Below the pieces are notes generated by a model. The model did no database searches and had not been told where the DNA came from. It saw nothing but the letters and a program-made list of their open reading frames with translations. A DNA stretch of 64,000 nucleotides, taken from Parcubacteria group bacterium. Its GTDB lineage: Bacteria; Patescibacteriota; Minisyncoccia; SW-4-49-11. Positions 1 through 64,000 of this stretch are shown here, piece after piece. Location of the stretch: positions 343,598-407,597 of the forward strand of contig CALRBF010000001.1 of assembly GCA_943354045.1 (NCBI GenBank), read 5' to 3'. The first letter of the stretch is position 1, and each line of letters opens with the position of its first letter. The position numbers and the translations under genes were made by a program.

Positions 1-299
1 CTTCGGTATTTTCTCAGAATACGGTTCATGATGTCAAATTAACTATACAAGATGATAGTACATTGAGTATTAGTTCTTCTGATTCTCAAGTTGGAGCCAA
101 TACCACCAAATTACCCGTGCATAGTACGGGAGAGACGGGACTTGCTGTTGCCTTTAATTATAATTATCTTTTAGATGGAATACAATTATTTGGTGATAAG
201 CCTATACAATTCAATGTTAATGATACTGATTCTCCTGTTATTATCAAAAGTCCCGATATTCCTGATTTCTTTTATCTTATAATGCCAATTCGAGACTAA
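1..299 (+). CDS. dnaN: DNA polymerase III beta subunit (sliding clamp), C-terminal fragment; 5' end lies outside the window
   Basis: The reading frame is open from base 1. The C-terminal sequence ...AVAFNYNYLLDGIQLF... resembles the DnaN C-terminal domain. Confidence 0.55.
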   Translation, partial: SVFSQNTVHDVKLTIQDDSTLSISSSDSQVGANTTKLPVHSTGETGLAVAFNYNYLLDGIQLFGDKPIQFNVNDTDSPVIIKSPDIPDFFYLIMPIRD

Positions 300-303
300 A
301 TAT

Positions 304-1827
304 ATGTTATCCCGAGTACAATCAGCAGCAACTCTAGGATTAAATGGACAAAGAATAGAGATTGAAGTTGATATGACTCAGGGTTTACCTGGTATTACTA
401 TTGTGGGATTACCCGATACTGCTGTCAATGAGGCAAAAGAGCGTATTCGCTTAGGTCTTAAAAATAGTGGAATTATTCTTCCCCAAAAACGATTTGTCCT
501 AAATTTAGCTCCAGCTGAGGTTAAAAAAATTGGAACAGCTTATGATTTACCCATGGCGGTTGCTATTCTTAAAGCTTTAGAATTAATTCAATTTCCAGAA
601 CAGGATTATATTATTCTTGGGGAAATGGGATTAGATGGTTCAATACGGGGGATACAGGGTATATTACCTATTGCGATATATGCCAAACAACAACATATAC
701 CCTATATTATTGTTCCTGCTGATAATGCTAAAGAAGCCTCCCTTGTAGAAGGTATTACTATTTTAGCAATTAATCATATACAAGAATTAATTGATCATTT
801 TGATATTAAAGTAAATACCCAAATCCAAGCTACTCCTACCTATAATTTTGTGCCTAAGCCCCATATTTCAGATATAGATATGTCTTATATACGGGGACAA
901 AAACTTGCCAAGAGAGCCTTAGAAATTGCGGCCGCAGGAGCTCATAATATATTAATGACAGGTCCTCCAGGAGCGGGGAAAACATTATTATCTCGTACCA
1001 TCCCCACAATATTACCGATAATGGATCGTGAAGAAGTATTAGAAGTTTCACAATTATATAGTATTGCAGGAAATCTTAATTCAGATAATCCACTCATAAT
1101 TAGTAGGCCATTTCGAGCACCACATCATACCGCATCGTCCATTTCTTTAATCGGAGGCGGGAGTTTTCCTAAACCAGGTGAAATTAGTCTTGCTCATCGC
1201 GGAGTGCTCTATATGGATGAATTTCCGGAGTTTCCCCGATTGGTATTAGAAAGTTTACGACAACCATTAGAAGATAGAATTGTGACAATATCCAGGGCAC
1301 AAGGATCTCTCACTTTTCCTGCCGACTTTATGCTTATAGCCAGCCAAAATCCTTGCCCTTGTGGCTATCTTACTGATAATGATAGAGAATGTATTTGTTC
1401 TCAGGCCCAAATTGTACGGTATCAGCAAAAAATATCTGGTCCATTACTCGACAGAATAGATATGATTATTCAGGTAGAAAAAGTCAAAACAGAAGAGTTA
1501 ATTAAGCCAACTGAAGTATTAGAAGAATCATCGGAATCAATTCGTAATAGAGTAGAAAAAGCTCGCGCAATACAAAGACAACGATTTCAAGATATGGGAA
1601 TTAAAACCAATAGTGAGATGAATATAAAACAAATTCAAGAAATTTGTATATTAGATAAAGCTTCACAACATCTTCTCACACAAGCGGTTAGTAAAATGAA
1701 TTTATCCGCCAGAGCCTATAATAGAATTCTCAAATTATCCCGTACTATTGCCGATATCGCCAACTCAGAGAATATTCAAATCACTCATATTGCAGAAGCT
1801 TTACAATATCGTGAAAAAGTTAATTAA
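304..1827 (+). CDS. comM: Mg-chelatase-like AAA+ ATPase, ComM/YifB family
   Basis: N-terminal Lon-like domain, Walker A GPPGAGKT, Cys cluster CPCGY and the YifB C-terminal domain. An intrinsic terminator hairpin follows at 1832-1860. Confidence 0.85.
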   Translation: MLSRVQSAATLGLNGQRIEIEVDMTQGLPGITIVGLPDTAVNEAKERIRLGLKNSGIILPQKRFVLNLAPAEVKKIGTAYDLPMAVAILKALELIQFPEQDYIILGEMGLDGSIRGIQGILPIAIYAKQQHIPYIIVPADNAKEASLVEGITILAINHIQELIDHFDIKVNTQIQATPTYNFVPKPHISDIDMSYIRGQKLAKRALEIAAAGAHNILMTGPPGAGKTLLSRTIPTILPIMDREEVLEVSQLYSIAGNLNSDNPLIISRPFRAPHHTASSISLIGGGSFPKPGEISLAHRGVLYMDEFPEFPRLVLESLRQPLEDRIVTISRAQGSLTFPADFMLIASQNPCPCGYLTDNDRECICSQAQIVRYQQKISGPLLDRIDMIIQVEKVKTEELIKPTEVLEESSESIRNRVEKARAIQRQRFQDMGIKTNSEMNIKQIQEICILDKASQHLLTQAVSKMNLSARAYNRILKLSRTIADIANSENIQITHIAEALQYREKVN

Positions 1828-1881
1828 ATAAAAAAGAGTGAATTTAGACACTCTTTTTTTATTTTCTATAAGAAATGTTAA

Positions 1882-3018
1882 TTATCTAGCTAAAGGATTC
1901 TTTGCTCCTCTTACTTCAAAGTGAAGATGACATCCTGTTGAGTTACCAGTTGTTCCCATAGCTCCAATATATTGACCTTTGTTTACAGAATTTCCAACTT
2001 GTAAATCTCTACTGCTAAGATGACCATAAAGAGTGATAACTCCATTGGGATGAGTTATTTTGATATAATTTCCATACCCACCATTCCATCCATTTTGAGA
2101 AGTAGTGACTACACCTTCAGCTGAAGCATAAATAGGTGTTCCACAAGAGTTACTAATATCCACACCATTATTAGAGTGAATTCTTCCATAATTGGTTCCT
2201 GTGGTGGGAAAAGCAAAATATCCATCATTACTAGAAAGACTAGCTGATTGTACATTGGTAGCGGGAGTTGTTTTTTTTGTAGCTACTTTTTTAGGTTGAA
2301 CTGGAGCTTCGGTTGGGAAAGGTTTTTCCTCATTAGGAATTACAGCATTAGGAATAATAATCGTATTCCCAAGAGCTAAATTATCTCCAATATTATTATA
2401 ATTTCTTATATTTTGCTCTGAAACACTATATTTTGAAGCTAAATCAGCTAAAGATTGTCCTTCTTTTAAAGTAACTTTAATACCATCTTCTGGAAGAATA
2501 TCTAAATTAGTATTAATATCAGGAGTTTTCTTTAAGTCTTTAATATCATTTGCAATAGCAACTGTTTCTGATGATATACCAAATTTTTGAGCAATACTAT
2601 CAATGGTATCACCTGGTTGCACAATATATTCTCGTGTTACAGGAGTAGCAGATTCTTTGGTATATCCTTCAGGTGCATTGAGGGCATTAATAATATTAGA
2701 GTTTACAACAGGAATATCAGGATTAGACTCTTCGTCACTAGGAAGTCCAAGTACTCCATTACCTTGAACTACTCCAACGGATCCAAGAGATGCATCAAGA
2801 GGTCCTCCTAAATTAGTATTAGAAAGAAGAGTTGACCCAAGAGGAAGTTTTCCTGCATAGGCTATATTACTGAATACGACTAATCCTACTACAAGAGTAA
2901 GAATAATCCAACTAATTCTATCTTGGCTATGCCTTGTGGCATTTTTTATGAATCGTGTCACCTGGTTTTTGGATAATTTAAAAACAGACGTACTAATAGG
3001 ATTCTTAACTAAATACAA
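1882..3018 (-). CDS. LysM-domain M23 family metallopeptidase
   Basis: LysM motifs (GDTIDSIAQKFGIS, GQSLADLASKYSV). The C-terminal M23 signature reads HxxxD ... GYGNYIKITH ... GCHLHFEV. An N-terminal TM anchor is present. Confidence 0.8.
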   Translation of the reverse strand: MYLVKNPISTSVFKLSKNQVTRFIKNATRHSQDRISWIILTLVVGLVVFSNIAYAGKLPLGSTLLSNTNLGGPLDASLGSVGVVQGNGVLGLPSDEESNPDIPVVNSNIINALNAPEGYTKESATPVTREYIVQPGDTIDSIAQKFGISSETVAIANDIKDLKKTPDINTNLDILPEDGIKVTLKEGQSLADLASKYSVSEQNIRNYNNIGDNLALGNTIIIPNAVIPNEEKPFPTEAPVQPKKVATKKTTPATNVQSASLSSNDGYFAFPTTGTNYGRIHSNNGVDISNSCGTPIYASAEGVVTTSQNGWNGGYGNYIKITHPNGVITLYGHLSSRDLQVGNSVNKGQYIGAMGTTGNSTGCHLHFEVRGAKNPLAR

Positions 3019-3219
3019 GGAATTCGAACTTCAAAACGGAATAAACAGACGAATGTTTTGATTCAAAATCAACCTTGTCTAATGATTTTAGATTCAAAAA
3101 TAGTATACAATAATTGCTTTAATTTGTCAATAAAAATGCCATAATTTGGCTTATATATTGTATTTTTAATAGTATAAAATTATATATGTGATACAATAAA
3201 CAGGAGAATATATAATATT

Positions 3220-4101
3220 ATGTTACAAAAAGAAAATAATCAGCAAAAAAAGTTGTTTCAGGACAAGTCAATAGCAGGAAAATCTAAACAAAGGACTGCT
3301 ACTTTATGGCATAAATATAACAAAATATTTGCCATTAGTATCATATTTTTGACCTTATCTTGTATATATATTTTTTTAGACAAAAATATATATACAGAAC
3401 AAAATATTATTGTGAATCACAATTATGATACAGGAGATAACACAGAGTCTCAAGATATAAATCAAACCATAAAAGCAAATAAAGAGATTATAGATAATGA
3501 TAATAACACCAAGTATACCAAATTATTACAAGTCATTGCAGTAATAGATGGGGATACCATAAAAGTAAATGATTTAGGAATAATACGACTCATTGGTATA
3601 GATACTCCAGAAACGAAAGATACTCGTAAGCCAATACAATGTTATGGTGAGGAGGCGAGTAATAAGGCAAAAGAATTATTAGATAATCAAGAAGTATATT
3701 TAGAATTTGATTCAGCAAATAGAATAGATAAATATGGAAGAACTCTCGCTTATATATATCGAAAAGATGGATTATTCTATAATGCTGAGATGATAAAACA
3801 GGGTTATGCCAATTCTTATACCAAATTTCCTCATCCTAAACTTGAAGAGTTTAATGAGTATCAAAAAGAGGCTAGAGATAATAATAGAGGATTATGGTCC
3901 CCAAATACCTGTAATGGGGATACAGGTCAGGCTGTAGATGAAAGGTTAAAAGCAGAATTAAATACGCAGAGTAGTAAGTATATTTCGGGATATTGTGATG
4001 TACTTAATACAAAGGGTATGGGTAATTTTACTCAAAATAATCCCAATTATCGGCTTAGTCGCGATAAAGATAAAGATGGTATTGCTTGTGAAATGAATTG
4101 A
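3220..4101 (+). CDS. Thermonuclease (staphylococcal nuclease-like) with C-terminal Excalibur Ca-binding motif
   Basis: SNase motifs DGDTIKV, RLIGIDTPET, YGRTLAYIY. The C-terminal DKDKDGIACE is an Excalibur DxDxDGxxCE motif. N-terminal TM helix. Confidence 0.7.
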   Translation: MLQKENNQQKKLFQDKSIAGKSKQRTATLWHKYNKIFAISIIFLTLSCIYIFLDKNIYTEQNIIVNHNYDTGDNTESQDINQTIKANKEIIDNDNNTKYTKLLQVIAVIDGDTIKVNDLGIIRLIGIDTPETKDTRKPIQCYGEEASNKAKELLDNQEVYLEFDSANRIDKYGRTLAYIYRKDGLFYNAEMIKQGYANSYTKFPHPKLEEFNEYQKEARDNNRGLWSPNTCNGDTGQAVDERLKAELNTQSSKYISGYCDVLNTKGMGNFTQNNPNYRLSRDKDKDGIACEMN

Positions 4102-4103
4102 TT

Positions 4104-4382
4104 TTATGAAAGATTATCAATGGCTTTCGCTAAGATAATATCTTTGTCTGTAATACCTCCAATATCATGTGTACTAAGATAAATTTCTACATAACCCCAA
4201 CCAAGATTAATATCAGGGTGATGCCCTTGCTCTTCGGCAAGTATTCCAATTTTATTTACTAAATCTAAAGCTTCTGCAAAAGTATTAAGTTCAAAACGAC
4301 AAGATAATAAATCTTGATTCTCGGATAATCTCCAATTAGAGTTTAACTCTGATAAAACCTCATTTATATTGATATTAGACAT
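4104..4382 (-). CDS. Pterin-4a-carbinolamine dehydratase
   Basis: EQGHHPDI and STHD motifs typical of PCD/DCoH. Confidence 0.7.
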   Translation of the reverse strand: MSNININEVLSELNSNWRLSENQDLLSCRFELNTFAEALDLVNKIGILAEEQGHHPDINLGWGYVEIYLSTHDIGGITDKDIILAKAIDNLS

Positions 4383-4476
4383 AAGAGTAATAATTATTAT
4401 ATATAGTATATCAAAGTATTATATCTTTACAAAGAGGGGGAAATAGTGTATTGTGGTTTAGGTTCTTTTTATTTAC

Positions 4477-4728
4477 ATGACAAGTACCACAAAGACTTTT
4501 CCAGTCCCAGCAGCAAAGCTAATTCCTTGGGAGGGCTATTATATTTACCCAGATGGTAAAGAGGTAAGAATCTACTTTGACCTCTTACCAAATCAAAAAG
4601 TTGATCTCGATCAGTTTTATGAAGTCAATGAACTCATTGGCACAACTAGCTCGAATAAAATGACTGTTCTTGGGAAGAATATCATTAACTCTAATCCAAC
4701 ACTAACTCATCTGCCAAAAAGCTATTAA
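4477..4728 (+). CDS. hypothetical protein
   Basis: ORF only, followed by a terminator hairpin at about 4745-4775. Confidence 0.3.
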   Translation: MTSTTKTFPVPAAKLIPWEGYYIYPDGKEVRIYFDLLPNQKVDLDQFYEVNELIGTTSSNKMTVLGKNIINSNPTLTHLPKSY

Positions 4729-4777
4729 ATATCTTTCTCTTTTACGCCCGTGCTACTAAGCTAAGGGCTTTTTTCTT

Positions 4778-5968
4778 TTATTTTATTGCCTCTAGCCTAA
4801 AAATTTGGTCACTTTTATCAGTGGGATTACCTCTCCCATCTTTATTAGAAGTACTAAAATAAATATATCCATCAGGTGAGACGGCTATATCTCGGATTCT
4901 ACCTTCAGCTATATTTAATTTTTCATAAGACTTTACTTTTTGTCTAGACTCATCTAAATAAATTACAAATATACCCTCACCTCTAAGACCACCGAATAAA
5001 AAGGTATTTTTGAGACTTGGATATTTATCTTGGGTATAGAATACTCCAGAAGCTGGAGCTACAGCAGGGGTGAATACAAGAAGGGGATCAATAGCCTCAG
5101 GAGTAGAATCGGTATGAGAGACTTTAGGCCAACCATAATCTTTACCAGGGAGAATACGATTGAATTCATCTCCTCCAGCTGCTCCATCGAATAATGAAGG
5201 TCCATGCTCAGTAGAGAATAAAACTCCAGAAATTGGGTCAAAATCTATACCTTGCGGATTACGATGCCCATAAGAATAGACATAAGAATTGCTAAAAGGA
5301 TTATCCTCTGGAATACTCCCATCTTTATTCATCCTTAGAATTTTACCACCTAGTGAATTAAGATCTTGAGCAATTTCTTTTTTGGTAGCATCTCCGGTAG
5401 TTATATATAATTTTTGGTCTGGTCCGAATCTTAGTCTTGATCCCGCATGGAATTTGGCGGCTGGAATTTTGTCTAGGAGTATTTTAAACTCTTTAGCTTG
5501 ATTATTGACATCTGTTAGTCTTACTACTTTTACAAACATCTGATTATTCTCCTCATAGGCTAGAGAAGTGTAAATATAAGGTGAGTTGGGATAATCAGGA
5601 TCCAGTACCATACCCATCAAACCTTCTTCATTGGTCGAACTAATTTCAGAAAATTTATAAAAATTAGATTGAGGTTGAGAGTTTTTGTAATATAAAATCT
5701 CGCCCGATCTCTGAGCAATATACATACTATTCTCAGTCGGGAAAACAATACTCCAAGGCACATATAGATTAGAGGCTACCGCAATATATGTATAATCTAT
5801 ACTTTTAGAAATAGTATTACTATCAACTTCTAATTTAGCGCCAGTTTTAATTTGAGGAGATTGTAGAATAGCAGTATAATTAATCAAAAAAATTGCTAGA
5901 ATAATTATAATAATCCCCAAAACCGAGAAAATAATTAGCTTTTTAGATTTTATTTTGGATTTTAGCAT
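4778..5968 (-). CDS. PQQ-dependent soluble sugar dehydrogenase (YliI/SGDH family), membrane anchored
   Basis: Beta-propeller SGDH motifs (YSYGHRNPQG, GPSLFDGAAGGDEFN, GKDYGWP). N-terminal TM. Confidence 0.65.
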   Translation of the reverse strand: MLKSKIKSKKLIIFSVLGIIIIILAIFLINYTAILQSPQIKTGAKLEVDSNTISKSIDYTYIAVASNLYVPWSIVFPTENSMYIAQRSGEILYYKNSQPQSNFYKFSEISSTNEEGLMGMVLDPDYPNSPYIYTSLAYEENNQMFVKVVRLTDVNNQAKEFKILLDKIPAAKFHAGSRLRFGPDQKLYITTGDATKKEIAQDLNSLGGKILRMNKDGSIPEDNPFSNSYVYSYGHRNPQGIDFDPISGVLFSTEHGPSLFDGAAGGDEFNRILPGKDYGWPKVSHTDSTPEAIDPLLVFTPAVAPASGVFYTQDKYPSLKNTFLFGGLRGEGIFVIYLDESRQKVKSYEKLNIAEGRIRDIAVSPDGYIYFSTSNKDGRGNPTDKSDQIFRLEAIK

Positions 5969-6015
5969 ATTTTTATTAATTTACAATTATTCATATTATA
6001 ACATAAACATATATA

Positions 6016-7149
6016 TTATCTATTTAAATCAAAAGAACCTGATTTTATCTGGGTTTTTATCTCCTCAGAGACAGTAGAATTATTAGCTATATTGGATAAT
6101 ATTGTTTCACGACCAGAATTAGATAAAATATAGGGAATTAGATTTCTAGATTCTAAGGTTATAATTTCATAATTTATATTTTCATTTTCTAGCTTTATAT
6201 TAACAGCAAGTCCTTGTTGAGTATTTTTGGAGAAGGTTTGGTCAAAAATAAAGTTACCTAAAGAATAAAAAATAACTTTATCTTTATATATTTCAATTGG
6301 CTGTATTACGTGGGGATGAGCTCCTAGTACCGCATCAGCACCAGCATCGATGAATTTATATGCTTTATCTTGTTGAGATTTAGAAAAGTTTGTCTTATAT
6401 TCTGCCCCCCAATGAGGATAAACAATAATAAAGTCGGTCTTATCACGGATATTTTTAATTTCATTAACAACACTAGTTGTGTCGGGATTAAACAGTTCAT
6501 GATATCCAATCAGACCAACTTTAAAATTTTCAATAGATTCAATATATGAGAGAGAGGTTTTATTTTTATAGTCACCAAAATATTTTAAATTTTCTTTATC
6601 AAGGAATTCTTTGGTCTGTCTTACTCCTTCAGCTCCAAAATCTAGAGAATGATTATTAGCTAAACTAAAATGTGTAAAACCTAGCTTTTTCAGCTCAGGC
6701 ACAATTTTAGGGTCAAAAGTAAAAGATACATTATTAGGATCTAGTGGTTTAGGATTAAAATTAGTAATACTTCCTTCAAGATTAGCTACAATCATATCTT
6801 TATCTTTGAGGATTGGTGGTATATTAGCAAATAAAGCAGTAGCTCCATTATTATCTATAAATTTTCGAATATACCGATCCAACATCATATCTCCAAAAGA
6901 TAAAATATTAATTGGCTTATCTATTTTATTATCCAACTCTTCAGGTTGGGTATTGGAGTCTTGCGCAGACTTCTTATCTTTTGAATTATCATCTAAAATT
7001 ATATCTGAATTAGATTTTTCCTCTACAGATGAGATAGAATTATTAGCTGTATTATCGATTGGTTTTTGAGAATAATACAAAATAGCAAAAAATAGACTAA
7101 TTATGAAAAATAAGCTAAAAATTAGTAAATATATTTTAGACTTTGACAT
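6016..7149 (-). CDS. CapA/PgsA-like metallophosphatase (poly-gamma-glutamate capsule synthesis family)
   Basis: Motifs LSFGDMMLDR, ANLEGSIT, NNHSLDFG, HWGAEY, GAHPHV, GNFIFDQ. Confidence 0.7.
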   Translation of the reverse strand: MSKSKIYLLIFSLFFIISLFFAILYYSQKPIDNTANNSISSVEEKSNSDIILDDNSKDKKSAQDSNTQPEELDNKIDKPINILSFGDMMLDRYIRKFIDNNGATALFANIPPILKDKDMIVANLEGSITNFNPKPLDPNNVSFTFDPKIVPELKKLGFTHFSLANNHSLDFGAEGVRQTKEFLDKENLKYFGDYKNKTSLSYIESIENFKVGLIGYHELFNPDTTSVVNEIKNIRDKTDFIIVYPHWGAEYKTNFSKSQQDKAYKFIDAGADAVLGAHPHVIQPIEIYKDKVIFYSLGNFIFDQTFSKNTQQGLAVNIKLENENINYEIITLESRNLIPYILSNSGRETILSNIANNSTVSEEIKTQIKSGSFDLNR

Positions 7150-7287
7150 ATTTTTATTAATTTATAATTATTCATATTATAGCATATAAATAGAGAAATT
7201 ATATTATACGATAAGTTCTTTTGTAGAGTATGCCTTTCAGTCGCCCCTACGAAATTTGACTTTTCCCTCTACTACAAAAAATAAAAT

Positions 7288-7845
7288 TTACTCAAATTTA
7301 TCAAAGGTAAAATATTTTAATTCCCCAAGAGGAATATTATATTTTGACTCAATTATCCATTTAGCATTATTAAATATAGCATTTTGCCAAGTATAACCAA
7401 TCAAATTAGTAGCTTTGATTAAGTCTTGTTCCGAGCCAGCTTCAATTTCAAGGTAAGGTGGTATTTGTGGCCAAGTATCAATATCAAAAGCTATATTGTC
7501 TAAGATAAAGGTATGCCTTAGTTTTTGCTGATGTCTAAAAACTTTAAACCCAATATTCTCAAAAAATAATTTTGCCTGACTGTAATTATCAACTGCAAGC
7601 TCAATCTCAGAAGCTCCATCAACACTTTGAGACCTATATTTTTTATAAGTTATTTTGACATTATCTCCAATTTTTCTTATTCTGATAAACTTATTTTCAT
7701 TTCTCCAATCACCATCCCTATCATAAATTATCATCTCATTAATCATAGACTCACCTTTATCTATAGCTCCTAAATCAAGTAAAGTCTGTATTAGGTTTTG
7801 TTTATCTATTTCTAAAAATCTACATTCTATTTCTAGGTTCAACAT
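7288..7845 (-). CDS. CYTH-domain protein (CyaB/ThTPase-like triphosphate tunnel metalloenzyme)
   Basis: N-terminal ExExRF motif (EIECRFLEI), size about 185 aa and a beta-barrel-like pattern. Confidence 0.4.
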   Translation of the reverse strand: MLNLEIECRFLEIDKQNLIQTLLDLGAIDKGESMINEMIIYDRDGDWRNENKFIRIRKIGDNVKITYKKYRSQSVDGASEIELAVDNYSQAKLFFENIGFKVFRHQQKLRHTFILDNIAFDIDTWPQIPPYLEIEAGSEQDLIKATNLIGYTWQNAIFNNAKWIIESKYNIPLGELKYFTFDKFE

Positions 7846-7932
7846 AAAGTTTATAAGTTATTTTGCATAGTACAATCTTAGCACAAATCTAATTGAGGTC
7901 AAATATTAGGGGATTAAAAGAGTTTCTAGATT

Positions 7933-8080
7933 TGTCCTCCTCCGTCCACTCCCGTATAAATACGACAGTGACCACCTCCCCCGAGGGAGGACAGGGATTT
8001 TGTCACTGCCTACCGCAGGCAAGCCTCGCTGGCGAGGGTGGCCGCAGGGCGGGTGTGGACGGGCGACTGTAAGGCCGCCC
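7933..8080. repeat. GC-rich hairpin-dense intergenic island, member of a 3-copy family
   Basis: About 60% GC in a roughly 32% GC context. Multiple short inverted repeats. The motif CTCGCTGGCGAGGGTGGCCGCAGGGCGGGTGTGGAC recurs inverted at 63566-63605. GAGGGAGGACAGGGATTTTGTC resembles 48968-48992. Confidence 0.5.
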
Positions 8081-8090
8081 CTACTAAAAG

Positions 8091-9143
8091 CTAAGCCTCT
8101 AAAACAGTATAAACTAATTCCAAAGGATAATGTTTTTCTTGAATTTGGTTTATGACAGTTTGGATTTTTGACAAAAGAGAGCTATTCTCTTTTGGTATGG
8201 TGAACAAAAGTATAAATGGATTATCTTGATTGATATACTCGCAACTAAATCCTTCAGAGCTAGAGGCTATATCTATTGCTAATTCAATATTTTGCATAAT
8301 TTGGTTAGAAGTTTGTCCACCGGCATAAATATTAAACATTGGAACTTCTAAATTTTCTTCTAATTCAGCGCCATTGAGTAGGGGGTTGAAGTTTACAATT
8401 GCTCCAAAAGCATGATGTAGATTTTTGGAATGTAATTCTTGAAAATGAAAGTGATGTGTTCGGACAGAGACTGCAGAATTTTGCTCTTGTAGTCTAGTGG
8501 TCAGAATACTAGCAAAACCAGAAGCATATTGCTCACTGGCTGAATCTAGGACTTTATCTTGATTTTGGAATTTATCTAAAATTTTACTCAAAACTTGCTT
8601 AGAACTTTTGTTAGTTAGAGTGTGAGCTACGGCTCCACATTTTGAGTGAGATGAGACTACAATTTCCTCAATAGTTGGATTATCTTCACATACAGAGATT
8701 ATATTATCTACCATTTGTAATTTTTCCTCGGCTGACATTAGGCATTCACAACCAGGAATTCCAAGTGATAAAGCATGATGAGAAGCGGTTAAATATTGTA
8801 TTCTCTCATCAATACAAGGTAACCAAATCATTTTTGGCCTTTTTACTAGACTATCTTTGAGAATTTTGTCTAAATGTAATTTGTATGTATACTCTGACTT
8901 ATATTTTGTCCCATCAAGATGCAAAAACCCTTTTACCCCTAAAACTTCAGATACAGGGTTGCTATATAACAGATTATGATAAGTTTGAGCATATTTTGCC
9001 CACTCTACACTACGATAAGAATCACAAGAGTTATCAACAGAATTTGCTGACGATATAATTTGGGCTGGCAAACGAAGAAGTGTGCCAAGAGAAGATATTC
9101 TAGACATAAATAAAAACAAATAATAGGACAAAGCCCAATACAA
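8091..9143 (-). CDS. hypothetical protein with beta-carbonic-anhydrase-like zinc-site motifs
   Basis: CIDER (CxDxR) followed about 57 aa later by HSKCGAV (HxxC), the spacing seen in beta-CA. Long N- and C-terminal extensions. The true start may be an internal Met. Confidence 0.3.
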   Translation of the reverse strand: MYWALSYYLFLFMSRISSLGTLLRLPAQIISSANSVDNSCDSYRSVEWAKYAQTYHNLLYSNPVSEVLGVKGFLHLDGTKYKSEYTYKLHLDKILKDSLVKRPKMIWLPCIDERIQYLTASHHALSLGIPGCECLMSAEEKLQMVDNIISVCEDNPTIEEIVVSSHSKCGAVAHTLTNKSSKQVLSKILDKFQNQDKVLDSASEQYASGFASILTTRLQEQNSAVSVRTHHFHFQELHSKNLHHAFGAIVNFNPLLNGAELEENLEVPMFNIYAGGQTSNQIMQNIELAIDIASSSEGFSCEYINQDNPFILLFTIPKENSSLLSKIQTVINQIQEKHYPLELVYTVLEA

Positions 9144-9261
9144 ATAACAATTATTTTAAGACTTGTCTATTATAAACCTAAGAGGGGGTTTTTGTAAAGG
9201 GTATATATCAAAAAAATAACAATATATATAAATAATGAAATATACGATATAATAAAGTCAT

Positions 9262-9894
9262 ATGAAGTATTTACTTATACATGGATATGGTATTGGTTTA
9301 CAATACTCTTTTTTTAAATCAGCAGAAGGAGAAAATGCTGGTTTTGGAGCTTTTGAGGATTTGATTATAGTGGGTGAGGCGAAAGTTTTTCGTTGGGAAA
9401 TAGCCCGTAAATTAAGTTTTATAGAGTCAATAAACCTGAAACTCAATATAAAACAATATGATATTGAAATGTTAAAGACGGAGAATCAAGAAGTATATGA
9501 TAGCTTACAAAAAGAATTAGAGTCAACAAAACCAGAAATAATAGTTTGTCATTCAGCAGGAAGTTCTTTGTTATTAAACTATCTTACCAATCATATATTA
9601 CCCCCTTCTGTGAAAAAAATTGTATTTATTCAAAGTAATATTTCACAGAATAGGTTGTTCCCAGAATATTTACAAGCAAAGTTACAAAAAAAAGAGATAA
9701 AATTGATAAATATGTACTGTTATTGGGATCAGGCTTTATGGTCTCTCATTTTGATTGGAAGACATATATCTATTGGATTATTCGGGAGTAAAAACACATA
9801 TGTACAAAATATATTCTTCCCCCTATACAAAAGGTTAAATTTACACACATCATCAATTAATGATATCAAAATATTTCCGTTTATTGAGGGGTGA
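9262..9894 (+). CDS. hypothetical protein, possible alpha/beta hydrolase; C-terminus encoded by a dnaE-end-derived repeat copy
   Basis: Nucleophile-elbow-like VCHSAGSS. The last about 20 codons overlap the repeat at 9833-9894. Confidence 0.3.
   Translation: MKYLLIHGYGIGLQYSFFKSAEGENAGFGAFEDLIIVGEAKVFRWEIARKLSFIESINLKLNIKQYDIEMLKTENQEVYDSLQKELESTKPEIIVCHSAGSSLLLNYLTNHILPPSVKKIVFIQSNISQNRLFPEYLQAKLQKKEIKLINMYCYWDQALWSLILIGRHISIGLFGSKNTYVQNIFFPLYKRLNLHTSSINDIKIFPFIEG
9833..9894 (+). repeat. Partial copy (right half) of the about 100-bp dnaE-3'-end-derived repeat
   Basis: TTAAATTTACACACATCATCAATTAATGATATCAAAATATTTCCGTTTATTGAGGGGTGA is near-identical to 11795-11855 and 12674-12734. Confidence 0.85.
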
Positions 9895-9952
9895 AATGCT
9901 TTACAGGAGACAATATATAGCATATAATAGATAAATATTTGTAATATAAGAT

Positions 9953-10963
9953 ATGAGGGTATATCAATTTCTAGAGAAATTATTTGGAATGGTGGGGAAT
10001 ATCAAAATTCATCCAGTAGATTTTAATTTGCCTTGGTATAGTATTTATAAGAGATATTGGGTGAGATTAGGGATGTCTTTAATGGCGGAAGTTATAATAT
10101 GGGTGTTTTTTACTACCCTACCTTTGATTATAAATTATGCGATTAAAACTCAGAACACAACTTTAGTAATATCTTTAGGAATTAGTTTTATAATGTTATC
10201 TATAATAGTTCAGACACATATGAGAAGCTATGTTTTGGCCGAGGCTGGTATTATGGGAAGTGTCTCAAATTCAGCTTATATATTCTTTGTTAAAGTTGAC
10301 CCAATTCACCACAGTACTAGAGAGTCTGGTAAAATTATTTCCAAAATTAATAGAGCCGTAAGTGCTTATGAAAACACCACTGATATCCTAACATTTGATT
10401 TACTACGATTTATAATTCAAATTAGTGTAATTCTAGTCTCATTTATATACTATGACTTCACAATAGGTATTATAGCTGCTGGTAGCTTAATAATAATGTT
10501 AACTATATCTACAATAAGCCAGATTTTTATAGCTAAAAAGGTAACCCCTAAAGATAATGATCAAGCAGATATACAATCTCAAGTTGAGGTAGAGAGTTTG
10601 CAACAAGTTGCTCTAATTCGCTCAAGCTTTGCTACTCCAGAACATATTAAGAAAATTAAAAAAACTAATATTAGAACCGGAGAAGTACAAACAACAGTTT
10701 GGATGAGTTTTATCTCAACAGCTTTTATCCCAAGAGTTTTATACGGGATATTCTTTATGGGCATAGCTTTACTTATTTTAAATCTGGTTAAGATAGGAGA
10801 CTTAGATGTAATTACAGCTATTGCTTTAATTACTATGTATATCTCAACTTATAGTATTGTATTGGCGGGTAGAGATGTTGAAAGATTAGTTTCTAATATA
10901 GAAAAAATCAAAAACCTATACACTTATATTCGAGAATATGGAGATTCTAGTTATCCAGTATAA
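9953..10963 (+). CDS. ABC exporter transmembrane domain protein (6-TM permease half)
   Basis: Polytopic membrane protein immediately upstream of a stand-alone ABC ATPase, with the pattern of a type I exporter TMD. Confidence 0.5.
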   Translation: MRVYQFLEKLFGMVGNIKIHPVDFNLPWYSIYKRYWVRLGMSLMAEVIIWVFFTTLPLIINYAIKTQNTTLVISLGISFIMLSIIVQTHMRSYVLAEAGIMGSVSNSAYIFFVKVDPIHHSTRESGKIISKINRAVSAYENTTDILTFDLLRFIIQISVILVSFIYYDFTIGIIAAGSLIIMLTISTISQIFIAKKVTPKDNDQADIQSQVEVESLQQVALIRSSFATPEHIKKIKKTNIRTGEVQTTVWMSFISTAFIPRVLYGIFFMGIALLILNLVKIGDLDVITAIALITMYISTYSIVLAGRDVERLVSNIEKIKNLYTYIREYGDSSYPV

Positions 10964-10971
10964 TAAATCGT

Positions 10972-11748
10972 ATGCATACAGTTAAGTTAAAAAAATTATA
11001 TTATTCCTATGAGAAGACAAAAGTGTTTCAAAATAATACTCTTGTTTTAGAAGTGTCTCAAAATCAGAAAAATAAATTATATGGAATTATTGGACCCTCT
11101 GGAACAGGTAAAACTACATTATTATCTATATTAGGAGGACAATTAAAACCACAAAAAGGATCGGTATATATTGATGATATTAATATATATGAAGTTGGCG
11201 ATAAGGAGCGGCGAAATATCATAGCGGTACAAATGCAAACAGCTACCGCCCTGAGAGGGACTTTACGCGAGAATTTAGTTTTTGGAATTCAAGAAGATGA
11301 GGTCTTGAATAAAGATGAGTATTTGATTGATGTCTTGAGGCGAGTGGGCTTATGGAGCCTTTTTGAGAATAAAGATGGTCTTGATACTCTAATCGGAGAG
11401 GGTGGTGTTAATTTGTCTGGAGGGCAGAGACAAAGATTAAATTTTGCAGGATTATATTTGAGAGCAAAACATTATAAACCAAGTTTAATCCTAATTGATG
11501 AGCCAACTTCTTCCCTAGATGAAATCAGTGAGCGGGCAATTACTCAAATGATAGATGAATTATCCCAAAAATCAGTCACCTTTGTAGTAGCTCATAGACT
11601 CAAAACTCTAGACCAAGCTGTAGGTATATTAGACACTTCTCTAATCCCAACTTACCCAGAACTCAAATTCTATAACAAAGATGAGTTGATGACAGTCTCC
11701 CAATATTACAGGGACCTCCAAGCCGGCAAAGCTCAGTTGGAGGAATAG
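10972..11748 (+). CDS. ABC transporter ATP-binding protein
   Basis: Walker A GPSGTGKTT, signature LSGGQRQR, Walker B LILIDEPTSSLD. Confidence 0.85.
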   Translation: MHTVKLKKLYYSYEKTKVFQNNTLVLEVSQNQKNKLYGIIGPSGTGKTTLLSILGGQLKPQKGSVYIDDINIYEVGDKERRNIIAVQMQTATALRGTLRENLVFGIQEDEVLNKDEYLIDVLRRVGLWSLFENKDGLDTLIGEGGVNLSGGQRQRLNFAGLYLRAKHYKPSLILIDEPTSSLDEISERAITQMIDELSQKSVTFVVAHRLKTLDQAVGILDTSLIPTYPELKFYNKDELMTVSQYYRDLQAGKAQLEE

Positions 11749-11756
11749 GGTTTTTA

Positions 11757-11855
11757 CTCTGGATTATTGAGAATATATCTCCTCTCTATAAAGTTTTTAA
11801 TTTACACATATCATCAATTAATGATATCAAAATATTTCCGTTTATTGAGGGGTGA
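11757..11855 (+). repeat. Full copy of the about 100-bp dnaE-3'-end-derived repeat
   Basis: Begins CTCTGGATTATTGAGAATATAT, which is the dnaE terminal coding sequence. On the minus strand it still reads ...RRYILNNPE-stop. Confidence 0.85.
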
Positions 11856-11879
11856 TATTCCAGTATAAGAAATCAGTTT

Positions 11880-12596
11880 TTAAATTATATTTACATAAAA
11901 ATATTCCCAAAATGCTTCTAATATACTCCATATACCAAAGCCGAAAAACATCAGCATTACTGAGTTTGCAATAAAGACTAAAAACAGGACTAAAAATATT
12001 ATAATAAGGGGTTTATTGTATAATCTATTATGTCCAACAACTGGATAACTGATATTGTTGTCTAAATCGGAGGTCTTTACAAGGCTAGTATCAAGAGAGG
12101 GTTTTTTGTTACGATGATACAAAATAAATATAGGAACTATAAGAAATGACCATATAAGGAATAATATTATATGTACACCTATAAATATAATAGGCAAGAA
12201 ATTCCAATCATTATTTCCATCAGGAGATAATGTCATAATAAAGCTTAATATTGTAACTATAAAGAGGGCTAAAATACTATCTCTATATCGAGACCAAGAT
12301 ATTGTCTTATAAAACGTCAAAAACCAATAAAGAAACCAAACTAAAGGCAATGTTGCTGCGGCCATAAAGAATATATAATACAGAAAACCTACGTCAAAGT
12401 TAGAGGTAGCACTTATAAACACTAGTGATAAGTATAATATCAGTATAAGGGATATCACCACGATATAATTTTTAGTATACCTATGTATTTTATTTTGATT
12501 AGGAGTAGTATTTGGTGCTTTGCTATAAATATCTTTAATTTCTTGCAAATTACTATTAACTGAGGGTTGTTCCTGATTTAAATTTATTTCATCCAT
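11880..12596 (-). CDS. hypothetical polytopic membrane protein (cassette cargo)
   Basis: Several TM helices. The N-terminus (MDEINLNQEQ...) is paralogous to 12752-13684. Confidence 0.4.
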   Translation of the reverse strand: MDEINLNQEQPSVNSNLQEIKDIYSKAPNTTPNQNKIHRYTKNYIVVISLILILYLSLVFISATSNFDVGFLYYIFFMAAATLPLVWFLYWFLTFYKTISWSRYRDSILALFIVTILSFIMTLSPDGNNDWNFLPIIFIGVHIILFLIWSFLIVPIFILYHRNKKPSLDTSLVKTSDLDNNISYPVVGHNRLYNKPLIIIFLVLFLVFIANSVMLMFFGFGIWSILEAFWEYFYVNII

Positions 12597-12636
12597 ATGT
12601 TTATATTAAATATTACTACTTAAAGAATAACATTAT

Positions 12637-12734
12637 TCTTGATTATTGAGAATATATCTCCTCTCTATAAAGTTTTTAATTTACACACATCATCAATTAA
12701 TGATATCAAAATATTTCCGTTTATTGAGGGGTGA
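12637..12734 (+). repeat. Full copy of the about 100-bp dnaE-3'-end-derived repeat
   Basis: Near-identical to 11757-11855. The left end is a decayed dnaE terminus (minus strand reads LNNQE-stop). Confidence 0.85.
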
Positions 12735-12751
12735 AATCTATTTGTAGGAGA

Positions 12752-13684
12752 TTATTTTCTCCATAGAAAATAAAACAAAAGAGCATCTATTATTGTTATT
12801 ATTAAAGCTACCATCAATACTGCTGAAACGGTAAGATCACCAGCTACTATACCTCCAAGAGATAAAAAGGCAAATCCTAAAAATCCTAATACCAAAAATA
12901 CAGAAATTATAATTCTCAATGTTTTATTAGAGTAACTTTGCTCTTTTATATAGGTAGAGGTTTTAGTATTTGCTGAATCTGTTTGATAATATTCTTGTAT
13001 ACTTTGTATTGGGTCTGTTTTTTTAAAATTATCACTATTTACCATTGATTCAGATTGTTTTGGCTCAAGTTGTATTGATTCATTTTTAATAATATTAAGG
13101 GGTTGAGTTGAAAGGGTTTCCTCAGTAGATCGAGTATTAGTGTCTGTAGATGGAGAGTTTGTATCAGATGTATTAGATATGATGTCTTGATATGAATTAT
13201 TTTTTTCAGATTTTGAAACATCACTATTTTGAGCTTGTTTATTATTTAATAATTGCATTTCAGCATATATTTTGTATGCAGACAATAATATAATAATAAC
13301 CCCAATTATTTTGGGTAATATATTCCAATCACCAAGCAACGATAGAGCTATAATTATACCAGTGACTGAAAACATAGGAATAAAGGCAACTATATTAATT
13401 TTATTAGAAAACGTTGCTATTAATAGAGAAAATATCACACTTGCAAAATATAGAAAAATAAATAAATATATAGGAAATAAAAACATTAATAATATACCAC
13501 TAACTCCATTTTGAAAGGTATTGTTCAGGGTAACATCTAATAAAAACAAAGAGTATAAAGAATATAAAACTAGTAATATAAAGTTTATAAGTTTATTAGA
13601 ATTTTTTTGAGTTAAACTTTCAGTAGAATTTTGATTAGATTTATATTTAGATTGAATTTCTTGTAGAGGGGTAGGATTATCCAT
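12752..13684 (-). CDS. hypothetical polytopic membrane protein with S/T/N-rich linker (cassette cargo)
   Basis: TM helices, low-complexity linker, N-terminus MDNPTPLQEIQ similar to 11880-12596. Confidence 0.4.
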   Translation of the reverse strand: MDNPTPLQEIQSKYKSNQNSTESLTQKNSNKLINFILLVLYSLYSLFLLDVTLNNTFQNGVSGILLMFLFPIYLFIFLYFASVIFSLLIATFSNKINIVAFIPMFSVTGIIIALSLLGDWNILPKIIGVIIILLSAYKIYAEMQLLNNKQAQNSDVSKSEKNNSYQDIISNTSDTNSPSTDTNTRSTEETLSTQPLNIIKNESIQLEPKQSESMVNSDNFKKTDPIQSIQEYYQTDSANTKTSTYIKEQSYSNKTLRIIISVFLVLGFLGFAFLSLGGIVAGDLTVSAVLMVALIITIIDALLFYFLWRK

Positions 13685-13729
13685 AATTTTATCTTAATAT
13701 TATATTTACAGTATATTATCATAATAACA

Positions 13730-16700
13730 CTACTCTGGATTATTGAGAATATATTTGATTCTAGATATAAGTTCTTCGGAATATTGTACTGCAAAATTAG
13801 TGGATTTTATTTGTACATTTGGGCTATTATAATTAGCAACTAGATATACCGGACAATTGCCTCTAGGCTCTCGATTTAATATATCTCTTACTTTTTCCAA
13901 GGAATCCTTAGAGGTATGTGGGGGGATAATAATATTAATACCTACAATTTCCTGTCCTTCAGGAGTTGTGGGGATAGTATTTGGTATACTCTCATCAGGC
14001 TCGGGTATACTAGCTCCAATATCCTCAACCGAATTACCATTATCTTTCTTTTCTTTTGTGGTAATCCAAGTATTTATATCAGTATCAGAGAGAGATTTGA
14101 CTTCTGATACAATAAACTGAGAACTTCCATCTTTATCTTGGCGCTTTCCTTTGAGAGCAAAACCTTTACCAGGGACAATAGCATCAGATATAGGTCCATA
14201 AATACTTGGGAATATAATAGCCTCAATACTATCATTATAATCTTCTAGTGTTACAAATGCCATTTTAGAGCCACTTTTAGTCATAATAATTTTATTCTCT
14301 TTGATGATACCAGCTAAAATCATCCCCGTTTTTCTTTTAGATTCTTTGAGCTCTTTTATACTTGGAAATGCTAAATCTTCTATAATTGTTTTATACTCAT
14401 CGATTGGATGAGCAGAAATCCATAAGCCAAGATAATGATTTTCTAATTCTAAAATTTGATTTAATTGTTCTGTTGGAGAAATCGGGCTATCTACTAAATC
14501 TAATACAGGTGCAGTAGGGGCGGTATTTCCAAATAAAGAATTGGTTGGGACTATGGTATTAATATCAGAAAGTTTTTTGATATATAAACTAATAGTATCG
14601 ATATTTGTGATAAGTATATGTCTTTTCTCTAATTCATCTAAAGCTCCCCCTTTGATTAAGGCTTCTAAATTTTTCTTATTCAATTCTTTTGCTGGTATTC
14701 TTTTGAAAAAATCTTCTAAAGAGCTAAATGGCCCATTATCTATTCGCTCTTGCTCAATATATTCTGCTAAATGGGAACTCATATTTTTGATACTTGCAAG
14801 ACCATAGAAAATTGTAGAATCACTGCCAGAAAATTGAGCTTTGCTATTATTTACATGAGGAGCTTGAATCTTGAGACCTAATTGTCGAGATTCTGTAATA
14901 TCAATAGCGATACGCGTCATATCCTTGGCATCACTATTGAGGAGAGCTACCATAAATTGTAGAGGATAATGTGCTTTGAGATAGGCTGTCTGATAGGCGA
15001 TAAAGGCATAACAAGCGGCATGCGATTTATTGAATCCATAATCTCCAAAAGGTTCAATTAATTCCCATAATTTTTCCCCAACTTGTCTCTCTATACCTTG
15101 TTTAACCGTACCTTCAATAATATTCGTTTTCTGCTCATCCATTAACTCTTTAATCTTTTTTCCCACAGCTTTACGCAAAGTATCGGCTTCTGGTAGCGAA
15201 AATCCCGCCACCGCTTGTGAGGCTTGCATCAGCTGCTCTTGGTAAATCATAATTCCATAAGTTGGTTTCAAAATAGGCTCCAGATTAGGGTGTAAATAAG
15301 AAACCTCCTCCTTACCATGTTTACGAGCAATATAGGTAGGAATAAGCTCCATAGGACCGGGTCTATACAGGGAAACCATAGCAATAAGATCATTAAAGTC
15401 TGATGGTTTTAATCCAATAAGAGCTTTTTTCATTCCCTGAGATTCGAATTGGAATACCCCAGTTGTTTGTCCTTTTTGGAATAATTTATAGGTTAACGCA
15501 TCTTTGATAGGAAGATTATTGATATCAATAATAGTTCCTGTTTGAGATTGTATTAACTCAAGAGTAGACTCAATAGTTGAGAGATTAGATAATCCCAAAA
15601 AATCCATTTTAAGAAGTCCTAAATCTTCAATCGCATGCATTTCATATTGAGTAGTAATAGATGTTTTTCCTCCAGATTCAGAAATTTGTAGGGGAGTATA
15701 AGAGGTGAGTTTTTTGGGAGATATCACCACAGCACAAGCATGGGTGGAAGTATGCCTCACCGACCCTTCTAATTCTTGAGCGGCATCAATAAGAGTTGTT
15801 ACTTTTTCTTCTTGCTCATAGCGAGCTTTGAGTTCTCGAGAATTGGCTATAGATTTAGCAATAGTTTTTTGTTCGATAAGCTTTGCAATAGAATCACATA
15901 GCCCATAAGAATACCCGAGAGCCCTCCCTGTATCTCGAATCGCGGCTTTGGCTGCCATTGTCCCAAAAGTACAAATTTGAGCCACATGATCTTGCCCATA
16001 TTTTTGAGCCACATAGTTAAGTACTAATTCTCTCTTATTATCCTGAAAGTCAATATCGATATCGGGCATAGATACACGGGCAGGATTCAAAAATCGCTCA
16101 AACAAAAGCTGATATTCTAGAGGATCAAGATCGGTTATAGCAAGTAAATAAGCAACCAAACTTCCAGCCGCAGAACCTCTACCCGGCCCTACCAATATGC
16201 TATTACTTTTAGCCCAATTAATAAAATCAGATACAATGAGAAAATAGTCAATATATCCAGCAGTTTTGATAACATCAAACTCATATTCGAGGCGTTCTCG
16301 TATAGGTTTTTGATCTTTGCCTGGATAGCGTTTTACTATTCCATCTTCACAAAGATACCGAAGATAATTCTCATTTGATAATTTTTCTCCTGACTCAAGT
16401 GCAGGTACTTCAAAGGCAGGAAGTTGAATTTGATACAGAGGAATTTCTACATTACAAGCATTAGCAATAGTTCTGGTATTATGAATAGCCTCTTCTGGAA
16501 TATTAAGTTCTTGAGCTAAAGTATATATTTCCTCGGCTGATTTGAGAGAATAATCTTCATAGGCAAAGCTAATACGATCAGGATTTTGAATAGTTGTTTT
16601 ATACTTAATGGCAAGCATAATATCGTGAGCTGTTTTTTGCTCAGGAGTGAGATACATACTTTGCGCTGTTAGAACAAGAGGAATTTGAGCAGATACCCCG

Positions 16701-17248
16701 AGCTCAGTTAATAGGATATTTGCTTTTAATTGGTCAGGGGTATTGATAAGTGGTAAAACTTCAAAATAAAGGTTTTCTTTAAAAATATCTTTATAAGATT
16801 TTACCCAAGCTGAAACTTTGGAAGGGGTATGAATAAGATAAGAGGCGATTTCCCCTGTATAATTACCAGTAAGACAAATAATATCATCAGAATATTGGGA
16901 TAATTCCTCAAAAGAAACATATTTATGAGTATTAAGTCGAACCAGAGAGGCAAGCTCAATCAAATTCATATATCCAGCATAGGATTTAGCAAGTAGGGTT
17001 AAGGAATAGCTTTTATTATCTCCTGCATCAAAGCTTCCAACAGATAGACATATTCCTAATATTGGTTTTATATTAGCTTTTTTTGCTTTTTCATAAAACT
17101 CAATAGCCCCAAACATATTATCCTTATCGGCAAGGGTTATGGTATCAAACTCTAATAATTGAGCTCTTGCAATAATAGCATCAATGGAACCAATGGCCTC
17201 GAGTATGCTGTAATGAGAGCGAGTATTAAGATGGACAAATTCTTGCAT
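13730..17248 (-). CDS. dnaE: DNA polymerase III alpha subunit
   Basis: PHP domain N-terminus (HLNTRSHYSILEAIGSI), polymerase core motifs, OB fold, 1172 aa. The 3' end (13733-13780) is the source sequence of the repeat family. Confidence 0.92.
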   Translation of the reverse strand: MQEFVHLNTRSHYSILEAIGSIDAIIARAQLLEFDTITLADKDNMFGAIEFYEKAKKANIKPILGICLSVGSFDAGDNKSYSLTLLAKSYAGYMNLIELASLVRLNTHKYVSFEELSQYSDDIICLTGNYTGEIASYLIHTPSKVSAWVKSYKDIFKENLYFEVLPLINTPDQLKANILLTELGVSAQIPLVLTAQSMYLTPEQKTAHDIMLAIKYKTTIQNPDRISFAYEDYSLKSAEEIYTLAQELNIPEEAIHNTRTIANACNVEIPLYQIQLPAFEVPALESGEKLSNENYLRYLCEDGIVKRYPGKDQKPIRERLEYEFDVIKTAGYIDYFLIVSDFINWAKSNSILVGPGRGSAAGSLVAYLLAITDLDPLEYQLLFERFLNPARVSMPDIDIDFQDNKRELVLNYVAQKYGQDHVAQICTFGTMAAKAAIRDTGRALGYSYGLCDSIAKLIEQKTIAKSIANSRELKARYEQEEKVTTLIDAAQELEGSVRHTSTHACAVVISPKKLTSYTPLQISESGGKTSITTQYEMHAIEDLGLLKMDFLGLSNLSTIESTLELIQSQTGTIIDINNLPIKDALTYKLFQKGQTTGVFQFESQGMKKALIGLKPSDFNDLIAMVSLYRPGPMELIPTYIARKHGKEEVSYLHPNLEPILKPTYGIMIYQEQLMQASQAVAGFSLPEADTLRKAVGKKIKELMDEQKTNIIEGTVKQGIERQVGEKLWELIEPFGDYGFNKSHAACYAFIAYQTAYLKAHYPLQFMVALLNSDAKDMTRIAIDITESRQLGLKIQAPHVNNSKAQFSGSDSTIFYGLASIKNMSSHLAEYIEQERIDNGPFSSLEDFFKRIPAKELNKKNLEALIKGGALDELEKRHILITNIDTISLYIKKLSDINTIVPTNSLFGNTAPTAPVLDLVDSPISPTEQLNQILELENHYLGLWISAHPIDEYKTIIEDLAFPSIKELKESKRKTGMILAGIIKENKIIMTKSGSKMAFVTLEDYNDSIEAIIFPSIYGPISDAIVPGKGFALKGKRQDKDGSSQFIVSEVKSLSDTDINTWITTKEKKDNGNSVEDIGASIPEPDESIPNTIPTTPEGQEIVGINIIIPPHTSKDSLEKVRDILNREPRGNCPVYLVANYNSPNVQIKSTNFAVQYSEELISRIKYILNNPE

Positions 17249-17378
17249 ATAAAATAAATATTTCCTTTTGTATATTATAGCATATTTATAATGAGGTATA
17301 ATAATGTATTAATAAGATGAGAAACATCGTAGACAAAGAGAAGAGACATGCTATACTAAAGAGAAGAAATAAAAAAAT

Positions 17379-19301
17379 ATGATCAAAGCTAAAAGAGTAC
17401 AAAAAGGGTTCACCCTACTCGAGATATTATTAGTAATAGCAGCAATAGGGATATTAGCGGCAATAATATTGGTGGCAATAAACCCCAATAGACAATTAGC
17501 ACAAGTAAGGAATGCAGAGAGGAGATCAGAAATAAATACAATATACAAAGCCCTAGAACAATATCTAATAGATACAAGGAGTTATCCCACAGGGATAACA
17601 ACATCAATACAAGATATATGTATAAATGGAAACACAACAAATTGTGTAAATTTAGGAGTATTAGTCCCCGACTATATAGCAGCAATACCAATAGATCCAG
17701 GAGGAGGGGCTTATAGAGTGGTAATAAATACAAGTAATAATAGAGTATCCGTATATGCCAGTAATGCAGAACTAGGACAGGGTATAGGTATCAATGACCG
17801 ACCTTGGACCCCTGCAAACATCAGTACGGCGCTTTGGTTGGATGCAGCGGATGCCAGCACGATCACGCTCAATGGCAGCACTGTTAGCCAGTGGAACGAC
17901 AAAAGCGGGAATGCGAAACACGCTACGCAAGCAACGGCTGCTAATCAGCCTGCATACACGGCCAGTGGTTTGAACGGTAAGCCAGTGCTGACTTGGGACG
18001 GAGGTAACGACGTGCTGAACACTGCATCAGCACTCAATCACCCTGTAAGCATCTACTCTGTTGCTCAACTTAGCGGTGCCACGAATTCAACAAGGGGGAT
18101 TGTTGGGTCAGGAAGTCAATCTTATTCCCTTGGCACTCTTAGCTCATCACCTGCTGCGACCTCCGCATATGCACTTTGGAATCCGTTCCTCAACGGCGGC
18201 GCGTACATAAACAACACGGCAACAACAGACCCTGTTGTTCTTGGTAGCACTACCGTTTCCAACGTCGAAAACACTTGGAATACTTATGTGAACGGCAGCA
18301 ATGCTGGGCAGGCAATTTGGGATACTGGCACGCCCGCGGCGCCTGGCTTTATTAGGATCGGCTACAGCGGCGTCGGCAGTGAATATTGGCTGGGCACTAT
18401 TGCTGAAGTAGTTATCACCTCGACAACCCTTTCCACCACCGACCGCCAAAAACTTGAAGGCTACCTCGCCTGGAAATGGGGCTTAACAAATAATTTACCA
18501 GCCAATCACCCATATAAATGGAATGGGACTGAATTTGGAGGAGTAAATATTACAGATACAGATGCCCAAACTTATATTGCAGCGGTAGAAACTGCAGATG
18601 GGCAGTCTTTAGAGAATAATACAAGATTAGCTATTCAAAACTTTATAGTTGGAGCAAAAACAGATGGTATATGGGATGCTATAAAATCATCTAATATACT
18701 AGCAGGAGCCAGAACTTTGACTGGAGCATTAGTACCCTTGAAGGGTACGGCACCGACAAACTTCAACTTTGTAAGTGGAGATTATAACAGGAAGACGGGA
18801 CTGGTGGGGAATGGGAGCACGAAGTATCTAGATAGCAATCGGAATAACAATGCTGATCCGCAAAACAGCTTTCACGTATCTGCGCAGATTTCATCGGCAC
18901 ATTCATTGTTGACGAATAGCACGTATATTGGTGCTGGAAATAGTGTTCCTGGACTTACTCATTTGGGAGCAGCCCGTCTAAGTGGCCTAGACACCTTGTT
19001 TTTTAGAAATCGCAGCACTACCGACATCCAAAGTGGTTCTGCTGGCACCACAGGTTTTATTGGAATGTCTAGACCAAATTCAACATCCATCAACTATCGT
19101 TTTAACTCTACGACCGCAACTGGAGCACTTACATCAGAAACTCCTTTTAACGGTAATTTGTTGATTTTTGGTCGAGTCGTTGGGCAACCATATATTGCTG
19201 GCCGTATCGCCTTCTACAGCATCGGGGAATCCCTAAACCTCGCCCTGCTGGATGCCAGGGTCACCCAACTTATGACAGATTTAGGTAATGCAATTCCATA
19301 A
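17379..19301 (+). CDS. Type IV pilin-like protein with two LamG/concanavalin-A-like domains
   Basis: Prepilin leader MIKAKRVQKG|FTLLEILLVIAAIGILAAI. The C-terminal region carries LamG-like motifs (LWLDAADASTI..SQWNDKSGN, EGYLAWKWGL). GC-rich segments at about 17800-18480 and 18720-19290. Confidence 0.7.
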   Translation: MIKAKRVQKGFTLLEILLVIAAIGILAAIILVAINPNRQLAQVRNAERRSEINTIYKALEQYLIDTRSYPTGITTSIQDICINGNTTNCVNLGVLVPDYIAAIPIDPGGGAYRVVINTSNNRVSVYASNAELGQGIGINDRPWTPANISTALWLDAADASTITLNGSTVSQWNDKSGNAKHATQATAANQPAYTASGLNGKPVLTWDGGNDVLNTASALNHPVSIYSVAQLSGATNSTRGIVGSGSQSYSLGTLSSSPAATSAYALWNPFLNGGAYINNTATTDPVVLGSTTVSNVENTWNTYVNGSNAGQAIWDTGTPAAPGFIRIGYSGVGSEYWLGTIAEVVITSTTLSTTDRQKLEGYLAWKWGLTNNLPANHPYKWNGTEFGGVNITDTDAQTYIAAVETADGQSLENNTRLAIQNFIVGAKTDGIWDAIKSSNILAGARTLTGALVPLKGTAPTNFNFVSGDYNRKTGLVGNGSTKYLDSNRNNNADPQNSFHVSAQISSAHSLLTNSTYIGAGNSVPGLTHLGAARLSGLDTLFFRNRSTTDIQSGSAGTTGFIGMSRPNSTSINYRFNSTTATGALTSETPFNGNLLIFGRVVGQPYIAGRIAFYSIGESLNLALLDARVTQLMTDLGNAIP

Positions 19302-19391
19302 TATGAAATGTTTAATTTTTGCTACAACAAAGTAATATTATAAGAGGGAAATTTTTAGAACAATGTCAGTGGGGGTATTGCCTCTATTAAA

Positions 19392-19434
19392 TGGAGGGAC
19401 TTAAAGCCTCCGCTACAAACATAAACATAATTCA
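19392..19434 (+). repeat. 43-bp direct repeat, left copy, flanking the RhuM cassette
   Basis: TGGAGGGACTTAAAGCCTCCGCTACAAACATAAACATAATTCA matches 20589-20631 at 42 of 43 positions. Confidence 0.85.
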
Positions 19435-19495
19435 AAATTGACAATTCACCATTATTCCCTCCCATGCTATAATACAATAAATATTTATCAATTAT

Positions 19496-20521
19496 ATGAA
19501 TAAAAAAATCCAAAAATCGGATCAAGAGCTACGCCATACACAACAAAATCAGATTGTGATTTATACAGGAGAAGATGGGCAATCTCGTCTAGAGGTAAAA
19601 TTTCAAGGAGAAACAGTTTGGCTAACACAGGCTCAGTTAGTAGACTTATTTCAATCCAGTAAAGCTAATATAAGCGAGCATATCAAAAATATATTTTTAG
19701 AAGGTGAATTAGATAAAAATTCAGTTGTTCGGAATTTCCGAACAACTGCCACAGATGGAAAAAATTATGAAGTAGAACACTATAATCTTGACCTCATAAT
19801 ATCACTCGGATACAGAGTTAAATCCAAAATAGCAACACAATTCCGTATTTGGGCAACTCAACATCTCAAAGAATATATCACCAAAGGCTTCACAATAGAT
19901 TCAGAAAAATTAAAAAATCTAGGAGGAGGAAATTATTGGAAAGAACTTCTAGAACAAATTAGAGATATAAGAAGTAGTGAAAAAGTACTTTATCGTCAAG
20001 TATTAGACCTATATGCAACAGCAATAGATTATAATCCAAACTCACAAGAATCATTAGAATTCTTTAAAACCATACAAAACAAATTACATTTTGCAGCACA
20101 TGGGCACACAGCCGCTGAGGTCATATACCTAAGAGTAGATTCAGACAAGCCATTTGTAGGACTACAAAACTTCAAAGGTAAACAACCAACCCAAGCAGAA
20201 GCAATGATAGCCAAAAACTTTTTATCCTTAACTGAATTAAAAATACTAAATAATTTAGTATCAGCCTACTTTGATTTTGCCGAGATAAATGCTATAGAAC
20301 AAAAGTTAATGAAAATGCAAGATTATATAATAGAATTAGACAATATTTTGCAATCTGCAGGTAGAAAACAATTATTCAATGTAGGTAAAATTAGTAATCA
20401 GGAAGCAATAGATAAAGCAACTACAGAATATAAAAAATATAAAGCCAAAACACTCAGCGAGGTAGAAAAAGCCTACTTAAAATCTATTAAAACCCTACAA
20501 AAAGATATAAAGAAAAAATAA
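19496..20521 (+). CDS. RhuM-family (virulence protein RhuM-like) DNA-binding protein
   Basis: The N-terminus IVIYTGEDGQSRLEVKFQGETVWLTQAQLVDLF...SEHIKNIF...RNFRTTATDGKNYEVEHYNLDLIISLGYRVKS..QFRIWATQ is a strong RhuM signature. Confidence 0.8.
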   Translation: MNKKIQKSDQELRHTQQNQIVIYTGEDGQSRLEVKFQGETVWLTQAQLVDLFQSSKANISEHIKNIFLEGELDKNSVVRNFRTTATDGKNYEVEHYNLDLIISLGYRVKSKIATQFRIWATQHLKEYITKGFTIDSEKLKNLGGGNYWKELLEQIRDIRSSEKVLYRQVLDLYATAIDYNPNSQESLEFFKTIQNKLHFAAHGHTAAEVIYLRVDSDKPFVGLQNFKGKQPTQAEAMIAKNFLSLTELKILNNLVSAYFDFAEINAIEQKLMKMQDYIIELDNILQSAGRKQLFNVGKISNQEAIDKATTEYKKYKAKTLSEVEKAYLKSIKTLQKDIKKK

Positions 20522-20535
20522 GTATGAAAAATACA

Positions 20536-20588
20536 GGCGACTGAAAGGTCACTACTACGAAAAACTATGTCGGCGGGGTCGCCGACTC
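20536..20588 (+). repeat. Short GC-rich repeat (GGCGACTGAAAGG / CTACGAAAAACT family)
   Basis: CAGGCGACTGAAAGGTCACTACTACGAAAAACTATGTCGGCGGGGTCGCCGACTCTACGAAAAACTG. Related copies occur at 7215-7262 (inverted), 31640-31720 and 63841-63920. Confidence 0.6.
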
Positions 20589-20631
20589 TACGAAAAACTG
20601 GAGGGACTTAAAGCCTTCGCTACAAACATAA
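20589..20631 (+). repeat. 43-bp direct repeat, right copy, flanking the RhuM cassette
   Basis: See 19392-19434. Confidence 0.85.
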
Positions 20632-20658
20632 ACATAATTCATAATTAAAAATCACCCT

Positions 20659-21327
20659 ATGAATATACAAACCTTTACTCAAGAAGGAGACTGGATTCAA
20701 GCTAGCACTGAGAAAATTGCTAATAATTTATATGAGCAAATTCAAGCCAAGGGAGATGCAAATTTAGCTGTGTCAGGGGGCACTACTCCTTTTGTGATTT
20801 ATCAGGAATTGGCGAAACAAGCTCTAGATTTCTCACAAGTTGATTTGATTCAAGTAGATGAGCGCTATGTACCGGAAAATAATCCAGAATCTAATTGGAA
20901 AAATGTATCTAAGAGTTTTGAGGGAGTAGATTTTAGACAAACTATTAGATTTGAATATTTAGACCAAATTCAAGACACATTAGCTCTAGCACAAGCCAAA
21001 CTTCCACCACAACTCGGTATCACAATACTAGGTATGGGTATGGACGGACATTTTGCATCACTTTTTGCAGGAGGGGAATATTGGGATAATATATCCAATA
21101 ATAAAGCTCTGATAACGGATGCTCCTGATAATTATATAACTCAGGAGAGATTAAGTCTTAGTCCTGAATATATACTTAATTCGGAGTGTATAATTGTATT
21201 ATTAAAAGGAGAAGATAAATATAATTATCTGATTAATTCTCTCAATCAAAATCATATACCTAAAGAATTTCCTTTACAATATATTGTAGGCCATCCTAAT
21301 TTAGTCATATATTGCTATTTAGATTGA
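20659..21327 (+). CDS. pgl: 6-phosphogluconolactonase (NagB/Pgl/RpiA sugar-phosphate isomerase fold)
   Basis: Motifs LAVSGGTTP, VDERYVP, GMGMDGHFASLF. Confidence 0.65.
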   Translation: MNIQTFTQEGDWIQASTEKIANNLYEQIQAKGDANLAVSGGTTPFVIYQELAKQALDFSQVDLIQVDERYVPENNPESNWKNVSKSFEGVDFRQTIRFEYLDQIQDTLALAQAKLPPQLGITILGMGMDGHFASLFAGGEYWDNISNNKALITDAPDNYITQERLSLSPEYILNSECIIVLLKGEDKYNYLINSLNQNHIPKEFPLQYIVGHPNLVIYCYLD

Positions 21328-21360
21328 TATGTTATACTAAAAACAGATAAACAAAATACA

Positions 21361-22503
21361 ATGACAAAAAATATAAAACAATATCAGTTTATTAGAGCTG
21401 TAGCAATATTATCGGGTACTATTATTGGTGCTGGAACCCTTGCTATTCCTTATACCATTTATTATGCTGGGTATTGGTTAGGAATATTATATTTAGTGAT
21501 ATTGGGAATTGTAATGTTGACATTACATTTAATGCTGGGTGAAGTGAGTTTGAGAACAAAAGGAATTGTACAAGTACCAGAGCTTATAAAAAAATACCTT
21601 GGCAAAAAAGGATATTTATTAGCTATGCTCTCAACAATATTTATCATATATGGAGCGATGACAGCTTATATTAGAGCGGCGGGAGATATGGTTAATGCGA
21701 TAATTCCATCGAATTCCTTTGCATGGTCAATTGTATTTTTTAGTATTGGAAGTTATTTGATTATAAAGGGCTTAAAAGTAGTAAGTAAATGGGAATTGGT
21801 ATTTGGTATAGGTATGCTCCTTATTATTATGACTATATGGCTAAAAGCTATGTATACCCAAAGTATTGATTGGTCTCAATTTTCTATTAATCCAAGTATT
21901 TCATTCTCCCATGCTATTGCTCCCTATGGGATAATATTATTTTCCTATTTTGGGCTTATTACGGTACCACAGCTGAAAAAAATATTGGGAAAACAAAGTG
22001 TTAAAATGAAATCAGCGATACAATTAGGATTATTAATACCAATTCTTCTTTATAGTATATTTGTAACCTTAGTAATAGGAGTGGCGGGATCAGATATTAC
22101 AAAAGTTGCTACCATAGCCCTTGGAGCAAAAATGGGGCCACAGGTACTCGGCATTATTACGGTATTTGCCCTTTTAGCCATGATAACCTCATTTATTACT
22201 ATGGGAATTGCTTTAATAAATTCTTATATTTCTTTTGGTAATATATCAAGACTAACAGCTACCATTATTACAGTAATACCACCTATTGCTATACTTACCT
22301 TAGATTGGGCTGAGTTTGATACTATTATTCGCTATGCGGGAGGAATAGGAATTAGTATAATATCTATACTAATTGTATTAATGTTTTGGCGATCAAAAGT
22401 TACAGGTAAAATAAACCCAGCTTATAGCTTGGGGCATTTGAAATGGGTTGGTATAGGTATGATTGTGATATTTAGTTTTGGAATACTCAGTTTATTCCTG
22501 TAA
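21361..22503 (+). CDS. Amino-acid permease-like transporter (about 11 TM)
   Basis: Polytopic membrane protein. The N-terminus resembles aromatic amino-acid/Aa_trans permeases. Confidence 0.45.
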   Translation: MTKNIKQYQFIRAVAILSGTIIGAGTLAIPYTIYYAGYWLGILYLVILGIVMLTLHLMLGEVSLRTKGIVQVPELIKKYLGKKGYLLAMLSTIFIIYGAMTAYIRAAGDMVNAIIPSNSFAWSIVFFSIGSYLIIKGLKVVSKWELVFGIGMLLIIMTIWLKAMYTQSIDWSQFSINPSISFSHAIAPYGIILFSYFGLITVPQLKKILGKQSVKMKSAIQLGLLIPILLYSIFVTLVIGVAGSDITKVATIALGAKMGPQVLGIITVFALLAMITSFITMGIALINSYISFGNISRLTATIITVIPPIAILTLDWAEFDTIIRYAGGIGISIISILIVLMFWRSKVTGKINPAYSLGHLKWVGIGMIVIFSFGILSLFL

Positions 22504-24525
22504 ATTTTTAATTAAGGATATTTCATCTCGTAAATCTTTTGCTTTCTCAAAATCCAATGCTTGAGCCGCTATATTCATTTGTTTGGTTAATTCTTCTATA
22601 ATAAATTCTCGCTCAGATATATCGAGGGAAGATATTTTTTGCTCCAATAGCTCTTTTTTCTTATCTTTGATAATACTTGACCGTATATCTTTTTTAATTC
22701 CCTGAGGTTTAATATTATGAGCAGTATTATATGTTTCTTGAATATCTCGGCGACGATTAGTCTCAGCAATAGCTCTCTCAATGGATTTAGTTCTTTTATT
22801 GGCATACAGAATAACCTTTCCATTTTGATGTCGGGCAGCTCTTCCAATTGTTTGAATCAGAGAGGTTTCATTACGCAAAAACCCTTCTTTATCTGCATCC
22901 AGAATGGCAACTAATGATACCTCGGGTAAATCCAATCCTTCTCGGAGTAAATTAATACCAACTAAAACATCAAATTCCCCTTGCCGTAATTTGGTGAGAA
23001 TTTCAGGTCTATCTAAGGTATCGATATCTGAGTGTAAATATTCAGTTTTTATATCACGCTCTTTGAGATAATCTGTGATATCTTCAGCCATTCTTTTAGT
23101 AAGAGTTAATATCAATACTCTTTCATCCTTGGCAATAATAGTACCAATTTCCTGAATAATATCTTGAATTTGATTATCTGTAGGTCTAATTTCAATAATG
23201 GGTTCCAAAAGTCCGGTAGGGCGAATAATTTGCTCTGCAATACCATCGGGACTTTCTTTATATTGCTGTAATTCAATAATAGAATGAACAGTATCATTGG
23301 TAGAATGAGCTAATTCATATTCTCCAGGAGTAGCAGAAACATACACAATATGAGGTATTTTAGCTTCAAACTCATAGAATTTTAAAGGCCTATTGTCCGC
23401 GGCAGAAGGTAATCTAAATCCAAAATCAATCAGGTTTTTTTTGCGAGCAGCGTCCCCATTGTGCATACCTCTAACTTGGGGGAGAGTAATATGAGACTCA
23501 TCAACTAAAGTAAGAAATTCATTGTCAGACTCAAGAAAATAATCGATTAGAGTATAAGGAGGCTCTCCCGGTGCACGACCCGTTAAATAGCGAGAATAAT
23601 TCTCAATTCCTTTAGTGAAACCGACCTCAGATAACATTTCTGCATCATAATTCACTCTTTCCTCAATACGCTGAGCCTCTACTAATTTATTGTGCTTTTT
23701 AAAAAATGCTACTCTTTCAGCCATCTCCTCCTTGATAAGGGGAATCATATTATCTACCTTAGTTCGGGTAGAAATCCAATGAGTAGCGGGGAATATTCGA
23801 TAAGAATCAATATACTTGGCAGGAAGTTGTTCCAAAATACTATCCTGATATTCATTATAGGAAATAGTTTCAATAGTATCTCCCCAAAAGCTAATTTTGA
23901 CCAAGCGCTTTTCTCCAGGTTCATGAATTTCTACCACATCTCCCTTGATACGAAAGCATCCCGGTTTAAAATCAATATCATTACGGCTATACTGAATACT
24001 AATCAAAGAGCGTATAAAATCATCTCTTTGAACTTTTTGCCCAATTTCAATAATTACCGATAAGTTCCCATAATCTTCAGGCGATCCAATACCATAAATA
24101 CAAGATACTGATGAAATAATAATAGTATCAGGATTTGATAATAAACTTTGAGTAGCTGCATGACGTAATCGCTCTACCTGATCATTGGTCATCGACTCTT
24201 TTTCAATATACGTATCAGAAGAGGGAAGATAGCTTTCAGGTTGATAATAATCATAATAAGATACAAAATAATGAACATTGTTCTCCGGAAAAAAGTCACG
24301 AAACTCCTGATATAATTGAGCCGCAAGAGTTTTATTATGAGAAATAATAAGAGTTGGTTTTTGATACTTTTCGATCAAATGAGCCATAGTAAAGGTTTTT
24401 CCTGAACCAGTTACTCCCAGTAGGGTTTGATGGGCGCGGCCCTCAGCCAGCCCTCGACTTAATTTGTCGATGGCTTGAGGCTGATCACCTTTCGGCTCAT
24501 AATGAGAGGAAATTTTAAACTTCAT
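22492..24525 (-). CDS. uvrB: Excinuclease ABC subunit B
   Basis: EPKGDQPQAI, GVTGSGKTFT, helicase motifs, beta-hairpin and C-terminal UvrB domain. The start is chosen at MKFKI (ATG at 24525); the ORF track extends to 24567. Confidence 0.92.
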   Translation of the reverse strand: MKFKISSHYEPKGDQPQAIDKLSRGLAEGRAHQTLLGVTGSGKTFTMAHLIEKYQKPTLIISHNKTLAAQLYQEFRDFFPENNVHYFVSYYDYYQPESYLPSSDTYIEKESMTNDQVERLRHAATQSLLSNPDTIIISSVSCIYGIGSPEDYGNLSVIIEIGQKVQRDDFIRSLISIQYSRNDIDFKPGCFRIKGDVVEIHEPGEKRLVKISFWGDTIETISYNEYQDSILEQLPAKYIDSYRIFPATHWISTRTKVDNMIPLIKEEMAERVAFFKKHNKLVEAQRIEERVNYDAEMLSEVGFTKGIENYSRYLTGRAPGEPPYTLIDYFLESDNEFLTLVDESHITLPQVRGMHNGDAARKKNLIDFGFRLPSAADNRPLKFYEFEAKIPHIVYVSATPGEYELAHSTNDTVHSIIELQQYKESPDGIAEQIIRPTGLLEPIIEIRPTDNQIQDIIQEIGTIIAKDERVLILTLTKRMAEDITDYLKERDIKTEYLHSDIDTLDRPEILTKLRQGEFDVLVGINLLREGLDLPEVSLVAILDADKEGFLRNETSLIQTIGRAARHQNGKVILYANKRTKSIERAIAETNRRRDIQETYNTAHNIKPQGIKKDIRSSIIKDKKKELLEQKISSLDISEREFIIEELTKQMNIAAQALDFEKAKDLRDEISLIKNLQE

Positions 24526-24630
24526 ATCTATTAGTATATCATTAAATATTGCGATAGCAATGCTCATAAAAATATATTCACCAAATGAAATATATATGAT
24601 ACAATAAAGTTAACTTAGAATATACTCAAT

Positions 24631-25011
24631 ATGGCAGAAAATAAAAAAACAGTACTACTCATAGAAGATGATATCTTTCTTAGAGAACTAGTTGGTATAA
24701 AATTACGTAAGTCCAAATATCAGGTAACAGAAGCTTCTAATGGTCAAGAGGGATTAGAAAAATTATTAGCTCAAGAATATGATATTGTGCTTTTGGATAT
24801 TATGCTTCCGATCAAGACGGGCTTTGAAGTATTAGAAGAATATAAGAAAAAAAAGCCAGATACTATTAATTCTAAAATTGTAATAATGAGTAATCTTAAT
24901 GAACAAAACTATATTACCAAAGCTTTAAAATTGGGTGCAATCGATTATGTTATTAAAGCACATTATTCTCCCACTGAAATAGTAGCAAAGATTAATCAAT
25001 TATTACAATAA
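24631..25011 (+). CDS. Stand-alone response regulator receiver domain (CheY-like)
   Basis: Acidic pocket EDD, phospho-acceptor D in VLLDIMLP, conserved K, 126 aa. Confidence 0.75.
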   Translation: MAENKKTVLLIEDDIFLRELVGIKLRKSKYQVTEASNGQEGLEKLLAQEYDIVLLDIMLPIKTGFEVLEEYKKKKPDTINSKIVIMSNLNEQNYITKALKLGAIDYVIKAHYSPTEIVAKINQLLQ

Positions 25012-25012
25012 T

Positions 25013-26149
25013 ATGAAAACTTTTCTCAAGCGTTGGAATACCTTAACCACTAAACAAAAATATACGGTATATGGAATTATAATTCTGATAGTGGGAGTTT
25101 CTGGTATAGGAATATATGCTTTTACACGTAGTTCAGACACTTCTTCCGATATAGTTGCCGGTACACAAGATAAAAAAACTGATGCGGCCAGAAATATATT
25201 AAACCCAAGTGAAGAGGAAATTACAAATGCGAGTCCACTGAGTGGTATTCAATGTGATAATTATAAACAAAGACCTGTGGCTGTAATGATGGCGGGAGAC
25301 GCTGTAGCAAGGCCATTATCTGGACTTAGTCAGGCAGATATTGTGGTAGAAATGCCCGTAATAACTGGTAGTGTAACAAGATTAATGGGAGTTTTTGTGT
25401 GTAATCTGCCACAAGAAGTTGGTTCAATTCGTAGTGCTAGACATGATTACATTAGTTTAGTAAGAGGTTGGGATGCCATTTATGTACACTGGGGAGGGTC
25501 TCACTTCGCTCTTGATGAGCTCAAAACAGGTAAGAGATATTCTGGTGAAGATTTAGGAAAAATATCAGATATTGATGCGATGTCATCAAGCGGACCATTT
25601 TTCCGTAAAAGCACAGCCCCAGCTCCTCACAATGGATTTGCTTCCTTACCAAAAGTTCTAGATTTAGCAAAATCTCGAGGTTATTCTCTTACTACTGACT
25701 TTGAGGGATATAATTTTCAAAGTAATCAAAATATTGACTCTGAAAAAGCAAATGCAAAAAATGGAACTTTATATGTAGGGTTTGGAGGAGTGTTCGCAAC
25801 TCGTTGGCAATATAATAAAGATACCAATAGTTATACTCGATATTGGGCTGGACAAAAAGATACTGATAGAGGGAATAATAATGCAGATATTACCCCTAAA
25901 AATATTGTTGTTATCAGAGCAGAGTCTCGACAAATTGAGGGACAATATAATGAGGTTAGTCTTTATGGTAAAGGAGAGGGAAAACTATATCAAAATGGTC
26001 AAGAAAAAACCATTGCTTGGAAAAAAGATGGGTTTAAAGATACTTTGAGATTCTATAATGAAGCAGGGGAAGAAATTGCACTTGTTCCGGGATCAACTTT
26101 TATTCAAGTTCTCGAACCAAATCAAAGTTTGAAATGGGAGCTTAATTAG
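25013..26149 (+). CDS. DUF3048-like secreted/membrane-anchored protein
   Basis: N-terminal TM. The motif RPVAVMMAGDAVARPLSGLSQADIVVEMPV resembles YerB/DUF3048. Probably co-transcribed with the receiver gene. Confidence 0.45.
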   Translation: MKTFLKRWNTLTTKQKYTVYGIIILIVGVSGIGIYAFTRSSDTSSDIVAGTQDKKTDAARNILNPSEEEITNASPLSGIQCDNYKQRPVAVMMAGDAVARPLSGLSQADIVVEMPVITGSVTRLMGVFVCNLPQEVGSIRSARHDYISLVRGWDAIYVHWGGSHFALDELKTGKRYSGEDLGKISDIDAMSSSGPFFRKSTAPAPHNGFASLPKVLDLAKSRGYSLTTDFEGYNFQSNQNIDSEKANAKNGTLYVGFGGVFATRWQYNKDTNSYTRYWAGQKDTDRGNNNADITPKNIVVIRAESRQIEGQYNEVSLYGKGEGKLYQNGQEKTIAWKKDGFKDTLRFYNEAGEEIALVPGSTFIQVLEPNQSLKWELN

Positions 26150-26168
26150 TGATTAGCTTGCGACAATC

Positions 26169-27191
26169 GTGATTATATCAATTTCTGGACCAGATACCTA
26201 TCGTTCAAGAGAAAAACTTTATTCTATACAAGAATTAGGAATTCAGAAACAGGCAAAACAAGAAGTCTTTGATTTTACTGAAATTGTATTGCCAGACACT
26301 CCGGAAATAGTATTGTCTCGATTAAAACAAAGTCTCAATACGAGTTCTTTATTCACTGAAAAAAGATTACTTATTATTAGAGGATTAGCTTCCCTGCCTA
26401 AAGCATTATATACCACAATTAAAAAAAGTTTATCTATTCTCAAAGATAATGCCGATATTATTGTATTATTTTATGATACAGTAAGTATACTCAAAACCCA
26501 TCCACTAACAAAAACTTTAGATCAAGTAAAAGCAAAAAACACAGAATATACTTTTTTATCAGAACCAAAAGTAATAGCCTATATTCATCAAATGAGTTTA
26601 GATCAAGGTATAGATATCAAAAGAGATGGTATTATATATCTTATTTCTTATCAAAAAGCGCAGTATACATTAGCTCAAGAAAAATCAGATAATAGGTCAA
26701 AATCAAAAGCCAATGCCTTTCAAATAGATTTATATGCAATAGAATTGCTCTTAAATACATTATATAACTACTATAAAAATAAGCCTATTACGGTTGAAAT
26801 GCTCAAAGTAATACTCCCACAAGAGCAATCATATAGTATATTTTCTTTAGCTGAATCAATATATGCAAGGAATTATGGCAAATATATAGCAACATTAAAC
26901 TTTCTTCAAAAACAAGGTATAGAAGGGATAAAAGTGTATGGATTATTATTATCCCAAATCAAGACAGCACTTATTATCAAAATGTCTCAGGAAAGCCAAA
27001 AACAATATATTGATTATATAAAAGGTCATCCCTATATACTCAAAATAACTGCTCAGAATATTCAGTCTTGGAACTCTAAAGACCTCAAAAAAATATATTT
27101 AAATCTAATACAAGGAGACTATGAAATTAAATTTGAAGGTAAGGATTCTTATGAAAAACTGAAATCGATTGTCCTACAAATGAATATGTAG
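26169..27191 (+). CDS. holA: Probable DNA polymerase III delta subunit
   Basis: Size and N-terminal pattern are HolA-like. Weak. Confidence 0.35.
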   Translation: MIISISGPDTYRSREKLYSIQELGIQKQAKQEVFDFTEIVLPDTPEIVLSRLKQSLNTSSLFTEKRLLIIRGLASLPKALYTTIKKSLSILKDNADIIVLFYDTVSILKTHPLTKTLDQVKAKNTEYTFLSEPKVIAYIHQMSLDQGIDIKRDGIIYLISYQKAQYTLAQEKSDNRSKSKANAFQIDLYAIELLLNTLYNYYKNKPITVEMLKVILPQEQSYSIFSLAESIYARNYGKYIATLNFLQKQGIEGIKVYGLLLSQIKTALIIKMSQESQKQYIDYIKGHPYILKITAQNIQSWNSKDLKKIYLNLIQGDYEIKFEGKDSYEKLKSIVLQMNM

Positions 27192-27246
27192 TTAAGATAT
27201 ATGATAAAAACTATTTAAAATGTGGATAACTAGTCTATACAAAATC

Positions 27247-27256
27247 GGGGGGGGGG
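27247..27256 (+). promoter_or_regulatory. G10 homopolymer tract in the upstream region of 27292-28443
   Basis: AAAATCGGGGGGGGGGTGATAG. Candidate slipped-strand phase-variation tract. A similar CGGGGGGGGTGGATAG lies at 63752-63768. Confidence 0.35.
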
Positions 27257-27291
27257 TGATAGTATAAGTATATAAAATATAATATAATAAT

Positions 27292-28443
27292 ATGCAATTC
27301 AAAAAAGAATTATTATTAAGCTCACTATTTATCGGAATATTTTTTACATTAACCCCATATAGTAATGCAAAAATTGAATGTAAAAATATTTATGGTAATT
27401 TAGCAGGGGAAACTCCAGCAGATGATGAGCTTTGTCAGGGGATAATATATAACGAAATCCCAGGGAGAGCTTTTCCTAATGGGAGTATTATCAAGAAGAA
27501 AAATTATCCTCAAGTTTATTATATAGAAAATTTTCAAAAAAGAGCAATAGAGTCCCCAGCCTTATTTGAATCTCGTAATTTTGATTGGAATGCTTTAATT
27601 ATATCTTCAGAATGGGATGTAGACCTGATGCAGTTGTCTTATGACTCTACCAATACTTTTATTGGAGAAGATGGAGCTCCACTAACATTTAGAGACGGGT
27701 CATTATTATCTAATAGGGGCGGAGTCTATATTATATCGGATGGATTAAGAAGACCAATAGTATCACCCGCAGCTTTCCTAAGATTAGGATTCAAATGGAA
27801 TAATGTAAAAGCAGTATCAGACGCTGAACTTAATCTTCACCCACTAGGAGAAGCAGTTACTACAACATCTAATTATCCTGATGGAGTAGTGATTAAAACA
27901 GGTGGTGGGAAAATGTATTTAGTCGATGATGATAAAAGAAGATATATCCCATCTCCTTTAGTATTTGATTCTCTATTCAAATGGAATGAAACGGTAGATT
28001 TGTCTTTGGCTGTAGCTCCCGTATATAATCCAAGTGAAAAAGGGGATGTTATTATCCGAGATGGTGTTTTGATATCAGGAGAGGGTAAGGTGTGGGTAAC
28101 AGAATCAGGCAAAAAGATACCAATATATAGCCCAGAAATTTTTGAGAGCCTAGGATTGTCTTGGGGGCAAGTAAAGCCTGCTAGTACTTTTGATATGAAT
28201 AATATCCCAACTAATAATTCGAGTGATTTAGGGAAAAATATAAGGGTTTTTGCAGATGGAACTGCATTAAAATCAGATAGTTCTTCGCAAATTTATTATT
28301 CTAAGGCGGGTATATTACGTCCAATCAATACACCAGAGAGATTTTACTCCCGCTATCAGAATTTTAATCAGGTGATAACTGTACCAAAAAGACTTATAGA
28401 TAAATATCCTATTGGAAGTGAACTTCCTCCAAGTCCATATTAA
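27292..28443 (+). CDS. Secreted protein with five about 48-aa tandem repeats
   Basis: Signal peptide/TM. Repeat consensus G.Y.I..G.rR.I.SP..F.SlGf.W..V..V. Followed by a bidirectional terminator at 28455-28500. Confidence 0.4.
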   Translation: MQFKKELLLSSLFIGIFFTLTPYSNAKIECKNIYGNLAGETPADDELCQGIIYNEIPGRAFPNGSIIKKKNYPQVYYIENFQKRAIESPALFESRNFDWNALIISSEWDVDLMQLSYDSTNTFIGEDGAPLTFRDGSLLSNRGGVYIISDGLRRPIVSPAAFLRLGFKWNNVKAVSDAELNLHPLGEAVTTTSNYPDGVVIKTGGGKMYLVDDDKRRYIPSPLVFDSLFKWNETVDLSLAVAPVYNPSEKGDVIIRDGVLISGEGKVWVTESGKKIPIYSPEIFESLGLSWGQVKPASTFDMNNIPTNNSSDLGKNIRVFADGTALKSDSSSQIYYSKAGILRPINTPERFYSRYQNFNQVITVPKRLIDKYPIGSELPPSPY

Positions 28444-28505
28444 AATAACACTTAATATAACCTAAAAAGCTCCCAAATAAATCGGGAGCTTTTTAGGTTT
28501 AGGAC

Positions 28506-28775
28506 TTATTTGGTATCTAATGCTTGATTAAGTTTGGTCATAAGACGTGATTTTTTACGGGCTGCAGAATTCTTTTTTAAGATTCCTCGTTTAGCAGTCT
28601 TATCAATTGCCTTATAAACATTAGGCATAAATTCCTGAGCTTTTGTAATATCAGTTGAAAGATATCCTATAAACTCCTTTACAGAGTTTTTTAGTCTTTT
28701 CTTTACGATATTATTCTCAGCATTTTTCTTGAGAGATTGTCGATGTGCTTTAATAGCAGATTGTGTAATAGGCAT
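28506..28775 (-). CDS. rpsT: 30S ribosomal protein S20
   Basis: The basic helical protein MPITQSAIKAHRQSLKKN... matches S20. Confidence 0.85.
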   Translation of the reverse strand: MPITQSAIKAHRQSLKKNAENNIVKKRLKNSVKEFIGYLSTDITKAQEFMPNVYKAIDKTAKRGILKKNSAARKKSRLMTKLNQALDTK

Positions 28776-28779
28776 AGAT

Positions 28780-29004
28780 TTATCTGGTTACATAAGGAAT
28801 AATTGATAAAAACCGAGCTCTTTTCATAGACTTGGACAGATTTCTCTGATGATTTGCTCGAGTTCCTGTTCGGCGTGATGCTACGATTTTAGCTTGAGGA
28901 GTTAAAAACATCTTCAAAGTAACTGCATCCTTATAGTCTATTGCAACATTATTAGTGCTAAAATAGCATACCTTAGGGACTTTCTTCTTATTGTTCGTTC
29001 TCAT
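28780..29004 (-). CDS. rpsR: 30S ribosomal protein S18
   Basis: CYFS..IDYKD...LKMFLTPQAKI..RRTG match S18. Confidence 0.85.
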   Translation of the reverse strand: MRTNNKKKVPKVCYFSTNNVAIDYKDAVTLKMFLTPQAKIVASRRTGTRANHQRNLSKSMKRARFLSIIPYVTR

Positions 29005-29018
29005 ACGTGGTAAATTAA

Positions 29019-29495
29019 TTAAAATGGAATTTCTTCTAAATCGATTTCATCCTCATCTAGGTTGACAGTAGGAAGTTCTTCCTGAATGTCAGCTACTGGC
29101 TTTGAGGCGGTAGGCCTAGGAGTGCTTGGTCTAGACGCTGGGCTTGAAGGAGCTCCTGCTCCTGATGAACCCTTTGGTCCAAATTGAAATGACTCAATAA
29201 TAATTTCTGTACGATATTTTTTTTGTCCATCTTGGGCTTCCCATGATCGGGTCTGTAATCTTCCCTCTACAAGGATAAGAGAACCTTTTCTGAGATATTG
29301 GCTAATAGTATCAGCCTGCTTTCCATAAGCTACTACATTGTGATATTCAGCTGTTTCTTGCTTTTGTCCCTGCTTATCAACCCATGTGCGATTGGTGGCG
29401 AGGCTAAAACTTGATACAGATGATCCACTTGGTAAAGCTTTGAACTCAGGATCTTGAGTAAGATTTCCAATAAGATAGACTTTATTTAAATACAT
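29019..29495 (-). CDS. ssb: Single-stranded DNA-binding protein
   Basis: OB-fold motifs LIGNLTQDPE, HNVVAYGKQA; acidic C-terminal tail ending DLEEIPF. Confidence 0.9.
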   Translation of the reverse strand: MYLNKVYLIGNLTQDPEFKALPSGSSVSSFSLATNRTWVDKQGQKQETAEYHNVVAYGKQADTISQYLRKGSLILVEGRLQTRSWEAQDGQKKYRTEIIIESFQFGPKGSSGAGAPSSPASRPSTPRPTASKPVADIQEELPTVNLDEDEIDLEEIPF

Positions 29496-29514
29496 ACAGC
29501 AATTATATTAATGT

Positions 29515-29910
29515 TTATTCAACTTTAGGAGCTTCAGTAGGAGTCTCTTCCTTTGCCTTCTCAGCAATAGCTTCTACGGGGATTTCGCTTAATTTAAGAA
29601 AATCTTTTACGATTAAGAATCGTAGTATAGCAGCTTCTCGAGACAAAGAGCTCTCAAGAGTACTGAGTTTGCTGGGGTCTAATTCAAAAGTAGTTGTGTA
29701 ATAATAACCTTGTCTATAATGCTTAATTGGATAAGCGAATTTTCGAAGATTATTTTCATCGGTACCACCTCTTTCGGCTGAAAATGTTCTCTCGGTCTCA
29801 TTGGGCTTCCCTTCTAGGGATTTGATCTGCTCTGATACTACGGAATTGATAGCAATTTGCTCCTCATCAGTAAGCTCAGGCTTTAGGATATAGGTGATTT
29901 CGTATAACAT
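29515..29910 (-). CDS. rpsF: 30S ribosomal protein S6
   Basis: MLYEITYILKPELTDEE matches S6. The start is chosen at the internal Met, not the extended ORF-track start at 30024. Confidence 0.8.
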   Translation of the reverse strand: MLYEITYILKPELTDEEQIAINSVVSEQIKSLEGKPNETERTFSAERGGTDENNLRKFAYPIKHYRQGYYYTTTFELDPSKLSTLESSLSREAAILRFLIVKDFLKLSEIPVEAIAEKAKEETPTEAPKVE

Positions 29911-30061
29911 TATTCTATACAATACTAATAAACGGACATTTGTCTGTAGATACTCAGACATTGTGAAGTTGAAAGAACTTGCGAAGTTTGTTGTTATTAT
30001 AGCATAAAACTGAATATTTAGCAATAGTAAAGAAAAAACCCTCCAAGTATGGGGAGGGTTG

Positions 30062-30433
30062 CTAATGAGAATTGTGCGATATTATCAGATCAAGATATCT
30101 CTGAATAATTGCATAATGCCTTTCTTGTCTTCCTGTCAGCGTACCTAACTCATCATAATGAAGTGTGAACAATTCATTGATGCGCCTGAGTTGGCCAAGG
30201 ACTAGATGAAATTCACTCTCATTCAATGGTAAGGAATGAAGGGTATATTTTCCTATATGCATAGGCTTTAAAACATTCTGATGAAGTTCCTCAAGAAGAC
30301 TTAACACCTCTTCAGTTACTGGATCTTCTAAATTCCTACGGCTAAAAATCAAGAGATGTTCTCTGATGATATTCTTGGGATTATGGGAAAGAGTAGTTTG
30401 TTGAGGCGGAAAAAGAAACCAGGATTGAGACAT
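30062..30433 (-). CDS. hypothetical protein
   Basis: ORF with slightly elevated GC and no recognisable motif. Confidence 0.3.
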   Translation of the reverse strand: MSQSWFLFPPQQTTLSHNPKNIIREHLLIFSRRNLEDPVTEEVLSLLEELHQNVLKPMHIGKYTLHSLPLNESEFHLVLGQLRRINELFTLHYDELGTLTGRQERHYAIIQRYLDLIISHNSH

Positions 30434-30535
30434 GATTAATAAGGTGCAGAGGAATGCTTTTATTGTATCATATCTCTAGTAAAAAAGCTGAATATATAGT
30501 ATACTGGGGGCTATATAAGAGTTAATTATTATACT

Positions 30536-31606
30536 ATGTCTTTATCAATTGGTATTGTGGGCTTACCCAATGTTGGTAAATCTACTTTATTTCAAACCCT
30601 TACCAAAAAACAAGTCTCAGCTGAGAATTATCCTTTTTGTACTATTGAGCCTAATATCGGTACAGTTCCTGTGCCAGATAGTCGTCTTCAGGCTTTGGCT
30701 GATATTTCTAAATCTCTCAAAGTTTTACCCACCACTATAGAATTTATTGATATTGCGGGGCTTGTAAGAGGGGCGTCCAAGGGAGAGGGTCTTGGAAATG
30801 CTTTTTTAGCTAATATTCGATCAGTAGATGCTATTTGTCATGTGATAAGGAGTTTTCATAATGATGATATTACTCATGTAGAAAATAGAATACATCCCCT
30901 AGAAGACGCAGACATTATTAATACTGAGCTTTTATTGGCTGATCTTGATCAAATTACTAAAGCTTTACCACAAGTTGAGAAAAAAGCCAAGTCAAAAGAT
31001 GCTTTATCCCTCGAAGTATTGCCGATATTACAAAAAATATTACCCCAAATTGAATCAGGAACTGCTATTCGAGATGCGGGATTAGATTCAGAAGAGTTAT
31101 TTGCTATCAAATCATATAGTTTTCTTACCGCAAAGCCAATGCTCTATGTAGTAAATACCGATGAGACCTATACTCTGAATGATGATTTAATACAGTCTTT
31201 GGGTAAATCTATTATCCCACTATCAATCAAAATTGAATCAGAAATTAGTTTAATGGAAGAGGAGGAGCAAAAAGAATATTTAGCTATGCTGGGGCGAGAT
31301 ATAAGTGGACTTGATGTGTTAATTCGGGCAGGATATGATTTGCTTAACTTAATATCTTTTCTTACTACGGGGCCTCAAGAAACCAGGGCTTGGACAGTGG
31401 GACGAGGAACTTTGGCCCCACAGGCTGGGGGAGTAATTCACTCAGATATTGAGCGGGGATTTATTATGGCGGATATTATATCGTATCAGGACTTTATTGA
31501 TTGTGGAGGAGAATCTGGTGCTCGGCAACAAGGTAAACTTAGACAAGAAGGAAAGTCATATATCATTCAAGATGGAGATATATGTCATTTTAAGTTTAAT
31601 GTGTAA
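30536..31606 (+). CDS. ychF: Ribosome-binding ATPase YchF
   Basis: GIVGLPNVGKSTLF, NYPFCTIEPN, DIAGLV and the C-terminal TGS domain. Confidence 0.9.
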   Translation: MSLSIGIVGLPNVGKSTLFQTLTKKQVSAENYPFCTIEPNIGTVPVPDSRLQALADISKSLKVLPTTIEFIDIAGLVRGASKGEGLGNAFLANIRSVDAICHVIRSFHNDDITHVENRIHPLEDADIINTELLLADLDQITKALPQVEKKAKSKDALSLEVLPILQKILPQIESGTAIRDAGLDSEELFAIKSYSFLTAKPMLYVVNTDETYTLNDDLIQSLGKSIIPLSIKIESEISLMEEEEQKEYLAMLGRDISGLDVLIRAGYDLLNLISFLTTGPQETRAWTVGRGTLAPQAGGVIHSDIERGFIMADIISYQDFIDCGGESGARQQGKLRQEGKSYIIQDGDICHFKFNV

Positions 31607-31766
31607 GAGATTCGTAGTGGAGGGATTATACAATTATAAATTATGAATTATGTCGGGGGAGTGTTGCTCCTACGAAAAAATGGAGGGATGCTTCGCCACG
31701 AATGAACAATATAATTCAAATCTCTATAAATTTATGCTATGATAAATACAGATAATCTATAAATCT

Positions 31767-32042
31767 ATGAATTTATCTAAGTATCGATTTGAGGAAATAA
31801 TAAAAAGAGCCTATTTTAGTGGGGGTGGGTTTCTCTCATCTGGAGCTACTAGCGATCAGAAAAAAGAATATATTAAAGCTTTATTTGATGATGCTTTTGA
31901 TCGTTATGGCAAGGATAGAGATTTGGTATCGCTAGAGGAGTGGAATGAGATAAAGGATCATCTTATCTCCAATAAAAAGGATATTATATCCGAGGAAGAT
32001 ATAGAGATATTGGCTAAAGTAATAGAAGAAGAATTAAGGTAA
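31767..32042 (+). CDS. hypothetical protein
   Basis: ORF only. Confidence 0.3.
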   Translation: MNLSKYRFEEIIKRAYFSGGGFLSSGATSDQKKEYIKALFDDAFDRYGKDRDLVSLEEWNEIKDHLISNKKDIISEEDIEILAKVIEEELR

Positions 32043-32048
32043 AATATT

Positions 32049-32291
32049 ATGAAAACAATGGAAGATTATGCTAAAGAGGTTACAAAAAGAGCTGGCATCT
32101 CTGAATTTAGTGATGAAGCAAAAACTGTTCACGAAGAAATATATAGAGTTATGGGTGGGGGTAAGTACAAGCCCTTTAATGCAAATGATTTGGGTAAATA
32201 TGGTAGCACAATTTCTAATAATATCATAAGGACTAATTCACGTCTTGGAACACGGGTTGCTCCTCATCTTTCTAGTGTCTTAAAGAAATAA
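32049..32291 (+). CDS. hypothetical protein
   Basis: ORF only. Confidence 0.3.
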   Translation: MKTMEDYAKEVTKRAGISEFSDEAKTVHEEIYRVMGGGKYKPFNANDLGKYGSTISNNIIRTNSRLGTRVAPHLSSVLKK

Positions 32292-32294
32292 ATA

Positions 32295-33368
32295 ATGACT
32301 CAGGAGCGAGCCTATAATCTTTTAGGTGAAATAAAAGAGAAGTGGAATCAAGTGGAGCTCGGAATACGGCTTGAGGATTTACAAAAAGACTTACAGGAAT
32401 ATACCTTAAAGTCAGAAAACCCTCAATTATGGGATAATCCAGAAGAAGCTCAGAATATTCTCAAATATCTGTCTCATACTCAAAAAAAGATACAAGATAT
32501 CAAAAATATCCCTGAGCAGTTAGAATTTATAGAGCAAATACTATCTGAGGGGGATTTGGATTATGAAGAGGAATTACAAGCTCTTAATAATCTTGTTAAT
32601 GAATATTGGAGAAGTTTATTTTTTAACTCAGAATATGATGCGGGTAATGCTCTGGTCTTTATACAGGCCGGAGCCGGAGGCGTCGATGCCCAAGATTTTG
32701 CGGAGATGATAACAAAAATGTATATCTCATATGCCAAGTCTCGAAATTTTGAGGTAAATGTGATAGAATATATACAAGGCCAAGAGGCTGGAATCAAACG
32801 CTCCTTGCTACAAATAAAAGGTCAATATGCCTATGGAATTTTTCGCCAAGAGCGAGGAGTTCATCGTCTGGTGAGAGTTTCTCCATTTAATGCAGCGGGC
32901 CTCCGGCACACCTCATTTGTGATGGTGCAAGCATTGCCAGAAATGGAAGATATACATTCTCATGATATTGTTATTAATCCAAGCGACCTCAAAATTGATG
33001 TATATCGCTCTCAAGGAGCTGGGGGGCAAAGTGTTAATACTACTGACTCAGCTGTTCGAATAACGCATATACCGACTAATATTGTAGTGGCAATACAGAC
33101 AGAACGCTCTCAATTGCAAAATAAAGCATTGGCAATGAGTATTCTCAAAGCTAAATTATGGGAATTAAAACAAGCTGAGAGAAAACAAGAGCAAGCTGAC
33201 CATACGGAAGATATATCTATTTCATGGGGAAATCATATTCGGTCTTATGTATTGAACCCTTATAAATTGGTAAAAGATCAGCGTAGTGGATTTGAAACAA
33301 CAGATGTAGATGGGGTTTTGGCAGGGAATTTAGAAGAAATTATTACATCAGTGCTTATATCTAAATAA
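32295..33368 (+). CDS. prfB: Peptide chain release factor 2 (single ORF, no programmed frameshift)
   Basis: SPF tripeptide motif and GGQ (RSQGAGGQSVN). Continuous reading frame from MTQERAYN. Confidence 0.9.
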   Translation: MTQERAYNLLGEIKEKWNQVELGIRLEDLQKDLQEYTLKSENPQLWDNPEEAQNILKYLSHTQKKIQDIKNIPEQLEFIEQILSEGDLDYEEELQALNNLVNEYWRSLFFNSEYDAGNALVFIQAGAGGVDAQDFAEMITKMYISYAKSRNFEVNVIEYIQGQEAGIKRSLLQIKGQYAYGIFRQERGVHRLVRVSPFNAAGLRHTSFVMVQALPEMEDIHSHDIVINPSDLKIDVYRSQGAGGQSVNTTDSAVRITHIPTNIVVAIQTERSQLQNKALAMSILKAKLWELKQAERKQEQADHTEDISISWGNHIRSYVLNPYKLVKDQRSGFETTDVDGVLAGNLEEIITSVLISK

Positions 33369-33383
33369 ATATTAATTAGTTCT

Positions 33384-34070
33384 ATGATTTTATTCAAAAA
33401 TGTAACCAAAACATATGGAGAGGAGGAGTCCTTTGCAATTGAAAATATTAATCTCAAAATAGAGGATGGAGAATTTGTAGTTCTTGTTGGGCAAAGTGGT
33501 GCGGGAAAATCCACTCTGATGAAGCTTATTACGGGAGAACAGAAACCAGATAAGGGTGAGGTGTATTTAGGAAAAACTCGAGTTAATGATTTAAGATACA
33601 AAGATTTACCTCAACATAGAAGAGCTTTAGGAATTATTTTTCAAGACTTTAAGCTATTAGCTCAGAAAACTGCTTTTGAAAATATTGCTTTTGCAATGGA
33701 AATATTGGGCAAAGATAGTAATGAAATTGCCCGTAAAGTCCCACGATTTTTGAATATTGTGGGTATGGGAGCTAAGGCTAATAAATTTCCTAATCAATTA
33801 TCAGGGGGGGAAAGGCAAAGAATAGCTATTGCCCGAGCTCTTATCAATGAACCAGCGGTATTATTAGCTGATGAGCCGACAGGAAATCTGGATGTATTTA
33901 ATAGTTGGGATATTGTGAATTTACTTCTTAAAATTAATGAACAACTCAAAACAACTATTATTTTTGCAACCCATAATAAAGAAGTAGTAAACAGTATTAA
34001 TAAACGTGTTATCAGCCTTGATAAAGGTAACATTATTCGTGATAGCCTAGACGGAAAATATATTATCTAA
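33384..34070 (+). CDS. ftsE: Cell division ATP-binding protein FtsE
   Basis: Walker A GQSGAGKST, LSGGERQR, ADEPTGNLD. Confidence 0.85.
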   Translation: MILFKNVTKTYGEEESFAIENINLKIEDGEFVVLVGQSGAGKSTLMKLITGEQKPDKGEVYLGKTRVNDLRYKDLPQHRRALGIIFQDFKLLAQKTAFENIAFAMEILGKDSNEIARKVPRFLNIVGMGAKANKFPNQLSGGERQRIAIARALINEPAVLLADEPTGNLDVFNSWDIVNLLLKINEQLKTTIIFATHNKEVVNSINKRVISLDKGNIIRDSLDGKYII

Positions 34071-34085
34071 ATCAATATAAAATTT

Positions 34086-35015
34086 ATGGACTCATTCTTC
34101 ACTAATATCATACGCAGCATTACCTATGGATTCCAAAATTTTGGGCGTAATTTATTCTTATCTATTGCTACTACCAGTATTATGGTGCTCACCTTATTTG
34201 GGCTAGGATTCTTTATGGTTATTAATCAAATTAGCAGTGATGCTTTAACTAGTGTACAAAATAAAGTAAATATTAGTATATATCTAAAAGATGGTATAGA
34301 ACAATCTCAAATAGATGAATTTCAGAATTATGTAAAAGGTCTCGAAGGTGTGAGAGAAATTGATTTGGTGACTAAAGAAGAGGCCTTAGATAAATTTAAA
34401 GAAACGTATAAAGATAATCCTTCTATTCTCCAATCATTACAAGTATTAGATACTAATCCTCTCCCAGTAACTTTAGTGATTCAGGCTGAAAATAGTAAAT
34501 TTTATCAAAAAATTAATGATACCGTATTGAGCTCACAATATAAAGATACTGTTATTCAAGAAACTGATTTTCAAAAATCAACCTCAAAAGAAATTATTGA
34601 TAAATTAAATAAAATTATTAGTGTAACTCGTAATGTAGGGATTAGTGTGATTGTGGTACTTGCTACTATTGCGGTATTAATTACCTATAACACTATTCGA
34701 TTGACACTCTATTCTTATCGTCAAGAAATTGAAATTATGCGTTTGGTTGGGGCTAGTGACTCTCAAATTAAAGGTCCGTTTTTTGTAGAGGGTATATTAT
34801 TCGGTATATTTGGAACCTTTATCAGTTTCCTCATTCTGTTTATTGTAGTTCTTGCTATCTCAGGACCAATTACTGCCTTTGTAGATGGAGCTCAGTCCCC
34901 AAGTAGCTATGTTCTCGGGAAAGCATTTCTGATTATTGGAGTTCAATTAGCTGCTGGAATAGCTCTTGGAGTCGGAAGTAGTCTTATTGCCATTAATCGT
35001 TATCTAAAAGTTTAA
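34086..35015 (+). CDS. ftsX: Cell division permease FtsX
   Basis: Immediately downstream of ftsE. 4-TM topology with a large periplasmic loop. Confidence 0.75.
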   Translation: MDSFFTNIIRSITYGFQNFGRNLFLSIATTSIMVLTLFGLGFFMVINQISSDALTSVQNKVNISIYLKDGIEQSQIDEFQNYVKGLEGVREIDLVTKEEALDKFKETYKDNPSILQSLQVLDTNPLPVTLVIQAENSKFYQKINDTVLSSQYKDTVIQETDFQKSTSKEIIDKLNKIISVTRNVGISVIVVLATIAVLITYNTIRLTLYSYRQEIEIMRLVGASDSQIKGPFFVEGILFGIFGTFISFLILFIVVLAISGPITAFVDGAQSPSSYVLGKAFLIIGVQLAAGIALGVGSSLIAINRYLKV

Positions 35016-35026
35016 TTTATTTCATT

Positions 35027-35605
35027 ATGCAATTATCTGATGTCGATATAAAGAAAGGAATCGAATTGGGAGATATTATCATTAATGATTTTGATGAATC
35101 TCGTCTTCAACCCGCTAGCTATGATGTTTTGCTTGGATATGAGTTTATGATTTTTAATAGTCACAAATTTGAATATATTGACCCTAAAAAATCTGTTCAT
35201 GAGTTTATGGAAAAAGTTACTTTAAAAGACAAAGATGAATACTTTGTAATACATCCAGGTCAATTCGTATTAGGGGTCACCAAAGATTATTTTGGATGTA
35301 ATGAAAAATATGCCTGCCAAATTATGGGTAAAAGCTCTCTTGCGCGATACGGATTAATTGTACATACCACGGCTGGATTTATTGATCCGGGCAATAGGCT
35401 TAATGCTACTCTTGAATTTGTAAATACTAATACCGTGCCAATTCGGCTTTATCCAGAAATGAAAATTGCCCAAATTGCTTTTTATGAGCTCAAAACCCCC
35501 GCTCAAAATGCTTATGGCTCAGCCTCTCTAGGGAGTAAATATTATGACTCCAGAGGAGTACAAGCAAGTGATATGCATAAAAATTTTGATAATAAAGAAG
35601 AATAA
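35027..35605 (+). CDS. dcd: dCTP deaminase
   Basis: LQPASYDV, the HPGQFVLG jelly-roll core, and an E-containing active-site region. Confidence 0.85.
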   Translation: MQLSDVDIKKGIELGDIIINDFDESRLQPASYDVLLGYEFMIFNSHKFEYIDPKKSVHEFMEKVTLKDKDEYFVIHPGQFVLGVTKDYFGCNEKYACQIMGKSSLARYGLIVHTTAGFIDPGNRLNATLEFVNTNTVPIRLYPEMKIAQIAFYELKTPAQNAYGSASLGSKYYDSRGVQASDMHKNFDNKEE

Positions 35606-35606
35606 T

Positions 35607-37262
35607 ATGGCATATGAGTATTTTACATTCACAGTTTCAGACCCAGATAAAACAGATTTAGTTATTGTCTCAGTGACCGATACTCGTACAGGATATACTG
35701 TCAGAACAGCTCTTCCTAATTCGGGTAAACAAACAGCTTCTATTATGGCTTTTGCCGGAGCAAGATTTTCTCGCTCTGCTTTATCTGCAGAAGAATTATT
35801 CCAAGAAATTCAAGCGGCGGGAAGCAATGCTAATGAAAAATTAGCCAATATATTTCGCAATTATGGACACTCCTCAGTAGCAGATATGGCTCAATTATTT
35901 GCCTATATTGAGCAAATTCCAGATCATTATTCTACTATTTTCTTTAATGAGACTAGTGTAGGAGGTGGGCAGCAGCGCTCAACACGCTATCAAGACTTTG
36001 GGAATAGTAAACCTCTTGGATTAGAGAGTCTGGGGATTCTCTCAGATAAAGAGAATTATGATAAGGTGAATGAATCTCTTTTAGATTTACAACAATATGC
36101 CCTCGATAAATACAAATATTGGCAAGCAGAATTAACTGGCGTCTATATCAAGGGGTATGGAATTGATGAGAATAATAAATCAGAAACGGGCGCCCTCACA
36201 GCTCGGGTATTTGATTCTACCCGATATTTTCTCCCCTCAGGGCTTATGAATAAAACCTCTCTTGCCTATATTACCTCAGCTCGGGAATGGGCCCGACTAA
36301 TTTCTGTTTTTAAAGCCTCAGCTGAGCAAGAATTAGTATATTTAGCTGAGCAATTAGAAGTATTATTTGCCCCAGATGAAGCTTATGCAAAAGAAATTAA
36401 TTATACCGCAGAAGCCCCAGATTTAATTCGCCATACCCAAGCAGATACGATTACTCGTAATAATCTTAGCGAACTCAAAAAATATCTTATTGAAGAGGCG
36501 AATATAGAACAATATTTAGAATTACGCCAGACTATTAGCTATCATAATCTCAATGTTGAATTATTAGATATTAAGCTAAGTGCGGGGTCTAAAATTCTCT
36601 TTCAGCATATTCTTACCCTTTACCCGAATGCAACTGTTAAATCAATATTAGACTGGACCGTCACACTCACAAAAGAGCAAGAAAAAACTATATCTCAAAT
36701 ACTATTCAAAGACTTTAATCATCATAAGCAAATGGGGAATCTATTTAGAGTAAATACCCATAGTTTTGTATTGACCAGTTCTAATTCTGAGCTAAGAGAC
36801 TTAAATCGTCATCGTGCTTGGGGACGATATATACCAACTCTCAATACAGAGAATTATGAAGCGTCATTGTATAATGGATATACGCTACCATTATATCTTA
36901 CCGATAATCCTATATTTTCATCTGTCCGAGAGAAATTCGAGAAGGATTTACAAGGGTATTATGTCAAATTGCAGGACTTTGTTGCACTTACTCGTGAATA
37001 TACATGGTTCCCTCAATATCTCTGGACACAATTATTGCCATTTGGGCATATTTTTATGAGTGTTTTTCATGCTTCTCCAAAAGAAATTAATTATATGACA
37101 CAACTTCGAGTGAGGCCAGGAGGGCATATTAATTATCGCTATTTAGCCTATGAATTAGCACGTCTTGGGGCTGAAAGTGAACCATTATTATCAGCACTTA
37201 TTCCTGATACTATTACAAAACCCGATGCCAGCTCAAGAGAAGAATTTATTGATAGAAGTTAG
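35607..37262 (+). CDS. ThyX-like (flavin-dependent thymidylate synthase family) protein of double length, possible fused pseudo-dimer
   Basis: The first half has H..FAYIE...GGGQQRSTRY (an S-x-RY element). The second half has RHRAWGRY and HASPKEINYMTQLRVRPGGHINYRYLAYELA (ThyX C-terminal R..LR...H..E pattern). It lies immediately after dcd. The start is chosen at MAYEYF; the ORF track extends to 35544. Confidence 0.4.
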   Translation: MAYEYFTFTVSDPDKTDLVIVSVTDTRTGYTVRTALPNSGKQTASIMAFAGARFSRSALSAEELFQEIQAAGSNANEKLANIFRNYGHSSVADMAQLFAYIEQIPDHYSTIFFNETSVGGGQQRSTRYQDFGNSKPLGLESLGILSDKENYDKVNESLLDLQQYALDKYKYWQAELTGVYIKGYGIDENNKSETGALTARVFDSTRYFLPSGLMNKTSLAYITSAREWARLISVFKASAEQELVYLAEQLEVLFAPDEAYAKEINYTAEAPDLIRHTQADTITRNNLSELKKYLIEEANIEQYLELRQTISYHNLNVELLDIKLSAGSKILFQHILTLYPNATVKSILDWTVTLTKEQEKTISQILFKDFNHHKQMGNLFRVNTHSFVLTSSNSELRDLNRHRAWGRYIPTLNTENYEASLYNGYTLPLYLTDNPIFSSVREKFEKDLQGYYVKLQDFVALTREYTWFPQYLWTQLLPFGHIFMSVFHASPKEINYMTQLRVRPGGHINYRYLAYELARLGAESEPLLSALIPDTITKPDASSREEFIDRS

Positions 37263-37300
37263 TTTTTGATTTTTAACCACAATAGGCGTATACTAGATAG

Positions 37301-39028
37301 ATGAAACAAGCTCCCCAAAAGCCAAAAATTGATTTTACTTTTCTCAAGCCATATATAAGTTGGACAATAGTATTAATTATATTCTTATTTTTATCTAATG
37401 GGGCTACTCTTCTAATTCCACGTATATTAGGATCTAGTATTGATAATTTTAGTAAAAATGGAGCTAATTATAATATTAACGGAGATTTATGGCTTTTGGC
37501 GGGAATTGCTGTCGGGATATTAATTCTCACCTTATTACAAACTATAATCAGTGTATATGTAGCTGAGCGCGTAGCAAAGGATTTACGACAAAATTTAATT
37601 CAAAAAATTCTCTCTCAACCTATTAGTTTTGTAAATAAGCGAGAAGTTTCAGATTTATTTACCAATATTACATCAGATACTGAGCAGGTTAAAGATATTA
37701 TTTCCCAGGGATTTGCTAGTATATTCTCAGCTATTATTATATTAATTGGTAGTGTTATTTTACTCTTTAGTATTAATGTGAGATTGGCATTTATTGCAAT
37801 TGTGACCTTGCCCCTTATTATTGCAGTTTTTGCTTTCATTTTTAAAAATATATCTTCATTATTTCGCTCTGCTCAAGAAGTTTTAGGAAATATCAATAAA
37901 GTTATTAATGAAAGTGTTCTCGGTGCTATGTTAATTCGGGTATTAAATGCGCAAAATTATGAAAATACAAAATTTCAAGAAGTAAATATACGAAGCCGTG
38001 ATATTGGATTTAAAATCACCAATTTGTTTGCAAGCCTTATTCCTGCTATTAATTTAGTTTCAAATTTTGCTATTATATCTATTATTTGGTTTGGAGGGAG
38101 GCAGGTAATGGTAGAGGATTTAACTTTAGGAGAATTTAGTGCCTTTATTTCCTATTTTAATCTTTTGATTACTCCAATTTTTATACTGGGATTTGTAAGT
38201 AGCTTTATATCTCGCGGACTTGTATCATTATCTCGTATACAAGAGGTATTACAAGCTCCTGAAGCCCCAGCTATTGATGAGTCAACCTTAATCCGCCAAG
38301 AAGTAAAAGGAAATATTGTGTTTGATAAGGTGTGTTATGAAATTGATGGAAAGTCATTATTAAAAGATATTTCATTTGCGATTAATCCTCAAACCAAAAA
38401 TGCTATAATTGGACCAACAGGATCGGGTAAAAGCCTCATATTATCTCTTCTCACAGGTCTTATTCAGCCAAGTGGAGGACAGATTTTAATAGATGATATT
38501 CCGCTTAATCAATGGGATCCTAAATATATATTTAAAACCATGGGATTAGTATTTCAAGAAAGTATTTTGTTTAATTCTTCGCTTACTGATAATATTGTAT
38601 TTAACCAGAGTATATCAGAAGAAGAACTACAAAAGGCATTAAATACTACCAATGTTTCTGAAATTATAGAGAATCTTCCTAATAAGCTTGCGACGCAAAT
38701 CAGTGAGCGTGGAACCAATCTCTCAGGAGGACAAAAACAACGTATAATGCTTGCTCGCGCCCTTGTGAGAAGTCCTAAAATACTCTTACTAGATGATTTT
38801 ACTGCTCGGGTAGATCTTAAGACAGAAAAAGAAATTATTAGCTCATTATTTACCAATTATCCAGATATTACTCTTATTTCTATTACCCAAAAAATAGAAC
38901 CAATTCAAGAATATGATCAAATCATTGTGATTATGGAGGGAGAACTTTTGGCAACAGGTACTCATACAGAATTATTGAAGTCCTCTATTGAATACACTCA
39001 AATTTGGCAAAGTCAACAAACCACATAA
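37301..39028 (+). CDS. ABC exporter, fused permease-ATPase (half transporter 1)
   Basis: 6-TM domain, Walker A GPTGSGKS, LSGGQKQR, Walker B LLLDDFTA (catalytic E replaced). Confidence 0.8.
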   Translation: MKQAPQKPKIDFTFLKPYISWTIVLIIFLFLSNGATLLIPRILGSSIDNFSKNGANYNINGDLWLLAGIAVGILILTLLQTIISVYVAERVAKDLRQNLIQKILSQPISFVNKREVSDLFTNITSDTEQVKDIISQGFASIFSAIIILIGSVILLFSINVRLAFIAIVTLPLIIAVFAFIFKNISSLFRSAQEVLGNINKVINESVLGAMLIRVLNAQNYENTKFQEVNIRSRDIGFKITNLFASLIPAINLVSNFAIISIIWFGGRQVMVEDLTLGEFSAFISYFNLLITPIFILGFVSSFISRGLVSLSRIQEVLQAPEAPAIDESTLIRQEVKGNIVFDKVCYEIDGKSLLKDISFAINPQTKNAIIGPTGSGKSLILSLLTGLIQPSGGQILIDDIPLNQWDPKYIFKTMGLVFQESILFNSSLTDNIVFNQSISEEELQKALNTTNVSEIIENLPNKLATQISERGTNLSGGQKQRIMLARALVRSPKILLLDDFTARVDLKTEKEIISSLFTNYPDITLISITQKIEPIQEYDQIIVIMEGELLATGTHTELLKSSIEYTQIWQSQQTT

Positions 39029-39030
39029 AT

Positions 39031-40794
39031 ATGTCGAACCAATATAATTTACTCAATTCCACTGAAAGCAAAATACCATCAACACTGGCAGATACTTGGA
39101 GAACCATGAAACCCCTTTTCATAGGAGAGGGCTGGAATATGGTTATCATTGTATTTACCGTACTCATCAATATTGGAACCAGTGTTGCTACACCTTATAT
39201 TATAACCAGAGCTATAGATGGGCCAATTGCTAATAAAGATATACAAACTCTAGGTATAATGTCTGGGGGATTAGTATTATTATTTATCATATCAGCCATT
39301 GCAGCCTATGGACAGGCAAGAATTATGGGATATGTTTCCCAAAGAGTATTATTTCGACTCAGAGGAACAGTATTCTCATCTCTACAAAGTTTACCTATTG
39401 ATTTCTTTAATCGTAATAAAGCGGGGGATTTGATTTCTCGTATTAATAATGATACCAATAAAATTAATCAATTTTTATCTGAGGGTATATTACGATTCAC
39501 CTCACTGTTTTTCTCCTTGATTGGAATCGCAGCTATTATGCTATATCTTAATTGGCAATTAGCGAGTATAGTGCTTTTGCTTACCACTGGTATTATTATC
39601 ATTACCCGAATTGCAACCCCGTATATTGAAGGAATTAATAAAGGAAGCCTGGTAGATCAGGGGTCCTTATCATCTGAAATACAAGAAGGATTAACCAATT
39701 TTAATGCTTTGGTAGCCTTTCAAATACAAGATTATTTTAAAGAACATTTTACCAATATTAGTGAGCGAGTATATAAGTCTAAAATAAAAGCTAATATATT
39801 AAATGATGGTATAGCACCATTATATAATTTTACCGCTAATATAGCGCAAATAATTCTATTAATAGTAGGTATTCGATTTATTTTAGCAGGATCAATCACC
39901 ATAGGATTATTAATTGGATTTCTCGCCTATGCTCAGAAATTCTTTGAGCCATTAAGAATATTAGGTTCTATTGTGGGCAGTCTTCAATCGGCTCTGGCAG
40001 CTTGGGCTCGAGTAAGAGAAATTATCTCACTTGAATCTAATCTGATTATAGAAGAAGCGAATGATAATAGTGACAACAAATCAAATGAATTATTAGCATT
40101 CAAAGATATATCTTTTGGATATGATGAAGATATGATTATTCATAATATGAGTTTTATTTTAGAAAAAGGAAAAACCTATGCCCTTGTAGGTCCAACGGGA
40201 GGAGGTAAAAGTACCACAGCCTCATTGATGGCAAGATTATATGATCCTCAACAAGGCTTAGTCAAATTATATAATAAAGATATCAGGACTTATACCGAAG
40301 AGGACAGAACTAAGATTATAGGATTTATACTACAAGAACCATTCTTATTCACCGGGACAATTGGAGACAATCTTAGATATGGTAATAGCGAATTACTCAA
40401 TAGTAGTGATGAGGAATTATTAGACAAACTCAAATCTCATAATTTGACTGAGCTTATGGATACTTTTGACAATGGTATAGAGACTATTATAGAGAATAAT
40501 GGTATTAGTATTGGTCAAAAACAAATTATCTCCTTTATTCGTACTCTTTTGAGAGAACCTGAACTCCTTATTCTCGATGAGGCTACCGCCAATATAGATA
40601 CCGTAACCGAGCAAAATCTCCAATCCATATTATCTCAATTACCAGATACAACTACCAAAGTTATTATCGCTCATAGACTTAATACTATCAAAAAAGCCGA
40701 TCAAATATTCTTTATTAGTGGGGGAATATTAACTCCAGCCGAAAATTTTGACTCCGCCCTTAATTTAATACAAAATCAAGAAGGGAGAAGTTAG
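39031..40794 (+). CDS. ABC exporter, fused permease-ATPase (half transporter 2)
   Basis: 6-TM domain, Walker A GPTGGGKST, degenerate signature ISIGQKQ, canonical Walker B LILDEATA. Likely heterodimer partner of 37301-39028. Confidence 0.8.
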   Translation: MSNQYNLLNSTESKIPSTLADTWRTMKPLFIGEGWNMVIIVFTVLINIGTSVATPYIITRAIDGPIANKDIQTLGIMSGGLVLLFIISAIAAYGQARIMGYVSQRVLFRLRGTVFSSLQSLPIDFFNRNKAGDLISRINNDTNKINQFLSEGILRFTSLFFSLIGIAAIMLYLNWQLASIVLLLTTGIIIITRIATPYIEGINKGSLVDQGSLSSEIQEGLTNFNALVAFQIQDYFKEHFTNISERVYKSKIKANILNDGIAPLYNFTANIAQIILLIVGIRFILAGSITIGLLIGFLAYAQKFFEPLRILGSIVGSLQSALAAWARVREIISLESNLIIEEANDNSDNKSNELLAFKDISFGYDEDMIIHNMSFILEKGKTYALVGPTGGGKSTTASLMARLYDPQQGLVKLYNKDIRTYTEEDRTKIIGFILQEPFLFTGTIGDNLRYGNSELLNSSDEELLDKLKSHNLTELMDTFDNGIETIIENNGISIGQKQIISFIRTLLREPELLILDEATANIDTVTEQNLQSILSQLPDTTTKVIIAHRLNTIKKADQIFFISGGILTPAENFDSALNLIQNQEGRS

Positions 40795-40856
40795 GAATTA
40801 GGTTCTATGAGACAAAAAAAGAGGGAGTGTTAGCTCCCTTTTTTAGTAGCTCAGAT

Positions 40857-41693
40857 TTATTTTAAGAAACGGATGGTGTCTGTCCAAGATAGTAGTTGTA
40901 AAGATTTATCTTTATATCCAGATGTGGCTCCACCTTCATCAACAGGAGGGTTTTGTATCGCAACATATTTTGAAGAATTAGTCTTATCTAAAAGAAATCC
41001 AGCATTAGCATTTCCGATACCATCACTTAATCTATAATATGGAGCTATATTACATTCTTTTTCATCATCATATTTTGTAAAAATATAGACAGCAGTATAT
41101 TGGTTCGGAGGAGTAAATGGCCCCGCATATCCATCCCTTAAATTCCAGTCTTTATATATATTGCTTTCCTCTTCAACAAAACATTTTTTAGTATTTGGCT
41201 TATTCAGAAACTGTTTTGTTATTGCCTGAGTCAGAGTATCATTTGGATTTTTATCAAACACCTCTAATGACTCTCCGTTTTTATAGCTATATTTTTCAAG
41301 ATATAAATAAACCTTATTACCTTCCTCTTTAACAAGTAGATTTTCATTCGGAGAAGCTAAATAAGTAAACCCAACACCAAGTTTGTCAGAATAGAATAGT
41401 TTAGTGTCTTTAGACTTCTTATCCATCTCAAAGATAGTATTAAGTTCATCTTGAGTATAAACTTTTTCTTTAGGAGCCTCTGGAGTAGGAGCAGGAGTAT
41501 TCTCTACAACAGGAGTTGTCTTTACTTCAGGAACTGAAACAACAGGCTCAATAGGATCAGCTACTTCCTTAGGAGAGAAATAGGGGATACCATATACTAT
41601 CGTAATAGCAATAAGAGCACCAACAATAACCAGAAGCGTAGCTTTGATTAACTCATAACGATGTTTTGGAGAAGTTCCAGGCTCAATTTGCAT
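40857..41693 (-). CDS. hypothetical membrane-anchored secreted protein (tandem paralog A)
   Basis: About 100 N-terminal aa nearly identical to the 41829-42650 product; C-terminal half diverged. Confidence 0.4.
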   Translation of the reverse strand: MQIEPGTSPKHRYELIKATLLVIVGALIAITIVYGIPYFSPKEVADPIEPVVSVPEVKTTPVVENTPAPTPEAPKEKVYTQDELNTIFEMDKKSKDTKLFYSDKLGVGFTYLASPNENLLVKEEGNKVYLYLEKYSYKNGESLEVFDKNPNDTLTQAITKQFLNKPNTKKCFVEEESNIYKDWNLRDGYAGPFTPPNQYTAVYIFTKYDDEKECNIAPYYRLSDGIGNANAGFLLDKTNSSKYVAIQNPPVDEGGATSGYKDKSLQLLSWTDTIRFLK

Positions 41694-41828
41694 ATAGTGT
41701 ATATATTTATTTAATACTATATATATTATATCATGTCTTTTTTAAAAATATAATATTAGGAAACAAATATAAAGAGTAAAATAAAAACACCTTTTGGGAA
41801 GGTGTTTTTATTTAGAAGTCTTATCTAT

Positions 41829-42650
41829 TTATTTTAATATTCTTAGAGAGCGTTCCCAACCTTCATTTCCTAACCCTGAACTAGCTATACTTTCTTGTCC
41901 AATACGAACAAATAGATATTTAGAAGGCACCTTAGAGTCTTCTGAAAAGAATTGCCTACCATTTGTTGCAGCATAGGTTTGTACTTTCTCTGGACAATTA
42001 GTAATACCTCCAAACCAAACATCACCATTAGTAGGAACAGGATAGAATATCTCAGCATAATTATATCCTTTTAACTGTTTTCCAGATGAATCTCCATCAG
42101 TATATTTTTGAGCAAAACATTTTTTGGCATCTACACCACTCAAGAATTCTTTAGTAATAGCTTGCTCTAGAGTATCTTTGGGATCTTTCGTAAATACTTC
42201 TAAATTTACCCATTCTGATTTAGTGCTCCCTTTTTCATAATAGTCTAGAGCAACTCCATTACCTTTCTCGACTGCAGAGATTTCATATATATTAGAAGGA
42301 AGATCTTCTGGTAAACTATAAGTAAATCCAACCCCAAGTTTGTCAGAATAGAATAGCTTAGTACCAGGTTTTTTCTTATTCATTTCAAAGATAGTATTAA
42401 GTTCATCTTGAGTATAAACTTTTTCTTTAGGAGCCTCTTGAGTAGGGACTGGCGTATTTTCTACAACAGGAGTTGGCTTTACTTCAGGAACTGAAACAAC
42501 AGGCTCAATAGGATCAGCTACCTCCTTAGGAGAGAAATAGGGGATACCATATACTATCGTAATAGTAATAAGAGCACCAACAATAACCTGAAGTGTAGCT
42601 TTGATTAACTCATAGCGATGTTTTGGAGAAGTTCCAGGCTCAATTTGCAT
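41829..42650 (-). CDS. hypothetical membrane-anchored secreted protein (tandem paralog B)
   Basis: See 40857-41693. The 5' DNA at about 42398-42650 is near-identical to 41441-41693. Confidence 0.4.
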   Translation of the reverse strand: MQIEPGTSPKHRYELIKATLQVIVGALITITIVYGIPYFSPKEVADPIEPVVSVPEVKPTPVVENTPVPTQEAPKEKVYTQDELNTIFEMNKKKPGTKLFYSDKLGVGFTYSLPEDLPSNIYEISAVEKGNGVALDYYEKGSTKSEWVNLEVFTKDPKDTLEQAITKEFLSGVDAKKCFAQKYTDGDSSGKQLKGYNYAEIFYPVPTNGDVWFGGITNCPEKVQTYAATNGRQFFSEDSKVPSKYLFVRIGQESIASSGLGNEGWERSLRILK

Positions 42651-42744
42651 AGTATGTATATTTATTTAGTACTGTATATAATCTATCATACTATTCCGTA
42701 AACTTCAAAAGCATGTTAGTATAGGTCAGATAATAAGAGTATAT

Positions 42745-43416
42745 ATGCGAATTAATAAGTATTTAGCCGATCAAGATATTTGTTCTCGGCGTGAGGCAGA
42801 TAGATTAATTCAAGAAGGAAAAGTTTTCGTCAATGGAATTGTCGCTGAACTTGGTGTAGATATCAAAGAAGGGGATAAAGTAGAAGTAATAGGATATGAG
42901 AAGCAATACAAATATTATGCCTATCATAAGCCAGTGGGAATCGTATCCCATAGTCCCCAAGAAGGAGAAAAATCCATACAAGATATTACCGACTTTGGAG
43001 ATGATGTATTCCCAGTTGGAAGATTAGATAAAGATTCTCGAGGACTTATAATACTTACCAATGATGGGCGTATTACCAAAAAACTCCTAGAACCAAAAGT
43101 TCAAATGGAAAAAGATTATATAGTGACATTGAATCGGCCTATTTCTCAAGCTGATATTGAAAAATTACGAGAAGGGGTCAAGATTGATACCGGTTATCAC
43201 ACCAAACCTTGTCGAATCAAGCGTATGAGCAATGATACTATCAAGATAACCCTTACTGAGGGCAAAAACAGGCAAATACGGCGTATGGCGAGGGCTCTGA
43301 GGTATAATGTATTAGATTTACTGAGAATACGCATTGGGCATATAGAATTAAACGATATCCCAGAAGGAGGATATCGTAAACTCAGCGAACAAAAATTATT
43401 AGAAGTATTGTCTTAA
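42745..43416 (+). CDS. Pseudouridine synthase, RsuA/RluB family
   Basis: N-terminal S4 domain (RINKYLADQDICSRREADRLI). Catalytic motif GRLDKDSRGLIILTNDG. Confidence 0.8.
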   Translation: MRINKYLADQDICSRREADRLIQEGKVFVNGIVAELGVDIKEGDKVEVIGYEKQYKYYAYHKPVGIVSHSPQEGEKSIQDITDFGDDVFPVGRLDKDSRGLIILTNDGRITKKLLEPKVQMEKDYIVTLNRPISQADIEKLREGVKIDTGYHTKPCRIKRMSNDTIKITLTEGKNRQIRRMARALRYNVLDLLRIRIGHIELNDIPEGGYRKLSEQKLLEVLS

Positions 43417-44216
43417 TTAGCTTCCTCGGCTAGGGTGAATACTTCATTAAGATCAGGATAGGTATGAGTATTTTTATTTAAATCAAATTTCTTTTTATCA
43501 TTAGCTCCCGTGAAATTCTCAAATAATTTGTCTCCCTCAGCAGGTGGGACACTAAGATCTCCTCTATACACAAATTGTCGTACTGGAATAGTAACTTTAG
43601 GAGCATAAGTTGTAGTAGGAAGAATATCTCCAGTAAATCCACAAAGAATAGAGTATTGTCTCTGACACATACTCTGAATACTACTAAAAGTATTAATTAA
43701 TATTAATTTACGAGTTTCTGGTCTCTCACTTGCAACATATACAGCTGGAGAACCTCCCATAGAATGACCTAATATAATAATATTTTTTGGATCAATACCT
43801 TTTGTAGTAACCAAATTATCATAAGCAAGTAAAGCTGCTTCATATACTCCATCAGTATCAGGAGCACCTTCTGATTCATGATATCCAGGATAAGCAGGGG
43901 ATACCACAGTTCCATATTGTACTAAATCAGCAAAGAAATCATTAATTCTTCCTGAATTTCCATGAAGATATAAAATAACTTTATCAGATTGTTTGTTTTG
44001 GTCAAATGTCCACAGAGAAATAGAGCGATTTTCTTTATCTTTTAGGAATTCAAGTTTATATCCAAAATTAGGTACGGGAGCCCAACTAACTTTGTTATTA
44101 AAAATCAGAGCAGTAGATTGGCTTGTCAAATATAATGATGCAAGTAGCCAAAGCAAAATAAGAGTTACAGGAATACCAAGTATCAAGTTCCATTTGCGTG
44201 AATTTGGGCTACTCAT
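43413..44216 (-). CDS. Alpha/beta hydrolase
   Basis: Nucleophile elbow GHSMGG, N-terminal TM, HG oxyanion-like motif. Confidence 0.55.
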   Translation of the reverse strand: MSSPNSRKWNLILGIPVTLILLWLLASLYLTSQSTALIFNNKVSWAPVPNFGYKLEFLKDKENRSISLWTFDQNKQSDKVILYLHGNSGRINDFFADLVQYGTVVSPAYPGYHESEGAPDTDGVYEAALLAYDNLVTTKGIDPKNIIILGHSMGGSPAVYVASERPETRKLILINTFSSIQSMCQRQYSILCGFTGDILPTTTYAPKVTIPVRQFVYRGDLSVPPAEGDKLFENFTGANDKKKFDLNKNTHTYPDLNEVFTLAEEAN

Positions 44217-44271
44217 ATCGATTATATATAGTTATTGGTAAGTGCAGTATCAAAGTACAGAGAGAATGAAA

Positions 44272-44757
44272 TTATTTTTGAGCTTCTTCTAAAGTCTCAT
44301 TATATCTACTAATATTTAGATAATATAATAAATGGAATACTAATATAATAATACTAGGGAATAGCCAAGCAGTATTAAATATAAATACTCTAAGTAGGCT
44401 CCCATCAGCTCCACTGGCAGCATCAAGAACTATCTTAGCAATAGTTGGGAATAAATAATATACTACCGTTAATCCAGTAAATAGGGGGATATTAGTAATT
44501 GGTCTTAACTTCTTAATCCTATTTGGTACATTGGATGACCAAAATAATAAAACAATACCAAGTGTTAAAGCTAAAACAGATGTAATTATCCTAAAGAACC
44601 ATATTATGAGATCGGCATCACTACCACCTGATGAATATCCAAATTGAACATATTGACGCAAAACATCAAATCCATTAATAAAAGCCCAACCTACTACCCA
44701 AAGAATAAATATAGTACGGAAAGTTGATTCAAATCGAGGGCTAAATTCATCAAACAT
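44272..44757 (-). CDS. hypothetical membrane protein
   Basis: 4 predicted TM helices. Confidence 0.35.
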   Translation of the reverse strand: MFDEFSPRFESTFRTIFILWVVGWAFINGFDVLRQYVQFGYSSGGSDADLIIWFFRIITSVLALTLGIVLLFWSSNVPNRIKKLRPITNIPLFTGLTVVYYLFPTIAKIVLDAASGADGSLLRVFIFNTAWLFPSIIILVFHLLYYLNISRYNETLEEAQK

Positions 44758-44834
44758 GGTTTTGGTATTAATTATTATTTTATATTAACCAATTTAATAA
44801 TAAGATAAGTTTATAAATATGTCAATGTGGATAA

Positions 44835-45719
44835 CTATCTGTTAGCTGAATTTACCTTTACAACAGAAACCTCAGCATTTGGCGCCGTGATAGTGATACT
44901 TTGATTTGATTCTAAAGCTATCCCATAGTCAGAACAAGCAACAGATCTTGATTGTGGATCTGTTGGGATGGTATATCCAATCTTTTTAAGGGAGCCAGAT
45001 AAGGAAGTTTCAGCACCCTGTAATATAGAGTATGTACATGGTGTCTCTCCACCAATCCTTAAATTTTGTGGAGTGGGAGAAAGTTTAGGATATGAAGGAA
45101 TTGCTTGAGGGTTTTGATCTTTAAGTATTAATATAGCATTTAAGATAGAATTTACATCTGCCAATCTCTTGGCATCTCTACTCTGTGGAGTTGTACCTGC
45201 AGATGGACTTTCATAATAAGGAATCGCTACTTTGTCTTTGCCAACTAAAAAGGATAATTCATTACTATAAATAAATCCTGATGATGTCTTTGCATAAGCT
45301 CTTACAAAATAGGTGTCGTCTCGATATAAATTATTAGCTGTAGTCTTTGTCTCAGCACCAGACAATACTACGCTCTGATCAGCCTCTATATATGAACTTC
45401 CCCCAAATATTTCAGTTAAAGGAGTGGTAGGAGTACTCTTATCCTGAAGAGATGGCTCTGGATTATTATCATATACAAAACCTTTTTCAATAATTTTTGA
45501 TTGATCTCCATCAATACGTAAAGAAAATTCAGCACTTTCACTGGTATAACTTTTAATTTCTAATAGAGTTACCGTGATATCTTTATTATCAATTTTATTC
45601 TGGTTATTAACTAGTACGAATATTAAAAACACACTAAACACGAAGAAAATAGGGACAAAAATTAATATAATAACAATAGGTAAATTATTTGATGAACTCT
45701 TAGATTTTACTGCAGCCAT
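44835..45719 (-). CDS. hypothetical membrane-anchored protein
   Basis: N-terminal TM, otherwise unrecognised. Confidence 0.35.
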   Translation of the reverse strand: MAAVKSKSSSNNLPIVIILIFVPIFFVFSVFLIFVLVNNQNKIDNKDITVTLLEIKSYTSESAEFSLRIDGDQSKIIEKGFVYDNNPEPSLQDKSTPTTPLTEIFGGSSYIEADQSVVLSGAETKTTANNLYRDDTYFVRAYAKTSSGFIYSNELSFLVGKDKVAIPYYESPSAGTTPQSRDAKRLADVNSILNAILILKDQNPQAIPSYPKLSPTPQNLRIGGETPCTYSILQGAETSLSGSLKKIGYTIPTDPQSRSVACSDYGIALESNQSITITAPNAEVSVVKVNSANR

Positions 45720-46150
45720 ATTTTTTCTGTTTATATTATATATAATAATTATACTATATTATATATAATTGTCTATTGCCCTAAAAATGTGGAAAAGCTC
45801 CATCAATGATGGAGCTTTGGGTTGAGGAATTTATATGAATATTTCATCTATCAAAATCACATTGTTTTTCTAACCAAGAATTTTCTGCAGAACCTATGAA
45901 TACATCTATAAAACCAGACATTTCTCTTACAGGGATCAGGGTAAATGTCTTAAAGCCGAATACTACTTTACCAGCTTTACTGCTCTCAACTCTACACATA
46001 AAAATGGGTCTAGGTTCATCCATAGCTGAAGATTGGTACAACCTTTATAAATTATCACAATTCTAAGATAAAACCAAGTTATCTACCAAGCTCTTGACAA
46101 AGTTTACTGAATGTACTATACTAAATGTATAGTAATTAATTTTATCTATT

Positions 46151-47017
46151 ATGAACAACTTCACCAAGGTTCGTCTGATTAGTAAAGCTACTTTGCAAAC
46201 TATCAAAGATAATCCTCGTATTATATTGCAAGCAATATTTTTCTTTGGTTTAATGCTGGTCCCAATCATAGCTTTATGGGGTTGGTTTATATCCCAATCT
46301 CCAATTGAAGAGTTCACAGAATCGGTTTGGGCTTTTCTGATAATTGCATCTATTGTCTGGGGAGGAGCTATTAGTTACTATTTTGAATTCGTAGCCACAA
46401 GAACACTGTTAAAATATTGGAATCATAAAGCTCAAAAAGTGAATATATTTCCAAAAGTTATGACTTATACCGGACTTAGCTTTGGGTTAAATACATTGGC
46501 AAACTTACTACCAGGAGTGTTGGGTGGGGTATATGGTATGACTGTACCTGCTATTACTTCACTTATCCCAGTCGCTGTATTAGATAATCCCGACAAATCT
46601 ATCAAACAAACATTACAAGACAATAAAGATATGTTTAGTAAAACTGCAGGGTATGCCGTATTCTCCCAAGCCTATTTAACTGTAGCTTCTATAGGGGTTT
46701 TAATACTATATTTAGCTGCTTTATTCATAATAGGGTTTTTAGTATTCTATGGATTAGATGTTAATACGGCTATTATCAATACTCCAGGACTTGATGGAAA
46801 TTGGATTATTACATTTTGGAATAATTATATGATATTCGCTATTTTATCCTTTATGCTGTCAATAGTAGCGGTATTATTCTATAGAGTATTGTCCTCTATT
46901 ATAATCTCTACATCATTATATGTTTGGTATAAAAATGGTAATAATCCAGCAGAGTTTCAAAAAGTTTTCTTAGAAAGAGCTCTAAGTGCAAAAAAATCAG
47001 AAATATTCTTCACATAA
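46151..47017 (+). CDS. hypothetical polytopic membrane protein
   Basis: Multiple TM helices. Confidence 0.35.
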   Translation: MNNFTKVRLISKATLQTIKDNPRIILQAIFFFGLMLVPIIALWGWFISQSPIEEFTESVWAFLIIASIVWGGAISYYFEFVATRTLLKYWNHKAQKVNIFPKVMTYTGLSFGLNTLANLLPGVLGGVYGMTVPAITSLIPVAVLDNPDKSIKQTLQDNKDMFSKTAGYAVFSQAYLTVASIGVLILYLAALFIIGFLVFYGLDVNTAIINTPGLDGNWIITFWNNYMIFAILSFMLSIVAVLFYRVLSSIIISTSLYVWYKNGNNPAEFQKVFLERALSAKKSEIFFT

Positions 47018-47029
47018 ATTATCAGAAAT

Positions 47030-47410
47030 ATGGAATTATCAAAGCAAGAGCAACAATTATTCAATGGTTGGAAGCAAGTCTTTATGAAAAGTATGTCAAC
47101 TTTTTGGATATTATTTAGCCTAAAATCTAAGCCCAAAAGAGTAGATGAGATGGAGGTGTTTATGGCGAGTTATAGTCAAAATAATTTTCAAATAGATAGA
47201 ATGAGTCTATATAGAGCCCTGAGAAAACTCTATGAATCAGGTCTCGTGATTTATGAAGACAAACATAATCCCTCAGGACCAAATTGGAAAATATATAGTT
47301 TAACAACAAGGGGAGTAAGCCTATTAGAAGTATTTATTTCAAAATGTATTAAAGAATCTCTCCTAAACCCATTGATAATACAAGAGTTAGAACTCGATAT
47401 ACTCAAATAG
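47030..47410 (+). CDS. PadR-family transcriptional regulator
   Basis: Winged-helix motif MSLYRALRKLYESGLVIYE. Confidence 0.55.
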   Translation: MELSKQEQQLFNGWKQVFMKSMSTFWILFSLKSKPKRVDEMEVFMASYSQNNFQIDRMSLYRALRKLYESGLVIYEDKHNPSGPNWKIYSLTTRGVSLLEVFISKCIKESLLNPLIIQELELDILK

Positions 47411-47412
47411 TT

Positions 47413-48564
47413 TTATGCTTTTTTGATCTCTCGGCGCAAATACCCAGGAATATGTATCAGAATTTCATAAGGAATAGTATCGCACATTTTCGCTATAGCA
47501 TGGGCAGAAATAGGGGAGGAATTGTCATTACTGATAAGCGTCACGATATCCCCAATTTGAATATTCGGTATATGAGTAATATCAATAGTAGTAATATTCA
47601 TACTAATGCGACCAATAATGGGGCATAATATTCCCGCTATCTCCACCTGTCCGATATTAGATAATCTGCGATCGACTCCCTCAGCATAACCAGCGGGTAT
47701 AGTCGCGATTAACATATCATTTTTGGCAATAAAGGTATTATTATATCCAACGGTATCACCTTTTTTGATAACTTTTATGCCACTAATGATAGAAGTAAGT
47801 GAGAGAACGGGTTTCAGTGAGAGTTTATTATTTTCAATAATACTAATTCCATATAATCCTAAACCTAATCGAGCAAGATTATGATGAGATTTGGCGGTAT
47901 GTATAAGCCCAGCGCTTGCTGATATATGATAATATGTGAGATCAGGAAAGGCAGTTTCAAAAAACCGAATACTTTGTTCCCATTGATTTAATTGAGCTTG
48001 ATTATATGTACTTATCTTATTATCCGCATCAGCAAGATGAGAGCATATACCTTGTAATTGTATAAAAGAATTATTTTTAATAATAGTAATAGCTTGATGA
48101 ATTTCAGTCGGTAATAAACCCTGCCGATGCATACCAGTATCGATTTTGAGATGTATAGAGATAGGACGCCGAATACTATCATTAATTCCTTGTAATTGCG
48201 CCAAACTTGTCACGGTAAAATATACATTTTTGAGGCGAGATTTTTTGATAATTTCAGGCAAAATATACCCAATAATGAGAATAGGGGATTTGATAGCGTT
48301 TTGCCGCAGGGTCAAAGCCTCATAATAAGAGTCTACAATAAGGAAGGGGGCATTAGGGGAGTCCAATATATGAGCAATAGGAATAAGTCCATGCCCATAA
48401 GCATTGCTTTTGAGTACAGGCGCAAATTGTATATCGGGATAGGCTTGTCTATATTCTCTCAAATTATGTAATAAGGCCGCCCCATCAATATGTACCGTAA
48501 TCAATGGGCTTATACGGGCAGAGAATAAAGATTTAATATAGCGAAAAGGGGATAATATATTCAT
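47413..48564 (-). CDS. alr: Alanine racemase
   Basis: PLP-binding VLKSNAYGHG and C-terminal beta-domain motifs. Confidence 0.85.
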   Translation of the reverse strand: MNILSPFRYIKSLFSARISPLITVHIDGAALLHNLREYRQAYPDIQFAPVLKSNAYGHGLIPIAHILDSPNAPFLIVDSYYEALTLRQNAIKSPILIIGYILPEIIKKSRLKNVYFTVTSLAQLQGINDSIRRPISIHLKIDTGMHRQGLLPTEIHQAITIIKNNSFIQLQGICSHLADADNKISTYNQAQLNQWEQSIRFFETAFPDLTYYHISASAGLIHTAKSHHNLARLGLGLYGISIIENNKLSLKPVLSLTSIISGIKVIKKGDTVGYNNTFIAKNDMLIATIPAGYAEGVDRRLSNIGQVEIAGILCPIIGRISMNITTIDITHIPNIQIGDIVTLISNDNSSPISAHAIAKMCDTIPYEILIHIPGYLRREIKKA

Positions 48565-48635
48565 ATAAGTAATATCAGTATAGACTTTTTACTCCTTATC
48601 TGCAAGCTTAAGCTATAATATATTGTCGTAATCTA

Positions 48636-48664
48636 TTGACAAAATAGGGTTTTTGTGGTATATA
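48636..48664 (+). promoter_or_regulatory. Consensus sigma70-type promoter (TTGACA - 17 nt - TATATA)
   Basis: TTGACA at 48636-48641, a 17-nt spacer, TATATA at 48659-48664. Drives the GC-rich non-coding region. Confidence 0.5.
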
Positions 48665-48671
48665 TAATAGT

Positions 48672-49066
48672 GTAAATTTGCTCTTTGCAAATGGCCGACA
48701 TCTCTTTCACAGCGTCCTCGGACTCGGAAAAGAGAGGGGAGAAAGTTCAACTCCCCCCCTTCCTCAAGGTGAATCGGGATCGGGTGAAGCTCGACCCTCC
48801 CCTTCCTCCTCGGAGGAAGGGGACGCTCTCATGGAGGGCTTTCATTGGGATCTCCGCTGCTTTGGCTGCAGGAGGTCTGATACTGGGGGATCGATGGGGG
48901 GCTCCAGTCCCCATTACCATCATCCCCCATCAGGGGAATGTCGGAGGGGTTTCAGCAACACCCTCAAGGGAGACAGGATTACCCCGTGTCTCACAACCCT
49001 CCCCCGAAGTCTACCAAGACTGAAGGAACTCTCATCTTAACTTAGCCCCCGCATTTGCTGGGGGCT
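48672..49066 (+). ncRNA. Candidate structured non-coding RNA (about 395 nt, unknown class)
   Basis: Consensus promoter upstream. An intrinsic terminator (GCCCCCGCA..TGCTGGGGGC plus T-tract at 49045-49075) downstream. About 58% GC. Many hairpins (CCTTCCTCCTCGGAGGAAGG, GAGACAGG..CCGTGTCTC). No plausible ORF; translations are low-complexity G/S/P-rich. Confidence 0.4.
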
Positions 49067-49075
49067 TTTTCTTTT

Positions 49076-49435
49076 CTAATGATTTCTGATTACAATTTGT
49101 TTGTCTATCTCAGTCGCTTGGAATATTCTAGCAATTTCATCAAATAGACTTTTGGCATTGTCATCATTATCTTTGGTATAATTACAGGTAAAAACATTCA
49201 AACTCACATATCCAAATTCTGGCCAAGTATGAAAAGTAATATGGGATTCAGCCAAGACCACTGCTCCGGTAATCCCAGGCTCAAAAGAATGATAATAACT
49301 TCCAAGCTCATGAAAGCCATATTTTTTAATCAAAGCAGAAATTTGTATCTTTAATTCCTCAGTTTTCAAATGAACCAAAAAAATATTATCAATACCTTTT
49401 AAATCTCCAACAATCTCTATACCCAAATTTTTCAT
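49076..49435 (-). CDS. speH: S-adenosylmethionine decarboxylase proenzyme (small SpeH/SpeD type)
   Basis: AESHITFHTWPE with the pyruvoyl-forming Ser, about 119 aa. Confidence 0.8.
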   Translation of the reverse strand: MKNLGIEIVGDLKGIDNIFLVHLKTEELKIQISALIKKYGFHELGSYYHSFEPGITGAVVLAESHITFHTWPEFGYVSLNVFTCNYTKDNDDNAKSLFDEIARIFQATEIDKQIVIRNH

Positions 49436-49519
49436 ATATTTAGTATATTATTATTTTTACAACCGCTTTATCATAATATATTATAAGTAAAATAACAAGA
49501 GTAATAAAAAAGGAAGACT

Positions 49520-50284
49520 TTAGTAGCCTTCCTTGGGGGAGGTTGTGTAGGCCACGCCATTCATAGTAGGGCGCACTGTTTTGGGTAGTGACACTCTATT
49601 GCGATGGGGGCTACAAGTTAGTGTATGTGCATTTCTTATCATTTCTGTTCTTAAGTCTGGGAAGGGGATTCCCAAGATTCCTTTATCAGGATTGGGTGAC
49701 ACCCAATCACTTAAATGGTCGCAATATAGACTATGCCTATTAACAAAGCATTTTTGAGTACGCCCATATTGCAAAGTTACCCAGCCATCTGGGGTATTAA
49801 TACGACGCTCTCCTTTATCGAATACAACCACTAAATCGAAATCACTATTAAATATGTTCCTTGCGCTGTGGAGATTAGGTATATATAATAATGTTAAATC
49901 TCTCACAGTCATCACTACAGATTTTGGGTTTGTTGGATGTGTCTGAATATCAGCAATAGGTATGTATCTAGGGCTTGATATAATTGTGTTGGATATAACG
50001 CAGTATTTACCCATCCATTCTATATGAATTGATGGATTTATGAGTAGCATGCATTTACGTATTCTATCTCTTATATATCCATTTGGATTGCCGATAAACT
50101 CAAACTCAATCAATAAATAATCAAGAGGAAGCTTTTGTGTCGTTTTGAGTTCATTGAAAAATCCTTCAATCTCTTCTGGTAGCAACTGTATTATATAAAA
50201 GTAATAGAGTTGATTGAAACATGGATTTTTTCTTAGTCTCATGACAAGTCTCTGTTTGTGAAAGGGCAAATACATAAATATCAC
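49520..50284 (-). CDS. hypothetical protein
   Basis: ORF with moderately elevated GC and no recognised motif. Divergent from the ADO gene. Confidence 0.3.
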   Translation of the reverse strand: MIFMYLPFHKQRLVMRLRKNPCFNQLYYFYIIQLLPEEIEGFFNELKTTQKLPLDYLLIEFEFIGNPNGYIRDRIRKCMLLINPSIHIEWMGKYCVISNTIISSPRYIPIADIQTHPTNPKSVVMTVRDLTLLYIPNLHSARNIFNSDFDLVVVFDKGERRINTPDGWVTLQYGRTQKCFVNRHSLYCDHLSDWVSPNPDKGILGIPFPDLRTEMIRNAHTLTCSPHRNRVSLPKTVRPTMNGVAYTTSPKEGY

Positions 50285-50455
50285 ACAATTAAACTTTTGT
50301 CAATAATTAGTGCCAAATCTATTAAAGAATATATACAAAAAAAGCAAAATATCCTACAAAATACACATAAGATTTATTTATTATAATTATATACAAAACA
50401 AAATAAGAGGCGTATAATGAAAATGCCCCTTTAGATTTTTATCCAGCATCTAATT

Positions 50456-51157
50456 ATGACCCACACTGCTCTTTCTCAAGATGATGCCGTTCTTGACTTC
50501 ACCACTGCTGCCTACAAGGATGCCTACAGCCGCATCAACGCCATTGTGATCGAGGGCGAACAGGAAGCTCACGACAACTATCTCGCCCTTGGCACCCTGC
50601 TGCCCGAGCAGGCCGAGGAGTTGGACCGGTTGGCGCGGATGGAGATGAAGCACCTCAAGGGTTTCACCGCTTGTGGCGCCAATCTGGGGGTTGAGGCCGA
50701 TATGCAATTTGCTAAAGAGTTCTTCTTTCCCCTACATAATAATTTCCAAACGGCCTTAGCCGAGGGTAAATTGGTAACCTGTTTGCTGATTCAAGCTATA
50801 CTTATCGAGGCCTTCGCCATCGCTGCCTATCATATTTATATCCCGGTGGCCGATCCGTTTGCCCGGAAAATCACCGAGGGAGTGGTGAAAGATGAATACA
50901 CACATCTCAATTATGGTCAGGAATGGCTCAAGGCTCACCTTGAGGAGTCCCGTGCGGAACTGGAACAAGCCAATCGCGACAATCTTCCCTTAATACGGTT
51001 CATGCTCGATGGCGTGGCTGCCGATGCCGCTGCTTTGGGTATGGACAAGGAGGACCTGATGGCCGACTTCATGACCTCTTATCAGGAGGTGCTCACCGAA
51101 ATTGGTTTCACCTCCCGGGAGATTGCCCGGATGGCCGCTGCTGCTCTGCTCGGCTGA
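50456..51157 (+). CDS. ado: Aldehyde-deformylating oxygenase (cyanobacterial ADO, ferritin-like di-iron)
   Basis: Matches the cyanobacterial ADO family as recalled from memory: [78 protein letters not shown]. About 55% GC, well above the surrounding sequence. Confidence 0.85.
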
Positions 51158-51295
51158 CCCACAACTCAAACCATACCTCTTCTTGCATTAGCTAGAAGGG
51201 GTTTTTTATAAATAAGATGAAGAAATATCGTAGACAAAACAACTATAAATAGTTATAGTTACAATAGAATAATAAAAATAATTGTTTCATACTAT

Positions 51296-52021
51296 ATGGA
51301 TAATGTGTATCAACCAATACATACTTTAAAATTAATCAGTGAAAATGTATGGATTGTAGATGGCCCTATAATACATTTTTATGGAATGCCGTTTACGACA
51401 CGTATGGTGGTGATAAGACTTGTCAATAATGATATTCTCATACACTCTCCAATTAATTTGACCAGTTCTCTCAAAAAAGAGTTAGATGAGTTAGGCAATG
51501 TCAAATATCTAATCTCACCGAATAAAATTCACTATTGGTATATACAGGATTTTCAAAAAGCTTATCCGGAAGCTATTACTTTTGCTAGTGATGGAGTGCA
51601 AAAGCGAAGTCAGCAAGCAGGGCAATCAATACGATGGGATAGGGAATTAAAAGATATAGATCGGGATTATTTCCCAGACTTAGAAATTCTGCCTATGTCT
51701 GGTAATAGATTTATGACTGAATATACTTTTTTTCATATCCCTAGTAAATCTTGGATTGTGACGGATATCATAGAAAACTTTGAGCCTAATAAAATCAATC
51801 CATTTTTTAGAATTTTAGCCTATTTAGGAGGGGCTTTGCACCCAAATGGCGGTACAACGAGAGACCAGAGAACATTATTCTGGGGTAATCATCAGCTATT
51901 AAATAAATCTATAGACAGAATTAAATCATTGAGTCCTGATAGAATTATAATGGCACATGGTAAAATATTAGATCAAGACATAGCCTCCGAGCTAAACAGA
52001 ATTTTTGCCTGGGTTGGGTGA
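51296..52021 (+). CDS. hypothetical protein (DUF4336-like, tentative)
   Basis: Size about 240 aa. Assignment from memory of the DUF4336 family; weak. Confidence 0.3.
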   Translation: MDNVYQPIHTLKLISENVWIVDGPIIHFYGMPFTTRMVVIRLVNNDILIHSPINLTSSLKKELDELGNVKYLISPNKIHYWYIQDFQKAYPEAITFASDGVQKRSQQAGQSIRWDRELKDIDRDYFPDLEILPMSGNRFMTEYTFFHIPSKSWIVTDIIENFEPNKINPFFRILAYLGGALHPNGGTTRDQRTLFWGNHQLLNKSIDRIKSLSPDRIIMAHGKILDQDIASELNRIFAWVG

Positions 52022-52130
52022 GATGGGGGAGGGCTTTGTCTCTTTGTTCAATATAGTTAGTTATAATATATTGACAAAATGGGAGAAATATGATATTGTC
52101 TTTAGGCAATTTCTCAGGTAAACCTGTACT

Positions 52131-52406
52131 ATGACAACACTAAACCCACAAGATTTAGTTGAGTTCAATATCAATGAAGATGCTTACGGTCAAATCACAG
52201 ACGAAGGATGGAAACATTTGGAGAATACTGTAGGTGAAGATTACATTAAAAATTGCATCAAGCCAAGAGCTGTAGAGATTAATGGCGAAGTGTGGTATGA
52301 ATTGCTACTATGGAATTGGTTTGCATTATTCCCAGTTAAAAATGGTGTAAGATTACTTTTTGGTACTCGTATTCTATTTAAGAAATCAGATTTCAATTCG
52401 CTTTGA
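52131..52406 (+). CDS. hypothetical protein
   Basis: ORF only. Confidence 0.25.
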   Translation: MTTLNPQDLVEFNINEDAYGQITDEGWKHLENTVGEDYIKNCIKPRAVEINGEVWYELLLWNWFALFPVKNGVRLLFGTRILFKKSDFNSL

Positions 52407-52596
52407 GTTGCCATTGCTAGTCCAATAATTAAGAAATCCCTCTATCTTCAAGGTGGAGGGATTTTTACTTGTCTACAATCCCAAAAACAGCTTGTTATAG
52501 GTGCTTTGTATCCAATACACATAAACTTAGTATGGATTTATGTTACATGATATAATAAAACTATATTTACAAACCCCAAATTAATAAAGAAGTAAG

Positions 52597-53229
52597 ATGA
52601 ATATAACTATCATAGGGGCTTCGGCTGGAATAGGTTTAGAAGCGGTAAAAAGGGGATTAAATAGAAATCATTCTATCACAACACTTTCTCGATCTGAAGT
52701 TGAAATCGAGGATAAAAAATCATTAACAATGATACTTGGTGACGCCACCAATAAAGCCGACCTAATACAATCAATTCAAAATGCAGATGCTCTCATTATA
52801 ACATTGGGGACGAGACAAAGTATGAAGGCTACCACGCTTTTTTCAGATTTTGCAAAATTAATTGTAGAAATAGATAGAGAGAACAAAATAGATATTCCAG
52901 TCATTTTGGTTACCGGATTTGGAGCTGGAGAAAGTAAAAATTATGCCTCTTGGCCTGTAAAGATATTTTTGAATTTTTTCTTAAAAGATGTATATGCCGA
53001 TAAAACTAAAATGGAAGAAATTATCACTAACTCAGATCTAAATTGGACAATTGTGAGACCAGGCAGGTTATTAGATAAAGAATTAACAGAAAAATACCAT
53101 ATTGAAAATAAATTATTCAAAGGAATTAAAATTGGCGAAATTAGCAGAGCAGACTTAGCAGACTTTTTGATAAAACAGGCAGAAAAACAAACTGAATTAA
53201 AAAAATATATTACTATATCTGAAGAGTAG
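52597..53229 (+). CDS. NAD(P)H-binding protein (atypical SDR, NmrA/BVR-B-like)
   Basis: Rossmann motif IIGASAGIGLEAV at the N-terminus, about 210 aa. Confidence 0.6.
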   Translation: MNITIIGASAGIGLEAVKRGLNRNHSITTLSRSEVEIEDKKSLTMILGDATNKADLIQSIQNADALIITLGTRQSMKATTLFSDFAKLIVEIDRENKIDIPVILVTGFGAGESKNYASWPVKIFLNFFLKDVYADKTKMEEIITNSDLNWTIVRPGRLLDKELTEKYHIENKLFKGIKIGEISRADLADFLIKQAEKQTELKKYITISEE

Positions 53230-53240
53230 GATAAAGTAAA

Positions 53241-53325
53241 AGCTAAATATGAGGGGTTTCGAACCTTTGAGTGGGGGATATAGTGTTTCCCCCGTACCCC
53301 CCTCACTATAGTTTTGGAGGTTTGT
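53241..53325 (+). repeat. Copy of 'element E', a tRNA-3'-end-like repeat (GTTCGAACCTTTGAGTGGGGGATATAG...CTCACTATAGTTTTGGAG)
   Basis: Near-identical cores at 58409-58500 and 59133-59225. This copy lacks the CCGGAGCCA end. Confidence 0.7.
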
Positions 53326-53393
53326 AAAAATTTAGATAAAAATACCGGCATACAATATTGTATGCCGGTGAGTATGATGAAGTTGGGACTTAA

Positions 53394-54812
53394 CTAGTTC
53401 ATGGTACGAACTCTATTTCTTACTTCTGCAAAAGTGGTTTCTCGTAGGAGATTCCCATTCTCAAAAACAGGCTGTAATAGATTTGGGGTATTGAGCTTGA
53501 TAGCCTCTTCTTCTCTTACTGTGCGATAATGACCGTCAGTATGAATAAGTGCGAGGCGCCCAGGCTTAGACTTTTTCCCAGGATCAGTTACGGGATCTTT
53601 GAGAACATCGTGCCAGGTATTATCGCGAAGTATAGCCGAGGCTTTTATCGCAAACTTTTGTGTATCACGATTAACCTTTTGTAGTAATCCACCACCCGAT
53701 CCAAATGCCAAGTTGTCAGCGGACCAACCAGCTTGCTCTATTGAGAAAAGAATTTTTCTCAGCATTTGATAGTCAATACCATCTCCTTGAATGATACGTA
53801 CTTTGGGGTTTAATACCCAATAGCCTTTATCATTTTTACTCTTTCCAAAATACTGGGCGAGTAGTTCAAGAACTTTTAGTACAACTTCAACTGGTTCTCC
53901 ACTGTCCGGGCGAATTACGAGCACTCCATCTCTTGCAAGCACCTGATCACGGAGTTTTGTCCCCCATAATTCAGAGCAAGCATGATAAATGTCATAGCTG
54001 TCACTCACTACGGCAACGAGGCCTTCTGGGAATTGATTGAGCATATTTCGATAGGAATCTATCTCATGCTCTTTACCCCAGCTTGTTACGGTGCTGTGCT
54101 CTGCTGCAGGTATGGAAAATCCCGCCATAGGCTCTTGATAGTAACGGCGAGCATAAATGATGCCCGCATAGGTGTCACTGCCAGAGAAAGCTGTTAAGTG
54201 GGCCATACCACCAATGCCTGCCGATTCAACCGAGGTTGAACCACGAAAGCCAAAATCATGTACTTTGAAATCAATGCCTGCAGGGTCACCCGTCTCTAGG
54301 AGAGACTGATAAACTGCATTACGCATTTGCCGGCTTTGAGTGGCAATGGTTGTTGGATACCATACTAGGGAGAGAATAGTCTCGAGGTAATTAGTAATCC
54401 ATGGTAACTCCGGGTCAGTATTCTCAATGGTCATGAGTACATTTCCTGTGGGGACGGTTAATCCCTCAGGAACTGCAGAAATGCGTACAGGTAATTTCCC
54501 ATTATGCACTTCTACGATTCTCTTCCAGCCATTTTCATTGAATAGCTTATCATTACCGAAATGGAGAGCATAATCATTTTTTGCTTCAGCTATATCTTCC
54601 AGAGCAACTCGTTTTCCAACAAGATATTCCATGAGATAGTATTGAAGGCCAAAAAATGTAACTTCTGGGAAAACTCCACCACGACTCTCAAAAAAGGAAT
54701 ACACCTTTTGAGTATTGGGTGGATATTGTTTCCAATGAGTAAATTTGTAGCTATCGGAAAGAAGAATGGTGTTCATGATGCCGCGCAGATTGAGGGTGTT
54801 TTGTTGAAGCAT
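53394..54812 (-). CDS. nadV: Nicotinamide phosphoribosyltransferase
   Basis: N-terminus NTILLSDSYKFTHWKQYPPNTQKVYSFFESR matches the NAMPT family; about 470 aa. Confidence 0.85.
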   Translation of the reverse strand: MLQQNTLNLRGIMNTILLSDSYKFTHWKQYPPNTQKVYSFFESRGGVFPEVTFFGLQYYLMEYLVGKRVALEDIAEAKNDYALHFGNDKLFNENGWKRIVEVHNGKLPVRISAVPEGLTVPTGNVLMTIENTDPELPWITNYLETILSLVWYPTTIATQSRQMRNAVYQSLLETGDPAGIDFKVHDFGFRGSTSVESAGIGGMAHLTAFSGSDTYAGIIYARRYYQEPMAGFSIPAAEHSTVTSWGKEHEIDSYRNMLNQFPEGLVAVVSDSYDIYHACSELWGTKLRDQVLARDGVLVIRPDSGEPVEVVLKVLELLAQYFGKSKNDKGYWVLNPKVRIIQGDGIDYQMLRKILFSIEQAGWSADNLAFGSGGGLLQKVNRDTQKFAIKASAILRDNTWHDVLKDPVTDPGKKSKPGRLALIHTDGHYRTVREEEAIKLNTPNLLQPVFENGNLLRETTFAEVRNRVRTMN

Positions 54813-54822
54813 GATAATCTCC

Positions 54823-55734
54823 TTAGAAACAGTGTTTGGGGTTGTTCTGAATAAATTGCAGGAGCATTTCTCCTAGGGGGATATGGCTTGGGATAAGATT
54901 CTCCTTAAAGGTATCAAGAGATATCCAATGAAGTTTATCGATATCATCGCCAGGTTCAGGTCGCCCAAAAATGTAGCGAGCTACAAAAAAACGAGTCATA
55001 ATACCGTCTCGCGTTTTTTTATAACGCCAGTCAGTAATACGGGTAGATCCAAGATAATGCCAATCAGCAACCTCAAAACTACCAGCCTCTTCTCGTAATT
55101 CTCGCTTAGCCGCAGCTTCATCAGAGATGTCTGTGTTATCCACAAATCCTCCGAAAAATCGAAACTTACCTTCATCCTGATATTTTTCCGCAAGTAAAAC
55201 CTGACTAGGTCTTATAACTGCAATATCAACCGTGCTATAGGTTTGGGGTGGGCGATTTTGTACTGCATGAATAACTCCCTGTCTCCAGGCGGTGGATTTA
55301 CCAATACGGTCACGAGTTATGGTGCGATACTTTGTCCCATTATAATCCCTGTAATTAGGAATGGTGATTATTGGATAACAACCACTATAATAGGGGATAA
55401 ATGAATCTCGGCCACCATAAAGTGTTACTATCGAATTTCTTGCAATACCAGCTATAAGATGATCAAGTTGCCGAGACCAAATATAGTCACTTGGATGATC
55501 AAACTGCTCAAGAATAATCGCATTTGGATATTCTTGAGCAATCATCTGAGCCCTGGCTGCAAAAGAAAGGGGGTCTTTATCTGAGGCAAGTCCACGGCTA
55601 CTACCAAGAATAATAAGAAGTCTCTCATGCTCAGACATAGCTGCCTCAATAATTCGATGATGTCCTGGATGTAGTTTTGCCACTTGAAAGCGACCAACTA
55701 CCACTCCAAGAGATGAGGGGGGAAGAACTACCAT
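54823..55734 (-). CDS. nadM: Bifunctional NMN adenylyltransferase / ADP-ribose pyrophosphatase (Nudix)
   Basis: Nucleotidyltransferase motif VVVGRFQVAKLHPGHH (HxGH). C-terminal Nudix box GGFVDNTDISDEAAAKRELREEAG. Confidence 0.8.
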   Translation of the reverse strand: MVVLPPSSLGVVVGRFQVAKLHPGHHRIIEAAMSEHERLLIILGSSRGLASDKDPLSFAARAQMIAQEYPNAIILEQFDHPSDYIWSRQLDHLIAGIARNSIVTLYGGRDSFIPYYSGCYPIITIPNYRDYNGTKYRTITRDRIGKSTAWRQGVIHAVQNRPPQTYSTVDIAVIRPSQVLLAEKYQDEGKFRFFGGFVDNTDISDEAAAKRELREEAGSFEVADWHYLGSTRITDWRYKKTRDGIMTRFFVARYIFGRPEPGDDIDKLHWISLDTFKENLIPSHIPLGEMLLQFIQNNPKHCF

Positions 55735-55762
55735 AGGATTACCATTTGTGAAAGAACATTAA

Positions 55763-55849
55763 CACTACTTAGTGTAACTAATACATTTAGTAAAGTTAAA
55801 AAAAGAAGTGTTAATTTAGATAGTGTATCAAATACAATAAGTATTGTCA
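55763..55849. promoter_or_regulatory. Candidate NrtR operator(s) upstream of nadM-nadV
   Basis: Perfect palindrome ACACTA-CT-TAGTGT (55763-55776). The 19-mer ATACAATAAGTATTGTCAA (55831-55849) recurs inverted at 56635-56653 in the nrtR/pnuC divergent region. Confidence 0.4.
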
Positions 55850-55880
55850 AATATATAAAAGGATTATGGATATAATCCTT

Positions 55881-56585
55881 TTATAGGACTTCTATTTCTT
55901 CAACTTTTTTTGAAGTCATACGATATAATTCTGCTGGTCGAAAGGCTCCATTTGCTCTTTTTTTACCAGTAGATTTTACAATATCAAGCTTGAGTATTTT
56001 TTTACGAAAATTACGTCTATCGAGATCATTTCCCAATATACTTTCAAAAGCTCTCTCTAATTCAGTAAGCGTAAATTCACGAGGAAGTAGTTGTCCTATT
56101 AGGGTAGTATAATGGACGCGAGAAGCCAATCTCTTTAATGCTGTTGCGAGAATTTCATCATGATCATATGCCAAATGTTTAGCAGTATGTACCGGTGACC
56201 AATAAATTGATCCTTTACTATCCTTTTCTTTAGTAGTTAATTTATCTTCTGAAATTAATCCAATATATCCAACAGCCACAACTCGTCCACGTGGATCACG
56301 ACTAATATTACTAAATGTAAATAGTTGCTCTAAATATACTTTTTTTGAATTAATATATCCTTTTTCATCAATAATACGGCGAGCTGCTTCTTCTGCAATT
56401 TCATCAGGACGAATAAGTCCACCAGGTAATCCAGGCTGATGTACAAAGTGTGGGGGACGATTGACTGTCATAAGTCTGACATATAAAGCCCCATCAAATA
56501 TAGTAAAAAGGACAATATCAGTAGCAAGTATTGCAAAGCGTAATGGGGTAGGGTTTTCTGGAGAATTAATAGGAGATTTTTTCAT
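55881..56585 (-). CDS. nrtR: NrtR-like Nudix-related transcriptional regulator of NAD metabolism
   Basis: N-terminal Nudix-like domain (GLPGGLIRPDEIAEEAARR, degenerate Nudix box). C-terminal winged-helix domain. Located between nadM/nadV and pnuC/nadR. Confidence 0.65.
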   Translation of the reverse strand: MKKSPINSPENPTPLRFAILATDIVLFTIFDGALYVRLMTVNRPPHFVHQPGLPGGLIRPDEIAEEAARRIIDEKGYINSKKVYLEQLFTFSNISRDPRGRVVAVGYIGLISEDKLTTKEKDSKGSIYWSPVHTAKHLAYDHDEILATALKRLASRVHYTTLIGQLLPREFTLTELERAFESILGNDLDRRNFRKKILKLDIVKSTGKKRANGAFRPAELYRMTSKKVEEIEVL

Positions 56586-56634
56586 ATAAACTCACTTTAT
56601 CATGCGATATTCTAGATGTCAATAATACAATAAC

Positions 56635-56668
56635 TTGACAATACTTATTGTATATAGTACACTAAGTA
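56635..56668. promoter_or_regulatory. Candidate NrtR operator in the nrtR / pnuC-nadR divergent intergenic region
   Basis: TTGACAATACTTATTGTAT (56635-56653) is the exact reverse complement of 55831-55849. TACACTAAGTA (56658-56668) matches the half-site at 55766-55776. Confidence 0.4.
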
Positions 56669-56692
56669 TATTATTAATTTAATTGTATCATT

Positions 56693-57397
56693 ATGACTAC
56701 TGATATTCGTCCTATAAAAGCTCTTATTGGAACTAGATATGAACATATTGAATCTGTGAAGGTAGCCGTGGCTATGGCTATAGTTGTATTCATATATGAA
56801 GCTATTTCATCATTTATTATACCAGATTTCCAACTAAATTGGTTTGAAATTATTGGTACTTGGACTGGACTTATATGTGTTTGGTTAGCAAGAACTCAAA
56901 ATATCCTTACATGGCTGTGGGGAATTATAAGTGTTGGGCTCCTTGGGTATTTCTTTGCCACAATAGGCCTTCCAGGACAACAATGGCTAAATTGGGGATA
57001 TTTCCTTATTATTCAGTTTTGGGCCTGGCCTCAATGGGCTTTTGGAGGTAAGCAAGCAACTGTACTACCTGTTACTCTTCTTACCAATAAAGCAAGATTA
57101 ATTCTTCTAGCAATAGCTTTACTAGCTACAGGTGTTATTTATTTTTTGATAGATATTATTGTCCCCGGATCAACTCTCCCATTATTGGATGCAACTGTTG
57201 TCGCAAGTAGTATAGTGGCTCAGTATTTACTTGGTCTCAAAAAAGTAGAAAGCTGGGTATTATGGCTAGGACCAGTTAATCTCCTCTCTATTATATTATT
57301 CTTTATAGCAGGGGCGTATACGGTAATGGCTCTCTATATTGCTTATTTCATCCATGCTATATGGGCCTTAAGAACTTGGTATCAAGAAGCGCGTTAA
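56693..57397 (+). CDS. pnuC: Nicotinamide riboside transporter PnuC
   Basis: 7-8 TM, W-rich motifs (WLNWGYF, QFWAWPQW) typical of PnuC. Confidence 0.8.
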   Translation: MTTDIRPIKALIGTRYEHIESVKVAVAMAIVVFIYEAISSFIIPDFQLNWFEIIGTWTGLICVWLARTQNILTWLWGIISVGLLGYFFATIGLPGQQWLNWGYFLIIQFWAWPQWAFGGKQATVLPVTLLTNKARLILLAIALLATGVIYFLIDIIVPGSTLPLLDATVVASSIVAQYLLGLKKVESWVLWLGPVNLLSIILFFIAGAYTVMALYIAYFIHAIWALRTWYQEAR

Positions 57398-57407
57398 TTA
57401 TACGAAT

Positions 57408-58373
57408 ATGTTTTACAATGGACTTGTAATTGGTAAATTTTACCCACCACATAAAGGACATAAATTCCTTATTGATACGGCGCAAAAAATGAGTGAAAAT
57501 CTAACCATTATTATTTGTGCTAAAGATAATGAAACTATTCCAGGAACTTTACGAGCGCAATGGCTATCACAAATACATCCTAAAGCTAAAATCATATTGA
57601 TCAATGATAATAAATTGGCTGATGATGATTCAGAAGGTTGGGCAAAATATACTGTAGATATACTAGGATTTGTACCAGATGCTGTTTTTACATCAGAAGA
57701 TTATGGAGATCCATATGCTCATTTTATGGGAAGTATACATGTACTTGTAGATAAAGAGCGTGCCACTATTCCGATATCAGGGACATTGGTGCGTAATAAC
57801 CCTACAAAATATATAAAATTTCTTGAACCAAATGTGAGAGCATATTTTACAAGAAGAATTGTAGTATTAGGGGCTGAATCAACGGGTACGACAACTTTAG
57901 CTAAAGCATTAGCACAGTATTATAATACGGTATGGGTGCCTGAATATGGACGATATTTTAGTGAAGGAAAACGTTTTGTAGGATATGGTGAAGGGGATTG
58001 GACTACTGCAGAATTTGTAGCTATTGCCAAAGCCCAAGCAAAATTTGAAGATTCTCTCGCTGAATCAAGTAAGGGGATAGTGATTTCTGATACTGATGCT
58101 TTTGCTACAGCTATTTGGCATGAAAGATATTTAGGTTTTCGTGCTCCAGAAGTAGAAGCAATCTCCGCTAATAGAAGAGTAGATCTCTATATAATAACAG
58201 GAGATGAAATTCCTTTTGAAGATGATGGACTTCGCGATGGGGAAAATATTCGACATGAATTGCACCAACTTTTTATTCAGCGTGTCATAGAAAGTAAAAA
58301 GCCATATATTATAGTACAAGGTAGTGTAGAAGAACGGCTACAAGTTGCGGTAGAGGCTATATATAAACTTTAG
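57408..58373 (+). CDS. nadR: NadR-type NMN adenylyltransferase / ribosylnicotinamide kinase (no HTH domain)
   Basis: HxGH motif GKFYPPHKGH; P-loop GAESTGTTTLAKALA of the RNK domain. Confidence 0.8.
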   Translation: MFYNGLVIGKFYPPHKGHKFLIDTAQKMSENLTIIICAKDNETIPGTLRAQWLSQIHPKAKIILINDNKLADDDSEGWAKYTVDILGFVPDAVFTSEDYGDPYAHFMGSIHVLVDKERATIPISGTLVRNNPTKYIKFLEPNVRAYFTRRIVVLGAESTGTTTLAKALAQYYNTVWVPEYGRYFSEGKRFVGYGEGDWTTAEFVAIAKAQAKFEDSLAESSKGIVISDTDAFATAIWHERYLGFRAPEVEAISANRRVDLYIITGDEIPFEDDGLRDGENIRHELHQLFIQRVIESKKPYIIVQGSVEERLQVAVEAIYKL

Positions 58374-58382
58374 GAAATATAA

Positions 58383-59106
58383 AAGAGGAGACAAAAACCT
58401 CCTCTTTTATATTTTGGCTCCGGAAGCTGGACGACGTTCGAACCTTTGAGTGGGGGATATAGGTACTTACCTCACCCCTTTCTCACTATAGTTTTGGAGA
58501 AATGAAAAAGCCCCCGCAGTGGCGGGGGTGTGTGCTGAGTAATTGCTACTCAGGGGGTTTTCAAAGTTTCCCCAAGTTTTTGGCCTACTTGATGTAATGC
58601 GACAGCTGGCCACAGTGCAGTTGTACCTAGACCTATCACTAGTTGGGATCTAGATAGCTCTCCTTTCGGGAATTCTGGGCCAAAGGCACCTATACCGACG
58701 GAAAAACCGACCCCCAGTAGTGAGTATGACACTGAGTATGACACCAATACGATCCATGGAAATAGATCGATGGACTTTGCTGGTGCTTCTGGAGCAGTGG
58801 GGGTTGGGCTCTCAGTAGTCATTGGGAATAACGAACATTAGCAAGAATAACATACCACATTTTCCCAATTTTGTCAATATCAAACAACATTATATTCTAA
58901 CTTATACTTTACTTATATATAAACCAAAAAACAGCTAAAATAAGCCGTTTAAAGGGAGCGGGCTCCGCGAGTAGGATTGCAAACCAGTCGTGAATGAGAT
59001 TCACTCCTTGGAACCACTCGGTTCCAATACCTCCACCACGGGAAACTCCCGTTTCCCGACCCCTTCCCCAGGTTCTCATCCTACTCTCTCAAAAGACAAG
59101 AAATAT
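58383..59106 (-). repeat. Tandem unit A (724 bp): terminator + tRNA-3'-end-like element E + small 2-TM ORF + promoter + pseudo-3'-exon fragment
   Basis: Near-identical in organisation and sequence to unit B (59107-59889). The terminator AAAGAGGAGACAAAAA(C/T)CTCC..TTTT is identical to the one following the real tRNA at 59890-59916. Confidence 0.75.
58550..58822 (-). CDS. small hypothetical 2-TM membrane protein (unit A)
   Basis: 90 aa. N-terminus MTTESPTPTAPEAPAKSIDLFPWIVL and C-terminus ALHQVGQKLGETLKTP are identical to the unit B paralog. Own terminator hairpins downstream. Confidence 0.4.
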   Translation of the reverse strand: MTTESPTPTAPEAPAKSIDLFPWIVLVSYSVSYSLLGVGFSVGIGAFGPEFPKGELSRSQLVIGLGTTALWPAVALHQVGQKLGETLKTP

Positions 59107-59889
59107 AAAAGAGGAGACAAAAATCTCCCCTTTTATATTTTGGCTCCGGAAGCTGGACGATGTTCGAACCTTTGAGTGGGGGGTATAAGTACCTACCTCA
59201 CCATCTCCTCACTATAGGTTGGGAGAAATAAAAAGCCCCCGCAGTGGCGGGGGTGTGTGCTGAGTAATTGCTGCTCAGGGGGTTTTCAAAGTTTCCCCAA
59301 GTTTTTGGCCTACTTGATGTAATGCAACAAATGGCCACGCAGCGGTGATACCTGTTATCACTACTGTCTGGGGCAGTGTGAGTAGTTCTTGCGGGTATCT
59401 TGAACCTAAGATACCCTTGGTAAAACCTATTCCCAGCATTGTGTATGATGCCAATACGATCCATGGAAATAGATCGATGGACTTTGCTGGTGCTTCTGGA
59501 GCAGTGGGGGTTGGGCTCTCAGTAGTCATTGGGAATAACGAACATTAGCAAGAATAACATACCACATTTTCCCAATTTTGTCAATACCAAACAACATTAT
59601 ATTCTAACTTATACTTTACTTATATATAAACCAAAAAACAGCTAAAATAAGCTGTTTAAAGGGAGTGGTCTCCGCGAGTAGGATTGCAAACCAGTCGTGA
59701 ATGGGATTTACTCCTTGGAACCACTCGGTTCCAATACCTCCACCACGGGAAACTACCATTCCCATCAATCCCCCCACACCCCGTCTCGGACACCTACGGT
59801 TTCCGACACTCGGAGTAAACTCCTCGCTGCCTTCCTGTCCAGGGGGACTGATACCCCTTCCCCAGGTTCTCATCCTATACTCTCTCAAA
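59107..59889 (-). repeat. Tandem unit B (783 bp), paralog of unit A
   Basis: See unit A. Confidence 0.75.
59275..59529 (-). CDS. small hypothetical 2-TM membrane protein (unit B)
   Basis: 84 aa, paralog of 58550-58822. Confidence 0.4.
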   Translation of the reverse strand: MTTESPTPTAPEAPAKSIDLFPWIVLASYTMLGIGFTKGILGSRYPQELLTLPQTVVITGITAAWPFVALHQVGQKLGETLKTP

Positions 59890-59974
59890 AGATAAGAAAT
59901 ATAAAAGAGGAGACAAAAATCTCCCCTTTTATATTTTGGCTCCGCGAGTAGGATTCGAACCTACGACCAATCGG

Positions 59975-60530
59975 TTACACCTTATCCAAGTATTTCTACA
60001 AGGCGTGGACTATATCATCATCCATCATAGTGATGGAGCGAGGCGCTTCCACTGTATTGCTACAATGTACTCCCTTGCGGGATAGTCTCTGAACCTTCCT
60101 GAGATTTCTCAGGCTTGGCTGCTGATTTCCATAATGTTTCCATCTTAGGGTTCCAGCAATTCACCTCGTGTTTCAACTTCTGTTACCAGAAGAAGCTGCA
60201 ACTAGACCCGCATGAATTTCTTTGTGGCAGTTAGAGCATACCAATACACATTTATCGAGTTCATCTTTCATTTTATCCCAAGATCTTGTAATTCCTTTAT
60301 AGGATATTCCAAAGTCTTTTTGATTGGGATCAGTGTGATGAAATTCTAATGCATCTGTACAGGTATTGTATCCACATAAGGAGCATTTATCTCCCAAGTA
60401 AGATACAGCTTTTTTCTTGAGAAGTTTTCTTCTCTGAGAAACTGCATTTTTAAGATATTCAGCACGATCAGAATATTTTCTTTTGCCAGGCATACTAATA
60501 TAATTAGGTGTACGATGACTCAAGAAGGTA
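59975..60530 (-). mobile_element. Group I intron (about 556 nt) carrying an HNH homing endonuclease ORF
   Basis: Conserved R element GGTTCAGAGACTA (60083-60095, minus) and S element GATATAGTCC (60007-60016, minus) form P7. A candidate IGS GCAGCC is complementary to the exon end GGCUGU with a U-G wobble. Confidence 0.7.
60173..60493 (-). CDS. HNH homing endonuclease (intron-encoded)
   Basis: CSLCGY..EFHHTDPN..CVLVCSNCHKEIH is an HNH/zinc-finger motif. The start is chosen at MPGKRK; the ORF-track start at 60535 is the tRNA anticodon GTG itself. Confidence 0.7.
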   Translation of the reverse strand: MPGKRKYSDRAEYLKNAVSQRRKLLKKKAVSYLGDKCSLCGYNTCTDALEFHHTDPNQKDFGISYKGITRSWDKMKDELDKCVLVCSNCHKEIHAGLVAASSGNRS

Positions 60531-60616
60531 TTCACAGCCGACTGCTCTACCGCTGAGCTATCGCGGAATTAGATTTGAAAGGTACTTGTATATTGTACCG
60601 AATAAGAGAGATATAG

Positions 60617-61141
60617 TCAAGATAAGGCTATAAGGTATTTAGTTGCTCTTCCGGATATTGATTTATGAGTATCTTTTTGGAATTTTTGAAGTCTTGGAAT
60701 AAGCCATTCAGTTAATGGGGGATTATCTTTACTCCAAGTGAATAATGTCTCCATAGTGGTATTGATTACAATCCAATCCTTATGGGTATCGAGATTATGT
60801 TTGAGATGCTGTATGGCAAGGTCTTTTTGTTCTATAGTTAGAGATGGTGATAATAATCGAAATAGGGTAGCTAAAGTCCATTGGGTGGATGCTTGATTAA
60901 TCTTGGTAATTTTTGAGAGTAATATATCGGTGTATGGATATATCCAGTCTGGATGTTCTTTGCATATGCGTTTTAGGGCATTAGAAACACGCAGTCTTAC
61001 CACTTCATCAGATGATGAATAGGTGTCTAATAATTCGGCTACTCTTTTTTTATCTTGAAGTATTAACTCTACCACTTCTAATGTTCGTCCCAGTGAGTTT
61101 GGGTGGCCACCTGTTAACATTTTTTCAAATGATTCACTCAT
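60617..61141 (-). CDS. DNA alkylation repair protein (AlkD/AlkC-like HEAT-repeat glycosylase family)
   Basis: MSESFEKMLTGGHPNSLGRTLEVVE... resembles the DNA_alkylation family. The start is chosen at the internal Met to avoid overlap with 61172. Confidence 0.55.
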   Translation of the reverse strand: MSESFEKMLTGGHPNSLGRTLEVVELILQDKKRVAELLDTYSSSDEVVRLRVSNALKRICKEHPDWIYPYTDILLSKITKINQASTQWTLATLFRLLSPSLTIEQKDLAIQHLKHNLDTHKDWIVINTTMETLFTWSKDNPPLTEWLIPRLQKFQKDTHKSISGRATKYLIALS

Positions 61142-61171
61142 AAGAATATAGATACATGATATACTAAATAT

Positions 61172-61678
61172 ATGGTAGCATATACGATTAAAAAATCCAA
61201 TAAAACAAAACGAGTTAGTATTCGTATTAATGCGAACCGTGAAATTATTGTTGCTATTCCCCCAAGAGTGCCACAATATATTGCGAAGCAATTTGTAGAA
61301 TCTAAGCAGGATTGGATACGAGAAAAATTAGCTACTATCCCGGAGAACGTCTATACTGAGCAGCATTATCAGGAGCATAGGGATAGGGCGAGAATTATTA
61401 TTACAGCCAGAGTGGTATATTGGGCCGAAGTTATGGAGCTTAGTTATAATCGCTTGAGTATACGGCATACTACTACTCGTTGGGGTAGTTGTTCGAGTAA
61501 GCGTAATCTCAATTTTTCTTATCGGCTTATGTTTCTGGAGCCTGAATTGATGGATTACGTGGTAATACATGAGCTTGCTCATCTAGTCGAGATGAATCAT
61601 TCGGTGAGATTTTGGAATATTGTTGCTCAATATTGTCCTGATTATAAAATTTTGAGGGGCTTATTAAGAAAAGTATAA
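61172..61678 (+). CDS. YgjP-like metal-dependent hydrolase (DUF45, zincin HExxH)
   Basis: VIHELAHLVEMNHS is an HExxH motif; size and pattern match DUF45/YgjP. Confidence 0.65.
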   Translation: MVAYTIKKSNKTKRVSIRINANREIIVAIPPRVPQYIAKQFVESKQDWIREKLATIPENVYTEQHYQEHRDRARIIITARVVYWAEVMELSYNRLSIRHTTTRWGSCSSKRNLNFSYRLMFLEPELMDYVVIHELAHLVEMNHSVRFWNIVAQYCPDYKILRGLLRKV

Positions 61679-61707
61679 GTCAATTGCTGTATCATTGATA
61701 TTATGCT

Positions 61708-62193
61708 ATGATGAATCTATATGATAAGAGAAAATATATGCCTACAGTTGGAGAATTAGTACCAGATTTTACACTACAAGATCAAGAAGGGAAGTCTCAT
61801 ACTTTGTCACAATATCGGGGTAAAAAGGTGGTATTATACTTTTACCCAAAAGATATGACTCCGGGATGTACTGTTCAGGCTGAGGGTATGCGAGATTCGA
61901 TGAATGATCTTGAAGCCAAGGAGATTGTAGTGCTCGGAGTAAGTGTAGACGATGTAAAATCCCATAAGAAATTCGTGGAAAAACATAATCTTAACTTCCC
62001 TTTACTGGCCGATACAGATAAAAAAGTAGTAGAGGAATATGGAGTTTGGAAAGAGAAATCTATGTTTGGGAAAAAATATATGGGTATACAGCGAGATACA
62101 TTCCTTATTGATGAGGAGGGTAAGCTTATACAACATTTTACAAAGGTTAATCCTTTGAAGCATGCCGGGCAAGTATTAGAAGTATTGTCTTAG
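61708..62193 (+). CDS. bcp: Thiol peroxidase Bcp (peroxiredoxin)
   Basis: FYPKDMTPGCT active-site motif. Confidence 0.8.
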   Translation: MMNLYDKRKYMPTVGELVPDFTLQDQEGKSHTLSQYRGKKVVLYFYPKDMTPGCTVQAEGMRDSMNDLEAKEIVVLGVSVDDVKSHKKFVEKHNLNFPLLADTDKKVVEEYGVWKEKSMFGKKYMGIQRDTFLIDEEGKLIQHFTKVNPLKHAGQVLEVLS

Positions 62194-62205
62194 AGTAAAT
62201 TTGTT

Positions 62206-63498
62206 ATGCCAAAATTCCAATTACCATCTGGATTTATTGAATATACTCCTGAAGAGCAGGTGAAATTTAATTATATATTGGATACTATTCGAGAAGAATA
62301 TGAACATGCAGGATTCGCTCCTATAGAGACGGCTTCTATTGGATATTCGGAGGTAATTCTCGCTAAAGCTGGAGGAGAATTAGATAAAGAAATATATCGT
62401 TTTCAAAAAGGGGATAGAGATTTGAGTTTACGCTTTGATTTGACGGTGCCATTAGCTCGCTACATAGCTGAGCATAATCGTAATATGGTGTTACCTGCCA
62501 AAATATATCAAATTGGCAAATCCTGGCGAGCTGAAAAACCACAAAAGGGGAGATATAGAGAATTATATCAGGCTGATATCGATATTATTGGTAATAATAG
62601 TAGGCTAGCTGAGGCTGAGATGTTGTCTGTTATTCAGAATGTTTTTGCAATTTTAGAATTGCCAGCAATTACCTTTAGAGTTAGTAATCGTAAAATTCTT
62701 GCGGGGTTATTGGATTCATATGGTATTACCGATATAGCTTCAATTCTGAGAATTGTAGATAAAAAAGCTAAATTATCTGAGGCGGATTGGATACAAGCTC
62801 TCAGGGATATACAAACTCCAGATTTAGCAATAGATACATTATTAAGTTTATTTGAAAATGGGAAAAATAATCAAGAAATAGGTAAATTATTACAGCAACA
62901 GAATATCGATAATAATTTGTATCAAGAGGGAATACAAGAGCTTGAAGAATTTGTTAAATATTTAGAGTTATTTCACGTTAAAAGCTATGTTATAGATATC
63001 TCGATTGTAAGAGGGCAGGATTATTATACAGGAACAGTATTCGAGAGTTTTCTTGCAGGACTAGAGTCTTTTGGAAGTATTTGCTCTGGAGGTAGATATG
63101 ATAATTTGGTGGGACATTATATCGATACTCCTATTACGGGATTTGGAGCTTCTATTGGAGTAAGTCGTCTATTTGGAATTCTGCGAGAACAGGATTGGTT
63201 CCAAGAAATTCAATATGGAGATACTACTAAGATAGGCGTATTCCTATTAAATGAGGATACTGTGGAGGATGATATCAAGTCAATTATTGCACTCCGAGAT
63301 GAGCAAGGAATAGCTTTTGATTTATATCCAGAAATTACCAATTTCAAAAAAGCCTTACAATATGCTAATCGTAAAAATTATACGGAGGCTATATTCTTTG
63401 GAGCTGATGAAGCGAAAGCCGGAGAGGTACTTATTAAAAATATGGAATCAGGAGAGCAGGTAATTGTATTGGTTGGGGATTTGGGGGAGATTGAGTAA
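62206..63498 (+). CDS. hisS: Histidyl-tRNA synthetase
   Basis: Class II motifs: LRFDLTVPLARY (motif 2 region), GGRYDNL (motif 3), C-terminal anticodon-binding domain. Confidence 0.85.
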   Translation: MPKFQLPSGFIEYTPEEQVKFNYILDTIREEYEHAGFAPIETASIGYSEVILAKAGGELDKEIYRFQKGDRDLSLRFDLTVPLARYIAEHNRNMVLPAKIYQIGKSWRAEKPQKGRYRELYQADIDIIGNNSRLAEAEMLSVIQNVFAILELPAITFRVSNRKILAGLLDSYGITDIASILRIVDKKAKLSEADWIQALRDIQTPDLAIDTLLSLFENGKNNQEIGKLLQQQNIDNNLYQEGIQELEEFVKYLELFHVKSYVIDISIVRGQDYYTGTVFESFLAGLESFGSICSGGRYDNLVGHYIDTPITGFGASIGVSRLFGILREQDWFQEIQYGDTTKIGVFLLNEDTVEDDIKSIIALRDEQGIAFDLYPEITNFKKALQYANRKNYTEAIFFGADEAKAGEVLIKNMESGEQVIVLVGDLGEIE

Positions 63499-63502
63499 AA
63501 AT

Positions 63503-63920
63503 CACCTCCACCCCGTCAGGCAAGCCTGACACCCCTCAAGAGGGGGGTCTAAGCTCAGTCCACACCCGGCACTCCGTGCCACCCTCGCCGGCGAGGTACA
63601 GTATATCTTGTCCTCCCTTCTACCCACGGCAGATAAATGGGGGGGCGGACTTTAGGTCGGAGGTGGACAGTATTTTGTAGCGGAGTGGTTTAGTGTTATT
63701 TTGTCCCCCTTCGCCTGCCTGCGGTAGGCAGGGAGGGGGGAAGCCTGAAAGGCGGGGGGGGTGGATAGATCTTTAATTATTTAATATGTTAAAAACAAAT
63801 CCACCCTCCCCCTACGGGGACTCCCCCGCCTAAATAAATATAGGAGGGACGAAAGCCTCCAAAGGAGGATAAATATCAAAGGCGACTGAGAGGCTGCCCC
63901 TACGACTCCCCCTCCCATTC
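63503..63920. repeat. GC-rich hairpin-dense island, composite of family motifs
   Basis: 63566-63605 is the inverted copy of 7987-8021. TGCCTGCGGTAGGCA is the inverse of TGCCTACCGCAGGCA at 7975-7989. CGGGGGGGGTGGATAG resembles 27246-27262. The 3' part (63841-63920) belongs to the GGAGGGAC...GGCGACTGAGAGG...CCCTACGA short-repeat family. Confidence 0.5.
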
Positions 63921-63970
63921 TAAATATCATGTTTTTATGATATAATAGTACTAATAGGTCATAAAATTAT

Positions 63971-64000
63971 ATGAAATTAATATCGTGGAATGTAAATGGG
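63971..64000 (+). CDS. xth: Probable exodeoxyribonuclease III, N-terminal 10 codons only
   Basis: MKLISWNVNG matches the Xth/APE N-terminus (MK..S.NVNG). Truncated by the window end. Confidence 0.4.
   Translation, partial: MKLISWNVNG

Follow-up and report, generated by a model that had tools for sequence, protein, structure and literature searches.

The hyd–dnaE islet and its cargo

The window analysed here is a 64-kb stretch of DNA from a tiny-genome freshwater bacterium (Paceibacteria, CPR), in which the gap between the genes hyd and dnaE is a variable site for membrane-protein genes, hereafter the islet. The product of hyd has an AlphaFold model with a pLDDT of 86 and its best fold matches are LipA and YdeN of B. 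subtilis, both minimal alpha/beta hydrolases; from the order of secondary-structure elements, Ser98, Asp156 and His195 probably occupy the canonical positions of the catalytic triad. At the other side of the islet, dnaE possesses the full set of Pfam domains (PHP, DNA_pol3_alpha, finger, HHH_6 and OB). Between the two anchor genes lie three cassettes that are separated by two copies of a repeat, termed J (Table 1).

Table 1. Features of the islet and its anchor genes (positions in the window)
Feature	Positions	Strand	Description
hyd	9262..9894	+	210-aa minimal alpha/beta-hydrolase; left anchor gene
Copy A, genuine 3' coding end of hyd	9808..9894	+	..NIFFPLYKRLNLHTSSINDIKIFPFIEG*; source of the R part of J
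Cassette 1	9895..11753	+	Split ABC exporter; TMD gene 9953-10963, NBD gene 10972-11748
Promoter-like site in cassette 1	9900-9928		TTTACA-17-TATAAT, score 11/12
J_B (copy B)	11754..11855	+	dnaE-tip copy 11754-11778 (TTA+CTCTGGATTATTGAGAATATAT), invariant core 11775-11798, hyd-tail copy through TGA to 11855
Cassette 2	11856..12632	-	Gene 11880-12596 and its 5' leader; encodes a 238-aa polytopic membrane protein
J_C (copy C)	12633..12734	+	dnaE-tip copy (TTATTCTTG allele), same invariant core as J_B, hyd-tail copy
Cassette 3	12735..13729	-	310-aa 'M' family membrane protein, gene 12752-13684; missing from L001
Functional dnaE 3' tip	13730..13775	-	..RIKYILNNPE*; L part of J originates from its first 25 nt
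dnaE	13730..17248	-	DNA polymerase III alpha, 1172 aa; right anchor gene

The cargo is a split ABC exporter and hypervariable membrane proteins, with the ORFs lying where they had originally been predicted. The exporter assignment holds, as the NBD matches ABC_tran (E 8e-22), with the exporter NBDs of CydC, CydD and LssB as its nearest matches, and the TMD matches the 'ABC transporter' family phrog_2392 (E 3.9e-12) and, weakly, Atm1. In the 310-aa protein, a Q/N/S-rich linker connects a variable TM domain at the N-terminus to a conserved two-helix hairpin at the C-terminus (alignment A3). Neither membrane protein has a match in Pfam, NCBIfam, PADLOC or PHROGs. The suggestion that their N-termini are paralogous was not borne out, the similarity between the two being marginal (30% over 137 aa, E 0.035), and neither was that of a peptide export/immunity module, as the islet holds no peptide gene, nor room for one. 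The ABC, 238/310 and X cassettes, the last a membrane-protein cassette of relatives that carries the C-terminal tail of the ATPase, are mutually non-homologous.

Anatomy and origin of the junction repeat

The repeat of about 100 bp that drew attention to the locus is real, with copies B and C being 97% identical over 102 nt and unique within the window. J is a chimera of approximately 25 nt of the dnaE 3' tip (the stop and LNNPE codons) and approximately 78 nt of the hyd 3' coding end, with the fusion point of the two parts at the microhomology AATATAT. The 48-nt right half of the repeat is present at 9847-9894, 11808-11855 and 12687-12734 with 0-1 mismatches and has no further match in the window (0 expected in shuffles). 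The 22-nt CTCTGGATTATTGAGAATATAT is found within the genuine dnaE terminus (13733-13754) and again at 11757 and, with 2 mismatches, at 12636, against a chance expectation of 0. Translated in the plus frame, J_B matches positions 182-209 of the hyd profile with an E-value of 1e-11, whereas all other frames give E > 0.03, and J_C matches the profile at E 1e-12. Read from the sequence, the Pro, Leu and Tyr codons of J differ from those of the resident hyd in third positions only.

This composition modifies the original prediction, which took the repeats to be decayed dnaE termini. The dnaE tip is indeed included, but the rest is the hyd 3' end, and the proposed dnaE homology of approximately 45 bp shrinks to 22-25 nt (the stop and 7 codons), the next 24 nt or so reading as hydrolase (..SPLYKVF.. 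versus FPLYKxx in the hyd family, with the dnaE frame matching at 2/8 residues). Copy A can be rejected as a copy of the dnaE terminus. It is the last 87 nt of hyd, shares homology with J's R part and lacks any dnaE-derived segment, and its match to copies B and C begins at AATATAT (9808), in hyd's own 3' end. The same sequence terminates hyd in every relative, the empty-site genome L024 included, and the C-terminal motif NIFFPLYKxxNLHTSSIND is invariant in 23 homologues (alignment A2; invariant residues N183, P187, L188, Y189, N193, L194, H195, S197 and D201). Because the C-terminus is invariant down to 35% identity, the hyd end is the source and not the recipient of the repeat, the reverse of the proposal that the innermost repeat copy supplies the hyd C-terminus. 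Likewise, the near-palindrome ATCATCAATTAATGAT, put forward as a recombination or operator site, exists (7/8 pairs) but encodes the conserved TSSIND of hyd.

A 24-nt junction core is identical in all of the approximately 30 J copies, which stem from 19 sources with different samples and assemblers (ENA scaffolds and Logan contigs), and this identity points to a single origin of J. Compared with all known hyd alleles, the core is divergent at about 9 of 21 aligned nt and is missing one codon, and J may be old and maintained. In the case of the arms, SNPs of the L-arm (TTATTCTGG, TTACTCTGG, TTATTCTTG) correspond to polymorphisms of other strains' real dnaE tips, those of the R-arm (ACATAC, GATACA, TTCCCG) to polymorphisms of other strains' real hyd ends, and in each arm the SNPs are linked to the cassette that flanks it. 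For instance, the TTATTCTTG allele of J_C is that of the real dnaE of L001, which lies beside the 238 gene. A decay order of the copies is not apparent, with copy B matching the present dnaE tip at 22/22 positions and the dnaE-proximal copy C at just 20/22.

Site states and mosaicism among relatives

The islet is found empty in L024, where 7 nt separate the hyd TGA from the dnaE stop codon. Single occupants are the ABC exporter in L023, L102 and L103, where the ATPase stop abuts that of dnaE, and X in L031 and L115, where the X stop does so. Most of the single-cassette states checked have the cassette fitted exactly between the stop codons, or to within a few nucleotides, and M genes keep a leader of about 45 nt beside dnaE. 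Two cassettes are present on a 131-kb scaffold of L001 in the order hyd-ABC-J-238-dnaE, such that cassette 2 directly adjoins dnaE and the 310-aa gene is absent. The three-cassette arrangement of the window recurs in >8 independent assemblies, and arrays longer than three cassettes possibly exist among relatives; the five-cassette contig L018, whose two ABC copies show 100% identity across 2009 nt, may have arisen from a loop through J during assembly. The same cargo genes occupy the same site without J in other lineages (L030, L106, L112 and L116-L120), and in all of these except L112 orthologues of the 310-aa protein adjoin dnaE with no J at all.

Cassette content differs between nearly identical strains and the breakpoints fall exactly at the repeats, in agreement with the prediction of discrete cassettes at the dnaE 3' end. 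Given relatives with empty, one-, two- and three-cassette states, the array can be read as alternative alleles of a single intergenic islet that have been strung together head to tail.

Also upheld is the claim that each cassette has, on its dnaE-proximal side, a dnaE-tip variant of its own. Comparison of tip alleles across strains reveals polymorphism in the final 46 nt of dnaE, linked to the adjoining cassette; relative to L001, the window has 7 mismatches in 13730-13775 and then none until 14854, a distance of >1000 nt. For the TMD core, identity is 72% with L001 and 97% with L028 and L104, and the dnaE of L027/L028 is 74% identical while their left flank is about 90% identical, a pattern that is reversed in L024 and L031. 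Judged by these identities, the flanks of the islet are strongly mosaic and appear to be a recombination hotspot.

A model for the origin of the array

The original observation is thus confirmed in part, as is its interpretation: the cassettes are discrete, yet nothing points to a dnaE-targeting element equipped with a recombinase of its own. When 50 of the 59 window ORFs of at least 120 aa were screened against Pfam, no integrase, transposase or resolvase was found among them, in agreement with the original observation. We consider that the islet arrays are probably best explained by RecA-type homologous recombination on J as a portable homology, likely after DNA uptake. The simplest state would be convergent hyd and dnaE genes 7 nt apart, with strains differing in the single cassette held, be it the split ABC exporter, membrane protein X, or an M-type membrane protein. 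Once in the lineage, two islet copies would have been joined head to tail, through tandem duplication or circularisation, at a 7-8 nt microhomology, A(A/G)AATATAT, common to the hyd tail and the dnaE tip, creating the chimeric J from 25 nt of the latter and 78 nt of the former. Exchange between J copies would then shuffle, duplicate or delete cassettes, and on incoming DNA of strains with another allele the hyd arm of J could pair with the real hyd end and the dnaE arm with the real dnaE end, adding the incoming cassette rather than replacing the resident one. The outcome would be an array, (hyd-tail, cassette, dnaE-tip) x n, that stockpiles alternative alleles. Such a mechanism would need no element-encoded recombinase, with host homologous recombination acting, probably on the DNA of relatives that has been taken up. 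Precedents exist in minimal mobile elements (PMC1797815) and in transformation-triggered tandem duplications bordered by short repeats (PMC3784515). Several features speak against a RecA-based reading, the divergence of the J core from the known hyd alleles among them. The dnaE arm of J, at 17-25 nt, is short for RecA-mediated exchange, and the presence of at least two L-arm alleles on the same core implies repeated crossovers in this short arm, or gene conversion. In addition, the cassette boundaries are precise at stop codons, as a site-specific mechanism would also make them, and J is able to form an imperfect hairpin.

A purely local tandem duplication in one lineage, after which the copies diverged and lost genes differentially without alleles entering from other strains, would account for J having exactly the look of a tandem-duplication junction, a chimeric join at a microhomology, for the weak similarity of the 238-aa and 310-aa proteins, and for the ATPase tail on X. 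However, the lack of homology between the ABC, 238/310 and X cassettes makes this unlikely, as does the fact that each unit is the single-cassette allele of another strain with the same precise boundaries; differential deletion would not yield four cargos that all begin exactly after the hyd TGA. Moreover, the arm SNPs match foreign alleles, and the mosaicism of the flanks already suggests that cassette phylogenies are incongruent with each other and with those of the flanking genes. A site-specific cassette system, a sharpened form of the original interpretation where J is an att- or attC-like site for a recombinase encoded elsewhere in the genome and circles excise and integrate at the dnaE/hyd junction, is quite improbable. 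It would explain the precise boundaries, the identical core of all J copies, and the differing content of nearly identical strains; the linkage of arm SNPs to neighbouring cassettes would place exchanges inside the invariant middle of about 50 nt, and J contains an imperfect inverted repeat (CCTCTC-TATAAA versus TTTAT-GAGGGG) and an inner near-palindrome. Yet such a system would not need a J built of the ends of the flanking genes, including 78 nt of codon-conserved hyd sequence. No recombinase was seen among the 50 ORFs screened, J has no GTTRRRY/RYYYAAC attC core when read from its sequence, its copy C folds no better than shuffled sequence, it was not found in GTDB representative genomes, viral contigs or JGI metagenome contigs, and the same islet varies without J in other lineages.

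That J is instead a functional non-coding element (a bidirectional terminator, insulator or small RNA), duplicated because every cassette would require one, with recombination being incidental, seems very unlikely. In its favour, J_B separates two convergent genes and J_C two tandem ones, and copy B is predicted to fold into a hairpin of moderate stability on either strand (z -2.5 and -2.1), but the structure of copy C is not significant (z -0.4), a U-tract is missing from the hairpin, and J yielded no call of a terminator-like site. Furthermore, promoter-like sites are as frequent in shuffled sequence, no Rfam family was matched in the region even at E <= 0.1, and J is missing from single-cassette relatives. 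It is scarcely credible that J and the arrays are assembler chimeras of strain variants, joined through shared hyd and dnaE ends: many contigs do end inside J, and the ABC unit of L018 is perfectly duplicated, but an assembler could not invent a 24-nt core that is found in no genuine hyd or dnaE allele, and this core is the same in 19 sources of differing samples and assemblers. J is also found inside the 131-kb scaffold, and one member of the 310-aa protein cluster is recorded on a 425-kb contig.

Comparison with known systems

Tandem islands of tyrosine integrases at the 3' ends of tRNA, tmRNA or protein genes resemble the islet in that each unit lies between directly repeated copies of the 3' end of the target gene, a functional gene end is rebuilt, and relatives have an empty site. 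The islet differs in that no integrase was seen, the repeat runs into 78 nt of the coding end of the opposite neighbour, and the units are 0.8-1.9 kb in size without element functions. Integron cassette arrays, including integrase-less CALINs and sedentary chromosomal integrons with near-identical attC repeats, share with the islet one- or two-gene cassettes, a highly similar repeat of about 100 bp with an imperfect inverted repeat, and cassette number and order that vary between close strains. Unlike integrons, the islet has no IntI among the screened window ORFs, its repeat is without the R''/R' core (RYYYAAC ... GTTRRRY) and derives from the coding ends of both flanking genes, and its cassettes lie in both orientations, at least one with its own promoter-like site. 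In the rhs/cdiA orphan module arrays of displaced toxin tips and immunity genes, units also keep a short gene-end copy that allows swaps by homologous recombination; in contrast, the dnaE-tip copies of the islet comprise only 7 codons and supply no alternative C-termini for DnaE, each cassette consists of independent genes, and a toxin/immunity signature was not found among them.

The minimal mobile elements (MMEs) of Neisseria (Saunders & Snyder 2002, cited in PMC1797815; see also PMC3787668) are, like the islet, alternative whole-gene cassettes between two conserved genes, differing strain by strain, with no mobility genes. There, the exchange is ascribed to DNA uptake and homologous recombination in conserved flanks, and the cargo is biased to surface or variable functions. 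In the islet, unlike MMEs, the alternatives build up in tandem, with the fused-flank junction J giving internal homology. A classical MME site carries a single alternative, which is exchanged by replacement, and to our knowledge MME-like tandem stockpiling has not been described in Patescibacteria, the host lineage here. In the merodiploidy of Streptococcus pneumoniae, a short repeat likewise borders tandem duplications, which arise through alternative pairing or unequal crossing-over as incoming DNA recombines and provide a substrate for later divergence (PMC3784515). In the pneumococcus the duplicated stretches measure 100-900 kb and lie between IS fragments that were already present (PMC3784515), whereas the islet units are about 1-2 kb and the repeat that borders them is the novel junction itself.

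Organization of the islet

The locus lies in a low-GC Patescibacteria genome; its nearest relatives in public databases are MAGs of freshwater 'Candidatus Paceibacteria', whose DnaE proteins are 97-98% identical. The islet is anchored on the left by hyd, encoding a serine-hydrolase-like protein, and on the right by dnaE. Between these genes lie three cassettes, namely a split ABC exporter with separate transmembrane (TMD) and ATPase (NBD) genes, and two membrane proteins of 238 and 310 aa. The intergenic spaces across the array, of 58, 131, 155, and 45 nt, are occupied by leaders or by copies of a junction repeat, J, of approximately 100 bp. A look-up of the exact hyd protein of the window returned no record. 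Genetic code 25 (TGA = Gly) was considered since hyd stops at a TGA codon, and was rejected because dnaE consists of 1172 open codons in table 11 and the hyd homologues stop at the same place.

Coordinates of the islet, of related features in other strains, and of further features in the window
Feature	Position	Strand	Remark
CYTH-domain gene	7288-7845
GC-rich patch	7800-8200		approximately 40-42% GC, surroundings ~30%
hyd	9262-9894	+	210 aa
48-nt right half of J in hyd (within copy A)	9847-9894		hyd's own 3' end
ABC transmembrane subunit (TMD)	9953-10963	+
TMD core	10077-10963
ABC ATPase	10972-11748	+
J, copy B	11754-11855
dnaE-tip copy in B	11754-11778		22-25 nt
238-aa membrane protein	11880-12596	-
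J, copy C	12633-12734
dnaE-tip copy in C	12633-12657		22-25 nt
310-aa membrane protein	12752-13684	-
dnaE	13730-17248	-
22-nt match at true dnaE end	13733-13754
Second variable islet	17379-20521
Ald_deCOase gene	50456-51157
Paired membrane-protein ORFs	58550-59530		90 and 84 aa
Group I intron	59986-60224	-	RF00028
ORF at intron	60173-60535	-	120 aa
X in L007	19-549
X in L018	4982-5581	-
X in L031	13520-14053	-
X-dnaE gap in L112	4390-4604		M-type remnant

Make-up of the junction repeat

The repeats exist as the original prediction described them. Copies B and C share 97% identity over 102 nt. A further copy of the 48-nt right half ends hyd, and the 22-nt sequence CTCTGGATTATTGAGAATATAT is present in B, in C with 2 mismatches, and at the genuine dnaE end. 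The proposed search for the repeat elsewhere found the 48-nt half confined to three sites in 64 kb, with no occurrence in shuffles.

The reading of the repeat as a decayed dnaE terminus, from which hyd would have taken its own C-terminus, has to be revised. In the plus strand, B and C translate to ..ENISPLYKVFNLH(I/T)SSINDIKIFPFIEG followed by a stop codon, and the hydrolase ends in ..QNIFFPLYKRLNLHTSSINDIKIFPFIEG and a stop codon. Among the 23 aligned members of the hydrolase family (33 homologues were found), this C-terminus is near-constant down to 35% identity, with N183, P187, L188, Y189, N193, L194, H195, S197, and D201 invariant, which rules out its acquisition by hyd from the repeat. 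The family profile aligns through its positions 182-209 with the plus frame of B and C (E-values of 1e-11 to 1e-12); the remaining five frames score E >0.03. Because the C-terminus is conserved across the family and the profile matches this frame, the right three quarters of J are copied from the 3' coding end of the hydrolase gene, and not the reverse. The dnaE-derived part comprises the first ~25 nt only (the stop and YILNNPE codons); past GAGAATATAT, no more than 2 of 8 residues agree in the dnaE frame. Both parent genes contain the sequence A(A/G)AATATAT, at which the parts are joined, making J a chimera. The structural model of the hydrolase is confident (pLDDT 86) and shows a minimal alpha/beta hydrolase fold, as in LipA and YdeN of B. 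subtilis, with His195, after the last strand, at the predicted position of the catalytic histidine.

A 24-nt core of J, ATATCTCCTCTCTATAAAGTTTTT, is identical in all copies (approximately 30 copies from 19 sources), yet differs from every known hyd allele in having one codon fewer and in its Pro, Leu, and Tyr codons, at third positions only. Since the core is identical throughout and unlike the known alleles, this pattern indicates one founding join with a diverged hyd allele, a putative donor (..SPLYKVF..) that is absent from 33 of 33 homologues. The arms of J are polymorphic, with the same variants that other strains have at their real hyd and dnaE ends. The dnaE-tip (L) arm occurs as TTATTCTGG, TTACTCTGG, and TTATTCTTG, and one hyd-tail (R) arm in L018 reads ACATAC..GATACA..TTCCCG, as does hyd of L023 and L102. 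Arm variants are linked to the cassette on the same side; for instance, the L arm of copy C is the tip allele of the real dnaE that adjoins the 238-aa gene in strain L001. Exact-pattern scans for either the right half or the J-specific junction gave no match in GTDB representative genomes, viral contigs, or JGI metagenome contigs, and the J-bearing strains come from exact-protein look-ups in ENA and Logan assemblies.

States of the site in relatives

Discrete cassettes that are variably present at the end of dnaE, as originally proposed, are borne out by relatives with empty, one-, two-, and three-cassette sites. The empty site is found in L024 (dnaE 96.8% identical at the nucleotide level), where 7 nt separate the TGA of hyd from the dnaE stop codon. 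Another conceivable source of J, an ancestral antisense overlap of 100 bp between hyd and dnaE, was rejected because the stops of the empty site are 7 nt apart without overlap. Single-cassette sites hold either the ABC pair alone (L023, L102, and L103), with the ATPase stop adjoining that of dnaE, or X alone, a membrane protein of 177 or 178 aa (L031, L112, L114, and L115), whose stop adjoins that of dnaE in L031 and L115. In the case of L112, a gap of ~215 nt between X and dnaE contains a truncated gene remnant of the M family, to which the 310-aa protein belongs. The remnant is the antisense of ..GGILAGDLT.., part of the conserved C-terminal hairpin of M, and records the decay of a one-time cassette in another lineage.

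Longer arrays are of several kinds. L001, on a 131-kb scaffold, has the order hyd-ABC-J-238-dnaE, without the 310-aa gene and one J, and the order hyd-ABC-J-238-J-310-dnaE is found in the window and in more than eight independent contigs. L007 and L018 carry X-J-ABC. The nominal five cassettes of L018 include two ABC units identical over 2009 nt, and this order, which may represent an assembly loop through J, is not relied on here. In genomes that are more distant or without hyd (L030, L106-108, and L116-120), the same cargo genes lie beside dnaE with no J; in the hyd-less lineage, the site is bounded by dnaE and a 350-aa gene, and contains M plus ABC in L106 and M only in L116-120. Each unit of the array, consisting of a hyd tail, a cassette, and a dnaE tip, corresponds to a single-cassette allele existing alone in some strain. 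The array is thus made up of single-cassette alleles concatenated head to tail.

Cargo of the cassettes

The NBD of the first cassette matches ABC_tran (E 8e-22) and is of exporter type, with CydC, CydD, and LssB as its nearest NCBIfam families, and the TMD matches phrog_2392 'ABC transporter' (E 3.9e-12, residues 31-322) and not Pfam ABC_membrane. With an ABC_tran NBD and an exporter-type TMD, the pair qualifies, by sequence, as an ABC exporter. No match to a known family, defence system, or phage protein was obtained for the 238-aa, 310-aa, or X protein in Pfam, NCBIfam, PADLOC, or PHROGs, and a profile of the M family found nothing usable among PDB sequences. The M proteins are modular: exchangeable TM domains at the N-terminus are followed by a linker rich in Q, N, and S and by a C-terminal two-helix hairpin that is nearly invariant. 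For instance, P0037 (among M proteins P0034-P0052) shares the linker and C-terminal half of the 310-aa protein, joined to an unrelated N-terminal TM domain, and the N-terminal motif LQEIQSEYKSNQN recurs mid-protein in most members. X ends in KDLKAGK(A/V)QLEE, the tail that also terminates the ABC ATPase (DLQAGKAQLEE). The L030 orthologue of X lacks this tail, and the X cassette therefore seems to have become fused to the last ~40 nt of the ATPase gene.

The suggestion that the cargo is a peptide export/immunity module finds no support, because the array is too tightly packed for a peptide gene; at the array there is no precursor peptide gene, peptidase domain, or immunity-family match. The hypervariability of the cargo suggests envelope proteins under diversifying selection.

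Mosaicism and other variable regions

Between the window and L001, dnaE has 7 mismatches in its last 46 nt, then none for >1 kb. The TMD core falls into two allele classes with ~72% nucleotide identity between them. The allele of the window is 72% identical to that of L001 and reaches 97% identity to the alleles of L028 and L104, whose genomes are otherwise more distant. In the first 124 nt of the TMD gene and throughout the ATPase gene, the window and L001 are 99-100% identical. The flanks are similarly mosaic. The dnaE gene is a divergence outlier, with 74% nucleotide identity to L027, L028, and L106, whereas the hyd-side genes are 87-97% identical to these strains (~90% for the left flank of L027 and L028). 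In L024 and L031, it is dnaE that is 97% identical and the left flank that is 68-70% identical. Because dnaE and the hyd-side flank diverge to different degrees, the islet is a boundary between segments of different history.

Beyond dnaE lies a second variable islet. It encodes a RhuM-family protein (E 7e-98) and a protein of 640 aa that carries the N-terminal methylation motif of type IV pilins, the latter in sequence of up to 54% GC (~30% around). L106 has just a 108-aa RhuM fragment at this position, and in L102, L104, L112, and L115 a glucosamine-6-P isomerase-like gene directly follows dnaE. On the other side, a few kb from the array, the CYTH-domain gene represents a further presence/absence polymorphism, being found in the window, L002, and L004, and missing from L001, L003, L016, and L017. 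In the GC-rich patch between this gene and the 350-aa gene, no ORF is convincing and Rfam reports nothing at E <=0.1.

Elsewhere in the window, one ORF matches Pfam Ald_deCOase, long-chain fatty aldehyde decarbonylase, very strongly and over its full length (E 2e-114); this family is typical of cyanobacteria and unexpected in a Patescibacteria genome. A group I intron matches the full-length Rfam model with 73 bits, and the ORF that overlaps or adjoins it has Cys/His motifs resembling those of HNH endonucleases. The window yielded neither rRNA nor tRNA. A pair of paralogous ORFs for small membrane proteins, which both begin with MTTESPTPTAPEAPAKSIDLFPWIV and are separated by ~725 nt within a stretch relatively rich in GC and poor in ORFs, resembles a duplicated module.

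Origin of the array

The array most likely arose, and we regard this as probable, by a founding join followed by host homologous recombination. J would have been generated once, when the islet was duplicated in tandem or circularised at the AATATAT microhomology. Host homologous recombination would since have changed the array by shuffling, deletion, duplication, and addition of cassettes, probably using DNA taken up from related strains. Pairing could occur between two copies of J, between the hyd arm of J and a real hyd end, or between the dnaE arm of J and a real dnaE end. Sharp identity breakpoints, mosaic flanks, and arm SNPs common to foreign alleles are indirect pointers to such homologous exchange after uptake. 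The ABC, 238, 310, and X cassettes are mutually non-homologous, apart from a marginal similarity of 238 to 310 (E 0.035). The contents of the units must have been exchanged after the founding event. The weak point of the homologous-recombination model is the dnaE arm, which is short at 17-25 nt.

Direct repeats of a gene 3' end around cassettes mimic the att sites of integrases, although they can stem from plain recombination. A dedicated recombinase acting on J is considered unlikely, and the dedicated mobility inherent in the original prediction of iterative integration is probably wrong, as Pfam finds no integrase, transposase, or resolvase in 50 of the 59 window ORFs of at least 120 aa. 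In addition, J contains no integron core sites. Its predicted hairpin is marginal (-28.7 kcal/mol and a z-score of -2.5 for copy B, owed in part to the cassette-specific flank, and a z-score of -0.4 for copy C). Scans for promoters and terminators gave counts not above those of shuffles, and Rfam reported nothing for the region at the gathering threshold or E <=0.1. Even less probable is that J represents an integron-like capture site, new to CPR, derived from fused convergent gene ends and served by a recombinase encoded elsewhere in the genome; if it were, tiny genomes could build up and rearrange a stock of alternative genes for envelope proteins. Local duplication and divergence alone, a regulatory role of J, and an assembly artefact are likewise rated lower than a founding join with subsequent homologous recombination.

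Implications

To our knowledge, descriptions of mobile elements in the ultra-small genomes of Patescibacteria appear to be few, and the locus bears on how accessory genes are turned over in them. It shows a replacement-type islet turning into an additive cassette array without mobile-element machinery, with the intermediate states of this change kept in natural populations. One head-to-tail join makes a chimeric junction, and that junction then represents portable homology. Hypervariable membrane proteins, together with two TMD alleles of ~72% identity, are suggestive of diversifying selection on the envelope, which would concern the interaction with phage or host.

Comparison with known systems

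Integron cassette arrays require an IntI-type tyrosine recombinase gene or bona fide attC sites. No such gene was found among the window ORFs scanned, and J, read on both strands, contains no RYYYAAC, its only GTT triplets being in GTTTTTA and GTTTATT and not in GTTRRRY. As in integrase-type islands at gene 3' ends, direct copies of the target gene end (here the dnaE tip) bound the units, and a relative (L024) has an empty site; such islands are expected to carry one integrase each, whereas the cassettes here carry nothing but the ABC genes or one gene for a membrane protein.

The closer likenesses are to systems driven by recombination. J has the form of a tandem-duplication junction in that it joins both segment ends at a microhomology, but neighbouring units are not copies of one another; the arrangement resembles the transformation-triggered tandem duplications of pneumococcus (PMC3784515). 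As in minimal mobile elements, the same flanking gene pair encloses different cassettes, or none, depending on the strain, and searches of Pfam, NCBIfam, PADLOC, and PHROGs found no element-encoded mobility function. In the proposed mechanism, the logic is the same as that of the Neisseria minimal mobile elements (PMC1797815), but replacement is extended to accumulation. The islet is a variant of the known flexible-islet type.

Follow-up and report, generated by a model that had tools for sequence, protein, structure and literature searches.

The question raised by this locus is how a single pilin gene came to be built of segments with sharply different base composition, and what the GC-rich segments encode. 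We addressed it in the 64-kb stretch of DNA that holds the gene, referred to below as the window. Our reading, to which we give a probability of roughly two in three, is that this is the gene for a modular type IV pilin in a freshwater bacterium with a tiny genome, a member of the CPR (Patescibacteria). In this protein a native pilin module carries two phage-family lectin-fold modules of foreign composition with exchanged cores, and the product is a putative tip adhesin with changeable specificity. The features are as follows (aa, residues of the product).

17330..17357, plus strand: promoter-like site, TAGACA-16 nt-TGcTATACT, 21 nt upstream of the start codon (consensus scan, 10/12 matches plus a TG extension)
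17379..19301, plus strand: modular type IV prepilin gene, 640 aa and stop codon (ORF list; PF07963 and TIGR02532 matches)
17379..17480, plus strand: class III signal peptide, a 10-residue leader ending in Gly, then FTLLE and the hydrophobic N-terminal helix alpha-1 (PF07963, TIGR02532)
17379..17795, plus strand: pilin module, aa 1-139, native composition, GC3 0.22 (change-point model, identity among relatives)
17410-17733, 17711-17902 and 18147-18449, minus strand: antisense ORFs of 63-107 aa, judged spurious (listed mechanically; the opposite strand is a well-supported gene)
17796..18518, plus strand: module B, aa 140-380, predicted ConA/LamG-like jelly roll, GC 0.53, GC3 0.53 (phrog_10356 match, Foldseek)
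17904..18434, plus strand: variable core V1, aa 176-352 (18-35% identity to other V1 types among pilin-type relatives)
18483..18734, plus strand: conserved junction block, aa 369-452, GC3 0.15, spanning the last part of module B, the linker and both helices at the N-terminus of module C (change-point model)
18531..19298, plus strand: module C, aa 385-640, predicted as two helices, a jelly-roll sandwich and a C-terminal helix (phrog_17104, AF2, Foldseek)
18870..19199, plus strand: variable core V2, aa 498-607 (wholesale replacement in P0122 and P0123, conversion tract in P0001)
19302..19430, plus strand: 3' flank, with 19302-19389 conserved with the paralog of L001 and 19392-19430 a GGAGG..CCTCC hairpin repeat

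The N-terminus of the product reads MIKAKRVQKG followed by FTLLEILLVIAAIGILAAIILVAI, with G at -1, F at +1 and E at +5. The ORF at 17379..19301 therefore shows the marks of a prepilin leader, which is short and basic, ends in Gly and is followed by Phe or Met at +1, Glu at +5 and about 20 hydrophobic residues. The N_methyl family PF07963 was matched with 26.3 bits against a Pfam cut-off of 21.2 and TIGR02532 with 27.6 bits against 16.3, and these matches confirmed the first-pass annotation, which had described a 640-aa plus-strand ORF with a prepilin leader and a hydrophobic helix. Pilin matches in PDB span aa 2-71 of the prepilin, and the GspG-like family TIGR01710 matched the pilin module at E 4e-13, short of its own cut-off. 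The pilin module was 74-99% identical across 13 pilin-type relatives; AF2 predicted helices at 13-34 and 36-66 and strands at 111-128, with a low pLDDT of 40-65 over aa 71-139. Modular pilins have been defined as a pilin module joined to at least one extra module that has no specific tie to the biology of pili (Raynaud et al. 2021, PMC8179133). Here the pilin module (aa 1-139) is followed by modules B (140-380) and C (385-640), both of which were found independently in phage proteins. The antisense ORFs had been dismissed as spurious in the first pass; they are present on the minus strand, and support for them as genes is absent. The block with the promoter-like site recurs, conserved, in front of paralogs that occupy another genomic locus in L001 and L084.

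The composition of the gene changes in step with its modules. A Bernoulli change-point model with BIC preferred four blocks, with GC3 of 0.22 (aa 1-137), 0.53 (138-368), 0.15 (369-452) and 0.41 (453-640), and the change points were sharp and coincided with domain borders. The background GC3 over 464 coding windows of the 64-kb window was 0.24 +/- 0.08. Positions 17800-18480 had a GC of 0.533 and a GC3 of 0.53 (z = 4.3 against windows of the same length), a composition equalled in the window only by the region of an aldehyde-deformylating oxygenase (ADO) gene at about 50500. Positions 18720-19290 had a GC of 0.457 and a GC3 of 0.41 (z = 2.4). Both stretches had been put at 50-60% GC; the figure was right for the first, and for the second the rise was real but the figure too high. 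The remaining stretches, 17379-17799 and 18481-18719, had a GC of 0.356 and a GC3 of 0.23 and 0.16, so that the pilin N-terminus and the intervening segment are AT-rich and native as described. Since the GC rise sits at synonymous sites, it does not reflect only an Ala/Gly/Thr-rich amino-acid content. The exception within the second GC-rich part is the core V2, whose GC3 of only 0.31 is nearly native. Thus the modules, or at least the variable cores and their adjoining flanks, keep a foreign synonymous-site composition.

The same data bear on a reading without any transfer, in which the Ala, Gly, Thr, Ser and Asn make-up of a native, rapidly evolving surface protein, together with local selection, would explain the GC. 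Such a protein would show the GC of 0.53-0.65 seen at second codon positions through the domains, and the low GC3 of V2. It is nevertheless already contradicted by the synonymous-site data, where the raised GC3 extends over 231 codons, and further by the sharp change points at domain borders, by the 75% DNA identity of V1 to a gene on a phage-like contig and by a control of 45 related pilin scaffolds with other C-terminal surface modules, whose GC3 was native (mostly 0.19-0.30). We regard this reading as very improbable.

Abrupt compositional switches, and the abundance of module relatives in the same sample types, could also be expected if reads of a co-assembled GC-richer organism or phage had been joined to a CPR pilin gene. 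However, five loci from independent JGI and ENA assemblies (L001, L084, L085, L215 and L216) share the frame, the junctions and the block pattern, and a database entry for the exact protein comes from a contig of 425 kb. Between the GC-rich parts, the junction block keeps the native composition and the reading frame and is conserved, with 79-100% aa identity among pilin-type relatives; the same block pattern, including this low-GC3 junction, was found in three paralogs. Recurrence of the in-frame mosaic in assemblies made independently from different samples excludes a chimera, the one case that had been named in advance as fatal to the mosaic, and we give that explanation next to no weight. 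The results support recombination of foreign, GC-richer domain-coding DNA onto a native pilin scaffold. In one paralog (P0010), a non-coding remnant of 207 bp with 62% GC lies directly after the stop codon.

As for what was joined to the pilin, module B (aa 140-380) matched phrog_10356 at E 6.3e-40, and aa 389-640 matched phrog_17104 at E 4.7e-81 over profile positions 9-264 of 264, that is, in full length. By sequence, then, both modules are members of phage virion/tail protein families. The PHROG labels are 'virion structural protein' for phrog_10356 and 'unknown function' for phrog_17104; RefSeq, too, uses 'virion structural protein', as a label that need not be experimental, and the PA-SR01 paper reports SDS-PAGE bands only and does not cover the homologous ORF. 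The AF2 model of aa 385-640 had a pLDDT of 95.9. Foldseek was run on the whole model and on aa 385-640 alone. The whole model had PilC of S. sanguinis (7oa7) as its top match, and aa 385-640 matched CBM40, the trans-sialidase lectin domain, agrin and laminin LG domains and the tailspike of cyanopodophage Pan3. The probability was 1.0 for PilC 7oa7, the BoNT/TeNT Hc N-domain, the trans-sialidase lectin domain, laminin/agrin LG and CBM40, with modest TM-scores of 0.3-0.6. A PDB sequence search with the profile of modules B and C gave no match, so that the modules are tied to known structures by fold comparison alone. No Pfam match to PF13385 (Laminin_G_3)/LamG was obtained for the 640-aa protein at E <= 1; precomputed PF13385 matches exist for P0166-P0169, which are 51-66% identical to V1. 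At the level of predicted fold, the evidence supports two C-terminal ConA/LamG-like jelly rolls, as the first-pass annotation had proposed; the Pfam LamG assignment did not stand, and the motif EGYLAWKWGL, which had been placed in the second domain, ends the first (aa 360-369).

The two cores of these modules vary in a manner unlike the rest of the gene. Among 14 pilin-type relatives on one scaffold we counted 8 V1 types and 9 V2 types, unrelated to one another, in mixed combinations (A/A, A/B, B/B, C/C and C/E). P0122 and P0123 are 93-99% identical to the query per segment up to about aa 495 and then carry the V2 of P0002. P0001 has 54 of its 64 nucleotide differences clustered in two tracts and is distinguished by a 145-nt conversion tract at gene nt 1561-1706. 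Replacement is thus either wholesale or in tracts of 60-150 nt, V1 and V2 change independently, and the conserved blocks stay put. Sequence comparison shows that cores have been exchanged among alleles and paralogs, and that acquisition was not a single event.

Differences confined to two cores in conserved frames, with conversion tracts of 60-145 nt separating near-identical alleles, are also what programmed variation would leave, whether by a diversity-generating retroelement or by Neisseria-style silent cassettes with gene conversion into an expressed pilin. Yet blastn of the gene against the 64-kb window (of a contig of at least 425 kb) found no second copy or template-like repeat, no reverse transcriptase turned up in Pfam scans covering about half of the ORFs in the window, and the cores differ by 65-80% along their whole length and not only at adenine-coded sites. 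We consider programmed variation improbable.

Relatives of the modules were found on 501 IMG/VR viral contigs, in none of which the pilin part was matched, and a relative without the pilin part also occurs on a 50-kb phage contig. Among cultured phages, homologs with 39-47% identity are present in cyanophages KBS-S-2A (gp51/gp53) and S-CBS4 (gp57/gp58), and 12 of the 19 cultured phages with homologs are cyanophages. At the DNA level, three of four matching records (two of three distinct phages) were from Synechococcus phages and the fourth from a Rheinheimera phage. In P0019, modules B and C are fused beside a major head protein on a 0.64-GC phage contig; in P0430 and P0441, module C is fused to the N-terminus of a minor tail protein (phrog_15525). 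V1 is 79% identical in amino acids and 75% in nucleotides to L165, a stand-alone gene of a phage-like contig, and phage-like contigs also encode separate proteins of 258 aa with 75-78% identity to it; to its own paralogs the identity is about 30%, and to the other V1 types of pilin-type relatives 18-35%. The nearest phage-side relative of V2 is 43-47% identical in protein. There is no actual recent donor among the relatives found, the closest being 75% in DNA for V1 and 43-47% in protein for V2. A Pirellulaceae locus (L157) taken for a fusion of pilin and LamG proved to be two neighbouring genes.

Composition and abundance, rather than a rooted tree, point to transfer from phage to pilin. The B and C profile retrieved 15,267 clusters at E <= 1e-3. 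Pilin-fused forms make up 26 of the 120 best matches and belong to one narrow scaffold family, whereas there are thousands of phage and stand-alone forms, on a wide range of N-terminal anchors. An origin of the modules in CPR pilins or other cellular surface proteins, with later capture by phages, for example those infecting these CPR bacteria or using pili, would account for the LamG-like relatives (30-45% identity) that many bacterial genomes carry, Verrucomicrobiota and Planctomycetota among them, and for the compositionally native copies on a 70-kb viral contig with a GC of 0.355 (L062). But in CPR genomes the modules are compositional outliers on a native scaffold, and the narrow distribution of the pilin-fused forms also speaks against this direction, which we consider unlikely, though less so than programmed variation. 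For the pilin part, a scan of GTDB genomes gave no genome with a match.

Import from phages agrees in part with the first-pass annotation, which had proposed recombination from a high-GC donor onto the pilin: import stood, and in place of a high-GC organism the donor pool appears to be phage genes of about 0.5 GC. Module GC3 of module C rose with flank GC3 with a slope of 0.36-0.37; for module B the slope was 0.90 with distant bacterial LamG genes and 0.60 in viral loci alone (n = 18). A universal GC of 0.5 for both modules was considered and rejected, as it fails for module B once the distant bacterial LamG genes are included; given the module B slopes, this claim is kept only for module C and the CPR copies. 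In a 0.64-GC phage the same module is GC-poorer than its surroundings.

The copy studied here is a phage-family homolog and not a phage gene. It sits between dnaE and a rhuM-family gene in a cellular genome, with phage genes absent nearby. The window encodes DnaE, UvrB, ribosomal proteins and RF-2, and its UvrB, on which we base the taxonomic placement, is 90% identical to proteins of MAGs labelled Candidatus Parcubacteria or Paceibacterota at NCBI. Pfam scans of about half of the window's ORFs found no prepilin peptidase or pilus assembly genes; in related genomes, paralogs adjoin a 996-aa T2SSE/PilB-type ATPase. Whole gene copies are present or absent at different chromosomal sites between strains with flanks about 99% identical, and in L085 a 2.9-kb indel between flanks 98.9% identical carries a paralog. 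The loci of the gene and its paralogs are dnaE-rhuM, pilB-pgk and ychF-prfB. The hairpin repeat at 19392-19430 recurs at 20599-20637 (blastn), and a fixed-spacing pattern search for this 3' element gave no match. The ADO gene in the window is GC-rich and of cyanobacterial type, and its best solved-structure match is 2oc5, the Prochlorococcus MIT9313 enzyme.

A prepilin peptidase would cleave the protein after Gly10, and the product would be built into a type IV pilus, most likely as a low-abundance tip subunit because of its 500-residue load. The two lectin-like modules may bind surface glycans of a partner or host cell, a role and location that we infer by analogy. Recombination at the conserved blocks, with environmental phage genes or with paralogs, would then change the binding specificity by the same modular logic as phage host range. 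An adhesin-tipped pilin is plausible in the light of PilC and TM7x PilX1 (PMC9934059, PMC11623550), and the locus suggests a route by which CPR bacteria could change what their pili stick to. Since the modules are common to phage virion proteins of unassigned function, the protein might instead be a decoy or shield that occupies phage receptors or binds phage particles, or it might be released after prepilin peptidase has processed it and not join a pilus. The precedents for lectin-fold modules on pilins that have been solved and tested genetically are adhesins, however (PilC, PMC9934059; TM7x, PMC11623550), and no sequence sign of release was seen; we think these roles improbable beside that of an adhesin.

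Type IV pili with lectin-like minor pilins are the leading candidates for host finding in CPR bacteria (PMC11623550). In the one freshwater lineage studied here, candidate recognition modules are homologous to phage virion/tail modules and are exchanged on a fixed pilin scaffold. A far more speculative idea, which we hold to be doubtful but worth stating, is that an episymbiotic CPR bacterium recognises its host with the receptor-binding modules of that host's phages, displayed on its pili and refreshed from phage DNA, so that symbiont and phage would share one cassette pool. There are hints that such a host might be picocyanobacteria or other cyanobacteria: the preponderance of cyanophages among the cultured phages with homologs, the DNA-level matches mostly to Synechococcus phages, the cyanobacterial-type ADO gene, and a Synechocystis-type W_rich_C protein encoded on the contig of the nearest V1 relative. 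The bias of culture collections towards cyanophages weakens these hints. The homology and cassette exchange at this locus predict that the modules would recognise those surface glycans to which the related phage proteins bind and that strain-level cassette type would track host type, and the locus offers a possible handle, in that hosts of uncultured CPR bacteria could be guessed from the hosts of phages with the nearest cassettes. Should the phage-host link fail, the locus would still be a clean natural case of intragenic mosaic evolution that is detectable by composition alone.

Lectin modules of the PF13385 type are among the commonest modular-pilin architectures, including those of CPR phyla (PMC8179133). 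PilC of S. sanguinis (PDB 7oa7) is a solved modular pilin with a lectin-fold module and is an adhesin (PMC9934059). The likeness to PilC is that of the best Foldseek match of the whole model; the present protein differs in having two lectin-fold modules, with no detectable sequence similarity and 13% identity in the structural alignment. Phage-family modules, foreign codon composition and exchange of cores between alleles, as found here, have not been described for PilC. In TM7x, deletion of PilX2 (a beta-propeller) lowers host binding and added sugars inhibit attachment, and PilX1, with an L-type-lectin-like beta-jelly-roll, was characterised by structure prediction only (PMC11623550). These proteins, compared here by description only, are likewise large minor pilins of CPR bacteria with C-terminal lectin-like domains; structural resemblance to lectins and capsid proteins was reported for them, but not phage-family membership, compositional mosaicism or cassette exchange (PMC11623550).

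Strong sequence homology links the modules to the phage proteins of phrog_10356 and phrog_17104 (KBS-S-2A gp53/gp51 and S-CBS4 gp58/gp57), and the fusion of B and C is shared with P0019. In the phage forms, however, the modules occur by themselves or joined to a phage anchor, for example phrog_15525, and none of the viral contigs examined has them on a prepilin N-terminus. The shuffling of domains in the tail fibres and receptor-binding proteins of phages, and the antigenic variation of Neisseria by pilE/pilS, resemble the present case in their conserved frames, recombined hypervariable cores, mosaic alleles and short conversion tracts. Unlike in Neisseria, no silent cassette locus was found in the 64-kb window, and the exchange partners here include phage genes, which belong to another kind of replicon. 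Our literature search turned up modular pilins, the lectin-like pilins of TM7x and ConA-like genes in CPR phages (10.1101/2025.02.25.640227); phage-family modules on a pilin, exchanged as cassettes, were not among its results, though it was incomplete and does not prove novelty. The locus is thus of a known kind, the modular pilin represented by PilC and TM7x PilX1, and what is new in it is that its modules are phage-derived and cassette-exchanged.

The gene studied here was the only ORF with a prepilin motif in the window, the GC content of which is 0.349. It is set among the following genes:

17379-19301, + strand: prepilin gene, ORF of 640 aa
upstream of the prepilin gene, opposite strand: dnaE
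downstream of the prepilin gene: rhuM-family gene, 6-phosphogluconolactonase gene, uvrB

The prepilin leader and hydrophobic N-terminus proposed in the first-pass annotation were confirmed. The N-terminus, MIKAKRVQKG followed by FTLLEILLVIAAIGILAAIILVAI, is a textbook class III (prepilin) signal, and both Pfam N_methyl (26.3 bits, cut-off 21.2) and TIGR02532 (27.6, cut-off 16.3) scored above cut-off. A GspG-like match over aa 9-131 was sub-threshold, and the PDB sequences matched were only pilins and pseudopilins, spanning aa 2-126. The locus is part of a CPR (Patescibacteria) chromosome and not of a phage, because its neighbours are cellular genes, UvrB shares about 90% identity with proteins from MAGs labelled Candidatus Parcubacteria or Paceibacterota by NCBI (about 57% to Saccharimonadales), and a 425-kb contig on record carries the exact proteins.

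Downstream of the N-terminal part, the composition of the gene changes abruptly.

Composition along the prepilin gene; z is relative to same-length windows from the remainder of the window
17379-17799, pilin part: GC 0.356, GC3 0.23, z 0.2
17800-18480, first GC-rich segment: GC 0.533, GC3 0.53, z 4.3
18481-18719, between the segments: GC 0.356, GC3 0.16, z 0.2
18720-19290, second GC-rich segment: GC 0.457, GC3 0.41, z 2.4

Both GC-rich segments had been put at 50-60% GC. This was correct for the first, whose GC was equalled at just one further site in the window; GC in the second was raised but fell below that range. The pilin part and the stretch between the segments have native composition, as had been stated. 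Background GC3 was 0.24 +/- 0.08 in 464 sixty-codon windows from other long ORFs of the window. Against this background the GC signal lies at synonymous sites and not only in Ala/Gly/Thr-rich sequence, and GC3 therefore rules out pure amino-acid bias as the cause of the GC rise. A change-point model, with the number of blocks chosen by BIC, gave four GC3 blocks: aa 1-137 (0.22), 138-368 (0.53), 369-452 (0.15) and 453-640 (0.41).

A chimeric assembly, the alternative named in the first-pass annotation, was excluded by independent assemblies. In L001, L084 and L085, three such loci from genomes of GC 0.35, paralogs or orthologs repeat the block pattern, with GC3 of 0.18-0.22 in the pilin block, 0.25-0.28 in the junction block and 0.31-0.82 in all else. 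GC3 was mostly 0.19-0.30 in a control set of 45 related pilin scaffolds that come from other metagenomes and bear different C-terminal modules. Metagenome contigs from related CPR genomes (L170-L204) carry the same type of scaffold, 46-72% identical, with many other C-terminal modules, every one of native composition: glycine-rich domains that terminate in ..GGSGIVIVRY, SBBP-type repeats, FGE-sulfatase-like C-lectin folds and other LamG types. Short pilins (150-190 aa) on this scaffold are probably major subunits.

Both modules belong to phage protein families. In PHROGs, aa 140-380 (module B) matched phrog_10356, 'virion structural protein' (E 6e-40), and aa 389-640, nearly all of module C (aa 385-640), matched the entire phrog_17104, of unknown function (E 5e-81). 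Relatives were encoded on 501 stretches in IMG/VR; the match started at or beyond query residue 130 in all of the best 80, so none of these includes the pilin part. The phage protein P0019 (532 aa) consists of modules B and C and is 47% identical to the query; its 50-kb contig (GC 0.64) also codes for a major head protein (phrog_212, E 9e-47) and a tape-measure-like protein. Homologs were present in 19 cultured phage records, 12 of them cyanophages. The modules are separate neighbouring genes in the Synechococcus siphoviruses KBS-S-2A (gp51/gp53) and S-CBS4 (gp57/gp58), with 39-47% identity to the query, GC of about 0.49 and GC3 of 0.46-0.48. Module C was C-terminal in every case, on many different N-terminal anchors, among them a minor tail protein of phages (phrog_15525, E 5e-40). 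When the two modules were searched as a profile, 15,267 fifty-percent clusters matched at E <= 1e-3, and 2,304 still did so at E <= 1e-30; they are mostly stand-alone proteins of about 260 aa.

An endonuclease gene adjoins the module homologs in KBS-S-2A and S-CBS4, and in KBS-S-2A it sits between those of B and C. Three cyanophages were inspected (KBS-S-2A, S-CBS4, PA-SR01), and each has a gene for an endonuclease or homing endonuclease no more than about 2 kb away from a module B or C homolog:

cyanophage locus L167, 7863-8531
cyanophage locus L168, 9564-10139
cyanophage locus L169, 677-1390

Such nearby endonucleases could help account for the wide spread of the modules among phages.

In the 0.64-GC phage, the LamG core has a lower GC than the sequence around it (GC3 about 0.3-0.4). 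Across viral loci (n = 98), the slope of module C GC3 on flanking genes was 0.36, about a third; this shallow slope fits frequent movement of module C between genomes of differing composition. Transfer in the reverse direction, from CPR bacteria to phages, fits poorly both with the composition and with the numbers. On the side of a foreign origin of the modules, the stop codon of the paralog P0010 is directly followed by a 207-bp non-coding fragment (GC 62%), still readable as an Ig-like domain end and apparently a remnant of DNA that was imported.

Pfam detected no LamG domain in the query, and for modules B and C a profile search of PDB sequences gave no match. At the fold level, AlphaFold and Foldseek bore out the two ConA/LamG-like jelly-roll domains of the first-pass annotation, and both modules are predicted to be of this type. 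The query model, built from 70 homologs, was confident at aa 140-230, 340-430 and 490-600. Its best PDB match was the modular minor pilin PilC of Streptococcus sanguinis (7oa7), followed by lectin-like domains of clostridial neurotoxins, trans-sialidases and laminin LG4-5. Modelled separately, aa 385-640 (pLDDT 95.9) form a jelly-roll sandwich that is preceded by two helices and followed by a C-terminal one. Matches of this model were CBM40, the lectin domains of trans-sialidases, the LG domains of agrin and laminin, and the cyanopodophage Pan3 tailspike.

The variable cores of the two modules, V1 (aa 176-352) and V2 (aa 498-607), reassort on a constant frame. When 14 full-length pilin-type proteins were aligned and typed at 80% identity, there was a single type for each of the pilin module, the junction and the initial part of module C, and there were eight types for V1 and nine for V2; the combinations seen were A/A, A/B, B/B, C/C and C/E. 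Identity to the query was 74-99% in the frames and 15-35% in other core types. The alleles P0122 and P0123 are 93-99% identical per segment to the query up to about aa 495, and then carry the V2 of P0002. Between P0001 and the window gene there are 64 DNA differences, of which 40 fall in nt 1561-1706 of the gene and 14 in nt 499-560, and nt 600-1200 is free of them; this clustering is a signature of short conversion tracts. Variation by a DGR or a silent-cassette system found no support in the 64-kb window. The nearest V1 relatives are not other pilins but stand-alone proteins of 258-259 aa (75-78% identical). One of these, on L165/L166 (contig GC 0.43, gene GC 0.50; genes tightly packed on the same strand, PHROG matches weak), shares 79% aa and 75% nt identity with the query over the entire LamG domain. 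Beyond its own allele group, V2 is nearest to non-pilin proteins, P0019 included (43-47%).

Whole genes are also polymorphic in presence and absence. L085 matches window 22242-31615 at 98.9% identity and 31711-40865 at 96.4%; between ychF and prfB it holds a strain-specific 2.9 kb (9375-12277) with P0010, and the window has only 95 bp (31616-31710) at this site. In L001 and L084 a paralog lies between a PilB-type ATPase gene and pgk. About 100 bp 5' and 90 bp 3' move together with the gene, the 5' flank containing a promoter-like TAGACA-16-TGcTATACT. The 2.9-kb segment is bordered by GC-rich (0.52) non-coding sequence with repeat elements, which recur downstream of the L001 paralog (12071-12230) and more weakly at window 63507-63824. 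A 39-nt direct repeat (19392-19430 and 20599-20637, 97% identical) with a GGAGG..CCTCC hairpin flanks the rhuM-family gene (19496-20521) on both sides. In strain L216 the pilin gene is directly followed by sequence matching 20545-20606 and rhuM is absent; rhuM is therefore an insertion/deletion polymorphism.

Other features were noted in the window:

50456-51157, + strand: long-chain aldehyde decarbonylase / aldehyde-deformylating oxygenase (ADO) gene, 233 aa
53394-54812: NAMPT gene, GC 0.43
54823-55734: NadM-like gene (NUDIX and cytidylyltransferase), GC 0.42
57408-58373: NadR-like gene (AAA_28 and cytidylyltransferase domains)
58356-59953, - strand: three copies of a 76-nt unit
59950-60600, - strand: group I intron region

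ADO is an enzyme typical of cyanobacteria. The gene (Pfam Ald_deCOase, E 2e-114) is the strongest compositional island of the window (GC 0.536, GC3 0.62) and the sole member of its 90% cluster. Its best match among solved structures was 2oc5 (376 bits), which we take to be the Prochlorococcus MIT9313 enzyme, and no acyl-ACP reductase partner gene adjoins it. The gene appears to have been acquired recently from a picocyanobacterium. The NAD salvage cluster (53394-58373) has raised GC; such gene sets are frequent in phages. The 76-nt units, each a tRNA-like 3' end with a hairpin, are spaced by 726 and 796 nt, and the two intervening bodies of about 0.7 kb (89-97% identical, GC about 0.45) have neither an Rfam match nor a long ORF. 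The intron (Rfam RF00028, 73 bits, at 59986-60224) has an HNH-like ORF (60173-60535) in its upstream part and is followed by the apparent 3' half of a tRNA (..GGTTCGAATCCTACTCGCGGAGCCA); ARAGORN found no tRNAs in the window.

From established pilin biology, the prepilin would be cleaved after Gly10 and assembled via its hydrophobic alpha-1 helix, and a tip position is likely because of the 500-residue load. By analogy, the modules may bind a glycan or surface of a partner cell, and cassette replacement would change the specificity. More speculatively, the cassettes could derive from phages infecting the host of the CPR bacterium itself, and that host could be a cyanobacterium.

In the literature we found no description of pilin-borne modules that match phage virion/tail families at the sequence level, of their persistent foreign composition, or of cassette-wise exchange of such modules on a constant pilin scaffold. 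Lectin-bearing modular pilins already form an established class, and the ConA-like module of S. sanguinis PilC binds glycans (PMC9934059). PF13385-type modules were common in a survey of 1,200 modular pilins that included CPR phyla (PMC8179133). Predicted CPR phages carry ConA-like genes, interpreted as adhesion-related (10.1101/2025.02.25.640227). In the cultured Saccharibacterium TM7x, sugars inhibit attachment, and a role in binding to the host has been ascribed to large minor pilins that end in lectin-like domains (PMC11623550).

Follow-up and report, generated by a model that had tools for sequence, protein, structure and literature searches.

The RhuM-family gene at 19496-20521 (+) of the window, the 64-kb stretch of DNA analysed here, lies between two near-identical 43-nt direct repeats, and comparison with related genomes identifies it as an accessory cargo gene that is exchanged horizontally at the dnaE/pgl site. 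The site is polymorphic for the presence of its inserts, its flanking genes carry mosaic breakpoints, and mobility genes are missing. We consider it probable, with a good measure of doubt, that exchange at a hotspot joined a RhuM allele to a pilin allele and that the repeats are a scar left behind by recombination and do not mark the ends of a cassette. In these Patescibacteria (MAGs labelled Paceibacterota or Parcubacteria), the stretch that separates dnaE from pgl, two divergent core genes, would be a recombination hotspot, at which an empty spacer, RhuM alone, RhuM with a pilin paralog and a reverse-transcriptase-like ORF may be swapped as alternatives between strains and even between genus-level lineages. 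The exchange would proceed by homologous recombination in the conserved flanks, the inserts carrying no mobility gene of their own.

The window has a G+C content of ~33%, and its nearest relatives in the genome collection, designated here by L numbers, are MAGs labelled Parcubacteria, Paceibacterota or Saccharibacteria (Patescibacteria). From left to right, the genes are dnaE (-), a 640 amino-acid prepilin-type gene, RhuM, the 6-phosphogluconolactonase gene pgl, a permease, uvrB (-), a response regulator, DUF3048 and holA. The dnaE/pgl spacer is empty in L023, L103, L104 and L101. In the first three it measures 58-75 nt, with pgl starting 7-9 nt past a TGnTATAAT box; L101, a close relative of the window (96% identity of dnaE DNA), has a 72-nt empty spacer of a different sequence type. 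Longer spacers without RhuM are found in L102, L181 and L184/L185, while that of L022 holds a reverse-transcriptase-like ORF. RhuM stands alone in L016 and L018-L021, and is accompanied by the pilin gene in the window, L001-L010 and L014/L015/L186.

The switches between sequence types fall at two points. On the left side, the coding sequence of dnaE is 98-100% identical to that of L101 up to the start codon (17248). Just beyond begins the dnaE-proximal promoter region P (17249-17305, +, with the motif TGaggTATAAT), the left end of the imported block, in which positions 17250-17299 are 96% identical to the L016/L181/L184 clade versus 62% to L101. On the right side, pgl (20659-21327, +) is a mosaic: its 5' part, from 20659 to about 21030, is of the imported type (85-92% identity to L016/L181/L184 versus 55-61% to L101), and its remainder, 21031-21327, is native (94-96% identity to L014/L101). 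The pgl gene of L014 reverts to the native type earlier, at about 20760. The indel relative to the empty L101 spans about 3.8 kb and comprises the pilin gene, RhuM and the 5' part of pgl. Judging from these identity profiles, the whole block from 17249 to about 21030 is an import, one breakpoint lying at the start codon of dnaE and the other within pgl, and the two switches between import and native type point to a variable block exchanged by recombination in conserved dnaE/pgl sequence. Conserved flanks with alternative contents, the empty state included, and mosaic breakpoints in the flanking genes are what a hotspot of the minimal-mobile-element type displays.

The exchange of RhuM itself is apparent from its divergence. 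RhuM DNA is 95.6-95.8% identical to that of L016/L019, versus 74% for dnaE, 68% for the permease and 80% for uvrB. Identity at third codon positions is 92% for RhuM versus 60% for uvrB, and synonymous codon differences amount to 7% versus 41%. This tract of high identity extends from about 19500 to about 20520. A further copy, 92% identical, resides in the unrelated locus L190, between a 1133 amino-acid hydrolase and a 151 amino-acid ORF on one side and YhcG and a PIN protein on the other; the homology starts at window position 19436, 1-2 nt past the left repeat, and stops at the RhuM stop codon. The preliminary description, which saw in RhuM the content of a cassette, was right as to mobile accessory cargo, in view of the relatives with and without the gene and of the shared DNA; its minimal excisable unit delimited by the 43-mers is not supported, as these are not the general boundaries of RhuM.

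The RhuM product is 341 amino-acids long, and an identical protein is encoded on 11 contigs. It matches Pfam PF13310 (Virulence_RhuM; E 7e-98, 327 bits against a cutoff of 33.7, profile positions 1-249 of 252) and the PADLOC HMM PDLC04843 (E 2e-156, 325 of 330 positions), which places it in PDC-S05, a candidate defence family of PADLOC. RhuM has been put forward as a toxin domain in restriction-modification neighbourhoods (PMC3710099), and one PDC-S05 gene shielded E. coli from T7, T5 and T4 (bioRxiv 10.1101/2024.09.26.614923); the RhuM of the window is likely an anti-phage gene. Its AlphaFold2 model is poor (pLDDT 45.5), and a sequence search of the PDB returned no relative. The gene is preceded by a promoter module and leader (19435-19495, +), with a -35 box TTCACC (19445-19450) and TGcTATAAT ending at 19473; this promoter-like site, TTCACC-17-TGcTATAAT, scores 10 of 12 in the scan and has an extended -10, and the leader is common to L016/L019 from TATAAT onward. 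No plus-strand terminator is seen after RhuM, the trailer hairpins being terminator-like on the minus strand, so transcriptional read-through from RhuM into pgl is likely. A phage was considered as the vector of RhuM and rejected: the nearest IMG/VR RhuM is 66% identical, and matches among phage GenBank entries reach at most 78%, over short stretches.

The left copy of the repeat, TGGAGGGACTTAAAGCCTCCGCTACAAACATAAACATAATTCA, occupies 19392-19434 (+), exactly where it had been placed before, while the right copy lies at 20599-20641 (+) and not at 20589-20631, a position 10 nt too far left. The copies are identical at 42 of 43 positions, the one mismatch already reported being C19410 versus T20617, and their longest uninterrupted identity is 24 bp. 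They are the only two full copies in the 64-kb window, where 100 dinucleotide shuffles give an expectation of 0. Since both are present in four independent ENA assemblies (L001-L004), the pair is not an assembly artefact. It does bracket the RhuM ORF, which is an intact, full-length member of the family. Weaker similarity widens the pair to 57 nt (19389-19445 versus 20596-20652, 91%); the upstream extension is not significant (aligned locally, the two flanks give a score that 70 of 500 shuffles also reach), nor is the downstream extension taken on its own. The left copy consists of a hairpin, GGAGG-N9-CCTCC (19393-19411), followed by an AT-rich tail, GCTACAAACATAAACATAATTCA. This hairpin, which had been recognised previously, is also found in the right copy with one G.U pair. 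The predicted folds reach -9 (left) and -5.8 (right) kcal/mol, with z about -1.4, and are no more stable than those of shuffled sequences.

The trailer between RhuM and the right copy is itself composite. It harbors hairpin H1, GGCGACTGAAAGGTCAC (20536-20553, +), which belongs to a dispersed GC-rich family and is terminator-like on the minus strand, and the two 12-bp CTACGAAAAACT units that had correctly been described ahead of the right copy. These lie at 20555-20566 and 20588-20599, the second overlapping the first base of the right 43-mer. A 33-bp lineage-specific insert (20567-20599, +) is made of a 21-nt GC hairpin, ATGTCGGCGGGGTCGCCGACT (fold z -3), and the duplicated CTACGAAAAACT; it is missing from L014, L186, L016, L019 and L184, in which a single CTAC(G/A)AAAAAC is joined straight to TGGAG. 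Downstream of the right copy, the pgl leader TAATTAAAAATCACCCT (20642-20658, +) retains ATAATTCAYAATTAA...CCCTATG across lineages, and the tail of the 43-mer contains CATAAT, which resembles a -10 box, 17-23 nt ahead of the start codon ATG of pgl.

The right copy (the one with T at 20617) aligns with the region upstream of pgl in L014, L016, L019, L184, L102 and L022. The match, CTAC(G/A)AAAAAC-TGGAG.GA...ATAATTCAYAATTAA...CCCTATG, is seen in every lineage with a long spacer, with or without RhuM, the RhuM-less L184/L185 included, and these alignments identify the right copy as ancestral pgl-proximal sequence. The left copy is restricted to genomes in which the pilin unit precedes it, that is the lineage of the window and L014/L015/L186, and is absent from the RhuM-only relatives L016, L019 and L021. 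In L014/L186 it has lost 14-22 nt including the hairpin and is reduced to TGGAGGGATAAACATAATTCA, RhuM remaining intact, and the right copy of these genomes lacks CT and one ACATAA unit; the two copies have thus not been conserved together. For an exact 24-mer taken from the 43-mer, CGCTACAAACATAAACATAATTCA, searches of GTDB species representatives, of JGI metagenome contigs and of IMG/VR gave no match.

Upstream of the left copy, the prepilin-type gene (17379-19301, +) is a hypervariable paralog copied from a PilB/pilin-pgk locus. Its product exhibits a Pfam N_methyl domain and an NCBIfam GspG-like N-terminus, and no database record of the exact 640 amino-acid protein was found. Homologs with ~60% identity adjoin a T2SSE ATPase and pgk in L188/L189; there, the pilin leader and some 75 nt of the 3' flank match the window copy at 90-93% identity. 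Within the 3' flank (19302-19391, +), the homology to the PilB locus ends at about 19375 (blastn of 19209-19375 against L188/L189), leaving 19376-19391 as a 16-nt junction. A diversity-generating retroelement (DGR) was considered behind the variability of the pilin and rejected, no template-like repeat of 17800-18600 being found in the window. With homology to the pilin flank on its left and the RhuM unit shared with L190 on its right, the left 43-mer sits at a junction between pilin-derived sequence and the RhuM unit.

Several features of the locus can be brought together in a model whose event order and exact joining mechanism we infer from the aligned sequences. RhuM with its promoter and leader (19436-20521) would be a single-gene, defence-type cargo that moves together with the pgl-proximal sequence, the right 43-mer included. 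The left 43-mer would be a second copy of this pgl-proximal boundary, generated when a RhuM allele was joined downstream of a pilin allele that itself ended in the 43-mer. Two routes may be envisaged: a circularised fragment entering by a single crossover within the 43-mer, or a one-sided homologous recombination in pgl completed by a microhomology join just after ATTCA. Beyond ATTCA the copies continue as AAATTGACAAT and TAATTAAAAAT, 8 of 11 positions being identical, and their point of divergence is a plausible microhomology junction. As for the first route, when a circular molecule that has one region of homology enters by a single crossover, that region is duplicated around the insert, and in an E. 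coli experiment the homologous locus was duplicated in this way in 56 of the 60 clones tested (PMC3240628). Once formed, the direct repeats could permit a rare RecA-type deletion of RhuM and would not be dedicated att sites. The model accounts for how far the repeats extend, where the RhuM unit is bounded, why pgl is a mosaic and why mobility genes are missing.

Three observations weigh against this joining of two alleles or complicate it. The postulated recipient, with the pilin gene joined to pgl via a single 43-mer, was not recovered among Pgl, RhuM and pilin homologs, in 12 neighbourhoods, or by two collection scans with Pgl alignment. The copies share lineage-specific features and are identical at 42 of 43 positions in a very variable region, which implies that donor and recipient were very close or that gene conversion has acted. 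Finally, the window and L014 share the left junction and differ in their pgl breakpoint, so at least one further recombination event is needed. Natural competence of the hosts is an assumption of the model, only pilin and T2SSE genes being seen.

An unlikely alternative gives the duplication a regulatory function: the 43-mer would be a hairpin plus promoter-upstream module needed before both RhuM and pgl, with one module per intergenic spacer and copies kept alike by selection or gene conversion. Consistent with this, the AT-rich tail and the promoter that follows (19426-19480) resemble a recurrent promoter module, being ~80% identical to two promoter regions of L190 and similar to the pgl promoter of L024; the tail places its -10-like CATAAT ahead of pgl, within a genome the same lineage-specific indels affect both copies, and a hairpin resembling that of the 43-mer, GGAGGGACGAAAGCCTCC, occurs in another intergenic block (63843-63860). 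However, RhuM is intact in L014/L186 despite the decay of the left copy, and in L016/L019 and L190 it has other upstream sequences devoid of the 43-mer. Moreover, the hairpin folds no better than its shuffled controls, and the identity between the two 43-mers far exceeds the ~80% observed between other copies of the module.

Distinctly unlikely is a true site-specific mini-cassette, in which the 43-mers and their hairpin would act as attL/attR-like sites and a recombinase acting in trans would move RhuM and the units at the dnaE 3' end described below, much as cis-mobilisable elements or integron cassettes are mobilised. Long, near-perfect direct repeats exactly around one gene speak for it, as does the start of the L190 homology 1-2 nt past the left copy; further genes are framed singly in the same manner, by 22-32-nt repeats of the dnaE 3' end in the window and by the 52-nt one of L023, and the tandem dnaE-end units look like tandem accretion at an att site. 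Direct repeats are indeed present at both ends, as in an att-flanked integrative element, but neither a one-copy empty site nor the same repeats in all carriers were found. The RhuM-only relatives lack the left copy, which has decayed in L014/L186, the right copy is also present in RhuM-less genomes, and the indel relative to L101 does not run from repeat to repeat. The search for an empty site with a single 43-mer that had been proposed as a check yielded L101, L023 and L104, which are empty sites either without the 43-mer or with a difference that spans about 3.8 kb; L184 has one 43-mer homolog in a different left context, and the pilin-43mer-pgl arrangement did not turn up.

The machinery expected of such a cassette is likewise missing. 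The unit between the 43-mers encodes RhuM only, and no Pfam match to an integrase, recombinase or transposase was obtained for any window ORF of at least 250 amino acids or for the 8 ORFs annotated in 13730-26149. Reading of 19380-19450 and 20520-20660 revealed no attC symmetry or GTTRRRY core, and RhuM has its own promoter-like site, contrary to the promoterless ORF of an integron cassette, for which an integrase is also lacking. An insertion sequence, transposon or MITE finds no inverted repeats at the ends of the unit, no transposase and no fixed duplication length (43-57 nt here, 22-52 elsewhere). Reading of the sequence also led to the rejection of a dif/Xer-like site, of attC and of terminal inverted repeats, each of which had been considered. 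No Rfam family was found in the region and no tRNA nearby, the latter ruling out a tRNA-type att site. Repeat sequence and length are different at every site, hence there is no common core.

This last point rests on a second repeat-bracketed architecture (11747-13754, -), in which three copies of the dnaE 3' end (11757-11778, 12636-12657 and 13733-13754), representing the last 22-32 nt of the gene, bracket two single-gene units. These encode membrane proteins of 238 (11880-12596) and 310 amino acids (12752-13684), and each unit also repeats, over 62 nt, the 3' end of ORF 9262-9894. Relatives lack the insert, 4 nt separating the ABC gene from dnaE. One 209 amino-acid ORF of L023 is surrounded by a 52-nt repeat (51 of 52 identical) made of the dnaE 3' end. 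The duplicated sequence and its length thus vary by site (22, 32, 43-57 and 52 nt), and it is always target sequence. A systematic insertion of cassettes in these Patescibacteria without an element-encoded recombinase, placing single-gene units beside core genes with target duplications of 20-60 bp, is quite improbable. RhuM, the 238 and 310 amino-acid dnaE-end units and the L023 ORF may be such units; the agent may be a recombinase acting in trans and reading hairpin boundary modules, or single crossovers on very short homology during transformation, and the dispersed GC-rich hairpin mosaics may serve as recombination substrates. If true, it would constitute a new way to build arrays of defence and accessory genes in minimal genomes.

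The least probable alternative, an intragenomic event in which slippage, template switching or unequal sister-chromatid exchange copied the pgl-proximal segment with RhuM already in place, can draw on the near-identity of the copies and on the frequency of short or tandem duplications in the window (the ACATAA unit, the 12-bp CTACGAAAAACT, several tandem paralog pairs), but a simple tandem duplication would copy the intervening gene too, and the two sides of the left copy differ in origin (pilin flank of the PilB locus, RhuM promoter shared with L190), which a junction of two alleles fits better than a local duplication.

The locus adds an example to a type already known, in a phylum that has received little study. 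The minimal mobile elements of Neisseria are sites, flanked by conserved genes, in which alternative whole-gene inserts are swapped by transformation and flanking homologous recombination. The dnaE/pgl site resembles them by its conserved flanks (dnaE, pgl/uvrB), its alternative contents including the empty state, its lack of mobility genes, its mosaic breakpoints in flanking genes and a cargo allele common to diverged backgrounds. It differs in that the host is an uncultured patescibacterial lineage of assumed competence, the inserts are bracketed by a duplicated boundary and the exchange spans ~74% dnaE DNA identity. An insert between direct repeats of a homologous segment, with no element recombinase, also recalls Campbell-type single crossover and homology-facilitated illegitimate recombination, although the homology amounts here to just 43-57 bp (24 bp uninterrupted) and the event is deduced from comparative sequence. 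As in RhuM defence islands or hotspots (restriction-modification-associated; PDC-S05), a RhuM-family gene forms the variable cargo; here, however, it is a solitary candidate among housekeeping genes, with no restriction-modification, PrrC or DOC partner. CIMEs and integron cassettes share with the locus the direct repeats around a small integrase-less unit and, at the dnaE 3' end, the tandem units, but not a common core, attC symmetry or an integrase in the window, and other RhuM carriers are devoid of the repeats.

The breakpoints at base level document that a defence-type gene is swapped between genus-level lineages of uncultured Patescibacteria at one hotspot, without mobile-element machinery, and indicate that long stretches of boundary sequence are duplicated when a gene inserts at this site. 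The finding is relevant to the ways in which ultra-small episymbionts, poor in classical mobile elements, gain accessory and anti-phage genes, and it cautions against taking long direct repeats on either side of a single gene as proof of an autonomous cassette. Two junctions that excision would create are searchable in reads: the empty one, ...CTCTATTAAA-43mer-TAATTAAAAATCACCC (longer form ...GCCTCTATTAAA+43mer+TAATTAAAAATCACCCTATG), and that of the circle, ...CTACGAAAAAC-43mer-AAATTGACAATTCACC (longer form ...CTCTACGAAAAAC+43mer+AAATTGACAATTCACC). Logan contigs breaking inside the 21-nt GC hairpin were considered as circular forms and rejected, as no contig has the circle junction.

The hairpin modules of the region are not confined to the RhuM trailer. 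H1 has further copies at 8062-8079 and 63881-63898, and recurs in relatives, ahead of pgl in L184, which has no RhuM, and between the pilin gene and pgk in L188/L189. The hairpins at 8062, 63843 and 63881 fall in GC-rich mosaics (7963-8091 and 63501-63922), and a further block lies at 48751-49007. Such scattered intergenic GC-rich modules, arranged in varied order and located at rearrangement junctions, are reminiscent of REP/BIME mosaics, the corresponding elements here being the trailer hairpin H1 and the hairpin half of the 43-mer with its one similar copy at 63843-63860. In contrast to REP/BIME, this uncharacterised hairpin family is unrelated in sequence to enterobacterial REPs, and no RAYT transposase is seen. 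Related hairpin mosaics are present in the spacers of relatives.

Duplication of a gene end around a single inserted gene is found at the 3' end of dnaE, where three copies of that end, 22-32 nt in length, frame two units (window 11747-13754). Each unit comprises one minus-strand gene, encoding 238 and 310 amino acids respectively; a 62-nt stretch duplicating the 3' end of ORF 9262-9894 is likewise present in both. Both units are missing in the relatives, in which the gap between the ABC gene and dnaE measures 4 nt. In L023, a related Patescibacteria locus whose lineage is independent of that of the window, a dnaE 3'-end direct repeat of 52 nt (1562-1613 and 2410-2461, 51/52 identical) frames one ORF of 209 amino acids (1686-2315).

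GC-rich, hairpin-rich intergenic blocks are located at window positions 7963-8091, 48751-49007 and 63501-63922, and also at 20536-20608, downstream of the RhuM gene. Their G+C content exceeds 62%, against 33% for the genome, and they are assembled from repeated modules: H1 (GGCGACTGWAAGGYCGCC+CCTAC), H2-like (GGAGGGAC.AAAGCCTCC) and others. The same hairpin modules are found in relatives at rearrangement junctions. The blocks thus appear to represent a Patescibacteria family of mosaic repeats similar to REP/BIME.

A lineage-specific insert of 33 bp (20567-20599), is composed of a 21-nt GC hairpin and a 12-bp duplication of CTACGAAAAACT; every Logan assembly of the window's population breaks within it. 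In L190, an unrelated locus, the 92% identical RhuM copy itself lies between directly repeated copies (4880-4945 and 6100-6500) of the GC-rich element ctgtcctcccttgggggaggtggcac...gacggaggaggactgtat. Three assemblies break at this place, and in one scaffold duplicated sequence lies to either side of an N gap.

To the right of RhuM, pgl (20659-21327) is a three-part inter-clade mosaic with breakpoints at ~20760 and ~21030; overall, the gene is ~80% identical to each of the relatives, the closest ones included. In the related locus L022, an ORF ending ...GITFLGYTL... (1500-1790) lies directly upstream of pgl. It looks like a reverse transcriptase and would be another alternative cargo at the dnaE|pgl hotspot. 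The prepilin-type gene of this hotspot (17379-19301) is hypervariable among close relatives (54-63% amino-acid identity, 392-659 residues), and its middle part is GC-rich. Paralogs sharing its leader and 3' flank occur at the PilB(T2SSE)|pilin-pgk locus (L188 6001-7860; L189 6001-7980).

Elsewhere in the window, three tandem-like units spaced by 707-796 nt (58356-60224) each display a hairpin followed by TTTTGGCTCCG(G/C)..., resembling a tRNA 3' end on the minus strand; ARAGORN reported no tRNA in the 64-kb window. The units adjoin a group I intron match (RF00028, 59986-60224, minus strand). A cyanobacterial-type long-chain aldehyde decarbonylase gene (50456-51157; PF11266, E 2e-114), a candidate horizontal acquisition, sits inside a GC-rich island (50566-51173) of this otherwise low-GC Patescibacteria window.

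Follow-up and report, generated by a model that had tools for sequence, protein, structure and literature searches.

A two-domain ThyX-like protein encoded beside dcd in a Parcubacteria group genome, probably a single-chain flavin-dependent thymidylate synthase

Genes of the locus

The window (the whole 64-kb stretch of DNA analysed) carries a pair of adjacent genes, which, like all features described below, lie on the + strand. The first of these, dcd (35027..35605), encodes a dCTP deaminase of 192 aa, recognized by the Pfam DCD model (9.8e-41) and by TIGR02274, whose equivalog cut-off of 92.8 bits was exceeded with a score of 168.7 bits. In the PDB, the best matches of this protein are 2qxx, 4a6a and 2qlp of Mycobacterium tuberculosis (E 1e-42, full length), and a weaker one is Escherichia coli Dcd 1xs1 (E 1.8e-22). 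The TAA stop codon of dcd ends at 35605, and a single base (T, 35606) separates it from the ATG at 35607 that opens the second gene, exactly as stated in the first-pass annotation. Because of this 1-nt spacing, the two genes are probably co-transcribed.

The second gene (35607..37262) encodes a long-form, two-domain ThyX-like protein of 551 aa plus stop, as judged from its homologues, an AF2 model and Foldseek. An earlier start at 35544, given in a mechanical ORF list and yielding 572 aa, was rejected: it creates an overlap with dcd, and the homologues begin at the methionine encoded at 35607. Since the homologues align from MAYEYF, position 35607 is the likely start codon.

The long-form family

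Full-length homologues of the long ORF (206 were found) are about 540-590 aa in length and the whole long-form family comprises 1861 clusters at 50% identity, some members of which have already been named ThyX or thymidylate synthase by JGI and NCBI. The window protein belongs to this family by full-length co-linear homology, a Thy1-Thy1 architecture and split motifs. In the eight relatives so seen, Pfam Thy1 (PF02511) scored 51-106 bits and matched two stretches each. The NCBIfam model TIGR02170 (thyX), with a cut-off of 87.9 bits, gave no match for the window protein and only 30-43 bits for the relatives. Similarly, no ThyX was retrieved from the PDB sequences by phmmer with the protein or by hmmsearch with the profiles of the family or of the C half. 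Plain profile-to-sequence searches do not bridge the divergence of this family, and fold searches and profile-profile comparisons were needed instead.

The AF2 model of the full-length protein reached a pLDDT of 89.7 and a pTM of 0.89. When this model and that of the C half were compared with the PDB using Foldseek, the top matches were all ThyX, with a target-normalised TM-score (TMt) of about 0.5-0.67 and a probability of 1.0. PolB (4p5b) was also among the structural matches of the full-length model, below the true ThyX structures.

The N-terminal ThyX domain

The N-terminal domain (residues 1-275; 35607..36431) was delimited by Pfam Thy1 and hhalign. Its Thy1 score lies above the gathering threshold (28.3 vs 24.8 bits) and covers residues 47-250 only, while hhalign against the canonical ThyX profile aligned residues 77-255 with residues 42-195 of the Thermotoga maritima enzyme (85%, E 5.9e-6). 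Upstream of the hhalign-aligned region, the motif ARFSRS (residues 52-57; 35760..35777), in which A52, S55, R56 and S57 are at least 95% conserved across the superfamily, resembles AARVSF (residues 26-31), which we take to be the T. maritima sequence.

Within the aligned region, the motif GHSSVAD (residues 87-93; 35865..35885), at least 95% conserved, supplies H88, S90 and D93, which correspond to the flavin-side residues H53, T55 and E58 of T. maritima; the M. tuberculosis counterparts of H88 and S90 are H69 and S71. It is followed by a degenerate ThyX motif, ETSVGGGQQRSTRY (residues 115-128; 35949..35990), in which S-x-R-Y is present and ETS stands in place of RHR. By the hhalign mapping, S125, R127 and Y128 are equivalent to T. 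maritima S88, R90 and Y91. Further downstream, RVFDSTRYFLP (residues 200-210; 36204..36236), whose R200, D203 and R206 are at least 95% conserved, contains R206, the equivalent of T. maritima R147, and the conserved SAREWAR (residues 224-230; 36276..36296) contains R226, mapped to T. maritima R165 and to M. tuberculosis R190, an FAD phosphate ligand. The position of T. maritima R174 is occupied in the N half by a gap or a non-Arg residue. In this half, the residue set for substrate binding is present and RHR is absent.

The C-terminal ThyX domain

The C-terminal domain (residues 276-551; 36432..37259) was defined by AF2, Foldseek, hhalign and the Thy1 matches of relatives. Modelled alone, the C half gave a pLDDT of 87.4, and its top Foldseek matches in the PDB were only ThyX (TMt 0.5-0.67). 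Pfam Thy1 found no match in the window protein's own C half, and it recognized the C halves of 14 out of 17 relatives (best 2.6e-12). The hhalign comparison of the C half with the canonical ThyX profile gave 80% and E 1.4e-5, with an uncertainty of a few residues around the H53 equivalent and after RHR.

Two conserved motifs were mapped in this domain. The first one, RHRAWGRY (residues 401-408; 36807..36830), carries R401, H402 and R403, the equivalents of T. maritima R78, H79 and R80. The second, LRVRPGGHINYR (residues 500-511; 37104..37139), with G506, H507, Y510 and R511 at least 95% conserved, provides R501, equivalent to T. maritima R174, the dUMP-activating Arg (residue roles from PMC8316439). 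The loop for Ser88, Arg90 and Tyr91 shows no conservation in the C half, and the R147 equivalent is also absent.

These data are in agreement with the first-pass annotation, which had described S-x-R-Y lacking RHR in the N half, RHRAWGRY lacking the spacer and Ser, and a ThyX-like pattern at the C-terminus, and had viewed the ORF as a fused ThyX: each half indeed matches ThyX on its own, the N half by Thy1, the C half by Foldseek and both by hhalign.

Complementary distribution of the active-site residues

An alignment with 80 relatives, which belong to CPR bacteria, Acidobacteriota and Firmicutes and show overall identities down to 24-27%, revealed that R401, H402, R403, S125, R127, Y128, R501, H507 and R511 are each at least 95% conserved. 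Since this conservation persists despite such low identity, the motif occurrences in the long ORF are judged to be other than chance matches. In total, 42 columns are conserved at this level, 12 of them in the C half, and these cover all the mapped catalytic residues except for RHR and R501 on the N side, and S, R and Y on the C side.

In T. maritima numbering, the N half holds the equivalents of H53, T55, S88, R90, Y91, R147 and R165, and the C half those of RHR and R174. The equivalents of H53, R78-H79-R80, S88, R90, Y91, R147, R165 and R174 occur once per chain, each at least 95% conserved. A contiguous RHRx7S(xRY) motif is absent from either domain, the N domain having ETS-x7-S-T-R-Y and the C domain RHR without the Ser/Arg/Tyr loop, and this absence is common to all 80 aligned relatives. 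The division of active-site residues between the halves is therefore a feature conserved across phyla. Compared with each other by hhalign, the N and C halves gave 1.4% when 28 close sequences were used and, with 80 sequences, 49.6% (E 1.7e-4), which is a weak co-linear match.

Gene neighbourhood

Of the 86 related loci retrieved, 33 have an adjacent dcd gene (34 out of 87 sequences when the window is included), which lies upstream of the long form in close CPR relatives and Acidobacteriota, and downstream of it in Saccharibacteria and Dojkabacteria. The linkage with dCTP deaminase, which had been read in the first-pass annotation as a means of dUMP supply, thus holds across phyla. The homologue in Tunturiibacter phage Tunturi_5 is preceded by a dCMP deaminase gene and has a dUTPase gene nearby, and Ma-LMM01-type cyanophages also encode a full-length homologue (TMt 0.87). 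The tblastn searches with E. coli ThyA and T. maritima ThyX produced no match in the window or in the flanks of the 86 loci. A COG census reported ThyX (COG1351), whose entries may be of the long form, in six out of six Acidobacteria genomes and ThyA in none (PMC5954106). Taken as genomic context, this linkage supports a role of the long ORF in dTMP synthesis.

Proposed identity and assembly

Considering the above, we think it likely that the 551-aa ORF encodes a single-chain flavin-dependent thymidylate synthase composed of two strongly diverged and specialised ThyX-fold domains arranged head to tail, which would act as a two-chain (N2C2) assembly, use FAD and folate, and receive dUMP from Dcd. 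In canonical ThyX, RHR and Arg199 are provided to the active site by subunit A, and Ser105, Arg107 and Tyr108 by subunit C (PMC6514825). Three subunits of the homotetramer participate in each site, as RHR/R174, T55/R165 and S88/R90/Y91 each come from another one (PMC6514825). The view of the first-pass annotation that each half retains a complementary part of the active site fits well with these published sites spanning subunits and with the conserved split described above.

In the proposed enzyme, the N domain would hold dUMP and the flavin side through H88, S90, D93, S125, R127, Y128, R206 and R226, and the C domain would contribute R401-H402-R403 as the clamp on the FAD phosphate and R501 for dUMP activation. 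Because canonical sites draw RHR/R174, T55/R165 and S88/R90/Y91 from three subunits, we infer a pseudo-tetramer of two chains with two sites rather than four, each of which would be formed by both N domains together with a single C domain, while the other two sites would be dead. The adjacent Dcd may supply dUMP and the two genes would then constitute a cassette leading from dCTP through dUMP to dTMP.

An alternative that we regard as unlikely is that the protein is a thymidylate synthase of a different assembly, i.e. one in which the C domain serves mainly as a scaffold, a one-site monomer, or higher oligomers with non-canonical sites. In favour of such an alternative, no more than 12 of the 42 columns with strong conservation fall in the C half. 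On the other hand, the persistence of RHR and R501 of the C domain in different phyla speaks against a purely structural role. Moreover, a canonical site needs a subunit of the T55/R165 type and a separate one of the S88/R90/Y91 type (PMC6514825), whereas both of these sets are confined to the N domain, and therefore one chain cannot complete a canonical site.

Slightly less probable than such an assembly is that this ThyX-fold enzyme performs other chemistry or acts on another substrate, as a PolB-like UMP C5-methylase, a hydroxymethylase or another pyrimidine nucleotide modifier, and is not the thymidylate synthase of the cell. The score under the TIGR02170 equivalog cut-off, the strong divergence from canonical ThyX with empty PDB profile searches, the presence of PolB among the structural matches and the family-specific invariant residues (R124, Q129 and the C-terminal S543, E546 and R550) would all be compatible with this possibility. 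However, the canonical dUMP and FAD ligands are all conserved, including the equivalents of S88, R90, Y91, R174 and RHR; the neighbours in different lineages comprise three dUMP-supplying enzymes (Dcd, dCMP deaminase and dUTPase); no second thymidylate synthase is found nearby in the window or the 86 loci; and the true ThyX structures outrank PolB. Finally, it is very improbable that the protein is a duplicate in decay or devoid of catalysis (a pseudoenzyme or a regulatory nucleotide-binding protein), although the partial ThyX signature of each half alone could point to this: the family is intact, full-length and strongly conserved in its 1861 clusters, the two halves have lost complementary parts instead of random ones, and the gene is kept by phages. 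It is residue conservation and gene context that lead us to rate both non-thymidylate chemistry and a pseudoenzyme low.

Significance of the proposed single-chain thymidylate synthase

ThyX is absent from humans and has been pursued as an antibiotic target. Any mutation occurs four times in the homotetramer, once per subunit, which makes the dissection of the active site difficult. A natural fusion that unites the FAD clamp and the dUMP-activating Arg in one domain, apart from the dUMP loop in the second domain, would reveal which subunit contributions are needed and would offer a half-of-sites enzyme for mechanistic work. The long form also matters for annotation: it falls outside the NCBIfam equivalog model, so that NCBI lists close CPR relatives under the name 'hypothetical protein', and this can make CPR genomes appear devoid of thymidylate synthesis.

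The window locus itself is ordinary, with a dUMP-supply gene located beside a thymidylate synthase gene, and the function is likewise ordinary and already annotated; it is the fused architecture that constitutes a variant worth noting. A more far-reaching view, for which we see a little less than an even chance, is that the long-form ThyX represents a naturally occurring single-chain 'heterodimer', that two fused chains must pair, with two composite sites, two extinct ones and one subunit role for every catalytic residue, and that the long form is the sole thymidylate synthase of many CPR bacteria, Acidobacteriota and some phages, never described structurally or biochemically. Our PDB sequence and profile searches found no structure of a long-form member, and in the literature searched on fused or tandem-duplicated ThyX (including Chlamydia and CPR) no description of a fused form was found.

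Comparison with known systems

Among solved structures, those of the M. tuberculosis enzyme (2qlp, 2qxx, 4a6a) come closest to the window Dcd; we take this enzyme to be a bifunctional, dUMP-forming dCTP deaminase:dUTPase, although it is titled just dCTP deaminase in the PDB. Being closer to it than to E. coli Dcd, the window enzyme may be bifunctional as well. PolB, the UMP/dUMP methylase of polyoxin biosynthesis (4p5b), also has a ThyX fold, and its structural match ranks below genuine ThyX. It has a single domain and comes from a biosynthetic cluster, whereas the context in the window bears no sign of antibiotic biosynthesis.

Much closer are proteins annotated as 'FAD-dependent thymidylate synthase' or 'alternative thymidylate synthase-like protein' in Sulfobacillus, Tumebacillus flagellatus, Brevibacillus dissolubilis, Dehalococcoidia, Acidobacteriota and the phages Ma-LMM01 (gp020) and Tunturi_5 (gp50). 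These are co-linear with the window protein over its full length (24-31% identity), contain two Thy1 stretches and have the same motif split, but with about 465-520 aa they are shorter, and they group in a clade separate from the CPR proteins, which have conserved features of their own: NHH at residues 371-373, AWGR after RHR and a C-terminal EF.DRS. No experimental work on these annotated long forms was found in the literature searched. Another candidate for the long form is the ThyX of Chlamydia trachomatis, presumably about 529 aa in length. This enzyme has been studied biochemically and was employed in PMC3498832.

Canonical ThyX/FDTS (T. maritima TM0449, M. tuberculosis Rv2754c and the Helicobacter pylori and PBCV-1 enzymes) has been presented in reviews only as a homotetramer (PMC6514825, PMC5954106). 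It is built of four identical subunits, each about 220-250 aa long, whereas the long form is one chain of ~550 aa with two non-identical domains, in which RHRx7S is never whole in one domain, two sites instead of four are predicted and the score falls under the TIGR02170 cut-off. What the two have in common is the fold, shared by both halves, the catalytic and ligand-binding residues, which the two halves combine, and the same neighbourhood logic of dUMP supply.

Genetic context of the dcd-thyX pair

The dcd gene (35027..35605, +; Pfam DCD, 9.8e-41; TIGR02274, 168.7 bits versus a cut-off of 92.8) ends with a TAA stop codon at 35605 and is separated by a single T from the ATG (35607) of an ORF encoding a 551-aa ThyX-like protein (35607..37262, +), referred to here as the long form of ThyX. 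An earlier start for this ORF (35544), present in a mechanical ORF list, was rejected, as it overlaps dcd and all homologues align from 35607. The pair is preceded, on the same strand, by the housekeeping genes ychF, prfB, ftsE and ftsX, and followed by two ABC exporter genes. Judging from the gaps around the pair (11, 1 and 38 nt), co-transcription is likely. Past the exporter genes, two minus-strand ORFs, of 278 aa (40857-41693) and 273 aa (41829-42650), gave no Pfam match at E<=1e-5.

Elsewhere in the window, a group I intron (59986-60224, minus strand) was identified by a full-length match to Rfam RF00028 (73.3 bits, model positions 1-253), which was the only Rfam gathering-level match in the window. 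Immediately upstream of the intron, likewise on the minus strand, a 120-aa ORF (60173-60535) has Cys and His residues in an HNH-like arrangement (CSLCGY...EFHHTD...CSNCHKEIH) and probably encodes a homing endonuclease. The surroundings of the intron yielded no rRNA or tRNA gene that could be its host, and the 64-kb window as a whole was negative for tRNA and tmRNA genes in ARAGORN. The intron adjoins a tandem direct repeat (58356-59953) with a unit of approx. 710-800 nt, of which there are two complete copies and one partial copy. It contains a 300-nt stretch 97% identical between units and three copies of a 76-nt hairpin-containing segment, and its GC content is approx. 44% versus approx. 33% nearby. 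Each unit carries a small minus-strand ORF (84-90 aa) beginning MTTESPTPTAPEAPAKSIDLFPWIV.

Two ThyX domains in a single protein

The first-pass annotation described the 551-aa protein as a fused ThyX pseudo-dimer, and the motifs on which this was based were all found: ETSVGGGQQRSTRY (residues 115-128), RHRAWGRY (residues 401-408) and the C-terminal ThyX-like pattern, in the form LRVRPGGHINYR (residues 500-511). When tested separately, each half (residues 1-275 and 276-551) indeed proved to be ThyX-like. Plain sequence searches detected ThyX in the N half only (Pfam Thy1 on residues 47-250, 28.3 bits versus a cut-off of 24.8); the C half of the window protein had no Pfam Thy1 match and the protein as a whole no NCBIfam thyX match. 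The C halves of 14 out of 17 family members matched Pfam Thy1 (best 2.6e-12), and 8 full-length relatives contained two Thy1 stretches apiece. Searches of PDB sequences, whether by phmmer or with family profiles, gave no ThyX match at all. The predicted structure of the whole protein (28-sequence alignment; pLDDT 89.7, pTM 0.89) had only ThyX structures as its top PDB matches, with approx. 230-260 columns aligned, i.e. one domain. Residues 276-551 modelled alone (pLDDT 87.4) also had only ThyX structures as top matches (target-normalised TM-score, TMt, 0.5-0.67; probability 1.0). In a profile-profile alignment to canonical ThyX sequences collected around T. maritima TM0449, the N half scored 85% (E 5.9e-6) and the C half 80% (E 1.4e-5). 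Compared with each other, the halves gave 1.4% when close sequences were used; 80 diverse sequences brought out a faint match (49.6%, E 1.7e-4) that runs co-linearly through 211 columns. It is thus virtually certain that this is a two-domain ThyX-fold protein (Thy1-Thy1), the domains of which are, by sequence comparison, anciently diverged. Its origin may lie in a tandem duplication or in the fusion of two paralogues.

Division of the active site between the domains

Both halves were mapped to T. maritima (Tm) numbering with hhalign. The N domain holds the equivalents of H53 (H88), T55 (S90), E58 (D93), E86 (Q123), S88 (S125), R90 (R127), Y91 (Y128), R147 (R206) and R165 (R226), with E115-T116-S117 in the place of R78-H79-R80 and no Arg at the R174 position. 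The C domain holds the RHR (R401-H402-R403) and R174 (R501), with T474 and K492 at the R147 and R165 positions, respectively, and no conserved Ser/Arg/Tyr loop after the RHR. The proposal that the halves retain complementary parts of the active site was borne out across 80 loci (CPR groups, Acidobacteriota, Sulfobacillus, Tumebacillus and others; identity down to 24-27%), whose homologous ORFs all keep the same division. Among them, 42 columns are conserved at >=95%: 30 in the N half (including H88, S90, D93, S125, R127, Y128, R200, D203, R206 and R226) and 12 in the C half (including R401, H402, R403, R501, H507 and R511). This conservation indicates that the losses in the two halves are complementary and ancient, and not a sign of decay.

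According to a review of the solved structures, a canonical ThyX site combines the RHR and Arg199 (M. tuberculosis numbering; Tm R174) of subunit A, Ser71 and Arg190 (Tm T55, R165) of subunit B, and Arg87, Gln103, Ser105, Arg107 and Tyr108 (Tm S88/R90/Y91) of subunit C (PMC6514825); dUMP is activated by R174, and the methylene transfer step involves S88, R90 and Y91 (PMC8316439). In the long form, the A-role residues occur solely in the C domain, and the B- and C-role residues solely in the N domain. A single chain is unable to complete a canonical site, and the split of roles fits a dimer of chains. Two chains would form an N2C2 dimer, in keeping with D2 geometry, with two sites, each drawing on a single C domain and the two N domains, while the other two would have none of the ligands. 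We lean towards dTMP synthesis by such a two-site dimer of fusions.

Linkage with dUMP-supplying enzymes

Of the 86 related loci fetched, 33 proved to have an adjacent dcd when searched with the window Dcd protein (34 of 87 sequences including the window), which upholds the use of this linkage as support for a thymidylate role. In close CPR relatives dcd immediately precedes the long thyX; in Saccharibacteria, Dojkabacteria and the P0059 lineage it immediately follows it, and in Acidobacteriota and Bryobacteraceae it lies 0.5-1 kb upstream. The linkage is frequent, but not universal, since in relative P0114 (44% identical; 699-kb contig, L001) the long thyX lacks dcd as a neighbour and is preceded by a gene for a 322-aa protein without a Pfam match (L001 9003-9971).

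The long form is also encoded by phages. In Microcystis phage Ma-LMM01 and its relatives it has 491 aa, is annotated as 'thymidylate synthase' (Foldseek TMt 0.87, full length) and, as gp020 of Ma-LMM01 (L087 4983-6458), stands alone. In Tunturiibacter phage Tunturi_5, an acidobacterial jumbo phage, it belongs to a dUTPase/dCMP deaminase/thymidylate synthase cluster (L088 2400-6488), where it follows the dCMP deaminase gene, with dUTPase near. The presence of three dUMP-supplying enzymes (Dcd, dCMP deaminase and dUTPase) beside long ThyX proteins points to dUMP as the substrate.

The window Dcd resembles the M. tuberculosis enzyme (PDB 2qxx/2qlp, E 1e-42), which is of the bifunctional dUMP-forming type, far more closely than E. 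coli Dcd (1.8e-22). If it is likewise dUMP-forming, dcd and the long thyX would constitute a complete route from dCTP to dTMP. No ThyA or short ThyX was found by tblastn (E. coli ThyA and T. maritima ThyX as queries) within the window and the 86 loci. A COG census recorded ThyX in all 6 of the Acidobacteria genomes covered and ThyA in none of them, the ThyX entries not necessarily being of the long form (PMC5954106). It is quite probable that the 551-aa protein makes dTMP. The most plausible view of its gene is that of a thymidylate synthase gene of the widespread long form, the product of which acts together with the adjacent Dcd, and the locus is one of ordinary nucleotide metabolism.

Distribution, annotation and relation to known ThyX

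An exhaustive HMMER search (E<=1e-3) assigned 1861 clusters at 50% identity to the long-form family (nearly all of the best 150 being 500-600 aa in length), and a genome scan yielded at least 571 loci. Many members are named 'thymidylate synthase ThyX' by JGI, and those of Firmicutes, Chloroflexi and Acidobacteriota 'FAD-dependent thymidylate synthase' by NCBI, so the function call is not new. Close CPR relatives (P0008, P0012, P0020, P0050 and P0069) are 'hypothetical protein' at NCBI, an unevenness consistent with long-form scores far below the TIGR02170 cut-off. As JGI, by contrast, names homologues ThyX, annotation with NCBIfam models may miss thymidylate synthesis in some CPR genomes.

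The ThyX of C. trachomatis, an enzyme that has been assayed, is probably approx. 529 aa long and may be of the long form. Full-text literature on fused, duplicated or two-domain ThyX yielded no description of a fused split-site architecture, and the PDB no entry for the fused form. In reviews, ThyX is presented solely as a homotetramer whose four sites are identical (PMC6514825, PMC5954106); the long-form architecture appears to be an unstudied variant of this known enzyme.
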